A stretch of DNA of 64,000 bases from Heptranchias perlo (taxonomy: Eukaryota), in assembly GCF_035084215.1 (NCBI RefSeq), contig NC_090370.1:5270001-5334000 (forward strand), written 5' to 3'. The position numbers and the translations under genes are program-made. Positions 1-64,000 of the stretch are shown one piece after another (position 1 is the first letter of the stretch; each line of letters begins with the position of its first letter). The notes beneath the pieces were generated by a model. The model worked only from the letters and a program-made list of their open reading frames with translations. It was not told the origin of the DNA and made no database searches.

Positions 1-2699
1 GCCTCTTGGTCTAAATCACTGTTGCACCTCACTGTGGTATTTTCAAAATGGCAGAAATTCTGGTAAAATGATTATTCCCATAATCCCATATCATTTGGGA
101 AAAACTGGGATGCAGCAGCAATAACAAAACTCATCCCAGACCATTTCCCCCCATAGACCCCTGAGGAAAAACAACAGAATGAGATCATCAGCCCAAAATA
201 TAGGTAGAGGGTTTAGACTCTCAGCCCCCTCAGTGACTCGGTCGGTAACAGTACTGCTTGGTATGGAACTGAGCAACACAGACGAGGAAAGTCCCTGGTT
301 CAATCCCTAGTCTACTGAAATAGATGGTGGTGGTGTTACTGTTGGCCTTGGTGTCGCTGGGCTAGAAAAGGGAGTTGCTTCAGTGAACTTTGTCTCCTGT
401 TCCATTGTAAAATCTTCCCCATCCATTCACTGGAGCCATGGCCCAAGGCACTAACCCACCCCGCACAGTACTAACTAAATCCATTTCACACTCTGGGCTT
501 GAGGTATTTTAAGAAGCAGAAAATGGATAAAACAATTGCATAGACTGAAAGGAAATGAATATAAATTTATATTTACAAACTTAAATCTTGTCCTGATGTA
601 AATTGGATTTAAATATTTCATGCTGATTAAAATTATGCCTATGAACAGTTTCCTTTCAATTTAGGGATGTTGCAAATTCTGGTTTCCTTGGCGACCTGCT
701 TCTGTGCTTCTCCCTTTTGGGAGACTGACTGGTTTTATTGGTGGCCTTATCTGTCCATCTTTGCCAAAATAATGGGCTTAAGTATGGCTTTGAATATTGT
801 CACCAAATTTTGAGTAGGGATGAGTTTGGTCTTTTTAACTGAGAGGGAGATTCATGGGATTTGAATTTGCCCTGTTTTAACTCTATGTAGAAAATTAAAA
901 ATATTTGTTGACTAAATTGTCTGTGTGTTGAAAAATTACAAGTTGGATCCAATAACACACACTTGGATGCCAGAAGAAATCTGGTCTGCATTTCCTGTGA
1001 GAGCCAGCAAAAGAGGAGGGGTATTGATCTCCTTTTCTAATGCTTCGGGCTGTGACGTTTCCTGCCAAGTTTCTAATTTAGACTTCAGTGTCCCATCATT
1101 AGTTGGACACTCCAGTCTGGAGACATCTTGAGGCATATCACTCTTCAGCTAAACTGCTAGGAGACATGTCTTGAGCCCTGCAGGCTTGGTACCAATAGAT
1201 AGCATTTTATTTTATTGTAGTTCACTATTACTAGAATAAAGGTCCTGGGATTTCACCACAATTGTTAATCTTTCAACAATTAAAACCGAAAATGCTGGAA
1301 TTATCCAGTAGGTCCATCACTTCCGTGATCGGTGGGCACCGCAAGAACTGGAGTGTCTTATAAACACCAGAAATAATATAATTTAGTTTTGTAAGTTTCA
1401 TTTTGTCTTGTTGGAAGTTTATGATTATGTTCTTTTAAATTAAAAATTTTAAATTGGTTTTCTGTTGATGACACATAGTGTAATCCTTATGGGTTTGTTT
1501 GAAAAAGGCAAGGAAGAAGTCAGTTTAAATGCTTCCACTTTTATTTCACTTTATTATTATATTTATTTAATAAAGTGCTTTTATTTTGGATTTTAAGCAG
1601 ATTTTTAAAAAAATCTACTCTTAACCTTTCAGTGTTGTGCACAGAACCTACATGCTGTTAGTATCTGCTGTGACAGCCCCTGCCAGCAAAGAAAAAGACC
1701 GAAAATGGGTAATTCAGAGATCCTGACCACTGTGCTTGTTGTATTTATTTAACAAGGTTGCAGTAGTACCTAACCCGTGAATCTTGCCCTGCCATAAGTG
1801 GGAGGAGATAGTGTAAATTTGTGACTGGGATTACAACCTCAAGATATCTATTGGATCTAAACCTAAATAGACTGGCAAAGCTGGGGGAGCTTAGTTGCTT
1901 GAGTACTGGACTTCGGGTGAAAAGGTCCTGGAATTAAATCCTGATAGTGCATTCAACCTTTTAATCCTGCTGAGATGGTTAAAATCGGTACCGTGTGTAC
2001 AGTGCTTGGGCACACTCAGTATCTATCCTTACATACTCCCGTTTGTTTGGAAACATGGATCAGCACTCCAGCCCATAGACATTTGTGTCTAGTGCAGACT
2101 GACTTTCATAGGTTAATTCTCTATCTTTCTCAATAGATTGATCATATTGGTACATTATTTTGAATTTCATTCATTAAAGCGTTATGTTTTTTTCACCCCA
2201 TGCACTAATAACGCAAGAAGCTTGTTCTCCATTCTTGCCACATATCACAGGCGTCACAAAGTAGGGAATCACTACACGCACAAACGCACAGGAATATTAA
2301 TATTAAAACCGATCCTCAAGCTTCATCATGGGAACCATTAACCTTAGTGTTATTCATTAAAGATAAAAGTCCCAAAATTCCACTTGATGAATTATGCTGG
2401 ATTTGCAGCAATAAGGCTGGATTTACACCTACCAATGCTGTGCAGAGCTGAATCTTCTAAAATGTGCTGAGTCAGCTCATTTAAATATCCATTGGTCGTT
2501 CTCTTGTGCAAAACGGGAGTACTGTGCTGGGGTGATTCGAAACCGGAGTACATCCTTTTAAAAAGCCAATTCTGGCTGAAGATTGCAGCAGCAAGCTGGG
2601 GTAGTAGCAGGTAAGTAGGAAAGTTGACTGACAGGTAGCTGCACTAGATGGTGCGTGTGATTTTTGTCCCACTTTTCAAGAATGTCTTCCCCTGGAGGA

Positions 2700-4740
2700 C
2701 CTGGCAAAGACAGCCAAAGAGTCACAAAAGAAGAGCATACAATTTCACTGAGACTGACCTCCAAATCCTCCTCAAGGAGATTCAGCAAAGGAGAGAGGTT
2801 ACTGGGTCTTCTATGAGAGCTGCAAAAAAAGCCTTGTGCCATGTGGAGGGAGATGGCATTTGCATTGAGTGCCAACTCTCATCCGAAGAACTGCAGACCA
2901 GTGCTGCAAGAAGTTGAATGACCTGACCAGGGTGGGCATGGTAACACACCAGCCACTCCCTTTTCTTCCTTGAGCACCAACACACTCAACCCTCAAAGTA
3001 ACAGCTGTACAACTAACCCTTCACAATGCACTCTGGTAAGGGGGATGCTAACGTGGGATCTTACAGTATATGTCACCATCTCCCCAAACAGCAATTACTT
3101 GCGTGCACAAGCATAAAACCCCTTCCTCTGCTTTAACGGGTTGATGCCGTCAGATCTCTCGCATCAGCTGTCCAATACCACCTAGGAGACAGCTCTCAAG
3201 TGCTAATCTTTGCCTCGTTCACGCAATCTTGCAGAAGAAACTTGCTCACAATGCCAATAAGAAGCAGGGCACTGGAGGGGGCATCCCCAACATTAAGGAG
3301 CTCACTCCCAACGAAAGGTAGGCCATCAAGCTGCTGGGAACGTGGTCTGCTTTGGCTGTAGGAGATGGCAAGGTCAGGACCAAAGTGCCTACACCAGATT
3401 AGTGGGTGCACATATGCAGTCACCGCAGCATCCCTGTGAAGCAGCACACAGCCACAATCTTCCACACCCTTCTCTGGCTCCTTAATCCTAGTGAGATTAT
3501 GTTCACTCATTCTTGTGGAATGTCTGAGGAACATCTCACCCCGGTGCAGGCTCTGAGGTCAATCTCCGAGGTCGTGCGGCAACTGACAGGTGTGACTCTC
3601 AACTCTACAACTCTCAATTGCGGCAACATCACGGAAGCTTTGTCTTTGTTGCAGCCACCAGTGAAGCAAGTGTCAGCTTCGCTGGAATCCAGAGCAGACT
3701 CCCAGCTAAAAAGTGACCAGGGACCAGTCATAGGAACAGGAGTAGGCCATTCAGCCCCTCGTGCCTGCTCCGCCATTTGATAAGATCATGGTTGATCTGT
3801 GATCTAGCTCCATATACCTGCCTTTGGCCCATATCCCTTAATACTTTTGGTTGCCAAAAAGCTATCTATCTCAGATTTAAATTTAGCAATTGAGCTAGTA
3901 TCAATTGCCGTTTGCGGAAGAGAGTTCCAAACTTCTACCACCCTTTGTGTGTAGAAATGTTTTCTAATCTCGCTCCTGAAAGGTCTGGTTCTAATTTTTA
4001 GACTGTGCCCCCTACTCCTAGAATCCCCAACCAGCAGAAATAGTTTCTCTCTATCCACCCTATCTGTTCCCCTTAATATCTTATAAACTTCGATCAGATC
4101 ACCCCTTAACCTTCGAAACTCTAGAGAATACAACCCCAATTTGTGTAATCTCTCCTCGTAACTTAACCCTTGAAGTCCGGGTATCATTCTAGTAAACCTA
4201 CGCTGCACTCCCTCCAAGGCCAATATGTCAGTGCCTCCATCACCACAGATGGCAGCACTGACGGAAGTAAGGGACAGATTAGATAGCACCCTGCATACTA
4301 GCTTCCAGAGCCTGGGGACCAACATGCAGGCTGCTGTCTCTCAGGGCTTTTAGGATCTGATAGCTGCCATTAGACCAGCCAGCCTGCTAATAAGTGAGGA
4401 CACAGATCCAGGGCCCAGTGGAATGGTGATGGCTGTAGGTGACCTGCCTGATGCTACCATCTCCCAGGAAAGCAGTACGTGACAAGCCTCCGACCTTCCC
4501 CCTCAGACCACCACTCCAGTAGTACATGGGAGTTGACACATAGCTGCCCAGGGAAAAGCTCCAGAGATGTAGCCAGCAGCAACTCTCCCAGGAGCAAGCT
4601 GCCATAAGAAGAGGGCTACCTCAATCCCATGAGCTTTCTGCAGCACAAGAGCAGCCAACTACATCTCGTGATACTGGCCCTTGGGGTTCCACCTAGAAAC
4701 ACTAGAATAGGAGAAAGAAAGGTATATTTAGACACCTCAG
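2700..4740 (+). mobile_element. Decayed PIF/Harbinger transposon Myb/SANT-like accessory gene relic, interrupted by a CR1 insertion (3725-4229)
   Basis: Fragments KRRAYNFTETDLQILLKEIQQRREV and, after a frameshift, RTADQCCKKLNDLTRVGM|gtaac (donor 2941), then ttgcag|KKLAHNANKKQGTGGGIPNIKELTPNER (from 3235). These match the RF..E...L..EV, RT..QC.KK.NDL and AHN...TGGG.P motifs of Harbinger Myb/SANT proteins. Stops and frameshifts present; right boundary approximate. Confidence 0.7.
3725..4229 (-). mobile_element. CR1 LINE 3' fragment (end of ORF2 plus 3' UTR)
   Basis: ORF 3804-4325 contains LEGVQRRFTRMIPGL...YEERL..LGLYSLEFRRLRGDLIEVYKI...FYTQRVVEVWNSLP, the typical CR1 ORF2 C-terminus. Confidence 0.92.
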
Positions 4741-5569
4741 GGAATCACAGTGTGAGAGTAGGATGGCTTCTGTTTAATTTGGAGTTTGTTGTATTAAAGG
4801 AGAATATGCACTTATGTCATGTTATATAATTCATGGAGATCAGAGTCATACACCGAGGGGTGCACTTATTTTGTGCGTACTTAATCGATCAGATGATTAT
4901 TATTGGCATGGTCATGTAGGGGAAAAAGTCTTCAAAAACTTTAATAACCAATGATTCCACATCATGAGACACAAAAAAAATTACATTTTATTTTAAAATC
5001 TAGATTATTTGCCTCTTAGAAATTTCTCTGCAGTTCGCAAAAAAATGGATTGTCTGATTCAAAAGTGGCAACACAGGGAAAGCAGTTGGAGTCATAGAGA
5101 GGCTCTTCAGAGTTGCAGCCAGAATGAGTATATCTGTTAATAATTCCCTGGTTAGGCTAAACCTCTTTAATCATAGAATTATAGAATCATACAGCACAGA
5201 AGGCGGCTATTCAGCCCATCATATCTGTGCCAGTTCTTTGAAAGATCTATCTAATTAGTCCCTAATACTGTTACGTACTGTTCCTCGATTAAGGCCAAAT
5301 TATTAATTTACTTTTGGCCTGTACAGCCTTGGATCTGACCTCTTTATTCCATTCCTATTGTGCTTCCATGCTTCCTGCTCCTCTCAGAGAGTACAGTGGC
5401 TGCTACAGGAAGAAGACATTTTCCTTCTTGTTGCAAATACTGTGGGGCAGATTTTCCTCTTCTAATGCTTGGTGCATTAAACTGTCAAGGTGCAGTGCAT
5501 AAGAGGAAAATTGGATGAGAAGGATCAGCCTTGTCTCAACTGTAGCACTTTTCCCCACTCCAGAGACAC

Positions 5570-5945
5570 CAATGCATAATCTAGGCTGACACTTCAGTGC
5601 AGTACTGAGGGAGTGCCGCACTGTCGGAGGTGCTGTCTTTTGGATGAGATGTTAAATTTAGCCCCCATCTACCCTCTCAGGTAGAAGATCCCATAACACT
5701 ATTTGAAGAGCAGGGAATTCTCCTAGTATGGCCAACATTCCTCCCTCAACCACCATCACTAAAACAGACTATCTGGTCCATTTATCTCATTGCTGTTTGT
5801 AGGACATACTATGGGCAAATTGCCTGCTGTGTTTCCCTGCATTACAACAATGATTACAATTCAAAAATGCTTCACTATCTGCTAAGCAATTTGAGTTATC
5901 CCGAGGCTGTGAAAGGTGCTATATGAATGAAAGTTCTTTCTTCTA
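5570..5945 (+). mobile_element. SINE of Deu-domain (SacSINE1-like) type with L2-like tail
   Basis: Core ctaggctgacacttcagtgcagtactgagggagtg...gtcttttggatgagatgttaaa and tail gtgaaaggtgctatat. The same sequence recurs at about 22030, 39345 and 42845. Confidence 0.7.
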
Positions 5946-6111
5946 TGTGTGTGTGTGTGGCTAATGCCTGTGGCACTGTCCCCAAAGGAGGTGGGATTCT
6001 ACTCTCTACCTTGCCTACATAACAACATTGACAGTACGTCAAAGTAATCCATTGTATGGGAAGTGCTTTGGGACTTCCTGAGAGACGTGATAAGATATTT
6101 TTTCTTTTTTT

Positions 6112-9075
6112 GTTACAGCACGGATAGAGGCCCTTCGGCCCATCGTGTCCGCGCCGGCCATCAGCCCTGTCTACTCTAATCCCATATTCCAGCATTTGGT
6201 CCGTAGCCTTGTATGCTATGGCATTTCAAGTGCTCATCCAAATGCTTCTTGAATGTTGTGAGGGTTCCTGCCTCCACAACCCTTTCAGGCAGTGAGTTCT
6301 AGACTCCAACCACCCTCTGGGTGAAAAAGTTCTTTCTCAAATCCCCTCTAAACCTCCCGCCTTTTACCTTGAATCTATGTCCCCTTGTTATAGAACCCTC
6401 AACGGAGGGAAAAAGCTCCTTAGTATCCATCCTATCTGTGCCCCTCATAATTTTGTACACCTCAATCATGTCCCCCCTCAGCCTCCTCTGCTCCAAGGAA
6501 AACAAACCCAATCTTCCCAGTCTCTCATCATAGCTGAAGCGCTCCAGCCCTGGTAACATCCTGGTGAATCTCCTCTGCACCCTCTCCAAAGCGATCACAT
6601 CCTTTCTGTCGTGCGGCGACCAGAACTGCACACAGTACTCCAGCTGTGGCCTAACCAGTGTTTTATACAGCTCCATCATAACCTCCTTGCTCTTATATTC
6701 TATGCCTCGGCTAATAAAGGCAAGTATCCCATATGCCTTCTTTACCACCTTATCTACCTGTTCCGCCGCCTTCAGGGATCTGTGAACTTGCACACCAAGA
6801 TCCCTCTGACCCTCTGTCTTGCCTAGGGTCTTCCCATTCATTGTGTATTCCCTTGCCTTGTTAGTCCCTCCAAAGTGCATCACCTTGCACTTTTCCGGGT
6901 TAAATTCCATTTGCCACTGTTCCGCCCATCTGACCAACCCATCTATATCGTCCTGCAGACTGAGGCTATCCTCCTCGCTATTTACCACCCTACCAATCTT
7001 TGTATCATCAGCGAACTTACTGATCATACCTTTTACATTCATATCCAAGTCATTAATGTAGACCACAAACAGCAAGGGACCCAGCACCGATCCCTGTGGT
7101 ACCCCACTGGCCACAGGCTTCCAGTCACAAAAACAACCTTCGACCATCACCCTCTGCCTTCTGCCACTAAGCCAGTTTTGTATCCAAAGTGCCAAGGCAC
7201 CCTGGATTCCATGGGCTCGTACCTTCTTGACCAGTCTCCTGTGGGGGACTTTATCGAAGGCCTTACTGAAATCCATGTATACCACATCCACTGCGTTACC
7301 CTCATCCACACGCCTAGTCACCCCCTCAAAAAATTCAATCAAATTAGTCAGACATGATCTTCCCTTGACAAAGCCATGTTGACTATTCCTGATTAATCCT
7401 TGCTTCTCCAAGTGGAGACTAATTTTGTCCTTCAGAATTTTTTCCAATAATTTTCCTACCACTGATGTTAGGCTCACTGGCCTGTAGTTCCCTGGTTTTT
7501 CCCTACTCCCCTTCTTGAATAATGGTATTACATTAGCGGTTCTCCAGTCCTCTGGCACATCCCCTGTGGCCAGAGAGGTTCTGAATATATGTGTCAGAGC
7601 CCCCGCAATCTCCTCCTTTGCCTCACACAGTAGCCTGGGATACATTTCGTCCGGGCCTGGGGATTTATCCATTTTTAGGCCTGCTAAAACCGCCAATACC
7701 TCCTCCCGCTCGATGTTAATATGTTCGAGTATATCACAGTCCCCCTGCCGTATTTCTATGTCTACATCGTCCTTCTCCATAGTGAAAACAGATGCAAAAA
7801 ATTCATTTAGAACCCCTCCTACATCTGCCGGCTCCACACACAGATTGCCATTTTTGTCCCTAATGGGCCCTATTTTTTCCCTAGTCATCCTCTTACCCTT
7901 AATATACTTATAAAACATCTTAGGATTTTCCTTTATTTTGCTCGCCAGTGTTATTTCATGGCCCCTCCTTGATCTCCTAATTTCTTTTTTAAGTATCCCC
8001 CTGCACTTTTTGTACTCCTCTAGGGCTTCCTCCATCTTTAGCCTTTTGTATCTGCCAAAAGCCCTCCTTTTTTTCCTAATCCATTCTCGTATATCCCCTG
8101 ACATCCAAGGTTCCCTGGAGTTCTTGGAACCACCCTTGACCTTTACGGGAACATGTTGCCATTGTATGGTCCCAATCTCCCTTCTGAAAGACTCCCATTG
8201 CTCCGATGCGGATTTTCCTACAAGCAGCTGATCCCAGTCCATTTTGGCCAGATCCTGCCTTATCCTATTAAAATCAGCCTTCCCCCAATTTAGAACCTTT
8301 ATTTCCGGCCCCTCCCTGTCCTTTTCCATGACCACCTTAAATCTCACCGAATTATGGTCACTCTCACCAAAGTGCTCACCTACTAGCACTTCTTCCACTT
8401 GGCCAGCCACATTCCCTAGAATTAGGTCCAGTACCGCCCCCTCTCTTGTAGGACTTTCTACATGCTGGCTCAAAAAGCTCTCCTGGATGCACGTTAAGAA
8501 TTTTGTACCCTCTAAGCCTTTTACACTCTGAGTATCCCAGTTAATATTGGGGAAGTTGAAATCCCCCACTATTATTACCCTATTATTTGCACAATTTTCT
8601 GAGATTTGCCTACATATCTGTTCCTCTATCTCCCCCTGACTGTTTGGGGGTCTATAGTACACTCCCATCAAAGTGCTTGCCCCCTTTTTGTTTTTAAGCT
8701 CCACCCATATGGCCTCATTTGAGGAACCTGCTAATATATCATCCCTCCTTATGGCAGTAATTGATTCTTTAATTAATATTGCGACCCCCCCTCCTCTTAT
8801 ACCTCCCCCTCTGTCTCGCCTGAAGATTCTGTACCCCGGAATATTGAGCTGCCAGTCTTGCCCCTCCCTCAACCATGTCTCTGCGACAGCAACAATATCA
8901 TACTCCCATGTGTTTATCAACACCTTCAGTTCATCCACCTTATTTGCAAGACTCCTTGCATTAAAATAGAGGCCATCCAGCCTTGCTCTTACATATTTGC
9001 CCTGTCTTCCAAGCTGACTTGTTTTTTTCTCTATATTTGGCTGCACATCACCCCCTATTGTAGCTCCACTCTGTA
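6112..9075 (-). mobile_element. Young 5'-truncated CR1 LINE with nearly intact ORF2 (APE endonuclease plus reverse transcriptase)
   Basis: 915-aa open frame 9046-6299 with endonuclease motifs (YFNARSL, ETWL, GDFNFP, SDH) and RT motifs (PGNYRPVSLTS, QHGF, DFSKAFDKV, GVPQGSVLGP, FADD). A TAG at 6301-6299 replaces the expected W in RVVGVWNSLP; the frame resumes to a natural stop at 6178-6176. Confidence 0.96.
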
Positions 9076-9199
9076 ACTCGTATTAATTGCACCATAGAAA
9101 AATGCAATGCTTATATTTCAGAGTTGTCGAAGTTAACTCTGTCTGACCTCAATGTTTGTATCACCTGATGTCAAGAGGAAGCAATAAGCCTGCACAACA

Positions 9200-9460
9200 A
9201 CCAACCTTGATATCGGAAGTCCCGCCTTCACAGCCTGTCTCCTTTGATTAATTCACTAATAATGGCAATCCTTCCCTAAAAGCATTTTGCCAGTGGTCGG
9301 CGCGCCTGTCAATCGCGTACCCTTTCCACTTCTATTGGCTATCAATGCAGCTGCGCCCGCCTTTTTCTTTCGTGATTGGTGAATACAGCTGTCAATAGCA
9401 AATGTCAGCTTTTTATTGAGTCACGGAGCTATCAATCAGCTCACACGGACGCCTGTGGTC
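9200..9460 (+). promoter_or_regulatory. RAB5B promoter (CpG-enriched, TATA-less)
   Basis: Local CpG enrichment, ETS-type CGGAAGT (~9214), inverted CCAAT boxes ATTGG (~9335, ~9375), TGAGTCA (~9417), further GC/CCAAT boxes at ~9685 and ~10220. Lies directly upstream of a splice donor at 9532/9533. Confidence 0.65.
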
Positions 9461-9532
9461 CAGGTTTGGTCGAGTCTCAGTTCTTGCGACACAATTAAAA
9501 AAAAAATCTGCGAAGTTGAAGGAGTCGTTGAG
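9440..9532 (+). other. RAB5B: Probable non-coding exon 1 of RAB5B (start approximate)
   Basis: Donor GAG|gtaaat at 9532/9533 downstream of the promoter motifs. Vertebrate RAB5 genes have a non-coding first exon. Confidence 0.6.
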
Positions 9533-11039
9533 GTAAATTTGTTTTCACTGCTTTTAGTCTTAAATATTTTTGAACGACCCATTCTTATTCGAATATAGAC
9601 TTGAATTTACCCAGATTTTCCGAGAATAAGGGCCTGTTTTACAGAAAATTTGCTGTTTGTTGTGCTGGTTGTAGGTGGGGGGCGATTGGGCGGGCAGAAG
9701 CAAAATTAGATATTTTAGTATGTTTCTTTCCGAAGATGGAAAAAAGACCCTTTTAAACGTGTGCCAGTGTCTGGGGATTTCTAGGAGGGTTGGGTTGAAG
9801 TTGTTTTAGAGCGAAGCTTGACCCTTGGGCCTTGACCGCTTCTTTTGTTGGGATAAAAATGAGTACTATGATGGACATTGACGGTGACATTGGTAACTCA
9901 CGCCAATTAAACTAACAGAAAAACAAATCCTGTGACTTATGTGCAGTGAAACATCCGTATTTTTTTTGTGTGTGGGGGACAAAGCCTTGGGCGTGATGTC
10001 ACTAATCCTCCCCTGTCTAACATCAATCAGGCGGTCCAAGAAAATTTAGATTAAATTCAGTTTGTACTTTTTTTTGTATGTTGACGTTTTTGTGCAATAT
10101 GCACTGTACTTAATTTTGTATGCTAAAAGTATTGTCAGGTGTAGGCCCAAACTCTGCTGATTCGTATTTGCCAATTTATAAAATCCACAAAGGTGGGGTA
10201 AAAGGCTTTTTTTCTTTTCCCCGCCCCTTAGTTGTTGCTCGTACTTCCACTGTCTACACCCTGTTAATTTGACTGATAAACCAGGTACAATCAAACCATA
10301 TAAAAGACATACACGCTGTACCCTTGGTTGTTGCTTTTTGCTGAAGAAAAGTACAGATTGCTCCTATTTTGCTGGGAGGGAAACTTAATTATTCAATAGG
10401 TTGAATTAAGAATTTAATGAAACAGTACTGGAGGAGTCTCTTGCATTAATTTAAGTTGAATTAAACAATGAAGAGGTGTAGATTGTGTGCTACCACTGCA
10501 GTTGCATTCTGTTTTACTTTCAAATCTTTGGACTCTAGTACAAGATTTCCTTCTAACTGGCTTATAGTCTTGACTTTTGGAAATACTTGGGTGTAATCAG
10601 TAAAGTGCCCTTTTGCTCATTGGTTTATCCCTCAACCAACACCACTAAAACAGATCATCTGGCCATTTATCTCATTGCTGTTAATGGGGCCTTGCTGTGT
10701 GCCTATTGGGAGTTGTTCCCTGCAGTCCAATGGTGACTACATTTGAAAAGTACTTCATTGGCTGTGAAGTGCTTTAGAATGTTCTGGAGTTGTGAAAGGT
10801 GCTATGTAGCTTCATTTTTACTTAAAGTATAGCTGAACTTGAGACTAAGCCCATAACTGTTCCTTTCCAAATTTATATTTAAATATATATCCTGTTTGGG
10901 ATTTGTCTTTCACTTGGAAACCTGTTGGATACTGATTTTAGTATGGGAGCAAACACTGATGAAATGATTTGAGTGTTATGGAATGGGGTGACTTTCCTGG
11001 GAAATGATAAAAATTTATATAAATGACCTTCAAGAGTTC

Positions 11040-11660
11040 AATAGAAAGTGGTCCAATTTGTAGATATCAAACTGAGGGGACAGTGGATTCAGAGGGTGCA
11101 ACTGATTACAAAATGGGTTAGATAGACTGTGTAGGTGGGCAGGATAATTGCACATTACATTTCAAATCCTAATTAGAAGGACTGAGAAGCGACACACACC
11201 ATGAATGGTAACTTGGTGATTGTGTCCAAATCCATGCAGAGCAGCAATCAATGTTGCCAATGTTCAACTACATAGGCAAGCCAGAAGTCATGGTTCTCTA
11301 GTCAGACCACATTGAGTACTGTCCAGTTCTGCTTTGGCGAGACATTCAAGTGCTGTAAATAGTACAGAGAGGAGCCATAAGGCTGATCTGTTGCCTTGGA
11401 AGTCTAAATGAGGAAAGACTAGGGGAAAATTGGGCTTTTCAGCTTTGAAATCTATCTTGGCGATAGATCAAATTCCTAAAAGACACATATTTTGGACTAG
11501 TAATTTTTCAGAGCTCAATATGTGGAATGAATTTCTGTATAGATTAGTGGAGGCAAAAACCCTAGAATCCTTTCCAAACCAATTTGATGTTGCACTAGGG
11601 GAGGGAAACATCAGGCTGTTTTGGGTGGATGAATGATAATGAGCTGAACGACCAACCTCT
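11040..11660 (+). mobile_element. Old degenerate CR1 fragment in RAB5B intron 1
   Basis: Remnants such as tttgtagatatcaaactg (FADD region) and gtcagaccacattgagtactgtccagttctg (VRPHLEYCVQF); many indels. Confidence 0.6.
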
Positions 11661-14600
11661 CCTGTAGTGCGGTGTGGACACACATGCCTGGTCACTGGAG
11701 TGCCATTGGACACATCTATATAGCCAATGTGTTTATGTCCCACATTAGCCACCCTGTGGCCTCTGATTGCAAGTGAGTGCTGCATTAGCAGTAGTCTGAG
11801 ATGGGCTCATTCCCCACTGGGCACTAGATTAAGATGGACCAAAGTTATTTCACATCATCCCCTCTGGCTGTAAGGGTTCTTTCATTCTATCATTGTAGGT
11901 TAGTCAAGCATAGGTTGTAGATGTTAAAGGCTAGTATCTAACCTGGTGCCCTTATCACTGTGGGGTATTCTTAGACATTTTTTAAAAATGTTTTTGCTAT
12001 CACTCCTGGTATGTAGGCACCTGAAAGTTGGTGTTAGTCTATGGCATGGTTTAACATTGTGTTATGGTCCCTTGGTGATCTCTAGCAATGTTGATGCAAT
12101 ATTGCTAACACTATAGCTTAGTGTTGTCAGTAATATAGGGAAGCTTATTGTATTGTCTAAAAATGCTGTAACTTGGATTATTGAGCACTTGTCATCTCTG
12201 GGTTAGGTGAATTTGAATTCCTTGCCTTCCTACTCTTAAGCCTCCCAAGTAATGTTATATCATCAAATTTACTCAGTCTTTTAGATCATCAATTAAATTT
12301 GTTGATGGACCTCTCGCAGCCTATTCAACCATGTCATTTATGTACTTTACTGGCCCACAGTTGATAGAATATACACAAGTGCCAACTGTGTGACAGGTCT
12401 GACACCTTGCTCTAAGTCACATGATTCACAGGAGGGGTACTGAGAATTTTGCAAATTGAAAGCAATTTTTATGGGATGAACTAGGAACACTTTGTATAGG
12501 TAATTGGTTTGTAGTTGCTTGAGTTTGCAATGTCAAACTGTGTGCAGTTTTATCACTGAGCCTTAATTGTTTTGCAGCTTTGTAATGCCTAATCCAAGCT
12601 AGCTGTTCATCTTGTTTCAGTTGTTGGAGTTAGGCATTTCTATTGCAGGATATGACTAGTATCACTATTTATAAAGGTGAGATTACCTTTGTAAATAGCA
12701 TATGACAAATTTTACATGACTTGTGCTAGACCAGGGTTACAGCAGCATTGATTGACTTATGTGATGGCTGGGATGGGCTGGGTTGTTGGTTTAATGGAGT
12801 CATCTTAAAAACATGTATGTTGCAGCACAGGTGAGGTTTGAGACTAGTTTCAGTAAGAGTAACCTTGTTTACTAGATTCTTGCACTGCATGTTAAATTAA
12901 GTAGGATTGCACAGTCAGAATTGTATAGTTTAGAGCTTTCTGGGAAAACTGCTATAGAAAACCCAAAATTGACTTCACTACTGGATAGTTTTTCTTGAAC
13001 AGTGAGGAAGAAGGTTCTATTGTACTTACTAACTGCATTGGCTAGTTATGGATTTAAATTGCTGGCCTGCAAATACCAATCCATAGTTATGGCCTGTCTA
13101 GCTTGCACAGCATCTGAAATTGTGGCCACAGGTGCTCAATGTCTGTAAGGCAAACAAATTGTGACTCTAACTTAATGGATGAGCAGCTATCTGACTTAAA
13201 TGTGAATCAAAGTACCAGTGTGTATGCAAACAATCATTCCTTTTTGTTTTTCAAAGCTACCATCCCTTAATTGGCAAGTACCACAAAACTCACCAAATTG
13301 CATTTTTAAAAACTTACTATCTTCCTTCAATCCACTAGAAATGACATAGGTACACACTTGGGAGAGAATTGCAAATTAACCTGTTAGAATTGCCTGCACA
13401 GTTTCTCACATACAGGCTTTACTTTAGAAATCTAACCTCAACCAAAATACTAAATTTATTGCTGCTGTAGCACAATCATAGCCACATCACATGACAACCA
13501 GGTAGAAAGTCCAGAATTGTATTCCTGCAAATAAATTGAGATACATCATGGGACTTGCAATTTTCATTCTGTTGCTGTGGAGCGATAATATTGTTTGGTA
13601 ATAAACCAGGCAGAGTTTACAAATTTAAAAAGGGGGTGGGGGGGAATAATAGAGGAAGGAGGAAAATGAGTAATCAAAAATAGATTGTCATTTGTTATAA
13701 AACTAAATTTTTAAAAAGCCAACCTGAGTGTGTTTGTGGATGGTGCTTGTATTGAGACTTGGTGGTTGAAGTGCTTTTTTGACTGCTGCCATAGTCTTGA
13801 AGGTTTGCATCAGTTAGCCCCAGAATGTGGGGATAACACTTGATCAGGTGATAGTTATTGGAGACTCGACTGGAGGAGAAGAAAAAGTTGTCCTTGGTCA
13901 TTTACAAAACATGACTATGTCAATAATAACTGCAATTCCACTGCAGGAAGTGAGGGAAGGTCTTCAATAGCAGAGGAAAAGGAAGGTTTGTTGGAGGAAG
14001 AATCAACCAAGTTACTTGCCTCTTACTGTTTGACCAACATTCTACAAACATTAATAAGGCCTATATTCCCACCAGTGGGGTGCATAATTTTACCTGTTCA
14101 CCATTGCTGCAATACAGCAAATTTACTGATTTTCTTTGTGCTCAGACTATTGAGGATAATGGTGAACATGTAATTTTTGATGTTTCAGTCTACTTGTGCA
14201 ACGCCATCATCTAGCACATTTTGTCACTTACCTCATTGGCTCTCATTCATAAACTATCTGAAATATAATTCACATTGAGCAGTATGGTAACTGAATTCAT
14301 AAATAGCTATTGCCACTGAAGCACTTCAAAAACATTATCGTCGATAATGTTAATCTGCTTTCTCCATGGAGATGCTGAAGATTTTCTAGAATTTACTAAT
14401 CTGGAGAAATTTCCTCCAATAGCAATTTGCCTCATTTACTTTTTTAACCAGCCTACAAACAGCTATGTCTCAACTGTGCCTGTTTGTTTCCAACATTGTT
14501 CTGATTTCCAATTTTCAGTTTTTACTTTAGCAGCAGTGAGACTAACTAAATTTAAAGTACATACTTTTATATGCTGCTATTCCATTGCTCACCTATTTTG

Positions 14601-15937
14601 AAAGTAATTTTTCTTCAAGAAAATCAGTTGCAACTGCTTCATGATGTCACTTTCATTGTGATGGCATTCCTGGTTTAGTCATGTGGCTTTCAGGGGCCAA
14701 TGAGTCATGGCTATCATAATGACAGTGAGTTTTTTGGTCACATTGGTCTTGCAGATAAATTGCAGTGCTCATACCAGTGAAATGGACATAAACTGAAGCT
14801 GTGAGATTGCTTAAAAAGCCATACTAGTAGGAATGTTGCATGATTAATGCCCAAGGAGATTTGTCAAGTGACACTTTTTATTATAGATAAGGTGGCTTAG
14901 TGAGTATTGTAGCTTTTTCCTCCAACAAAATGGTCATGTCACCTTACTTGAATACAGTATTGCACATGTGGTGTACTTGCCCACTAAGCCATTGGGGGAG
15001 CATGTAATGACTCTTCTCGTTAGTGACTAGTGGAATCATTCAGTTCACACTTTTTAAACATTGGAATCCATGTCCAACATCAGACTGTTTGCTCAAATGC
15101 ATGCAGCCTTGCTCATGAATTTAAATCCTTCTGACCTATAGTCTGTAGTGGTGAGGACCTTAACTTACTATTTCTAGTACTTAGAGCTGCTTTTGGTTCC
15201 ATATTTTAAAATATGGAAGTACCCAAGGTGGTAACATGATGCCTCAATGAATCAGTGTAACTACCAAGTCACTTCACTGATTCTCGTTAAATTTGTGGCC
15301 CATATGACTGTTTCATGATCCTGATAGTGTTTCCCCTATCCATCTGTTCATGGCCTCTCCCCTCCTATCTCAAGCTCTGCCAGCCCTAAAACCACCTGCC
15401 CCTTAGACTCTCTTCCCAACTAACCTTTTGTGCTTTTACCCCCCTCCCCCCCCTGGCAACCATGCCTTTTAGCCAACTAGAAATTCCCACCTGACCAAGC
15501 TTTCAGTCACCCCTCCTAATGGCTCCTTTTTGTCTGATTGTGTCTATGAAGCACCTTGGTGCTTTCTGACATTTAAAGATGCTATATAAATACAAGTTGC
15601 TGTTCTTGGTACAAGACTATTAAATCATGTACCCTCTTTCATTACACTACATCTATATAAATTAATGAGTTGCTCTTGTAATTCCAGTAGTAATTGTCAG
15701 AACTATAGAGCACTGCTAACTACATGATTAGTATTTGGTTTGATAGTTTGTTTTGGCTGAGTTGCTGGAGTAGAAACAGACCATTGAATAGTGGATGTAT
15801 GTGTATATAATTAAAATTTCTCATCTCAATGTTTTCTGCAGGTTGGATGGTTCCACTGTGAAAGTTGTGCCTATCCTCGAGTTGGTGGGATAACTTGTTT
15901 CCATTAGTAGGATACTGTTGCAATTACCGTAGAGGCC

Positions 15938-16100
15938 ATGGCCAGCAGAGGAGCATCCAGGCCAAATGGTCAGTCACAAGCCAACAAAATCTGCCAGTTC
16001 AAACTTGTACTACTAGGGGAGTCAGCTGTGGGGAAGTCCAGTCTAGTGCTACGTTTTGTTAAAGGACAATTCCATGAATACCAGGAAAGCACAATTGGTG
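15938..16100 (+). CDS. RAB5B: RAB5B coding exon 1 (exon begins 15842 after ttctgcag)
   Basis: [54 protein letters not shown] with P-loop GESAVGKS; donor G|gtaagt at 16100; 163 nt coding. Confidence 0.97.
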
Positions 16101-18386
16101 GTAAGTCCTTTTTAAAATGTACCTATGGATGATATCACTGAGGGGCAGCATGTAGATAAGGACCCTCAATCTGAACCATTTGCAGACACTTGATTTTGTG
16201 CACTGTTCTGTGTTCCCAGCTGCCCTTTTGTTGGTATAGTGGCTGACTGCCTTTTTTCTTGCTTCTGTCTACCTGTCCTGTTTGCTTTACTTTGAACCCC
16301 ACCACATTGTGACATGACACCTGGTGACCAGATTTTTTTTTAAAAATGGAGATTCTTTCCTCCCAGTGGCCTTTGTTTGTAGTGCTAAGCTACTTATAAA
16401 GAATTCCTGTTCTTAAAAGCACTAAAATTTGTGTAAATGTTACATGCTGTAGTAAACACAAAATTTCCCCTAACCATAGGAGGCTTGTTTCCCTAAGCAC
16501 ACAATGCTTTGAAAAGTAAACTGTTGGTGAAACTGGCAAGTTGGCTGGCAATGATGGCAAAGGTAGTAAGGGGATATGAGCTGGTATCTGTTGCAGAATT
16601 TAAATTGCTGCTGTTTAAATTGTCTGCTTAGCTGTGCTGTAGTGTTCATCAATAATCTTTTTTTGGTGAGTGGTCACTCTAGGTTGGGTTTTCCTGTTGT
16701 AATTGTCTAGTGTCAAAAAAGCCAGTAACATTTTTGTAACTTTGTTCTCCATTAACATAATCATGCAGTTTCTGTTGTCCATTATTTTTGGGTATCCTGT
16801 CATTCTTTTAGGACATTGAGCTTTTGAACACCTATAAACAATGTCCTGAGATTGTGTCCATTTGTCTTATGGGCAGCTGTCATGCAAACAAAAATCCATT
16901 TGAAATGCTGCTAAATCAATTGGATAAACAACTTGCTTTGGGTAGACTGGATGAGGTTATGACCAGCTCTGCCAGAGTTGTCTTGACAGTGGCCAAGATA
17001 ATCCAGTCCTGGTGACAATCCCTGGCAATTTTAAGCCAGGATCATTAGAACTTTATTCACCTGCATAAGTGAGCAACCTGTTAAGTAGCTAAATATCTGT
17101 CCTAAAGGCATTGCACTGTACTTTTTGCCATCCTTAAATGGAGACCATAGCTTCCTGGTCAAGTGGACACCAGAGCCTTTTTTTTACACACTCCTCTCCA
17201 CCAACATCATTGAGAACAGATTAACTAGTCATTAATCTTTGTTTTAGTGGTGCTTCCATATAGAAATTAGTTACTAGTGACTGCATTGCAAGTAATTCAT
17301 TAGTTGTGTGCTGTATTGTAGTAAATACAGCACAGGAGGAGGCCATTCAGCCCATTGTGCTTGTGCCAGCTCTTTGAAAGAGCTATCCAGTTAGCCCTAT
17401 AATTGTTTTCCCCCTTCAAGTATTTATCTAATTCCCTTTTTGAATGTTACTATTGAATCTGCTTCCACCACCCTTCCAGGCAGTGCATTCCAGATCCTTA
17501 CAACTTGCTTTTTTTCAAAAAAAAAGTTTCCTTGTTGTCTCTGGCTCTTGCTGATCACCTTTTTATCTTTGTCCTCTGGTTACTGACCCTCTGCCACTGG
17601 AAAGTTTTTTCCTTATTTAATCTTTTTGGGATGTACAAATGCAAATTTGTTCCACGTAACTAAAATAAATTGCTGTTTTTTCTTTCTACCCTGCCTCCCC
17701 ACCCCGTCCTTTTCTTTCACCTGAAAAAAGCTGCCTCTTGCTTGTATATAGTTCCATAAGCATCAACAATATACTTGGGCAGGAGAAGGTCATGGGTAGG
17801 GTAGGGTGGAGTGAAGTGAGGCCATTGAGAATTTTAAACTCTCTTTGGGGAGATGGATGATATGGGACAGAATGCAGAGAATATATTTTGGAGGGTGGTG
17901 ATCAAGATTAAAGCCTGATGTGCTTATTTCTGGGTCTCCTGTCATTTATCTGGACAGTGCACACTTCTTGCAGGTTTTGCAGCTATAATACTGTTTTTAA
18001 TTTTACTTTTTCAATGTATGGTGAGTTTTGTTGCCCTATTAGTGTTGAATGGCCATGTTCACCATTTTAAGCTTTGTCCAAAGATCAATGTTGCATAATC
18101 CTGATTCTATTTAAACCAGTCTGAGAAATACAGTTGGTTGCTATGTTGGGTGTAAATACTTTGCATGAATGTGGTAGAGGGGAGGAAAAGTATTTAAGTT
18201 TTGGGCCCCCAAGTAATTTCTTTGCCTTTTGTGCCACTTACACACATGCCTATGTCTGTTTCAATTGTCTGCCTGGCTTCAGTAGCCTTGTTGCTTTCCT
18301 TCTGTAATTTTTTGAAAGCCTTCAATGTAAAACACTAACTTTTTCTAGCAAGTTGGCCTCAAAGCAAATTTTTTTCACTTCAACAG

Positions 18387-18538
18387 CTGCATTTCTCACA
18401 CAATCTGTCTGCTTGGATGACACAACAGTGAAGTTTGAGATCTGGGACACTGCTGGACAGGAGCGGTATCACAGTCTCGCTCCAATGTACTACAGAGGTG
18501 CTCAAGCTGCCATTGTGGTCTATGACATCACCAATCAG
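18387..18538 (+). CDS. RAB5B: RAB5B coding exon 2
   Basis: caacag| [51 protein letters not shown] |gttaga; 152 nt, phase compatible. Confidence 0.97.
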
Positions 18539-20532
18539 GTTAGAAAACTGCTAGTCACTGAGTTTATTGGGAATTGCTATGTCCCTGCTAATCTAATGGC
18601 AAAAGATGTATTTTTGGTGTGATTTCTAAGCATTTTTCAGGCTTAAAGTTGAAATGTTACTCATAGTAAAGGGGGTAGGAAATTAAATGCTTTTAATCTA
18701 AAGCAACTACTCACCCAAAATCATGCTGAAATGTTCTTGAGTATAACCATAATTTTTATAGTACACTCCATCAATGGTGATGGAGTGTACTATAAACATT
18801 GAAGATTTCAATTCAGGCAGGGAAGTTATTCCCTGACATGCTTTATCCCAAGATTAACTGACTTTTTTTATTGAGTATGCACTGGGGATAATGTGGAGTG
18901 CCACCAAATTCTCCTGCTTTCTCTAGGTGGCAAATAGCTTGGACCAATGTGTATTGACTAAAACTTGCATATTTACAAGTTGAATGCACAAACAGTAAGA
19001 TGCAGTGCATTACTGAAAGCTAGTGACCACCCATGGGGTTAATGTTTTTTAAATTTAATTGCATAGTTTGAGTGACTGGACTCTTGAATGAAACTTTTTT
19101 ATAGGCATTTTTAATAGAAGTTGTACATGAATAACATGTTACCAATCCAGAGTTCAGATCTCTAGCTAGAACTAAAGCATAAGTCCTTTGCAGTAGGAAA
19201 GTTACAGCTGTGCTGCTCCTGAAATCCCTAGGCAATCTGAATTTGCCTTTTTGGGGAAAGGTGTTGGTTGGGATATTATCTTCTAGCAAGATGGCTCAGC
19301 AGCATTAAGTATTTAATTGGCTCATTTCCTGGTTTTTAAAAAAAATACACTAACCAAGCCCTAATCCCTTGCCATAAAGCAAATTTTGACTGCTTGAACA
19401 GTGTTAATGCTTATCTCCTGTTGCTAGAGTCTGTTCAGCCTGTTATGTACTGGTCACACTGCTTTCCCCAGATTGGAATATCCTAGATTTACAATGGCAT
19501 CCTTAGACTTTTTTTTAATAAAAGACCCAGTGAAGGTGCATTTCAAACTCTATCCCTGTTACCTAGAATGTGACTATTTAAACAAAGCCTGATAATTCAG
19601 TTAGACTCCTGGGGTAGCATTGAATTTCACATCCCTTGTAGCCAGCATTTCAACTACTGACTACAATAATAACAACCCCCCCCCCCCCCCCCCCCAACCC
19701 TTTTCAACCTACATAAAGTGGGTCTCCTGAATTTTATCATAGTCCCTTCCAGTGCCTTGAGATGGGAAGATTTTGTACAACAAGAATCCTGTTTTTAAAA
19801 AGTGATCAGACCAGTGATGTCAGGACTGATTTTGGCATTCAATATACACTGGCCTTTGACTAGGTATGCTTTTTTAAAAAAGAAATTAGACCACAGATGA
19901 CCATAGCCTGTAAATGTTCAATGCTAACTTTTTTTAAAGATCTGATGTGTGTAGTATATATCAAGAATTTAAAGCATTGTTTTATCAACAGGCTTGAGGG
20001 ACTGTATAGTCTGCTTTTATTTCCTATTCACACTTAATGGATTATACATCAAATCACTATGAACATAAAGGCAGAAAGCTTCTGAAAATTGAAGGATGGC
20101 GAGGGAATGGGCAGGGAACTGGCAAAGAGGAAGTGTGCATCTGACTTGTACTGGATGTGTTCCCATAGTGCATCATGGTGATGAATGGCAGTGGAGTTGC
20201 TTTTATCCTTGGTCATACTTGATACTTCTGGTGATATACTTACCCATGCAAGTCTGTGTACTGTCATTCTCCAAGTACTGTAATATCTTAGGCATTTTTT
20301 ATTTGCAGTTCAAACCACAGGCAGGTGGCTAGAACTGGGATTGATTAAGGGTATGTTGATTTTTAAGTTATTGAGCCAGTTGCAAAGAAGCTTGCAGGAG
20401 TAACCTGGTGATTATTCTTTGCCTTTCCCCCTCCTTGGAGGTACTTTAATAATGATGCAGCTGAAATTGGGAATTCAGGAGTGTGGGGAATCTAACTTTT
20501 TAATCAAATGCTAAAGTTGCTGTCATTTTCAG

Positions 20533-20655
20533 GAGACATTTGCAAGAGCAAAGACATGGGTGAAAGAGTTGCAGCGACAAGCAAGTCCCAATATAGTTAT
20601 AGCACTATCGGGAAATAAGGCAGATCTGGCTAATAAAAGGATGGTGGAATATGAG
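20533..20655 (+). CDS. RAB5B: RAB5B coding exon 3
   Basis: tttcag| [41 protein letters not shown] |gtatgt; 123 nt. AKTWVKE and KRMVEYE are RAB5B-type residues. Confidence 0.97.
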
Positions 20656-21189
20656 GTATGTTTCCTTTTTTTGGCTGAGGAGAATGTGCTTGAACTGTTT
20701 AAGTGGTTGCCTGGCTTTTTGGCTTGAGCATAGAGTAGCCAAATGAGTTCTGCAGCAATTGACTTAAATGCATGGCAATGGAATTGAACACTGATCTTTC
20801 ACCTGTGACCAGGATGGCTCCAGTCTGGACTTATGGGATGCAAATTTGTGTTGGCCTGCCTCAAGCCAGTTCCTAGTAAATATGAATCTGTAGCTTACCT
20901 GTCTTTTGTCAAGGATGGCATGTGGGGAAGAAATGTACCATTTTTAAAATTCTGCTTTGCCATTATTCTGTTAGACCAGCTAGAAGAACAGAAAACACAT
21001 GTGAATAGTTCCTCTGGGTGTTTTCATGAACATTTTTTCCTCAGCCCCTATACAATGGAATGAGATCTGATTTTTGGTACTTTTTTTAAATGTCACAATT
21101 ATTGTTGCCTAAGTGTGGTGAAATTATATAAATGCACTTTATGTAGGTTCACCTTCCAAAATCTTATACTTGCCACTTTTTTTCAACAG

Positions 21190-21283
21190 GAAGCGCAAGC
21201 ATATGCAGATGACAACAGTTTGTTGTTCATGGAGACGTCAGCAAAGACAGCAATGAATGTTAATGACCTATTTTTGGCAATAG
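21190..21283 (+). CDS. RAB5B: RAB5B coding exon 4
   Basis: caacag| [31 protein letters not shown] |gtaaga; 94 nt. NDLFLAI is RAB5B-type. Confidence 0.97.
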
Positions 21284-22029
21284 GTAAGAGATGGGAGACT
21301 GGGAATTTTTCAGTGAATTGGGAGCTGATTGAATTGGAGTATAAACTGTTATGCCTTAATTATAAAAAATGGCCATTGAGCCATCACGCTTTCCCAATCC
21401 TTGGGTCCATATACCAGCATGTACTAAGCCATTCTAAAGTGTAGTCAGTAGGGATAATTAATGTCTTTGTCCTCTTGGTTAAATGGGAGATCTTCCCAAA
21501 TGTTTGTGAAATTGATCAGAATAGGTACACTAAGTGAGGGAGCCAAAGAGTTCATAACTTAATGGGTTTTAGGTTGAGTATATAGAGGCAATCCCTCTTG
21601 CTTTTAATAGCATAGTTAAATTTCTAACCCATCTACAATATGGTTAGGCTCCTAGTAAACTAAATTTTGTATTAAGGTGGGAACCTAAAATGCCTTCAAC
21701 CAACAAGTTGTTGAATTGTCATATTTTGTGTGCAAAGAGTGTCTGGCTGCCTTCCCCCTCCCCCATACCACTAGTCTAGATTTGGACTGATTCACTATAC
21801 CAGTTTTTAATATTTACAACCATTTATCAGTTATGGGGGTCATCAATAGATGGAAGGCCAACTAAAAATGGCTAACTCTAGCATCCAAGGCTGTAATGCA
21901 AAGCCCTGAGCAAATGATGGAAAGGAACTTGAAGATTCTTAGAGTACTACATCCTGCCTTCTATCTGAAGTGCTATGAAATGATTCACATTGCTGGTTCT
22001 ATTCAGATGGCCCTTCAAGCTATGCTATA

Positions 22030-22450
22030 GTTTGGTGCAGTTGGTAGCATTCGATCTCCTGAGTCAAAGGTATGGCTTCATGTGCCAATTCAGGACCGGA
22101 GTACATTATCTAGGCTGACACTCCAATGCAGTACTAAGGGACTGCTGCATTGTTGGTGCTGCCTTTTCAAATGAGTATGAACAGAGGCCCCCCCATCTAC
22201 CTGATCAAGTGGACATAATTATCCCATAGCACTATTCAAGAGCAGGAAGTTTTGGTGTTCTGATCCACATTCAACCAATGCAACAAAAAAATGTTAACTG
22301 GTCAATCATCTCATTTTGCTGTTTGTGGTACCTTGTGCGCAAATTGGCTGCTGCATTTGGCTACATAAGTGACTGCAAAGCACTTTGCAACCAATTAATT
22401 TTGAAATGCAATGTCTTGATGAGACGCAATGTGAATGCAAGCTCTTTAAA
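22030..22450 (+). mobile_element. Degenerate Deu-domain-type tRNA-derived SINE
   Basis: tRNA-like head (gcagttggtagcatt...ctgagtcaaagg) and ctaggctgacactccaatgcagtactaaggg core shared with the 5570 copy. Confidence 0.65.
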
Positions 22451-23160
22451 TTGGGTTCTTTTACCCCTTGGGCTGCCAGCAACTTGTGTTGCAGGTTCCT
22501 TGGGCAAGACTGGAAGTTTTTACAAAATGACTTCTGTTTTTATTCAAAATATACCCTACTTCTACACTTTTTTCTTCCTTGCCATAAATCTCTGCTTCTG
22601 AGGTGGGAATCGTGTTGCGCAAATCTGGCTTCAAAGGTTGTCTTGGCAGCTGAATCAAGGTTCAGGACTTCGAAGATTGACTGGGGTTTAGTATGGCATT
22701 TGCTGCTCTAGTCGCTTGACAAAACTACTGCATGGCAACCTAGAGAAGGAGATGCTGCCAAAAGGAATTCTTGACATCCTTGGGGTTTAGAACTGTAGCT
22801 TTACAGTCAAACCACTTGTTCAGAGCCTCAACTTCCTGTAAGTTGATAACTCTCCTTGGCACTAGCATTATATAGTCTAGTGGGAATTTGACAGTATTAG
22901 TCTCTTGGCACACAAGGGACTGTGGGATAATCAAAGTGCTTAACTAACTAGAATTATTTAATTTAGAACATTCTCCATTCCAACCAGAATCTTCCCCACA
23001 CGCTAAATATTTTACATATAACCACTTTTTAAAAAAAGTACACTGCATATTAAATGCATCTTGTTTAAAAGTAGTTTGCAAATGATCAAACTGCTTTCAA
23101 AGCCTGATAAACCTCCTGTATCACTTGGGGAGCACCATTACTCGTATCTTTATCTTCCAG

Positions 23161-23276
23161 CCAAGAAGTTGCCAAAGAGTGAACTTCAGAATGCCAGTGG
23201 AACAGCAGGGCGCAACAGAGGTGTGGATCTCCATGAACCATCTCAGCAGAGCAAGAGCCAGTGTTGTAGCAACTGA
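23161..23276 (+). CDS. RAB5B: RAB5B last coding exon
   Basis: ttccag| [42 protein letters not shown] geranylgeranylation motif. Exons sum to 648 nt = 215 aa plus stop. Confidence 0.97.
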
Positions 23277-26200
23277 GCGAATGGTGAAGGGAGCTTGCTC
23301 CAAGTTGACAACTGCACATTCAATAACCAGTTGAAATTAAATCTTTGCATCCATGCCTTTACAATGCTTCAGTAAAGTACCTGCAGAATGGATGTGGGAC
23401 TTGACTTACACCAGTCTTTACTTTGTACTATAGATGCAAATATCAACCTAATCCTTTTTGTGATTTAGTTTTCCTCCCTTATGTTTTTGCTATGTGGGTG
23501 CACTTGTCTGTCTTAGAATGCAGGTTCTTCAAACTTTTTTAAACAAAACACTTGTAGATTTTATTTAGAACAAACTCTAAATTAAATGCCAACAGTAACT
23601 TTTCTTTGTTTGCATTCAGCACAAGTATAAGCTGCAGTATCCCCCTATTTGTCAATGTCTGGCCTGTATTTTGAAACTGCACACAATATATACAGTATTT
23701 GCACAGTTTAACCTTGGCAGGCAAATATTTCCTGTTTGGGAACTTGCAGGAATTGGCCCTTTTTTTTCTAGGATGGAAAATACAGATGAAGGTGGGACCC
23801 TGTGGTAGACAGTGGAATGGTTATCCTAGAATAAGTAATTTGGCTGCTACAATTTTAAAAAAAAACCTTCTACTTGGTACTATTTTTGACTATAAGTTCT
23901 TAATGCTTGGTGCAATAAGATAGCTGTAGTAGGAGACCAGAGTACTCCAGGTGTCATGTATTTTTGAATTAAATTTCACAGTGGATGATCCATTATTCTG
24001 TTTAAAATCTGTGCTTTAGTTGGCATCTTTTTAAATGGTTTGGGAAACAACTATTAGATTCAGCTTGGTTGCTTATAACTGTTCTGTAGATCTGTGCTGC
24101 ACTATATCTCTGCAGTGCTCACTTTAGAGCTTAAGTTGTAGGAGCATATACAAGCTTGCAAAAATGAAACATAAAGCTAAATAATGCCCTGGTGAGATTC
24201 AGACTTAAAATGGTGTGACTGCAGTTTCAAAATAGTGGTGTTGGGCTGCATTAGTGTGGGAGGGGGATTGAAATGATCTTTATAATTGACCACTACATGT
24301 TCTGAACAGTTCAGCCCACTACACACTTGCTCACCTAACAATTGGTTGTGGTTCCTGCATTGGGGCTGTGTACACAAATGACTGAACTGACACCTAGAGC
24401 TCTCTTGCTTCTCCACTTAACACTTTTTCTGGTGCAGGCTGGCTTCAGTATTGCAGTTTGAATGCAGTGAATACAATTGCTATTGAACAACAGCAACATT
24501 GATGTTGGCTGCATGCTACAATCTTTGTCCCCCTTAATTTGAAGGGGGAGAAGGAATCCAATTTCCTAACTGACTTTTAAAGCTGCATTTCATGAAAATT
24601 TGTTCCATCAAAATATTTAAATAAAAGCTAACTAGTATAACTTCAGTTAAAACTGATGTGGTAGTGATCTGATGGAGTCAACAGTTTTGTGATGTGTAGC
24701 TTTATTAGTCATTCCTAGGTTGGATTTGAAGTTTCCACTGCAGAAGTGTTATGACTGGAAGCACTGCTGAACTACAGATTGATTCTGCTTGTGTAAAATG
24801 TTCCATTCTTCAATACTTTTTTAGAAGCTTTGCCCTCTCGCTATGATCTTTGAAGTCCAGGACTTATGGCAGTCAATCAATCTCCAATTTGATTGTTTTC
24901 AGCCCCCACTGTATTGAGAAAGATGCAGTTACTTTGCTTGTACTGATAACCTGTACAGTTTTTTTTAATCTGTCATTTTTTTCACTTTGGTTTGCACAAG
25001 AACACTTATACCCCCCTGACCTTGCTTTGGAATGAATTAGTAGATTGAATGCAGTAGTTAATTAAATTCCTGAATCTGGATTACCTTGGCACAGGGTCTC
25101 TTGCAGGTGACTATATTCTGCATTAATGCATACTTGGCATTCTGGGCACCTGGAGTCACTAAAGTGGTGTTTTGAATGGAATCTTTCTATATAGGATGGG
25201 CTGAAAGTCAGATTCACTGTAAACATTAGTTTTGAACAAGTGCTCAGTCCTCAAACTTTTTTATAACTTGGGTTTCTGAAATGTTCTTAATTACTTGTTC
25301 TTGCTAACAAAAGAATTGATTAGGTCAGATTTAGGCAGTTATTGCAGTGATGCCATCCACCATCCACCTGCAGTGTAGATAGTGATTGGGATATTGCAAA
25401 GTACTTTGCTGTCAGCACTTCAGACTAATTTTAAATGACCTGAGGAATCTTTAGATTGAGTGAGTAGTTTCTTTGAAAATTGCCCACAGCCTTGGAGTTG
25501 GGCAAAGTAAAATGCATTTTAAATTTTAGAGCCTTTAAATCAGCCAGTGTTGGGGGCACATATGATTGGTTAGGCCTTGCATAGGAATTATTTAAACTTT
25601 TCTGATGCACTTTACTAGTTTCTCATTTAAACTCTTTTTTTCTTGATACCGTTCATCTAGTCTGGTGCCTAGTGTGTGTATATATGTATAAATCTTGCAC
25701 TGAGAATATTCTTAAAAATCTGACTTTAATACTGAATTGGGGTCTTAATTGGCAGTTTGACACCACCTAGATGTAGATGAGACTTTTAAAGTTCATTCGT
25801 GTTTTATTGAATCTTCAAACTTGTGTAGTGAGTTTCTCCTTGAGAAACTGGCTGGGTAGCTCCATTCTTGATTCACAACCTAAACACATCTTGTCAAATT
25901 TTTGTTTCCAGCACTTTGCTAGGTGCAGTTCCAGTTCCTCATGGTAATTGAGCAGCTTGTCTGAGTTGTGGAAATTGATATGTGGCTCTTGCTCCTTGGA
26001 GATGCATTTCATGCTAGATACTCACTTGCATCAGTGTGCAAGAGTGGCAGTCTGCTCACTATATCTTCAAGGTGGATCAGACAGTGCACATGTTAACAGT
26101 GAAATTAATCTTTGGATGCTGCCTTCACTGAATAGGATACAATTGTGGACACATTAGATTTTTAAAATCATTCTCTGTGTAGGATCTGTAAAGGCTGAAT

Positions 26201-26935
26201 TTCAGTGCCAAGAAACTGCTCAAGAAGTGACTTGTGAATAGATGCAACAATCCCTTCTAAAATTCACTTTGTAATTAAACCAGGCTTTATTTAAAAAGCT
26301 TGTTACAACTAAATCATGGTAATGGAATTAATTTACAGATGTATTTAATGTAACTGTCAATGTATTAACAGATGGCCTTATGCTATGGATTAATTATTAC
26401 TATGGACTTAAATGGTCATTTTGCTGAGTGCATTTCATTTAATCTAACATGAGGGGTACTCTTGCCACTGCAACATGTTCTTCAGGACAACCTGGATTTA
26501 TGTATTAAACTTCAAGGCTTTCACTTTTGTACATTATCCTTTCATGTTTCTTCAAAACAATATAATAAAAAATATTGTCTAGAAATGAGTGGAGTCTGAT
26601 AAGTGGCTGAATCATCCCTGCATATGATTAACATATTTTGACACCAATTGATTTGAATGTTTTTTTCCTCCAGTTGATCTTTAAGAACATTGTAGCAAAA
26701 TGAAGCCAAAACAGTCGAACTGTTGGTCATTATTCAGATTAGCAGCTAAACCTCATGTTTTGATCCCCAGACAACCTCTGAGCAACACCATAGGTGATCA
26801 GTGCTTTGTCCCAATTTTGCCACAAGATAGTGAACTATTTTGTGCATTGAACCTTTTGGTGTGGTAAAGTTGAAGTCTAGTTGCCCAGGACAACTAATTT
26901 TTGTTCAGCTTGTACATTAATATTGCACTTTAAGT

Positions 26936-27030
26936 AATAAAGCTAATCAAACAGGGATAGCTTTTACCATAATGCAATAAAAACACAACCTAGTATGTCT
27001 TTTTCCCTTGTCTGTTCTTTGTTCTATTAA
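26936..27030 (+). terminator. Probable distal RAB5B polyadenylation region (3' UTR about 3.7 kb)
   Basis: AATAAA at 26936 and 26976 followed by a GU/U-rich tract (tatgtctttttcccttgtctgttctttgtt). No interspersed repeats recognised between the stop and this point. A proximal AATAAA lies at 24620. Confidence 0.5.
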
Positions 27031-29559
27031 AGTTTAACTTTTTTTACATAACCAGCACTGAACATATTTTTTTTTAAATGATCACCTAGTCTATTTTGGT
27101 TCCCATAGTCTAGGTGAGAGCCTAGAACCTCAAAGCCTGTGCACTCATTACTTGTACTTTTTAGCTTTCTGCCTTTTTATTCCATAATCAGAGAATCTCA
27201 TTTTGAAAAACTTTGCCAGCTTTCTACATCTCTCAATCCAACTAAAACTACTCATTCTGCTGAGTATTTTCCCCAGTTCATATTTTTCATGTCCTGAATC
27301 ATTGAATGCACAGATCAAGCTGATGTGTAATTTCTCCTCAATAGCATGAGCTTATAAACAGAATGCTTGGTTAATGTTGCAGCTGTGAGCCTAGGTTGCT
27401 CTTTAAGCTGCTGCTTCACCTGTGCATTGCCAGCATTTATTTTGCTTGCTTGCAGATTTTTTGAACTTGCATTTTGTCTGCTGGCTGTCCTAAAGCACTT
27501 AAAGTAATTGACTCAAGTGCAGTCACCTATGCAGGCAAATGCAGCAGCCAAACTGCACACAGCAAGGTCTCATAGCAAATGAGATGACTGACTTTTAGCA
27601 ATGTTTGAGGAAGGAATGTTGGCTAGGACACTGGGAGAGCTCAAAGATGGCACCTGACTATGCATTCCCTCTTGTACAGCACTCTTAACTCAGACTCTAA
27701 TACAAGTTAAATGTGTACCCTTAAGTTTTCCTTAAAGGTTTGTTGTATCCACAATTTTTTGGTGCTAATTTTCTTTCCCATAATGACTTCTTGGGCTGTA
27801 GTTCTACTTGCATTACCCTCTGGTGACCTGGGTAACCTGTCCAATTTCATGTATACTTTTTGGTGTATTTCATTTTCCCCTCCCTAATTTGAAAGGGAGA
27901 TTGTAGCACCCCAACTGCTATCCTACCAGAGTTCAGTGACCTTTCTGATGTGTGCTTCAATTACTCACTTTCACTTTGTTGAGCCAGCCATATTTCACCT
28001 GCATAGCAACTGTCTTCTGAAGCCAGATGTCTTTTACCTGTTTTTGTAATGTGCATACTGCAATGAATATTTACCTTAGCCATGGGAATCTTTTCCAGAA
28101 AATGTAGTAGTCATAAGGAGTGGTTGTATGTTGTAATCTTCCAACTACAACCACAACTCATTCCCTCCTTTGCTACCTTTCTGATAGTCAATCCTTCCCC
28201 TTAACATTTCTCCACTACAGTCCTGGTGCTGCTGCCTACTACTTCCCTTCTGGCCAGTGTCATTACCACCACCTCTGCTATACCCCAGCCTTGCATTCTT
28301 AGTTCTTTCCTTTGCAATGGCAACGTTACTTGGACATACAGGGTCAGCTTTTATATGTATGCTAATGAAATTTAGCTTTACTGTGCTCCTGTTGCTACCA
28401 TCTCCAATTGCTTATCTGAAATTATGACCTAGATGAGTCAAAACTTCTTCCCACTTAAACTCTAATGCTAGTCCCTTCAGCTTCTACAAACAACTGAGCT
28501 TTGACCCTTAATACTTCAACCTAAGCAAGTGTCAACATAAAAATGCTGCTTTGAGTAAATCAGCAGGCTATATTATGGGTGGCATCATACACCAGCTTGC
28601 TCATGTCTTTACTTGCCTGCTTATGTGCTGTCCAGCAGGAGTCACTGGACAGTGATCAAAAATGGGAACTTCTCTTGTTTCAATCCTCCCTGAACACTGG
28701 GACCAATAGTAGCACATTTCTTAGTCACTGCAAAATGACCTGTCACTACAGACCTGGGATTGGACACAGGAACTTCATGATCAGCACATCGGATATTTGC
28801 ATTTACCAGCTGAGCAATTACAGAGCTCTGTTTTAATATATTGTACCATCTTAGTTTACTTCATGTGATGAATTCTGAGGTATGCTGACTTGTTGGGAGA
28901 AGTACCAAGCAGCTGTTCTCATCGGAAGCTACCCAGGGAGCTATTGCATGCTTTTTGTAGTTAGCATTGGTGATTGGAGTAATTGTCCTGCCCTTTTGGC
29001 TGGTTTGGGAGCAGAGTTTTGAAAGGTTGGAGGAAATGACCTCCAGCAAGGAGTTATACTTTGAAGTGGAGAAAATTGCCAAGAAATAAATGGAAGGAGG
29101 ACAAAGAAATGCTGGTCAATTGCTGATGATTCCTGTGTCTGAATTTGCACAGAAGCTTTCAGGACTCTGAAGCCTATATCTGCGTAAATACTAAATCTGC
29201 ATTTACTATGTTACAACTAAGCTACAACTCTTAGAGAATGGAGACACTATTTGAATTATTAAAGCTCCTCAAACTTACTTTCTGTGTAGGAAATGTGTAT
29301 TCTTCAGGTGACCTGGTCATACTTAAAGACATTTATAAAGGTATTCACCTTTTCATTTTGACACTCAATGTTGAAGTAAAATAGACTGAGGATGTTAGTA
29401 ATAGGTGACCTCCAGTGGTGTCATCAGGTAATTACAATGAAGAGTGGCACAGGGATGAGGAATGTTAATGTATCTCAATTCCCTATCAGATAAACAGATT
29501 CTAGTGTCTGACTTTCAGGTACGTCACTTTATTGTGCAAAAATAAAATTCACTGTAAAG

Positions 29560-30625
29560 CTTTTTGACTTGGGTTGGAAATTGGTTATGAGGTAGGAGAT
29601 AGTGTGGAGATAAAGGGAAGGTACTGTGATTGGCAGGATGTGATAAGTGGCAGTCCCCAGGAATCTCTTCTGGGGCCTCAACTTTTCACCATATTAATGA
29701 CTTGGATGAAAGAATAGAGAATTGTATATCCAAGTTTGCAGATTACACTAAATTGGGAGGCATAGTATATAGTGCAGATGGGAGCAGGAAGTTGCAAAGA
29801 AACAGACAGACATTGAGTGGGCAAAATATGTCAGATGGAGTTCACTGTGGGAAAGTGTGAGGTCATCCACTTTGAACCCAAGAAAAAAATAAATTGGAGT
29901 ATTTTCTAAATGGTGAGAAACTAAGAACTGTAGAGGAATGACGTGATTTGGGAGTCCAAGTTCACATCACTAAAAGCTAGTGGACAGGTACAAAAAGCAA
30001 TCAAAAAGGCTAATGGAATGTTGGCCTTTATCTCAAGGGGGCTGGAATACAAAGGGGTGGAAGTTATGCTTCAGTTGTATACAGCCTTGGTCAGACCCCA
30101 TCTGGAGAACTGTGTCAGTTTTAGGCACCGCACCTCAGGAAGGATATATTGGTCTTGGACGGGGTGCAGTGCAGATTTATCAGAATGATATCAGGGCTAA
30201 AAGGGTTAAATAATGAGGCCAGGTTGCATAAACTTGGCTTGTATTCCCTTGAGTATAGAAGATTGAGGGATGATCTGATCAAGGTGTTTAAAATGTTAAA
30301 AGGATTCAATAGGGTAGATATAGAGAAACTATTTCCTCTGGTGGGAAAGTCAAGAACAAGGGGACACAAAATTAGAGCTAGCTCATTCAGGGGTGATGTT
30401 AGGAAACACTTCACACAACGAGTAGTGGAAATCTGGAACTCTTCCCCCAAAAAGGCTGTGAATGTGGGGCGTCAATTGGAGTTTTCAAGACTGAGAACAA
30501 TAGATTTTATTAGGTAAGGGTATCAAGGGATATGGAGAAAAGGTGGGTAAATGGAGTTGAGGTACAGATCAGCCATGATCTAATTGAATGGGGGAGGCGG
30601 CTGGAGGGGCTGCCTATGTTCATAA
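29560..30625 (+). mobile_element. CR1 LINE 3' fragment, frameshifted
   Basis: ORF pieces INDLDERIENCISKFADYTKLGG, KKANGMLAFISRGLEYK...LVRPHLE and YSLEYRRLRDDLIKVFK...FTQRVVEIWNS. Confidence 0.92.
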
Positions 30626-30759
30626 TTTAATTACAACTTGTTTTTGGCAAAGGTATGTCCTCGGAAGAGATGCTAGTTTATGTTAAAAGAAATAATTTAA
30701 TCTTAATGTTTGTTGATTTTACCTTTAATTATTTAAATTATTTCTCAAGATATCTATCG

Positions 30760-31340
30760 GATTGCCTACCGCCAAACTGAATAGGCCTGTCAATACTCGC
30801 ATGTTTTTTTTGGAGAAAACGGTGTTACCTGTTCTGCTTATCTCGTTTAAAAAAAAGCTGGGTTTGCAATTAGCCTCGCATCTTTAAAATTTCGAGACAA
30901 TCAATTATCTGATCTGAACTCTTTGTTTTTAGCAAGACTTTAAAAAAAATACTTGCGCAATGGGGACCGACTGGCACTCCCCCTGTGACGCAGTGCCGCC
31001 CGGCGCTAGGACCCAAAATCCTCCCGAGTTGCAGGCGGGACTGGTGGTACTGCCACAATCCAGGAATCTTGAGTAGTGCAAGTGGCTGCGCGGAGTGAGC
31101 CTTTTAAAGTCAATGTTTTCGTTATTCAAACAGACTTAATCGGTCGGGAGACGGCAGCACATCGGAAAGAATGAAACAATAGACCTGCCAGGAGTCTGCG
31201 CCAAGTAAAACTCCTCGCTGAAGGGACTGACCTGTTTCATCGGGTCAGTAGGAAGTTTGTCCAGAAGATCTGACGTCTTGAGAAACTTTTTGTCAAATTA
31301 TTTCCGAGAGGCAACAAGAGGGTTTGTTCAAACGCGGAGT
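30760..31340 (+). promoter_or_regulatory. CpG-rich promoter / 5' region of the LRRFIP-like gene
   Basis: Marked CpG enrichment versus flanks, GC-box-like motifs (gccgccc, ggcggga), directly upstream of the ATG at 31342. Confidence 0.6.
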
Positions 31341-31341
31341 G

Positions 31342-31425
31342 ATGGGGACCCCGGCTAATTCCCGGAGACGGATCCTGTCGAGAGAAATGTCTGAGGATGA
31401 AACCATGATGATGATGATTAAAGAG
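31342..31425 (+). CDS. LRRFIP-family gene, coding exon 1
   Basis: MGTPANSRRRILSREMSEDETMMMMIKE |gtaaga. Aligns with the recalled LRRFIP2 N-terminus MGTPASGRKR...SAEDEALSNIARE; phase 0. Confidence 0.85.
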
Positions 31426-32249
31426 GTAAGAGCAGTTTGTTTTTCTTCTGAAGTTGTCTGTGATTAAACGAGTTACAATTAACGACGCATAAGCCGTTTT
31501 GTAAAGGTTTAAATTGTTGACGTTTTAAAAAAAATCAAATCGAATGTGGGTTCCTACATAATTATAATTAGATCAGGATAAGGCCATGCTGGAATCAAAC
31601 TGTAACATATGAGGTCATCCCAGGCTAGTCACAAAACGGGAACCAGATACTATGACTTGGAAATTATTCTATGTTACATGCCACAAGTGTGGACCAAACC
31701 CCTGCATCTGTAGGTAGAAATGATTTCATTGGCGTGATGTTAAAATAGGACTCTGGAGAGTGAAATTGCTTCCTTTCTGGTTCGTTCAGCCACACCTAAA
31801 GGCCGCTCTCCTTCCCCAAACTTCAGTGTTGAACTCCATCCAACCCACTTAATTGCCTGAACAAAAGTTCCATACAATTGTTCCTGCTCTCTGAAGGAAA
31901 ATCAATCATATCTGTCTTATTATTTATCTTTATCTTGTTGCGACATTTCTTTTTTAATTCCTGTCTCCTGAAGGTGCTGACTTCTGCTGGCAGGGCTGTG
32001 TGTAGGCAGTTCACCTTACTGGAAGTATTACATCCAGCAAAGCCTGCTTACTTCATACGTGTGTATTCCCAGCATAGGCTGGATGGCAGTTAGGAGCCAG
32101 AGCCGGAATCATGGCTGACTTGATTTATCCCTTCCTAGCCTAGAAGTAATGAGGCCAAATGTAACATCCTTACCAATGTCCTGGCTGAAATCACCAAACT
32201 GAATACAGAGCTAAGGCATGATATTTCATGGTTCCACAAAACCATACAA

Positions 32250-33590
32250 GTTTACAGTATAAGGACACCATTCGGCCCATTGTGACTGTGCTGGCTCTTT
32301 GCTAGAGCAATTTAAAACAAATCTCATTGCACTGCTTTCTCCCCATTGCCTTGTATCTTCCTCTGCTTAAAATATTTATCCAATTTTCTCTTAAAAGATG
32401 CAATTGTCTCTGCCTCAACCACTCCCTGTGGCAAAGCATTCCATGTTCTAACAATCCTTTTGAGTAAATACATTTGTCCAAATCTCTCTCCTCCCTTACC
32501 TCAGTGGCAAATTTAAATTGATGACCCCTGTCACTGCCTCCACAACCAGAGGAAATAATCTTTCCTCATTCAACATATCAAAACACTTCATAATTTTAAA
32601 AACCTCTATTAAATCTCTTAGCTGGCTCTGCTCCAGCTCCAGTCAAAATAGAATATTGAAATATATAGTCAAAACGATAGAATATAAGTCAAAGGAAGTT
32701 GTGATCAAACTGTAGAGTTCTGGTCAGACCACATCTTGAGTATTGTGTTCAGTTCTGATCAAGGGAGACATTTAAGTGCTGGAAGCCGCAAGGTTGATAT
32801 TTATTGTCAAGAGTCTGCACTATGAGAAAAGACTGGAGAGACTTGGGTTTCAATCTGGAAAGGAGACATCTGAAAGGTGATTTTATAGAAGTATGTAAGA
32901 TAGTAAATGATATGGAAAAGTTTCATCTGGCATGCTACTTTAAACAAAGGGACACAGGTTCTAACTAGTAAAAGGTTATATTTGGGACTGGTATCTAGAA
33001 GTTCCTCTTCACACAGAGTGGTCAACACATGGAATGGCCTCCCAGATAGATATCATTAATGCATTGTGCTGTGGTAGCCACAAAAGGCAGCACTTTACCT
33101 GACTTCTAAATGACCGACCTCGCTTCTTTATGGGAGCTGTTTCTCAACTTAGCCGCATCCGACCTGGTATTGTCGGAGGCAAAAACTCTGGAATAATTTA
33201 AGAAACAATTGGATGCTGCAGTGGGGACTGTAGGGTCTTTTTGGATGGATGAACTAACATGAGCCGAATGGTCTTCCTGATCCATAATTATCTTATGAAA
33301 TACTTCCAGTATCTCAAGTCTCCTCGTATAGTTTCCCATCCCTGGCATCGTCCTGGTGAATCTATATATTTTCTATGGCGTTAATGTCCTTTCTGTAATA
33401 GGGCACCCAAAACTGTAGTGTCTTAACTGTGGCCTAACCAATGCTTTGTACAAGTTTATCATTACAACTTTACTCTTGTACACCGTGTCCCTAATTATAG
33501 AATCCAAAATGCTGTTGACCTTTTTGATGGCTTTCTCTCCCTGTACTTGCACTTTCAGGGAATTATGTATTCAAACCTCCTAGGTCTCTA
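32250..33590. mobile_element. Cluster of old CR1 fragments in alternating orientation
   Basis: About 32250-32640 minus (3' end), 32640-33290 plus (IEYKSKEV..., cttcacacagagtggtcaacacatggaat) and 33300-33590 minus. Confidence 0.7.
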
Positions 33591-33639
33591 AAATCAGAAC
33601 AGAACAAACCTCTAGGAACAATTTACTACCTGCAGGAGT

Positions 33640-33995
33640 GAGACGCTACAATTTCAATTGTTCCCTTTCTGGGCCTCTGAAGTTGAGTGGTGTGTCAGGG
33701 CTATTAATCACTCTATTAAAAGGATCCTTACGTCGTGAAATAGCAACTCTGACTTTCTGCACTGAGTTTAATTTGTATTTACGGCGCAAATCCAGCAATT
33801 TCTTGACACTCACGGGGAGGTTGACGACGAGCACCAGTTTTTGCGAGGCTAACGGCAGAGCAACGCAAATTGTCCACCAATTTATGGCGATTTGTAACTC
33901 TCAGCGTTTCGCTTTCTCACTACAAATTGACGGCACTACCAACGATGTGTGCTATGAACGTGTCGTTATTTTTGCAGCAAATTCTGGGCCATTAT
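33640..33995. mobile_element. CpG-rich non-autonomous DNA transposon (MITE-like) fragment
   Basis: Isolated CpG-rich block ending in gcaaattctgggccc, which resembles a GGGC-initiated TIR. The partner TIR was not found. Confidence 0.4.
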
Positions 33996-36900
33996 TACAG
34001 TAATAAAGCTATTTCTATTATCTAAATAGTGTTATTATTGTAATGGGGATTTTTCAGCATCAAAATGTGAACTGAAATCTCTAAAATTGAAGACCGGTCC
34101 AAGAAGCACTGAATTCCCTGCAGCTGTTTATGGGTTAAGTGTTTGACTTTTCATTTAAAAAAAAAATTCACCTTTGTTCACTTGTTACTCACCCAAAATT
34201 GTTAATCTTTAAACCTGGTACACACTAAACACCATTTGCTGGAATCAATTCCCATGGTCATTCATAATCCAAGCCACTCAGTAAAGTTGCCTCATTACCA
34301 CAGGGCACTGTATATACTGTACCATGTACACTGAAGGCTATGGATGTATATGGTAGCCATAGAATAATTAATTGTAAGGGGAAAAAAAATTGAACTTGGA
34401 TCATGAATTTTAGAAAGGAATAAAATCCAGACCTGGTATAGATGAGAAGTTAGCCAGTGGGGTAGCATAGGGAAGAGCTGTAACAGGTAATAATGTTCCA
34501 TGGTGATGCTACTGCCTTTGAACTACTTTTTGTTAAGAAAAGAAAACCATCCTTCATCATAACTGCCACAGTTTAAATTGATGTTCAGTGGGATTTGATC
34601 TTGCCCGATATGATAAAGGGATATGTCCGTATCAAAGTAAGAACTGGGTATATGCACCCCAGAACGGCTGACTTCAAATTTGGAGCAATCATTTGATAGT
34701 TATTCGATGTTTGAGTTATCTGTAGAATCTGAGGGTCACTCACCTTGACTCTGCAGTCTCGAAGCAAGAAAACAAACAACACACAGTGATCTAAAGCAGA
34801 GGGATTTGAAGACAATATGCTGAAGAATTGGGAGCCAGTGGAGGTTAGTGAGGACAAGAGTGAAAGATGTGCGAACCTGCAACACTAAAGGCCCTCATGC
34901 CACTGACTACAAAAGAGCAACAGTTAATGATTCTCTGTTGCTGCAGGCTACATAAATATTATGGTGCTGAGTATTTGCAACGTATACTGATAAGAACCTC
35001 CGCTAATGGCTCTATTGCACACCTCTTGGTAACTAATGTGCCTTATGACTTTTCATTTTCTTTGTGCGGGAGTGCTTAGCCTTTATTTGGTGCCAATCCC
35101 AGATGGTGTAAGTGAGATCATAACCTTGTACTGTGGGGAATCATGGGTGCAAATCCACACTCTACTCTTTTATTGCGTAAACAAAACCAGACAAGGCTGG
35201 AAAGGCGGAAAGGCAGCAAGTCAGTCAGCATCTGCGGATAGAGCAGATGGGTGACGTTTCAGATTCATGCCCTTCGTCAGAACTGAAAAATACAAGATGA
35301 ACAAGCCTGTTAATAGAATCAGAAAAAAGGGAGGGGAAGGGGGAAAAAAGAGAGAGGAAGTATCAGTGAAAATATTGCTGGATGATGTAACAGATCATTG
35401 CGTAAATGTGCTGGAGTACAAAGGTGCAGCACTTTTAGATAGCATTCTTCTCTAACGCTAGGTATTGCAGTCCTGGGCAGTGAAAAACCATAAACACATG
35501 TACAGTCCAAAGACTGATTTGTATTTTTTGGGGAGGGGGAGCCTAGATGTAACCACATCCATCTGCTTTCAGTGGTGTGCTGTTTCTATTTCTGTTAGAT
35601 GTGCTAGCACGAGTGTATTATGTTGGGCCTTGAGAGTCAGTAAGCTACAACGTGCCCACGCTTAAGAGACTGGCTGTGTTGTGTGATTGTTATTTTAGTT
35701 TTCATAGTTTGGTGAATTTGTTAGAAAGAATGTAACTCTTTTTCCATGGAGGGGTTTCCACTTATCAAGGGCATCCATGAAATTGAAATTTCGACTGCAT
35801 TTTGTCCTTTGCTGAAGAAAATGTCTTGAATATTCAGTGTAACTAAAGGGTGCATAAGTTAATGTCAGTGGAAGTTTTCTTTACACTAAAATGCAGGAAA
35901 AGAAAGTGAAAGGCGAGGGAAGGAATCCACGTGAGAGTTTTTACTGGCCTTCGACCAGAAGGAACCAAGAGAGTTCTGAGATACCTTGTGACCTGGAGAT
36001 GCCACGTGACCACCATTTAGGCCACCAGTGTTTCTGTATAACGGGGCAATGCATAAATGCACCATGTGGTGTGGTATTGAGCCAGACTGATCAGGAAGGA
36101 CCCAATTTTGATCCTCGTGCTGAGTTAAGTCGATAAGCTAAACTAGAACAGCAGTGGGGTCACTACAAACGGCCCCAGTACTCCTATGCTGGAAGTGAAG
36201 TAAATTCAGCCAGGGTTCCTGCTCCTGATTGCCATTCAGTAACCCCTATTGGGAAGTGTATGCGTGTTGATGTTGAGTGAAGATAGGATTGGGCTTGGCC
36301 GTGAGGTACCTCAGAGTTAAAAAGTGCCTGTCGACACTCCATCTAGGCTCAAACGTGAAGAATGGGAGTTTGGGTGAGATGTCAGAGGACTGCTGGGATA
36401 CATGGAACTACATCTGGCAGAAGTCAGCACTTTAGGGAGAGAATTGAAAGGAGGAGGAAAAAAAAGCAGGAAAACCAGCTGTCTGAAACAATTTACCCTG
36501 GCAGAGTATGGTCAAACCAGGACATTATGAAAGTGAACCTATCTGTAAAACTCCAACGTGATTACATTGCACCTTTAAATCCTAACCCGTGTTCTTTCTC
36601 TTTGTCTCTCCTCTCTCCTCTCTCCCCTCTCCCCACGTTCTCCACCCCCCCTTCAAACATACGCGTGTACCTCAACAATCCAGTTCATCAGGTTTTAGAG
36701 TCAGCCAGACAGTTTGTAATCCCTGTCCTTCCTTACGTGAGCTGGAATATAGTAATGCAAAACTTATTACCTCATCTCAGTTTAACTTTCTAATTAGTGC
36801 ATCTCCCGGTTGGTGACTTACTGTCACGTTGGAGCTTTCAGCCTACCTGCGCCTGATGTTGGCACTTGGAACTCTTCTCAGCTGGTGTGACCCAGTCAGG

Positions 36901-39344
36901 ATTCTTTTGTCTCCTTGACTTTTGACTTTAATAATCAAATGGTGCATTTGATATTAGACCAGATTGATTTGTTGATTTAATTAGCAGATGGCTCCTTTAA
37001 TTTAATTTTTAAAAAATCACTGGTTCATTTTTGTCTGATTTAAGCCTCAGTGAAGCACCTTGGGATGTTTTTCGACGTTAAAAGTGCTTTATAAATGTAA
37101 ATTGTTGTTGTTCCATTATGATAACTTGTATGTTTGTGACATACAAAGTGTTCATATCTCCATTGACTTTCTGTAAATTAAGATGTATTTTGTGGTTTGT
37201 CTCCTATTTTTAATATTTATGCATGAGGTATTTTTTGGGAAGGGCAAACCTCTGAGTCCATAGAAATGCTGTTTGTCTCTTCAGCTTCAAAAATGTAGGA
37301 ATTTTGAGGCAGCAAGGGCTTCTTTTGAAAACTGATGGTCAGAATAAATTGTGACATTCTTGAGTTTTAACTTATGAGCTGGAGTGGAGAGATGGAATGC
37401 ACAGCACAGCATCAAGAATTTGTTCATCAAATTGATACTTGAACTCAAGTCAGAAGCCATTCTTACGAAGGGTATTTTAACCTATTATGAACACCTTCAT
37501 TGTTATATTTATATTGTACTTTTAGTATATCATTTCTAATGCATGTTGCTATTTGTTTGTAAAACAAAGTTGTTATTAGTGGATTTAATCTGTAATTCGG
37601 TTTGAAGAGAAGAGATTATGTTTAATCCAGAAGAAACTGTAAAATCCAGTAACCAGGTTATTGCAAGTGGAGCAGTTAGAGTATAGAAAAAATACAGCTC
37701 CCTTATCTTCTAAAGGCATTGCCTGCTTGTTGACTCCACAGGCACCAATCTCTCTCTCATACCTTGCCCAAGTAGCCATTCTTTATTCCACTTGGCAACC
37801 TAGACAGTGACTTAGGCATGCTAGTCAACTACAGAGGGCCTGATCCATCCAACTCCAATCTTAGCCTCACCTGATGTCCACATGTGTACTTCCAGAAGGG
37901 GGTCACTGGATGGCAATCAGAAGCAGGAGCCCTGGCCTCTTTGCCTCCCTAACCCAAGGACATTGCCACCTTGGCTGAGAACAGTTTACTCAGCAGAAAC
38001 TGGGGGGGGGGGGGGGGGGGTAACTTTCTGCTGGGATTCTCCCGCTCGTTTGCTGTAATCTCAACACAAGAGCCACAGAAACTATGGGGACGCTGTGTAC
38101 ACTTGTTTACGCCATTTTTCCAGGGTTTCTGAGGATTAGACCGCTCTTGCTGACAGATTTACCACTTCCCACTCATTAGCAGTTGGGGAACACGTGAATT
38201 TTTTTTCCCCTAACTTTCTTCCCTCCTCTTCTGAAAGTGATAACTCTTGATGGGGTACAGTTCCAAAGGTGCCAGCAGTACCTCATCCAAATAGCCATTC
38301 TTCACATGAGCCTAGACGGTGAATGTCAGTGGGCTATTCAAGCATGGAGGACATCAGCCAAGTTCAGTCCTTTTCTCGTTAAACACCCACACACTTTCCA
38401 CTGGGGGTCACTGCGTAGCACTCTGGAAGAGGCATCCTGGCTGTTTTAGCTTCCTTCTCTCCTTCAAAAGTCCAGTAATCTTGAGGCCAATTGTAGCAGT
38501 CTTAGTGCTGCCCTACCTGAGATTAGCGAACTGCAGAATCCAGAGATTGAAGCTGGGACCTTCCTGATCTGTGTGGCACAGTACTATTGGGGAGAACTGT
38601 ACAGGTGGTAAGTTTATATGTAAATGCCTGTCGGCAGTTTCACATAACTCTACCCATTTTATAGTGTATTATCAACTCGATGTAAAGTTTGACTAAAAAG
38701 AATGCATGATTATAAACATGCTTTGTACACTATGAAATGTAAAATTAGCACTTTTTAAAAAAAAAAAAATTTCCTGAAAGCTTAGACTTGTATGATGCTG
38801 TAGGGCAAAGAACACACAACGAAGGATGGAAAAAGACCAGCTGATCCATTGAGCCTGCCCTGTCCACCATCAAACCCAACCCTAACTCTATCCCACAGTT
38901 CTTGAGAGGTTAAAAAAAAAGAGGACCAATTTAGGAAAAAAAACCTCTGGGAAATTCCTCTCTGAACCCTGCAGACATAGTTTTGACATTCTAGTAAATA
39001 ATGGATCAAGAGTTGGATAATGGGATTGAAGTATTGATTTCAGCACAGTGTGGATGTACGGAAAAGGAAGAGAGTTTTAGGATGGCAAAGTCTGAGGAAA
39101 GGGTGCGAAGGGAAAAGAGAAGTTAAGATCGAGTTGAAGAGAGTAAATTTATAAGAATGAGACAGACACTGGAACATCCTTTTGGGACTTAACAGTGTCT
39201 GAGAGGTAGTGCTTGGCATACCATCCAAGAACATTCTTCCCAGGAGAGGAAGAAGGATAGGCCTCTACTCACTGTGGCCAGATGAGGGTCTCCCAATGCA
39301 CGTCAAAGAATTTTCATTTTTATTCTGCCTTTCACGTCCTCACA

Positions 39345-39722
39345 GCCAATTAATTATTTTTGAAGTGTAGTCACTGTTAGGTAGGCAAACGCAGCAGCCA
39401 GTTTATGCACTGCAATGAGATAAATGTACATTTAATCTTTTTGGTGTCATTGGTTGAGGGATGAATGTTTGCCAAGATATTGGGAGAACTCCCTGCTTTG
39501 TCCTTGTCGAATAGTGTCATGGGATCTTTTACATCCACCTGTTCTGGGTGAGGCATTGGTTTAGTGTCTCATGTGAAAGATGGCACCACCAACAGTGCAG
39601 CACTCCCTCAGTACTGTAGTGACGTGTCAGCCTAGATTATGTATTCAAGTCTCTGGAATGGGGCTTGAACCCACGACCTTCTGACTCAGGCAAGAGTGCT
39701 ACCAACTGAGCCAAACTGACAC
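39345..39722 (-). mobile_element. Deu-domain-type SINE
   Basis: Reverse complement of the 5570/22030 family, including tRNA-like head (ctgagtcagaaggtcgtgggttcaagcccc). Confidence 0.75.
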
Positions 39723-41997
39723 TGAAAGCTTGTCATAAAGGAAAATTGCAAAGGAGGAACGTAATCGGCGCCCTGACAGCTCACTGCATCGCTGTGTGTT
39801 AGCATCAATGGAGTTAGGGCTCGTAACCGATAATCCTTGCTTCAAATGAGTCACAGCTGCTTCTGCTGGGATTACTTAGAGGATGCAGTTTTTGGCTCAG
39901 TTGGCTTCCCCAGAGAGCCAGTCCTAGACCACATGCCTGTTAAGAACAAATGACTTGGGATTGAGGCACAGTGTGTTGAAACATCCCCTTCCTGGGTCGT
40001 CTTGTATTAGCATGGATACTGTTACAGTCCAACATGGTACTGACACTGGGTACAAAAAGTGGAAAAATATCCCATTGCCCAGCACTAACTTCTCTCAACT
40101 CAAGCACAAAAGTTAACCAAAGTATTCAATGAGTTAATGATTTGACATTCATCTATTGCAAGATAAAATCCATGCTGTGCTTAAGTAATTTGTTCTATGA
40201 AGACAGATTTTAAACGATAAGGAAAATGGATTAAGTGGATTTGTTGAAATGAGTTCTGGGAATGTGTAGGACAGCTTTCTGGAATAAACCATCCCTTGGA
40301 GCTATGAACTTATGCAGTTAACATAAAGTTTGCAATTTTATAATTGCAATTGCATCTGTACAGGAAAACAAAAGTGTGTATATATAGCACCACAATTTCA
40401 ATATTTAAATTTGAATTTAGATGGATTTCAGATGTGCTTCATCACCAACTCTCTTGTGTTGTTGAATACCAGGGAAGGATGGCCAGCCACAGCACTGGTA
40501 CATCTGTGACCATCCCTTCCCCCTTATATATTGTGTTAATCTTAAAAGAAAACCAAAAAAAACCTCCCCTCTTCTGAAGGCAGTGACTCATGGGGTCCAG
40601 TTTTACAGGCACCCTCTTGTACCTGGCCCAAGTGGCCATTCTTTGTGTGTGAGCCTAGATTGTGAGTGTCAGCAGGCTATTTGATTTGTAGTATCTGTCA
40701 CTGACTGATCTTGCTTTTTTTTCCCCCATCCCTATCCCACTGCTACTCTGCCTGAAACCAGCTGACTCAGCACAAGCTAAGAATTGAAAGTTGGACCACC
40801 CTGGTCAGTATGGGTTGGTGGTATACTGGGTGTTTCGTTTATGAGCGGAGCAACGGGGAAGCCTTAAAACAACAAGTTTACTAAAACAAAAATAGTTTCA
40901 AGAACTTTGTCCCTGACCCGTCTCTTCCCCTCTATTTAAAAACATCAATAATGTTGGGAGAGAGGCTTGGCTGCGCCACAAAAATGTGACAAATGAAGAG
41001 ATTATTTGACTGCATTAAACAATCTCCATGTTCTGAGGGGCAAATAAAGGTTAGCAAGCTCAAAAGTTAGCAAAATTGTGCAATGAGGTTATACAAGCAG
41101 GAGAAGTGAAATTGTTGAATAAAATGATGTAGAGAAAAGAGTATAGAGAACTGAAGGATATGGCAACAGCGGGGGGGGGGGTGGGGGAGGCGGTGTTTGA
41201 GAAAGAAATAGTGGGGAATACAGGCCACGGGCTATCCGCAGCCAATCCGCAGTTTTAATCTTTTTAAGGAAAAAATACTTCATGGGCTGAGTGCCATTTT
41301 CACATGCACAACCAGTATTCCAGTATATAGGCATGCTGCATACTGGAATTACAACACGGAAACAGGCTGTTCGGCCCAACCAGATTTTAATGACTGTGTA
41401 AAAAATTTTACACGAATCTCTGCTTGTTTGATTATCTTCACCACCAGAATGTGGAAAAAAAATCTTTGGATCACTCCCACACTGAAACAGCTGTCTTGTT
41501 GGCCAGTTCTAGTGCAGCTTGATGGTGATTCTACAATTGTGGCATGCAACAGTTCTGCCTTTCTGGATGAAGTATGCTGTTAATAAAAGGACCTGTTTTT
41601 TTTAAAAAAAAGAGGATGAGTTCATTAGTTCTCTGTAGGGCTGCTAACGCATCTCATAGAGATAAAACATCAATCAGCAGAGAAAATAAATGAAACTCTC
41701 TAATACCCAGCAGCAACCCATCTAATACAACCGAACATGGACTTGTACTGGCAAAGGAGAATGCAGCCTACTGACCCACATAACCACTAAGCTGAAGGAA
41801 GATGCATACAAAATAAATAGCGTTGGTTTTGATAGAATTTTTATTTTAGGTAGACCAAAAGTTCTTGTTGATATGCTGGTGGTATTGTGGCTGCCAGTGC
41901 TGATGCCAGGATTGACCAACCTCTTCAATCTTTCTCCTCTTGATTTTGTTGACTGATACCCATGACATGGATCACTCCCCTTCTGTTTCTCTTCCAG

Positions 41998-42084
41998 GCA
42001 GATGCAAAATCCAACGCCAGGCAAGCTTCATTTGCTGAGGCCAAAGAGGCCTGTGTGAAGAAACTGGTCCGACAGCAGCAAGAG
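41998..42084 (+). CDS. LRRFIP-family gene, coding exon 2
   Basis: cttccag| ADAKSNARQASFAEAKEACVKKLVRQQQE |gtaaag; 87 nt, phase 0-0. Aligns ungapped to LRRFIP1 [29 protein letters not shown] (29 aa). Confidence 0.88.
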
Positions 42085-42844
42085 GTAAAGCATAGTATCA
42101 AGACAAACTCTGAACTCTTTGTCCTTAACAGTACAAGGTATTTCTGTAGAAATAAATAGCTGGTGCGATGAAAGGTAATTCCTGTTGAGAACAAATGACA
42201 CGGATGATAATATAAAACCACCTCATTAAAAATAAGTCTTGGAATTGAGGCACAGTATGTTGAAACAGCCCCTTGCTGGGTCTTCCTGTATTAGTAGAGA
42301 CACCGTTACAGACCAACACGATACTGACACTGGGTACAAAAAGTAAAAAAGTATCCCATTACCCAGCACTAACTTCTCTCAACTAAATAAGCACAAAAGT
42401 TAACTAAAGTATGCGATGAGTTAATAATGATTTGGCATTCATCTATTCCAAGATAAATTCTATGCCGTGCTTGAGTAGCTTGCTGTGTTATGAAGACAGA
42501 TTTATATTAGAAAACAAGATTGAGAAGGGATATAACCCCAGTTTTTATATGATAAGGAAATGCATAGGGTGGAATTAAGTAGGTTTGTTGAAATGCATTC
42601 CGGAAACGTAGGAAATGGGGGCACAACCTCAAAATTCTGGAAAACAGGAGTGAAAAGATAATTAGACTGCTTCTTGGTTTGGGCTGTTCCTCTCTTGAAT
42701 GAATTGTCACCCAGTGCAGTGAACTTGTGCAGTTAACAAAGTTTGCAATTTTATAATCATTATATCTATCTCGCCACAATTTCAGTATTCAAATTGGAAT
42801 TTAGATGGACTTCGGGTGTGCTTAATCACCAACTCTCGTGTTAA

Positions 42845-43262
42845 AACAAAAAAGAAAGACTTGCATTTATATAGTGCCTTTCAGTCTCTGGACATCCCAA
42901 AGTGCCTTACAGCCAAAGAAGTACTTTTTGAAGTGTAGTTACTGTTATAATGTAGGAAATGTGGCACCCAATTTGCACACAGCAAAATAATCTTTTTTAA
43001 GTGATATTGGTTGAGGGATAACTATTGGCCAGGACACCTCCTCTTCGAAATAGTGGCCGTGGGATCTTTTACATCCACCTGAGAGGGCAGACATGGCCTT
43101 GGTTTAATGTCTCATCCAAAAGACGGCACCTCCGACAGTGCTGCAATCCCTCAATGCTGCACTAAAGTGTCAGCCTGGATTTTGTGTTCAAGTCTCTGGA
43201 TTGGGAGTTGAACCCATGACCTTCTGACTGAGACGAGAGTGCTACCAACTGAGTCAAGGCTG
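42845..43262 (-). mobile_element. Near full-length Deu-domain-type SINE
   Basis: L2-like tail (acttgcatttatatagtgcctttca), shared core and tRNA-like head. Absent from the other copy of the local duplication. Confidence 0.8.
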
Positions 43263-44898
43263 ATGAATACCAGGGAAGGATGGCCAGCCACAGCAGTGGT
43301 ATGTCAGTGACCATCCCTTTCCTTGTCACCTATCAGGACTTGATTTAAAATCCAGCTGAAAGAGAAGGGATGAAGATTTTTTTTCCCTCTGCTGAGGGAT
43401 TGGGAGATTTGTTTGGTTACAGACTATCCATTCATCACTTCTGATTCTCCTGTTTCTGTGCTGAATTTGATCACTGAATTCCCTGAATCAATTCGCTCTG
43501 CCAATGTACATTTATACGGCCCTCAATAACTTCTACTAGCTAGCTCTCTCAATGATCTATGTACACCATTTATATTAAACAAAAAACACAATCAACTGAA
43601 AGACAGAAATACAAATGGTTTAATACTACGATCTAATTTTTAAAAGTGGTGCTAATTGCGAACTTTTGTTGAAGTACTAAGTAACCTTTTCTGAAAAGGA
43701 ATTGGGTTTGGAATAAAAAGAAAATTCCAGGTTTCAAATAATTTAAAATCATTTCATAGTTTTTGCGATGATGCAAATTTGTATTTGTCTAGGGATGAAC
43801 AGAAACCTAGTTGTAAAGGACACTTGTCCGTACACATTGAACCACACAGTTCCTATTAGATATGCGAGGCCTTCATTCCTGTTTGAGCTAAATTTAAACC
43901 CACATCCCACAGATGAACAGACATTGTTCTATTATACTCTACTACCAAGTCCCCATCAGTAAGAAGGGACGTTTAGTTACCTTTGTTCCAAGCTGAATTG
44001 TAATCCAGACTTGAGTTGACATCCAGCCCTAAGAGAAGGTGCATATTGATCATTAGGAGAGCTGGCTATTGGAAGTTACTGAGGAAAGCAAGAGGGAGCT
44101 GCGGGATAATTCTGGAGCGTTTGGTCAATTGCCATTTCAGTTGTGTGTCAAATAAGCTTCCTCACCCAGTGAGGCTTAGTAACCTCTTAAAGCCAAACAG
44201 AAATGGAAAAAACAAGCATGTTGAAGTCAGTAATATGTAACATCTGGTATATTTATCGCACTAATGTAAATATTGCTTGGGACAGGAACTTGTGAACCAA
44301 ATACTTTAAAGAAGCAGGAACTTAGAGTACAGTATAAACATTTTAAAAATAAATTTATACTCTTGCTTTAGTATTTCCTCCCCTCTTTTGAGTCTCTTTA
44401 TGTCACAGACTCCTGGCAGAAGCCCAGGTTGATGCACCTGCTCCAGTAGAGATTCCTCTCAGCACCACCTTGATGGCCCATCAAAGATTGCAAATGTGCT
44501 GTGTCTGGAATTGCAGGAGCAATTCTGCAATCTGTGCCACTAGGCTGCTGTGGCACAGTAACTTTGTAAAAGATACAGCACAACCTGTACGGTAGTTAGA
44601 CATAACAGGATCGAATTTCCGCAGGGTTTCTCCTGATCTTCCGCTGTAACCTTGGTAGAAACCCTGGAAAAACGGCAGAAGGTCGAGAGAAATTACAGAC
44701 TAATCTTATTTGGTTGTCATGTCTTTCTTGCCATCATAATCTGGGGATTGGAACAAAATGAAAACTGAAGGGAGGTGTGGTGGGGGGATACTTGTATAGA
44801 ATGCATAGACTTATTTTGAAGTAGGCCTTGGTCACATAAGATTTAGTCTCGAACCAACATACAATAATGTGTTTCTTTGCTCTGTATTTATTTCACAG

Positions 44899-45000
44899 AT
44901 AGAGGAGTTATTGAAAAAACAAGCTGCTGATCAGTTAGGAGTCTTGCCACTTGTAGTCTGTTCCAAACAGAATATTAAGCATCTTGGATGCAGTGACAGA
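44899..45000 (+). CDS. Possible small internal exon of the LRRFIP-like gene (3' end uncertain)
   Basis: Strong acceptor tttatttcacag| IEELLKKQAADQ resembles the short LRRFIP VEER...EK exon. Donor is either CA|gttagg (44933, phase 2) or AGA|gtgact (45000, phase 0). Confidence 0.4.
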
Positions 45001-45976
45001 GTGACTAACTTATTAATTCCAGTCACTGCCATTCAGAAAAACTGTTGTTAAAAAATTTGGGTAGTTGTGTTTGGGCTTGTATGTATAAACTATCTTATTA
45101 TACAACTCATTTCAGAGTCCTTGAGCAACATACGGGAATACTAATGTGAGCATTTTGATACAAATTGACTATAGGCTGCCTGCTATATGCTGTGTTACAC
45201 ATGTCCATTTTTACAGTCCCCATGTCAGTTCTGTAAGAAAATTGGGCACTGTTTGTTCCTTGTATTGCTTTAATGCATGGCTTAAGTGATAAAACGTGAA
45301 GAATATATGAAACTTGAAACAGCCATTAAGCGCACCAAGCTCATTCCTCCCGCAGGGCATGTACAGTATGTTCTATCATGACTCTACCCTGCTTACTTAA
45401 TTAAGGGGGGGAAGGGGGTGACTAAGCATGGATAATTTCCAGGAAGACTGGATTCTGCAATTTTTCCCTGCCCCCTAAAGATACTTGTGTGAAAACTCCA
45501 GGTTATCATTCTGTCATTGCAACCTACATTCTTCAATCCTGAACAGTTGCATTCCACACAGGACATTTTCATGGCCCCAGCAGCATAGAAATCATTACAT
45601 ATTGTAGCGTATTTGGTCACTTGTCCTTATAACATTCAATTCTGTTCTTATCCAGATATTGCTCCAGCTTTTTTTCAAGGAGGTGTTAACTGACACCATT
45701 AATTTTGTTGGGGGTCTGTTGCACATATCTATAACTCTATGGCGGGGGGTGGGTGCGGGGGGAAGGAGAGACAAAATCCAGGCCCACTTGAGACTTTTTA
45801 ACTTCATCTATATAAGTGGTGTACATTTTTGCATGTCAACAGTCACAAATTATGTGCACCCACCTACAGTTACACAAGTACGTTGTACATGTAGACAGGT
45901 GGCCATTGAAATGCTGTTTTCTGTGTACATAAAGCCCAGCGAGGAGTACAATTGTTTTATATTGGTCCTTGTTTAG

Positions 45977-46147
45977 GACACCCAAGAAGACTTTGAAGAG
46001 AAGTACATGGATGCAGTTCAATCGATCAGTCAGTTGGAAACTGAGAAGACTTTACTTGTGTATGAGGTGGAGCAACTGAGGGACGTTCTGGAGGGCACGG
46101 AGGAGGAGCTGGCAGAGCTCCACAGAAAACACACTGAAATAAGCAGG
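45977..46147 (+). CDS. LRRFIP-family gene, coiled-coil exon
   Basis: gtttag| DTQEDFEEKYMDAVQSISQLETEKTLLVYEVEQLRDVLEGTEEELAELHRKHTEISR |gtatga; 171 nt. Ungapped match to the 57-aa LRRFIP1 segment [36 protein letters not shown]... Confidence 0.9.
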
Positions 46148-46866
46148 GTATGATCAAGTGTGTCCCTTAATTTCAAGTTTACTTGCAATCTAAAGAAGCT
46201 CCATGGTCTCAAATTGTCTTCAAGATAATAACCATCATTAGAAGGTACCAATAAAACCAAAAGCCTGGAATTGTGTCCCCTCCTGTCTATACAGCTCCAT
46301 CAATAAAGTCCTAATACTCCCCCTTCCCCAACCCTAAGCTAGAGTCCCTAATACTAACCTGCCCTCCCCATTCTACTCCATATTCCAGCATATTCATGTT
46401 CTCTATGGTCCATAGATCCTGAAGACATATTAGCCCTTTTAAAATTAATAAATTAACCCTACTTTATTAGCATACTAATATTTGCACAGTATGATTCCAA
46501 GACCATAGTGTTGGGCAGTCTCAAGCCAGAGTCTTATGCCATTATTTCACATCATAAAACTGCAGAGAATCTAGCACCAAGATAGGGCACAAGACTAGCT
46601 GGGATATGAGATGTCACTGGAGGAGTAAGGGTGCTCTGCAGAGTTTGGAGGTTAAAGCACATAATTGGGACAGTATAGAGTGAGCTTTACCCTATTTGTG
46701 ACCTGGAAGTGTTGGATGCAAAAAGAAACAAAAAAATGTTCCAAGCAGTGGCATCCATCAACTTAATAAGTACAAAAGAACAGTAAATTTAAAATTAAAT
46801 ATAAATGCAATCTATGTGACGTGAAAGCTGTTGAGTGATTGCCGTTTACTCAATCCCATTACACAG

Positions 46867-46956
46867 GAACTGAAGACAGAGAAAGTTGCCAAGCATTTAT
46901 TACAGCAGAAGATTAATTGCATGGAGGAGTGGCTGGAGGAGAAAAAGAAGAGCGAG
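46867..46956 (+). CDS. LRRFIP-family gene, second coiled-coil exon
   Basis: acacag| ELKTEKVAKHLLQQKINCMEEWLEEKKKSE |gtaaga; 90 nt. Compare LRRFIP EFEREKHAHSILQ... Confidence 0.85.
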
Positions 46957-47234
46957 GTAAGAGGGATTAAAGCAAAGACTGGCTTGCAGTACGTTGCAGC
47001 CAGGGCCATGGGAAGTTACATTTGATCAACGGAAAACTTTCTCTTGAACATTTTGGGTGCCAAGCCCAATCTGCCTAACCTTCACCACCCACACAGCTTC
47101 TCTTCAGGCCTCCACAGACACTAATGCCAGTTCCTCACCACCCTCCTGAGCACTCCCTGGGACCATGAATCACCCAACCTAAAGCCCAATGTGGTTCTTG
47201 TTTCCCCCTACCCCCACCCTTTACTGGACCTAAG

Positions 47235-47430
47235 GAGGTGATAGGTGGGAACAAACCCAGCTTCTCCAGTCTCTCCATGTAACTGAAGTCTTTCACCCTC
47301 AGTACCATTCTAGTAAATCTCCTCGGCACCCTCTCCAAGGTCTTCTCATCCTTCCTAAAGTGTAGTGCCCAGAATTGGACACACTACTCCAGCTGATTCC
47401 TAACCAGTGATTTATAAAGATTTAGCATCC
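47235..47430 (-). mobile_element. Short CR1 fragment
   Basis: ORF piece ERVPRRFTRMVLRVKDFSYMERLEKLGLF. Confidence 0.8.
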
Positions 47431-47856
47431 CCCTTTTAATTTCTCTCTTTCTTTAAGTCCCTCCATTTTACACCTAATTCTTCAGTGTTGGCTCTCTGGG
47501 ATGGCCCAAACCTTAAATAGAAGCAAAATTGTAATAATGGGAGGAATAAAAGAAACAACTGTGACATTTTTTTTGAAGGATCTGAATAATAAAGACTCAT
47601 TATTTAACTTAATATTCTTTATTTTGAGAATAGTGCTCTTTGAATATTACCCTGAGGGAAAGTACAGCCTGTGGGACTACTGGCCATTAGGTTTGCCTCT
47701 TCTCACCTTCCTCCTCTTAGCTACCAAATAGGGGCAAGTAACCGAAAAGGACAGTAGGTGACTGCTTGTACATTGAAAAACAATTGTCAAATTGGCCATC
47801 CCTACTACACCTGTAATTTCCATTACAAGTTAACTAATTTTGTTGTTTTTCCACAG

Positions 47857-50415
47857 GACACTGAAATAGCTGCCACAGAGAATATGGATAAAGATATTCG
47901 GAGCAACGTCAGATATCGGGGATACTCAGATGCAAAGAAAATTGAGTTTAAATCAGAAGATGGGGGAAAACACAGTGTGGAAAAACTTCTGGGCTCAGCA
48001 GCAAACCTTGCAGACGTAGAGCAGAAACACTCGGCAAACGGTAGCTTTGAAACCGAATCCAACAGACAGCAAAAAAGGAAAACAAATGACGATATCGTCA
48101 ATGGAAAACACCAAGAGGGAAGAGTGAATGGATTCACACAACAGGGTGCAAATGATACACAATTGGAAGAATCTACGGGTCTGATTAAGGATAGTGAGAA
48201 TGTAACAGTTATAGAAAAAATGAACAACATTCATTGTTATGAGACTGAGAGAGACAAATCGAATAAAGTTGTGGAAGAACTAATGGAAGGCAGTAGAAGT
48301 AAAGCTTTAGAACAGTTGGAATTGGGGAGTGACGACAAGGACACAGAATACAACAAACCCAAATATAAGGAAACCAAAGGCCATGAGGAAAAAAAACAGA
48401 AAGAGCTAATGTTGGAGTTAAGTAAAGTTGCTTCAAAGGAAATTGTACACAAAAGGGAAATGAATGAAAAGAAAAGTGAGGGAGATGAGGCTGGAGCAAG
48501 AGAGGAGACATTCAATGAAGAGAGTTTGAGTAACACAGTAGAAGAGGGAGTAAGAAAGCAAGTTGAAGGAGAGAAAAAAATAATGATGGAAATGTGTGGT
48601 GGTAAAAACTTGGAGATGGTAAAAGAAAAATCAGTGGAAGTTTGTGGAAGTATGACAGAGGTTCTTAAGCAAGTGGGTTTGATACAAGACCACAGAGTGA
48701 CCCTGGGAGAGTCCAGATGGGAGGGAACTAAAGAGAAGAATAGGGCGATTGAGCAAGGGCACAGTGAAGAAATAAAATATGGGGAAAGTGATTTTAATGA
48801 ACTGAGGAAAAGGAACCAGGATGGAAAGAAAATTTTAGAGCAAGGAGAAAACCAAGAGGAGGAGCAGGGAGGTAATGTGTTGAATCAAAACAAACCAAAA
48901 GGAGATGGAAGAGAGGATAGTGTGAATGAATTAACTAATAGAGAACAATTAGAGAAGATACCAGGAGAAACAAATGAATGTAGGTATCCAGAGAACTCTG
49001 AGAAGAAAAGTGTTTGTAAGAAGGAGGAACAGAGGAAGTTTGAAGGGATTGAGTTAGTAAGTAATGAAAGAGTGGAAGAAACAAGGAGAGAATATAGAGA
49101 GGATGAGAGCCGAACAGCAAAAGAGATTGATATGTGGCCAGCAAAAAGGGATGGTGAAGAAATCCAGGAAAAAGATAAAATACTGGTTATTAACACAATC
49201 CAAACAGTAACTTCAGAAATTAGTTACAAAAATATGGAAATGGATAGTATGGCTGAAGAAATGGAAAGTGGTGGAGAGGATTTGGTTGACGGAATTGAAA
49301 GAGCTCAGGATAAATGGCCAGAGAGGAGAGGAGAGGTCATCAAACAGTTTCAGTGCATGAAGGAAACCGTTTCAAACCCTGTGAATGATGGAGATTCTGT
49401 GAACCTGAAACGGGATGTGTGGCTGGACAAGAATGAACAGCATGAAGGAATGCATGGAAGGGAAGTATTTGAGGATGAGGAGCAATTTAATGAGGCTCAG
49501 AGTCAAAGAGATGAGGAACAACTAGAGAATGAAAATCCTGGAAAGAATCAAGAAATGGATAGAAGGTTACAAGGATCTATAGATGAAGTAAAGGAAGAAG
49601 ACAGCAGAACAAGAGAGCAAGATGAGACAATACAGCATGAATTGAGAGAGGCAGAGAATGCCAAAGATAAAGTAGATGCAAGAGAAGATCTATTGCAAGG
49701 GGACAATAAAGAAAAAGATAGAGAGGGGAATGAGACAAATGTAGAATTAGACATGAAAGGGCAGAAAATTGTAATGGATGGACAAGTACAGATAGAAGGG
49801 AAAGAAACACAGAATGAAAGTGGCACTGAACAAAGTAATGGTGGGAAGGGGGCGCTTGAAATGTTCGAGCAACTGATTAAAAAAATAATGACACGGCAAA
49901 AGAGTTTTGCAGAAAGTGAGGGGAAAGTGAACAGGGAAGACCATGTTGACGGTTACAGGGGTGAGACAGGTGGGGAAAGAGAAGTGGAAATAAAAGAACA
50001 GAATAAAGAATATGTATTTGCAAATCAAAGACAGAGTGTGGGAGAAGAGAAAAAAGGGATAGAATCAACAGGTGGTAGGACTGAGGAAGAAGAGAATGAT
50101 GAGTTAAGTAGGAAGGGACTGGTTGAAGGCACACTGGAGCTGACACTCCCTGAGGGAAGCAAAGCAGCAACAGAACACATTGAAGAAGCTGAAGGAACAG
50201 TGGATGATATCTCTGACGAGGAGATGCATGATGCAGCAGAAAATATAACTTCTGAACCAAAAACTGACACACCTGCTCAAGAAAGAAAACCAAACACTGA
50301 AGAAGGTCCTGAGGACACAACAACTAATGACGACGTGGAGTCAAGGGAAAATTTAAATACAAGAGAGAGCACCAAGCGACACCTTAGGCACAGAGAGACA
50401 TGCCAGGTTTCGTAG
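47857..50415 (+). CDS. LRRFIP-family gene, large acidic low-complexity terminal exon (852 aa) ending in CaaX
   Basis: ttttccacag| DTEIAATEN... open for 2559 nt, E/K-rich, ends RETCQVS*. In phase with the previous exon; analogous to the long acidic last exon of LRRFIP1. Confidence 0.85.
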   Translation, partial: DTEIAATENMDKDIRSNVRYRGYSDAKKIEFKSEDGGKHSVEKLLGSAANLADVEQKHSANGSFETESNRQQKRKTNDDIVNGKHQEGRVNGFTQQGANDTQLEESTGLIKDSENVTVIEKMNNIHCYETERDKSNKVVEELMEGSRSKALEQLELGSDDKDTEYNKPKYKETKGHEEKKQKELMLELSKVASKEIVHKREMNEKKSEGDEAGAREETFNEESLSNTVEEGVRKQVEGEKKIMMEMCGGKNLEMVKEKSVEVCGSMTEVLKQVGLIQDHRVTLGESRWEGTKEKNRAIEQGHSEEIKYGESDFNELRKRNQDGKKILEQGENQEEEQGGNVLNQNKPKGDGREDSVNELTNREQLEKIPGETNECRYPENSEKKSVCKKEEQRKFEGIELVSNERVEETRREYREDESRTAKEIDMWPAKRDGEEIQEKDKILVINTIQTVTSEISYKNMEMDSMAEEMESGGEDLVDGIERAQDKWPERRGEVIKQFQCMKETVSNPVNDGDSVNLKRDVWLDKNEQHEGMHGREVFEDEEQFNEAQSQRDEEQLENENPGKNQEMDRRLQGSIDEVKEEDSRTREQDETIQHELREAENAKDKVDAREDLLQGDNKEKDREGNETNVELDMKGQKIVMDGQVQIEGKETQNESGTEQSNGGKGALEMFEQLIKKIMTRQKSFAESEGKVNREDHVDGYRGETGGEREVEIKEQNKEYVFANQRQSVGEEKKGIESTGGRTEEEENDELSRKGLVEGTLELTLPEGSKAATEHIEEAEGTVDDISDEEMHDAAENITSEPKTDTPAQERKPNTEEGPEDTTTNDDVESRENLNTRESTKRHLRHRETCQVS

Positions 50416-50677
50416 GACTCGGTCCGGTCTTTCAACTCTGGAATATTGAAGCCCAACATAGGAGAAAGGCTTCTTCAAGGTTACATGAACTTTGCACAAG
50501 TTTGACTAGGATCTTTGAATCATCTTAACGTCAAATCTTTCTTTTGTAATAATCTTCACTTTTTTATTTGAAAAGTAAATCACACTCAATAGAATGTAAA
50601 TAAGTCCAAATTAAGTGGAAACATAGTTTTATCTTTGTTTCCCTGATACTTTGTGTCTGAGTTTTAATTGACAAAAG

Positions 50678-50687
50678 AATAAATAAA
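50678..50687 (+). terminator. Polyadenylation signal candidate for the LRRFIP-like gene
   Basis: Overlapping AATAAATAAA about 260 nt after the stop codon. Confidence 0.5.
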
Positions 50688-50734
50688 TGCACCCCATTTT
50701 CATTATAAGGTTCTATCTGTTATAAGGCTACTTT

Positions 50735-51118
50735 ACCTCGATTTTTAAAATTCTCATCCTTGTTTTCAAATCCCTCCATGGCCTTGCCCTCCCTATCTCT
50801 GTAACCTCCTACAACCCTTCGAGGTCTCTGCACTCCTCCAATTCTGGCCTCTTGCGCATTCCCGATTTTAATCGCTCCACCATTGGTGGCTGTGCCATTA
50901 GCTGCCTAGGCCCTAAGCTCTGGAATTCCCTCCCTAATCCTCTCTCTCTCTCTCTCCTCCTTTTAAGACGCTCCTTAAAACGCTCTTTGACCATGCTTTT
51001 GGTCACCTGTCCTAATAGCTCCTTATGTGGCTCGGTGTCAAATTTTGTCTGATCGCTCCTGTGAAGCGCCTTGGGACGTTTTACTACGTTAAAGGCGCTA
51101 TATAAATGCAAGTTGTTG
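50735..51118 (+). mobile_element. L2-type LINE 3' end
   Basis: Remnant TIGGCAISCLGPKLWNSLP and tail gtgaagcgccttgggacgttttactacgttaaaggcgctatataaatgcaagttgttg. Confidence 0.8.
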
Positions 51119-52164
51119 TGTTATGTGAAGTTTAGTGTAGTGCACACCATTTTATAATGTGCAAAATACCTGGTTATAAACGACTTCAAATCTATTTTTT
51201 CCCACAACACCATAACTAAGTGTTCAGTCTGTCACTGTGTCTTTCACTCTATTTATCGGGAGTCGGACCTAACAGCACTAAATACTCCCAAATCAAAATA
51301 CCGGAAATACACAGCAATTCTGATGAAGGTTACACACCTGAAAAGCCATAACCTGTCTTTTCTCCCCACAGATGCTGACTGACTTGCTGCGTATTTCCAC
51401 CGTTTTCTGTTTTTAGTTCCAGTTTCCAGCATCTGTAGTTTTTCCAGGAAGATTCCAGGTTCAATCCCCAGTCTGTGTTGAGCCACCTCAGTGTCCCTGG
51501 GTTAGGAAGTGTAAAAACTGGTCAGTGTTTTTTCTCGTTTTGATTGCTATCATCCCCGCCCACCCCCCAAAATCTTGCTGGAAAATGCTTGTGCGTGGGT
51601 ATCTGAGGATGGGATTGGATTTTGCAGTGATGCCTCTCAGAGAATAGTCTGCTGATAATCACTGACTCGGGTTACAAACAAACAATTAACATGAGTTACT
51701 GGAGAACTGAAGCTGGTGTGGCAAGAAATCTGTACAAGCCTCGACAAATTTCCCAGGGTCTGAAGAAATTAGCAGTAATTCTGTATGGACTTGTATAAAT
51801 GTCCTGGGAATTCCATTTGAGCTGCTACAAATCTACTGCCTGTATGTGTTTCCTGTCACACTGGCGTTGGTGGAACTGTATCCCAGCTTTAGTCAGAAAG
51901 CAAGAGAGAAAATTGAGGGATGTATTTAAGGATGGAATCACTAGAAGCTCGGGCTCTAGGTGTGGCCTCAATCTACAGTGGAGGTTAGAATTTAATATTT
52001 CCATACCATTTCAAGCTTAGTGTACCTGCTACCTATTACTTATTTTGCCTCATCTTTTGGCCTCCATTCTTCAACCAAGAGGGCAAGCAGATAGGAGAGA
52101 GGTAAAAGGCATTCTTCTAAATATCTTATGTACTTCATTTCACTGCTAACTGCAACGGCAGGGT

Positions 52165-52655
52165 GGGGGGTGGATTTTCAACTTCGGCCCAAAGCGAGCG
52201 TGAAGTCGGCCACAGTGGGGAGTCCCGATCCTTTACACTGAGCCAGTTGGCAGGTAGGACGTGGTGGGGGTAGAACCGGATCCTGAATGCTCCTCTTGGC
52301 CCCACAAAAATCTTAATATTAAAAAAACCCCTAAAAACGTACCTTTTCCTGAGCAGCTTGTAGCAGTCTCTTTAAGGACCGCTAGTTAGGCCATTCAATG
52401 CCAAGTACAACTATGACTAGCATGCCACTTGTACATTAAAATTGCAATCAGGGTCCTTCAACTGGCATAGGACCCTGATTTGCATATTCAAGCAGCCTCC
52501 TACCAGTTTTGGGGTGATGTGCTGGGTGCCTAAGGCTTGCCTAAAAATGGAATCGGGCAAATAGGTACACAAGGTGCCCACCTGATTTTCCTTTGCCGGT
52601 CACCCATTTTTCAGGCAAAAAACAGGCGACCGGCAGTTGAAAATTCCACGCCCCC
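52165..52655. mobile_element. MITE / non-autonomous DNA transposon with imperfect TIRs
   Basis: Left gggtggattttcaact (~52168) and right agttgaaaattccacgccc (~52635). Internal palindrome atcagggtcct...aggaccctgat at about 52446-52479. Confidence 0.6.
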
Positions 52656-54593
52656 CCCCCCCCCCCCCAAAACATGTCCTAAATTCTTGCCTCTTTGTTT
52701 TGTTTCTCCTGTGGAAAGTTCCCTGTGTCACCCACCACACCCCTGCCACAAAGGGATGGGTGACACACTTCATCTCCACCGTTGATTGCAATCCAAGCCT
52801 TTAAAGGATGTTTGGACCTGTCACTGATGTTTCCTCTTTAGATAGGGCCGGCTGACTGTGAGGGTAGACACCTCCTGTATACTGCTTTGCTGTGGCACAA
52901 TCTGTCAGTGCCCCAATGTCACTCTTTTTTTCATCAATGGTATTTGAATTAGGAAGATTTCTATTTTCAAGATGTCAAATGTGCTGTAGCCCTCAAAGTA
53001 CTGAAATCTTACAGCTTACTGTAATGCATGACTTCTTCCACTAGAGGGTTTGATCAATATACTGACAGTGATCAGTAAACAGACCTTCATATTCTTGTAC
53101 TTTCGAGCTGGGACAATAAAATCTAAATAAACAAGATGTATTCTTTTAATGTTGGGCTTCCCTGTTTCAGGGACACACTGTCTTGTTATTCCCCACTGCT
53201 GCAGCTATACAAAATGCTTCATTGAGACACATGATACTTGCATGCATTTGGAGAATGTTTTCCATTGAGGTCAGATTGATTCAGGTATGTGTTTTTGCAC
53301 CTGTGTGGTTATGAAAACAGTACATCTGTCTTGTTACTTTATAATGTCTAGGCTCTAAACGCTGTTAGACAGTAATTTACACTTTTTTCCCCTCCAATGT
53401 TATTAATACTGCTCACAGTGCAATCCCCTTTATATTGTGGAGACCAAATGCAGATTGGGTAACCGCTTTGCTGAACATCTGTACTTTCTGCGTGTGACCT
53501 TAACCTCCCTGTGGCTCCGCACTTTAATTTCTCCTCTGACCTCACTGTCCTTGGCTCTATGCCATTCCAACCAAGCTCAATGCAAACTTCAGGACCATTA
53601 TTTCATCTTTACCTAGATATTCTGCAGCCCTTTGCTCTAAACATTGACTTAAGGTCTCAAGTTGTTAAAGTATAGCCTTCATTTTTCTTCCTGTTTTTTC
53701 CATCCACTTTCCACCCTTTCCATTTTAAAACTTTTCACACCCCCTTTGTGTTTCTATTGCCTGGTTGCGTCCATACTTCTCTTTTCACGTTTTAAACAAC
53801 CTGTTCATAGACTATTTCTCCCTAACCTTGGCATATAAAAAGCTCTTGACTTCTCCCCCACCCCTCTTCATTTTGTTCAGTCCAATAAAAGTACTGTTTT
53901 TCCCTCCTGATTTTCAATTCTGATGAAGGATTTTAATCCACCTTTTCTCTGTTGTCGGGGGTTAATAGACCAGCTATATATATCCAGTTTTTATTTGGTT
54001 TCCTGCATTCAATTTTTATTCCCGTGTTGCTTGCTTCGATCCAAGAAGTGGGGAGTGCACCACCAGCATAGTTTCCCAGGAACGATTTTCCTTATTGAGG
54101 GGTGTTGGTAGGCAGGAGTAGGGGACGAGAGCCTGGCATTAAAGCTCCGAATAAAGTAGGGACAGTTAAGCTGGAGCTCGAAACTCACGCATATCCAACG
54201 AGGTAGAAGGACGATGCAGGCAGGGTTGTTAAATCACTGGCAGAATGCCACAGAAAAACAATTGTAAACAATTTTACAACACCAAGTTATAGTCCAACAA
54301 TTTTTATTTGAAATCTACAAGCTTTCGGAGGCCAGTCCATCACCGGCATCTCCACATCACAGAAAAACAAAGCAAAGTGGTTTCAGTGAGCAGAGGCCTG
54401 AACAAAAGGATTACACGAGACTGGAACCAAGCTGGGCAGGTTAAAGAGAAACCGCCTGTACTGTGCTGTTTGTAAATAAACTTCCTCTTTGAAGCAGCAT
54501 CCAGCTGATGCTGTCTGTTTTCCATCATTTGAGTTTAGGATTTTTGCGTGAAACTGGCCTAAACTCACCAGAACACTATCTCCTCCTTACAGT

Positions 54594-55693
54594 TGAGGTT
54601 ACCAACCCTCCCGGATTATTCCAGGAGTCTCCTGGAATGGAAGATAGATGTCCCGGGCACTGCTGCTAGCTACCCAGGAGAAAAATACTTTGCATCCGTG
54701 TCGCCAATGCACGTCTCACACGAAACGCGGCCCTCGTTTATACGTGTCTCCCTGCCGTTCGAAGTCTGCAGATATAACGCTCTTGGCCATTCCCTCCCTC
54801 TCATTTCAAGAAACGGCCGAGAAGTTCCTCGTGGCTGGTCCCGCGCCGCCGCCTTAACTTCGCGAGAGCCGGACCAGGCTCGAGGAAATTCCAAGCCTAT
54901 ACTTGTAGGAATTTCAATTGTCGCACCTGCAAGTTTGCAACTGGTAAGTGAAGTTATTATTCTGACTAAAAATGTGAGTAAAAGGACTTTTTTATGCAAT
55001 CTGATCTGACTGTTGGTGCATGCGTCAAAAACCCTGCGCTCCAAATTGGTCAGTGTGTCGAGTAAACATACCTGTGAAGTATATTATGTGTCAGGGTCCA
55101 AATTGGAGTCGGTTTTAAATGACCATCTATAGTACTGTGCTTTCTGTTCTCACTATACAAATCTAAAGGAAGGAAACTGATTGTGGGGCAAACAAAATTC
55201 GCCTCCATGGAGTTGCCCAGCTGGCGAGAGCATTACAAATAGTACAGCTCCTATCAGCCGACATCCATTCAGTCACCGAGCCTCGATTAAAGTACCAGAG
55301 TTCTGTGTGTTAAAAAAGGCCCTTTCTCTCATATTTTTACATTCTAAAACTAGTTTATTTTGTAGCATATGATATAATTGTGAACCAGCCCCTTACAATA
55401 AAGTAGCTCTCTAATTTATGCAAAGTTGCTGATGTGTATGGGTGGTTTGCTATAGATTTTGTCCAATCCTGGCACACAAACAAATGTCTACATAACGTGA
55501 TTCCAAAACATTTGTGTCTAAATTGTGTATCTAGTTTTTTAAAAATTGTGTACTATGACAGTTATCTTACACTATGTTAGGAATGCTAGAGTACTGAGAC
55601 ACTCAACTAAGGTAAATGCAATAACATTTGCAAACAGTGAGCAAATGTTACATGATGAAACCTCCAGGCAAACATTCAGAGTTGGCAACCCTA
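54594..55693. mobile_element. Non-autonomous hAT-type element with 8-bp TSD
   Basis: Direct repeat CTTACAGT at 54586-54593 and 55694-55701. Termini TGAGGTTACCAAC and GTTGGCAACCCTA are inverted repeats (10/13 match) of the TAGGGTTGCCA type. Confidence 0.65.
54690..54943 (+). promoter_or_regulatory. CpG-rich promoter-like patch and candidate first exon
   Basis: Dense CpG, TCGCGAGA motif (~54860), consensus donor CTG|gtaagt at 54943/54944. Confidence 0.5.
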
Positions 55694-56194
55694 CTTACAG
55701 TACATGTGGTGTAGTGTGATAGGAGTCCTCAGGGCAATGTATGCCTTGCATGAACATACTCCGATGCAATTAGTCAAGTCCACTTACTGTATTTACTTCC
55801 CCTTACAATTAGTACTGTGGTCAGTCAACCAGGGAACAAACCAGGATTCAGGACAATTGGGGGGGGGAGGGGAAGAGAAATTCTGGGATCTTCCTGTCAT
55901 TTCAGGGATGGTTGGAAGCTGTCTTAAAATTTGTTTGCGGCCTCTTTATACTTCCCACACAGAAACATTATGACCCTTATTTACAAACCTGAGCCTGGCT
56001 GAAAAGATTGTGGAGCAGGATCAGTGTTGGAAAAAAATCATTTCAGGTAAGACTGTTCTCAATAGGGAGAGAGGATTGCTATGGGGAGGGGGTAAATAAC
56101 CTCAGCCAGTCCTGTGTAAGTCCTGCAGGCTGCACTGTGGCATTGTAGTTCTTCCCTACCACACTGACCTTTATCTGTCCGATGTATCTGGACA

Positions 56195-56822
56195 TAAATA
56201 CTGTGGCTACAAGAGCAGGTCAGAGGCTGGGTATTCTGTGGCGAGTGACTCACCTCCTGACTCCCCAAAGCCTTTCCACCATCTACAAGGCACAAGTCAG
56301 GAGTGTGATGGGATACTCTCCACTTGCCTGGATGAGTGCAGCTCCAACAACACTCGAGAAGCTCGACACCATTCAGGACAAAGCAGCCCTCTTGTTTGGC
56401 ACCCCATCCACCACCCTAAACATTCACTCCCTTCACCACCGGCGCACCGTGGCTGCAGTGTGTACCATCCAGAGGATGCACTGCAGCTACTCGCCAAGGC
56501 TTCTTCGACAGCACCTCCCAAACCCGCGACCTCTACTACCTAGAAGGACAAGAGCAGCAGGCACATGGGAACAACACCACCTGCACGTTCCCCTCCAAGT
56601 CACACACCATCCCGACTTGGAAATATATCGCCGTTCCTTCATTGTCGCTGGGTCAAAATCCTGGAACTCCCTTCCTAACAGCACTGTGGGAGAACCTTCA
56701 CCACACGGGCTGCAGCGGTTCAAGAACGCGGCTCACCACCACCTTCTCAAGGGCAATTAGGGATGGGCAATAAATGCTGGCCTCGCCAGCGACGCCCACA
56801 TCCCATGAATGAATAATAAAAA
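56195..56822 (+). mobile_element. LINE 3' fragment (CR1/L2 group), end of RT ORF plus A-rich tail
   Basis: ORF 56182-56760: TIYKAQVRSVMGYSPLAW...LDTIQDKA...HSLHHRR...SFIVAGSKSWNSLP, followed by gggcaataaatgctggcc and gaatgaataataaaaaa. Confidence 0.85.
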
Positions 56823-58734
56823 AATTGTTTTTAGGCTTTGTTTCTTCAGTTCAGTTTCAGGTCATGGCTGTTGGTATATTAAATTTTAAGTTATTGTTTA
56901 CAAGATATGGGCAACACCAATAAGGCAGTATTCATTGCCCATCCCTTACGTTCAGAATGTACGTGGCACAGTATGATAACGATGAGCCTTACAAAGTGCT
57001 TTGTAGATGGCTAAGAGTCCCTTTATCTTTTGCTATCACTCATCTTCTCCCAGTTGCCTGAGAGGATAGCCAGAAAACTTGTTCCCAGGCCTTTGTTGAT
57101 ATCATTCTTGTGTTGGTCACTAGGAGGTGTGAGAAAACATTGTTGGGGGACTCTCCCACTGAGCCTTCTTTTGCTTGGTGCTTCCCCACAGCAATGTGAG
57201 CTGAAACTAAGAACTCAGCAAAGCGGATGATTCAAAGCTGCATCTGTGCACCAGCTGGTGTAATTCTCTCTCTCTTAAAAACTGGATAATTCCTGGAATG
57301 TCACTGTTTTTTCTAATTGTGGAAATACAAATGAACAGGGTCACTGATTTATGGTGGTAGTCAAATTCCGTTTTTACTACACGAGATTCTGGGATTGTTA
57401 CTCTTGTTGTGGGATCATGTTCAGTCCATTTTCCACAAAAACTGTAAATCTGAGGCTTTGCAGATGAGGAATCTGATACTGACCTGTCAGTAATGTTTTT
57501 TTTTGTCATCTCAGTAAAAAGGAGAGAGCTCTTTCAGGGCTGCATTCTGATTCTTTCAACCAGCCAGTAAGTAGCTGATTGGAGAAGTCTCTCTGGTAAA
57601 CTCAGCAATGTGATGTTGCACATGCTTATTATACATCAGTAGCTGAGAATTGTCGTGGATAACAGCCACTGACTCAAATAAACTCTCACCGTAGATCATG
57701 TCTCACGTTCAGCAAGAGGGGCTATATGGGATAAAACGGATTTACTTATCACATTTCATTTCACAGTTTTATTAATTAGCTAATAAAAAGGACTTGTGTT
57801 ACTTGGAGAACAGTGTGATTGACAGCTCAGCTGTGTAATTGTTGCATCCTAGTTGTCTTTTTTTCTCCATGCCTCTCTTGAAGGTGCTGTACACTTCCAT
57901 GGGCACCAGTATCTCGCCCAGATGGCCATTGTTGGCATGGTATCTGAACTGAGCCCAACCCACATCTGATGTCCACACATGCAATTTGCAGCATAGGATC
58001 CTGAATATTGAAAAGGAGCAGGAACCCAGCTAATTTCCTCCTTCCCTAGCTCAGGGTCACCAAGCCCATTTGTAGCACCCTTCCCTCACCCCAGCTTTAT
58101 TGATGATCATTTGGGCTAGTTTCATTCCAATTTAACAGGGCACAGATTACTCTCATCAATTTACCAGAATAAGGAACCTGACCAGAAGATTTTCTTTGTC
58201 GTGGAATCATAACTTTGTATAAAGAACATGTTTACAATTCTACTCCAAATAGTGAACAGAATAAATCTCTTGGCCTCTCTTCCCCCATCCCCTCTCCCCA
58301 GGGCAGGGAAGCCAACTGGTGTCTCATGATTCACATGTGCTCATCTATTGTCTACAGTTAATTGTTTAAGAGCTGCGTGTGTTGGGCAGGCCCCCTTGCT
58401 GAATATGGTGGTGTATTCAGGTTCAAATAAGATGAATCAAAAAACCACAAACATATGAACAGATAATCTAGTTTATCTCATGGGTCTTCGAATGCTTTGT
58501 TTAGCTGCCCTGCCCGTACACTCAGTCCTGATGTAGAATAACAAAGGTCACAATCAGCCTATATGTTTTGAATTCATTGTAATATATTAACTCTTTACTG
58601 GTACTGTATCAACTGTGTCACAATATATACGTGAACAGAGGGATCCTGAACTCCCAAGTTTCCCTTTACTAAAAAAAAGCTATTCTTTGTTTCATGGTGA
58701 AGGTATTTTTTAGGAAATAGACTTTATGCAATTC

Positions 58735-59090
58735 TTCAAAAACCAAAAATGCTGCAAACGCTCAGCAGCTCAGGCAGCATCTGTGGAGAGAACAGGAGAG
58801 TTTACATTTCGGGTGTGGTCTCCTTGTCAATAACATTTCCACACCCAAAATGTCAACTCCTCTGTATAGAAGCTGTCTGAGCTGTTGAGTGTTTCCAGCA
58901 TTTTCTGTTATTTTCCAGGTTTCCAGCATCTGCAGATTTTTTTCCTCCTTGTTTATACAGCTCTTCCCATATCTTCCCATATCAAGTTTTTTTTTCCACA
59001 CCGCCTGAGGAAGGGGAAAGCCCCCGAAAGCTTGTGGGATTAAAAATAAAATCGTTGGACTATAACTTGGTGTTGTAAAATTGTTTACAT
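58735..59090. mobile_element. Penelope-like-element-derived fragments: imperfect inverted pair (about 58745-58910) plus hammerhead-bearing end (59000-59088)
   Basis: aaaatgctgcaaacgctcagcagctcaggcagc pairs with gctgtctgagctgttgagtgtttccagcatttt. CTGAGGA-stem-GAAAGCTT at 59005-59033 is followed by the tail shared with the 54260 and 60570 copies. Confidence 0.65.
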
Positions 59091-60535
59091 ATCAAGTTGA
59101 ATTAAGTAGATTTTTTTTTCAACGTTTGGGTTAATTGCAATATTTTTCCCCAATCTTCCTGACTTCAACAATGTCCCATGAACTGCTCGTAATTTGGAGC
59201 AAGTTAAACTAATAAATGGGTTTTTTAATTTGATTCTGTTCTTGGGAGAGGAATTCATTTTTTTTACAATATTTAGTCTACAGTTATAAACTTTAATGTT
59301 CAATAATGAGGTTGGTGTTCTGTTCTGGTTTCCAGGCTATGATCGCGAACATCCAAAGTTTTCCAATCTGCCGTTAGATATTGTCAGCTGTGTTTTTCCT
59401 TCAATCTTCTTTGCCTTATTTTAGTCTGCTCTTTTTCTCTATCTCCCTCATTGTCATTTACATAAATGTCCTGAAGGTACAATGCTGTCTGTGACAAAAG
59501 ATTATTTATGTCAACCAGAAGCTCTAAACTGGTTGAGAATGGCTGTGGAAAATGCTGTACATTGAGCTCAGTTGTGATAAAAGCAGCTCGTCCACTCTTC
59601 AGTTTAAGAGAAGGAGCAAGAATGAGAGAAGGAATGTGGGGGGGAATTATGAGAGAAGAATTGTGTGACATTGATGGAATGAGAGAATACAAACAGATTT
59701 CAAGTAAATATTTGGAAACAAAGCATAGCAAAAAAGAAAATTCTTGCATGGTATACTTGTAGTTACAGTGAGAATATCAGTGAACCCTGAAGTACACTAT
59801 AATTAAAACCTGTGGCTCTTGGTCGGTACATTTTAATTTTAATTTTCCAGTTCAGGCATTGAAAGGTTGCCTCCCTGCACCCTGCACCAGCCATGCCCAA
59901 ACTCTAGCAGATTAAATTGGACAATTATACAACAAGCCTATTTGCTGCTGCAGATTGTCTGAGAAAGGTGAGAAATTCATTTTAAAAAAAATCATGGACC
60001 AGCTTTAAATCGCAACAGTTTGGCTCTTTCGATTGTTTTTTTCCCCTTCCAATCTTGCCCTTCCCTCCAGGTGCTGACTCATACTGGAGTACAGCTCCAT
60101 GGTTACCAGAAGCCCTCTGGCACCTCACACAGACAGCCATTCTTCACGTGTGAGCCTTGACACTGATCGTTTGGCAGGCTGCCTAACTGTGGGAATGCCC
60201 TACAGCAAATCCACAAACACACTTTCCAGCAGGCTCTTTGAATAGCGATCAGGCGCAACAGTCATAATTGATTTTTCCCCATAACACTCCCTTGCCCCCT
60301 CCCCAGTCCAGGGATGCTGAAGCTAATTGGAGCATCAGTGCTACTTACTGTGTGAGGTCGGCTTTTTTTTCCAAAAAATATACTTTATTCATAAAATTTG
60401 TAGCAAAACATACAATCCAGTTGTCATATCACATTCCAAACGTACACAATACAGATTATTCAATTTGCAGGTTACATCAAGTACAGTTCAATGAACACAT
60501 TGTACATAATTACAGTTCATGACACTCTGGGTTGT

Positions 60536-60735
60536 CATGATGTGGAGATGCCGGTGATGGACTGGGGTTGACAATTGTAAACAATTTTACAACACCAAGT
60601 TATAGTCCAACAAGTTTATTTTAAATTCCACAAGCTTTCGGAGGCTTCCTCCTTCGTCAGGTGAACGGTGTAGAACCGTTCACCGTTCACCTGACGAAGG
60701 AGGAAGCCTCCGAAAGCTTGTGGAATTTAAAATAA
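60536..60735. mobile_element. Penelope-like-element-derived insertion with perfect 58-bp inverted repeat and hammerhead cores
   Basis: 12-bp direct repeat ACTCTGGGTTGT at 60524-60535 and 60736-60747. Arms 60613-60670 and 60681-60738. CTGACGA-A-GGAGG-AAG-CCTCC-GAAAGCTT at 60691-60719. Confidence 0.8.
60686..60726 (+). ncRNA. Minimal type I hammerhead ribozyme motif (mirror copy on the minus strand at about 60625-60665)
   Basis: Conserved CUGANGA and GAAA boxes, 5-bp stem II, palindromic AAGCUU in place of stem III, and ttcac/gtggaa as stem I. Activity not shown. Confidence 0.6.
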
Positions 60736-61639
60736 ACTCTGGGTTGTATCATTGCATTACACTCAATACAGATTATTGATTACAGATTCATTACAGGTAC
60801 ATTACAGATACATTACAACAATTTGAATTTTACATTTTCCCCGGGGGGGGGGGGGGGTTTCCCTGATTGCAGCCCCTCGGTATACAATGGCAGGAAGGCT
60901 CTAAATGGTTGCCTTTCCCCACAGAGCCTTTGCGGCGGCCGCACCCAGCTTCAGTGCGTCCCTGAGCACGAAGTCCTGGACCTTGGAATGTGCCAGTCTG
61001 CAACACTCGGTCGAGGACAGCTCTGTGCACTGGAAGACCAGCAAGTTTTGGGCAGACCAAAGGGCGTCTTTCACCGAGTTGATGGTCTTCCAGCAGCAGT
61101 TGATGTCTGTCTCGGTGTGCATCCCCGGGAATAGCCCGTAGAGCACAGAGTTCTGTGTTACGGAACTGCTTGGGACGAACCTGGACAGATATCACTGCAT
61201 CTCTCTCCATACCTTCTTTGCAAAGGCGCATTCCAGAAGGAGATGGGTGATGGTTTCGTCTGCACCGCAGCCTCCTCGGGGACAGTGTGCGGTGACGCTG
61301 AGAGTCCGGGAGTGCATGAAGGATCTGACAGGAAGGGCCCTTCTCACCACCAGCCAAGCTATGTCATGGTGCTTGTTTGAACGTTCTGGCGATGAGGCGT
61401 TCTGCCAAATGACATTGACAGTCTGCTCGGGGAACCAACTGACAGGATCCATCGTCTCCTTTTCCCGCAGGGTCTCGAGGTCGTGTGAGATCGGCTAACT
61501 CAGCACAGACCAGGATTCAAACCTGTGATCTTCCTAGTCTGTTTGGCTCAATTCCAGGACACATGATGCACATGCCCATTGATTCATTAGGGGGTCTGAC
61601 AATTGCCTGTACAAGATTTGTGTATGTAAACCCCCAGAT

Positions 61640-61785
61640 CTGTCTTGTACCTGCATTCCCTTTAAAATTTTACCATTTAGTTTTTATTGTCTCTCATTCT
61701 TCCTCCCAAAATGCATCACTTCACACTTCTCTGCATTAAATTTCATCTGCCATGTGTCTGCCCACTTCACCAGTCTATCTATGTC
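61640..61785 (-). mobile_element. Short CR1 RT fragment
   Basis: DIDRLVKWADTWQMKFNAEKCEVMHFGRKNERQ. Confidence 0.8.
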
Positions 61786-64000
61786 AAAATTAATTGTGGA
61801 TTCTGAGGAAAGTATGTTCATCGTGATGTGTACATTCCTGCAGTCAATCCTCCCAGAACAAAATGGCTCAAACCCAGACCTATTCCACAGCATGTTTGTT
61901 TTAATCTGTTTTGAGTGTGCTTAAGTGGAGGAAGTTCCCTGACTACCTCTGACCTGGGAAGTGTTTGTTTCACAGCTGAATGGTTAAATACGCACCGCAT
62001 GTTTTGAAGCTTTTCTAGTTTGTTACCAACTGAACATCATAACAAATGTTACATGGTGTCAGAATTGGATGTAACTCACTCTGAATCTACCAGAATGTTT
62101 TAACAGGAGATATAGCAGAAACAAAAAGAACATTTGAAGTCAGGAAAGTTGCTTCTTATTGCGCCATATGCTTTTCAGCTAACTACTCTAAACTTGCTTA
62201 GATGCTGTTTTTGTTGTACTGTATCTTGCCTAGTAAAATGGTTTTTAACGGATAACCCCCAAAAATTCAATATGTTGTGAATCACTACTTGAATGAGAGA
62301 AAACAAATGTGATGTTTACATTTTTGAGGTAGGTTTTTTATATTACTTGTTGACTAGGTTACAATTTGGCTTTTCCCCAATACTTGCTCTCATGTGCATG
62401 GTTAGATGGTAGTTTCCATAAGCCTTATGAACTGAAATGTCTGTCCTAGTCACTGCTATGTACAGGGTAGCCCAGGTTTAACAATTAACCTCTAGTTGCA
62501 GTAACCCTATTTATTGGGGATACCCACCATATTCTCCTGTCACTTCTGAAGGCAGAAATAACCTGGCATGAGACCAAAGCGTTTAGGCTAAAGCTACTTG
62601 ATCAATTGTAAGTACAGTTAAAATAATATACAGAAGCAAAAAGCCACAGCAAGATATTGAAACTGCACAAAAATCACACTTTGACAATATATGAACTTTT
62701 TTTTATAAAAAAGAAAAGACACAGTGCGAAACCGTTGTTCTTTTCAGTAACATTTGAGTACCAATCTGATGATTATATGAAAGATAAGATCCCACAGAGC
62801 CTCTATTCGTCCCCTCATATTTAGCGGCATGGTGAAGCAAGGAAATGAAGACCCCCAAAAGAATCTCCAGATTTTAAAAGCATCTTTGCCTTTGATGAAA
62901 AAGCAGACCCTTTGAAGAGTGTCCTTAGAAAACACACATCACAACAAACCATGCGTTAATGATCCAGAAAATGAGTACCATCTCAGGGATCTTTACACTT
63001 TCCCAGTATAATGGTTCCCAACACCCAATAAAAGCAAAGATCACACTTGCGGCAGTCATCACCAAGAGGAACTCACATAGAATAGCAATGCAGAGGACAC
63101 AAACAATGGACCATATTTTGCGTAGCCTGATATGCTTTGAAACAACAAAGGAAAGTAATATAAGGAGAATATTTCCCATGGACATATCACCTGCAGTGCT
63201 CCATTTTGAATCTCCGTGACGGACAACAGTTTTCATTTTAACTCAAAAACATATAAATTAAAGACAAATTTTCTCATTTGTCACAATATCACTATTTGGC
63301 ATTTATGAAGCTAGCCTCACATACATGATAAACATGTCACTCCCAATCCTGTCCAGTATCTCTGTTTCCACATTGCAGTTGTGGGTGAAGATAACATAAT
63401 GTGAGGAAATCTATAATAAACATGATCGTTAAGAGAAGCCTTACTTTTTTGTCTATTAATGTTTTCAGTATCTTCTTTTTGTTACAGTTCCTCAAGTATA
63501 TTGGCATTTTTTTCTCGAGTCCTCTTCTTTAAAGTTGTATCCCAAATACCTCCTCTCTGTGATCAAAGTTTCTTAAGGCCACGTGTGGATAATATTTCTT
63601 CCTTCAGGATCTACAGAAGAATTAGACAATGCGAATTCTGTTAACTGTGCCCTCTGTGAGTGTGCCGTTGGTGTGTTGAATCATCCCACACCATGAATGA
63701 TTGCAGAGGACAACATTATGCATTAGTCCTGGTGGCTATGTGACCTTGTGCCAGTGCACTCCAACAAGATGCCACCTCCACTGTCTATGTGCCCTCTGGC
63801 AGATTGGCAGATGCACAATGCGGTGCTGCCATGCTGTGTTAGATATAACAGGTTGCACAACATCGCCAAACTTTTTTTTCCGAGTGCTCTTATGTTACCT
63901 GCCCCCTGCAAAGGCTAAATAGACCAGGAAGACCCCAGGTTCGATCCCCAGCCTGTGCTGAATTAGCTGGCTTCAGCTGGGGAAGCAGGTGCGATGTTAT

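What the first reader, a model, noticed from the sequence alone, without database searches (positions are those of the whole stretch)
31342..50415. Highly diverged LRRFIP-family gene next to RAB5B: candidate third vertebrate LRRFIP paralogue
Seen: five phase-0-compatible exons (84, 87, 171, 90 and 2559 nt) with canonical splice sites give about 996 aa; the ORF track does not show them as one gene. Knowledge (recalled): the peptides align without gaps to the LRRFIP1/LRRFIP2 N-terminal helix and coiled coil. The usually near-invariant [20 protein letters not shown] is here ADAKSNARQASFAEAKEACV, far more diverged than expected for a true LRRFIP1 or LRRFIP2 orthologue. In human, LRRFIP1 is at 2q37, LRRFIP2 at 3p22 (same arm as RAB5A) and RAB5B at 12q13, with no LRRFIP gene that I know of. 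Inference: a whole-genome-duplication ohnologue ('LRRFIP3') retained in this lineage and lost in mammals.
Basis: partly seen in the sequence, partly recalled or inferred. Interest (0 to 1): 0.8.

Follow-up and report, generated by a model that had tools for sequence, protein, structure and literature searches.

The report
Third vertebrate LRRFIP gene, lipid-tailed
This shark genome holds a spliced, transcribed third LRRFIP gene beside its LRRFIP1 and LRRFIP2; it has unnamed counterparts from chimaera to lungfish and teleosts, likely arose in the vertebrate genome duplications, and makes a shortened form predicted to be lipid-anchored to membranes.

Summary
Confirmed. The five exons splice to a 996-aa protein, and RNA-type contigs show all four junctions. 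The genome has separate LRRFIP1 and LRRFIP2 loci, so this is a third gene. It lies between RAB5B and SUOX on the contig carrying the fourth Hox9 gene: the HoxC/human-12q13 paralogon, which is the elasmobranch X homologue. Counterparts from sharks, rays, chimaera, coelacanth, lungfish, sturgeon, gar and teleosts (zebrafish-derived name si:ch1073-456m8.1) form one clade, 100/99; lineage-specific duplication is rejected. No tetrapod member was seen, but the hit lists were cut, so loss is unproven. New points: the gene keeps only the layout of LRRFIP1's long isoform (helix, first coiled coil, acidic tail), and 142 of 145 members end in a CaaX box although the tails barely align between lineages. 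It is likely the 2R sister of LRRFIP1, fixed as a farnesylated coiled-coil dimer; Flightless-I binding is doubtful and untested. No description was found in print; databases mislabel it.

The parts
31132..31425 (+). Exon 1: 5' UTR from about 31132 (contig starts), CDS 31342-31425; CpG-rich promoter region
41998..42084 (+). Exon 2: diverged LRRFIP N-terminal helix, 29 aa
44899..44934 (+). 36-nt cassette exon, skipped here (TT follows instead of GT); present in many relatives' proteins
   Evidence: 36 extra letters at this joint in a relative's contig
45977..46147 (+). Exon 3: first part of the LRRFIP coiled coil, 57 aa (PF09738)
46867..46956 (+). Exon 4: rest of the coiled coil, 30 aa
47857..50415 (+). 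Exon 5 CDS: 852-aa acidic tail (18% Glu), no Pfam hit
50401..50415 (+). CaaX box Cys-Gln-Val-Ser and stop codon
50416..50770 (+). 3' UTR with AATAAA at 50678; contigs end near 50765-50772, where a repeat begins
15938..23276 (+). RAB5B coding exons, upstream neighbour (SUOX lies downstream, outside the window, at G000:C49:5352797-5354284)

Best explanation
This is a spliced, transcribed third LRRFIP gene, likely the second-round genome-duplication sister of LRRFIP1, whose product is predicted to be a farnesylated, membrane-anchored coiled-coil dimer. Shown: the gene, its three-copy status in this genome, its clade across jawed fishes, its place on the HoxC paralogon and its CaaX end. Inferred: after duplication it lost the insert exons and the second coiled-coil exons, so that only the layout of LRRFIP1's long isoform remained; the CaaX cysteine is prenylated as in human LRRFIP1; the acidic tail is a spacer between membrane anchor and coil; the kept heptad core still dimerises. 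The surface motif and N-terminal helix that are near-invariant in LRRFIP1/2 have eroded, so its partners have probably changed or weakened (Flightless-I binding about even odds, untested). Odds: third ancient paralogue 0.9; sister of LRRFIP1 0.7; prenylated 0.8; X-linked in elasmobranchs 0.8.
For: Three loci in the genome, found by two searches. One clade of 22 rows from all sampled jawed-fish lineages, 100/99, held in three smaller sets. AU tests reject shark-only, ray-finned-only and lobe-finned-only duplicates (p 6e-7, 1e-7, 0.0013, 6e-5). Paralogon: Hox9 and RAB5 each on C2, C7, C33, C49; hedgehog and CTDSP-type genes on C2, C7, C49; STAT pairs on C7, C33, C49; a STAC-family gene 0.45 Mb from LRRFIP2. 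The RAB5 copies on C7 and C49 share residues at 6 of 13 variable sites against C2/C33, with 1 site conflicting; PMC10972751 groups Hox A/B against C/D. This genome's LRRFIP1 has a long acidic exon at the same place ending in a CaaX box; none was found in the matching LRRFIP2 intron. CaaX in 142 of 145 members, 139 ending in Ser, against 1% Cys background. LRRFIP1 is listed as prenylated in a supplement of PMC7902609. Heptad core Leu/Val positions are kept in at least 91% of rows.
Against: The tree does not place the clade: sister to LRRFIP1 (p 0.23), to LRRFIP2 (0.063), outside both (0.16) and with a lamprey copy (0.18) all stand, and the largest tree draws it to the outgroup. Only 148 columns and long branches, so the clade could be partly attraction. 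Synteny was checked only in this genome, not in bony fishes. LRRFIP2 lies on C3, not on the Hox-bearing C2, which needs a translocation. No class IIa HDAC, RAMP or STAC hit on C49. The shark tail shows no BLAST similarity to lungfish, sturgeon, gar or LRRFIP1 tails, so tail homology rests on position and the CaaX end. The test for lost 3' exons also missed this gene's own exons 2 and 4, so it is weak. No functional data exist.
Confidence: 0.72

Rival explanations
1. An ancient third paralogue that is not the 2R sister of LRRFIP1: it arose at 1R or earlier, or is sister to LRRFIP2, and shares the CaaX tail by retention of an ancestral isoform.
For: AU tests do not reject these placements; the 47-row tree puts the clade outside LRRFIP1, LRRFIP2 and cyclostome rows at 88/79.
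Against: Location on C49, the C7-C49 pairing of RAB5, the published Hox C/D pairing, and the CaaX exon found in LRRFIP1 but not in the matching LRRFIP2 intron. The three cyclostome proteins seen end without CaaX.
Confidence: 0.17
2. A small-scale duplicate of LRRFIP1's long isoform in the jawed-vertebrate stem that landed on the HoxC chromosome by chance.
For: The immediate neighbours differ between loci (RAB5B and SUOX here; the C7 RAB5 is 25 Mb from LRRFIP1); loss of many exons fits a partial duplication.
Against: Introns sit at the same phase-0 places, so it is not a retrocopy; the two loci are on sister paralogon chromosomes, which a random insertion would seldom hit among dozens of chromosomes.
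Confidence: 0.06
3. The shark, lobe-finned and ray-finned genes are independent fast-evolving LRRFIP copies joined by long-branch attraction.
For: treekit warns that long branches meet; tails do not align between lineages; bony-fish synteny untested.
Against: AU tests reject each lineage-specific origin; all share the compact helix-to-coil spacing (65-79 residues against 144-397 in the LRRFIP1/2 and cyclostome rows measured) and the CaaX end.
Confidence: 0.05

Closest known systems
LRRFIP1 long isoform (GCF2-type; coiled coil solved as PDB 4H22)
   Same: N-terminal helix, 87-aa coiled coil on exons of the same size and phase, one long acidic last exon, CaaX end (79 of 99 long LRRFIP1/2-type hits end in CaaX).
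   Different: 44% identity to this genome's LRRFIP1 over 117 positions, whereas LRRFIP1 and LRRFIP2 share 70%; no insert exons, no second coiled-coil exons found; helix and coil surface motifs eroded.
LRRFIP2 and single-copy invertebrate LRRFIP (Drosophila CG8578)
   Same: Same family domain PF09738 and heptad core.
   Different: These carry the second C-terminal coiled coil (PMC13712786); 38% identity to this genome's LRRFIP2, which lies beside MLH1.
Automatically annotated database entries: si:ch1073-456m8.1, 'LRRFIP1-like', 'LRRFIP2-like', 'golgin A6-like 25', 'trichohyalin-like'
   Same: These are this gene or its counterparts.
   Different: They are unnamed or mislabelled as LRRFIP1, LRRFIP2 or unrelated coiled-coil proteins; no paper on them was found.

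Membership tests
LRRFIP family (PF09738) | Pfam match above the curated cut-off | tested here: met
   Exon 3: 40.7 bits against 28.2; lungfish and coelacanth members 41.9 and 54 bits; the whole 996-aa protein scores no hit.
LRRFIP family (PF09738) | N-terminal helix plus 87-aa coiled coil on conserved phase-0 exons | tested here: met
   Exon sizes and gap-free alignment; continuous helix predicted for a sawshark member, pLDDT 91.
LRRFIP family (PF09738) | Binds the Flightless-I LRR domain through the dimeric coil | not testable with these tools
   No whole Flightless-I chain was available; only 8 of 31 invariant coil positions are kept across the clade, 18 of 31 in this gene.
LRRFIP family (PF09738) | Coiled-coil dimer | not tested
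   No complex model obtained; core Leu/Val positions conserved.
LRRFIP1 orthologues | Groups inside the LRRFIP1 clade; no other LRRFIP1 locus in the genome | tested here: not met
   LRRFIP1 is on C7 and groups with ray LRRFIP1; AU p 6e-7.
LRRFIP2 orthologues | Groups inside the LRRFIP2 clade; beside MLH1 | tested here: not met
   LRRFIP2 is on C3 beside MLH1; AU p 1e-7.
2R ohnologues of the Hox paralogon | Paralogues on paralogous chromosomes | tested here: met
   Hox9, RAB5, hedgehog, CTDSP-type and STAT distributions; LRRFIP2 is displaced to C3 together with a STAC gene.
2R ohnologues of the Hox paralogon | Duplication before the shark/bony-fish split | tested here: met
   Clade spans both groups, 100/99.
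2R ohnologues of the Hox paralogon | Duplication after the split from invertebrates, sister to LRRFIP1 | tested here: inconclusive
   AU tests leave four placements open.
CaaX prenyl-proteins | Cys at position -4 with a farnesyl-type last residue | tested here: met
   142 of 145, 139 ending in Ser; the reading of Ser as farnesyl-type is recalled.
CaaX prenyl-proteins | Actual prenylation | not testable with these tools
   Only the human paralogue LRRFIP1 is listed as prenylated.

The most novel reading that the evidence does not exclude
LRRFIP3 is a splice isoform turned into a gene: after 2R one copy fixed the farnesylated long form, gave up Flightless-I and helix-partner binding, and became a membrane tether or damper for LRRFIP1/2 dimers; it is X-linked and dosage-uncompensated in sharks and rays and was lost at the origin of tetrapods.
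Probability: 0.2. Interest if true: 0.7.

Novelty: new variant of a known kind. Interest (0 to 1): 0.5.

Why it matters
The papers read treat LRRFIP as a two-gene family in humans, and databases label this third gene as LRRFIP1, LRRFIP2 or golgin-like, which can distort orthology and copy-number counts in fishes and sharks. It isolates, as a separate gene, the CaaX-ended long form that in LRRFIP1 is one isoform among many; the single zebrafish-named counterpart makes the role of that lipid-anchored form testable by one knockout. Conservation of the CaaX box across unalignable tails points to prenylation as a neglected feature of LRRFIP1 itself. Tempering this: ohnologues kept in fishes and missing from mammals are common (own knowledge), and no function is shown.

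Tried and rejected
Pseudogene or chance ORF: rejected by the junctions, by orthologues in 14 elasmobranch records and by the listed in-CDS indels in a relative all being multiples of 3 (list cut). Misassembled LRRFIP1 or LRRFIP2: rejected. Golgin homology suggested by the database name: no Pfam support. A fourth LRRFIP on C33 or C2: none found (these searches score only top candidates). Internal repeat in the tail: none by self-BLAST. No run is on record as RNA; contigs cannot give tissue or level. No homodimer model was obtained, so dimerisation is left open. The melanophilin/MYRIP paralogon check gave no answer. Atlas searches only confirmed the family. Earlier findings of this scan: none. 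Supplement searches for this gene or RAB5B in four papers found nothing; only small files were held, and bioRxiv supplements with X-gene lists, the ohnologs.com database, Ensembl trees and ZFIN could not be seen and may already list the gene. Storck et al. 2019 was not held. Dropped from trees: 4 of 51 rows (two alternative first exons, one partial, one degenerate LRRFIP2-like copy).

Full report
Observation. Joined in a script they give 996 aa identical to database protein P0001, which its source labels 'golgin subfamily A member 6-like protein 25' of Heptranchias perlo. Contigs from 4 of 4 runs (one sample, guessed to be RNA) skip exactly the four introns. In a second study, one contig of a related organism covers exons 1, 2, 3 and 5 in order with 36 extra letters between exons 2 and 3; these correspond to a cassette at 44899-44934 that this genome skips and that is followed by TT rather than GT. 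Exon 3 passes the Pfam LRRFIP cut-off and matches the LRRFIP1 coil 4H22; the whole protein gets no Pfam hit, which probably explains the wrong database names.

Three genes. Two searches of G000 give LRRFIP coil exons on C3, C7 and C49, plus a helix exon on the small contig C722. The C3 gene lies beside MLH1 and groups with bird LRRFIP2; the C7 gene groups with ray LRRFIP1. Over 117 aligned positions the window gene is 44% and 38% identical to them, while they are 70% identical to each other.

Distribution. Searches returned 14 elasmobranch orthologues with exon 3 alone and, with profiles, compact members named from chimaera, coelacanth, lungfish, sturgeon, gar, arapaima, eels and many teleosts; two teleost entries carry the name si:ch1073-456m8.1. 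In one search the 120 listed of 270 hits were ray-finned fishes or unnamed records, 150 of 276 were listed without names, and none of the 30 that I had named was a tetrapod member of this group. Absence from tetrapods is therefore not shown; that human RAB5B and SUOX are adjacent with no such gene is recalled.

Tree. With 47 rows and 148 columns, the 22 candidate rows form one clade at 100/99, apart from LRRFIP1 (96/89) and LRRFIP2 (98/88); smaller sets agree. AU tests reject elasmobranch members with elasmobranch LRRFIP1 (p 6e-7) or with this genome's LRRFIP2 (1e-7), ray-finned members with ray-finned LRRFIP1 (0.0013) and lobe-finned members with tetrapod LRRFIP1 (6e-5). The clade's position is open: with LRRFIP1 p 0.23, with LRRFIP2 0.063, outside both 0.16, with a lamprey copy 0.18. 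Branches are long and the tool warns of attraction. Group labels of unnamed LRRFIP1/2 rows were set by motif.

Chromosome context. The order is RAB5B, this gene, SUOX. Hox9 occurs once each on C2, C7, C33 and C49, as does RAB5; hedgehog and CTDSP-type genes on C2, C7, C49; STAT pairs on C7, C33, C49. RAMP, class IIa HDAC and STAC searches gave no C49 hit. LRRFIP2 is on C3, but with a STAC gene 0.45 Mb away, so its block is likely a moved piece of the paralogon. The RAB5 copies of C7 and C49 share residues at 6 of 13 variable sites against C2/C33, one site conflicting, and PMC10972751 (passages) groups Hox A/B against C/D. Together these make the gene the likely 2R sister of LRRFIP1. Assignment of the hedgehog copies (C49 as Dhh) and of RAB5B beyond one exon uses recalled motifs.

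X linkage. [quoted passage not shown] This is circumstantial: only 4 of the 14 records could be compared this way, and no read depth was measured.

Anatomy and mechanism. This genome's LRRFIP1 has, after the coil exons, a long acidic exon ending in a CaaX box and further downstream the exons of the second coiled coil. The window gene has only the first layout: tblastn of seven full LRRFIP proteins found the second-coil exons on C7 but not in 144 kb of C49 (the test also missed this gene's own exons 2 and 4, so it is weak), and the contigs show one form. No acidic CaaX exon was found in the matching LRRFIP2 intron. Of 145 members that I selected (two partial models and cluster duplicates left out; most teleost rows were classed by search rank and by lack of the canonical helix motif, not by tree), 142 have Cys at -4 and 139 end in Ser, although proteins range from about 270 to 996 aa and the shark tail aligns only to cartilaginous-fish tails among six compared. 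Human LRRFIP1 is marked as prenylated in one cell line in a supplement of PMC7902609 (passages). I infer farnesylation and membrane anchoring; cartilaginous-fish and lungfish members also keep 5-6 basic residues before the box, ray-finned ones 1-3. Published work places dimerisation and Flightless-I binding in the 87-aa coil (PMC13712786, passages; bioRxiv 10.64898/2026.06.02.729301, passages and section 10). In this clade the core Leu/Val positions stay, but only 8 of 31 coil and 0 of 28 helix positions invariant in LRRFIP1/2 are kept in 80% of rows (18 and 13 in the window gene). The helix motif is near-canonical in coelacanth and lungfish, altered in sharks and unrecognisable in gar and teleosts. 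A dimer is likely; Flightless-I binding is open.

Novelty. 'LRRFIP3' occurs in one paper, where the passage uses it for a known NLRP3 regulator and it looks like a slip; 'ch1073-456m8.1' occurs in none; two further searches showed no paper on the family's evolution (listings only). The Greenland shark preprint counts 12 LRRFIP copies without naming a third paralogue in the passages seen; PMC4588145 (passages) and PMC13450315 (passages and one small supplement) add nothing on it. The library lacks most subscription papers, and ohnologue databases were not searchable. Verdict: a real, undescribed third paralogue with a reduced, CaaX-fixed layout; solid but of a common evolutionary kind, interest 0.5.

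Noticed in passing
G000:C7:70691000-70698400 (L046): A fourth RAB5 gene, closest to RAB5B in diagnostic residues, on the LRRFIP1 chromosome; mammals have three RAB5 genes (recalled), so this looks like another retained ohnologue.
   Followed up: partly
P0021, P0022, P0023, P0028, P0034, P0036, P0043, P0046, P0054, P0079: A group of proteins built from 3-10 tandem copies of the LRRFIP coiled-coil unit; the three named are from catfishes and labelled myosin-, tropomyosin- or LRRFIP2-like. Possibly an undescribed LRRFIP-derived repeat family.
   Followed up: partly
G000:C3:101.5-102.1 Mb: The STAC-MLH1-LRRFIP2 block lies on C3 and not on the Hox-bearing C2, suggesting a translocation relative to the paralogon.
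   Followed up: partly
window 44899-44934: Cassette exon kept in relatives but followed by TT instead of GT here, and skipped in all four runs.
   Followed up: yes
window exon 5, about residues 440-580 of the protein: About 150 residues present here and absent from the 13 other elasmobranch proteins aligned.
   Followed up: no
G000:C7:95820000-95900000 and C722: The LRRFIP1 locus is filled with very long simple tandem arrays, its tail exon has internal repeats, and its helix exon matches a separate small contig.
   Followed up: no
window 6302-9082 (- strand), also 30125-30514, 56149-56757: LINE-type retroelement open frames, one of 927 codons (family recognised from memory, not searched).
   Followed up: no
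P0138 (sea lamprey): A diverged lamprey LRRFIP whose coil shares some residues with this clade but keeps the second coiled-coil end; grouping with the clade is not rejected (p 0.18).
   Followed up: partly
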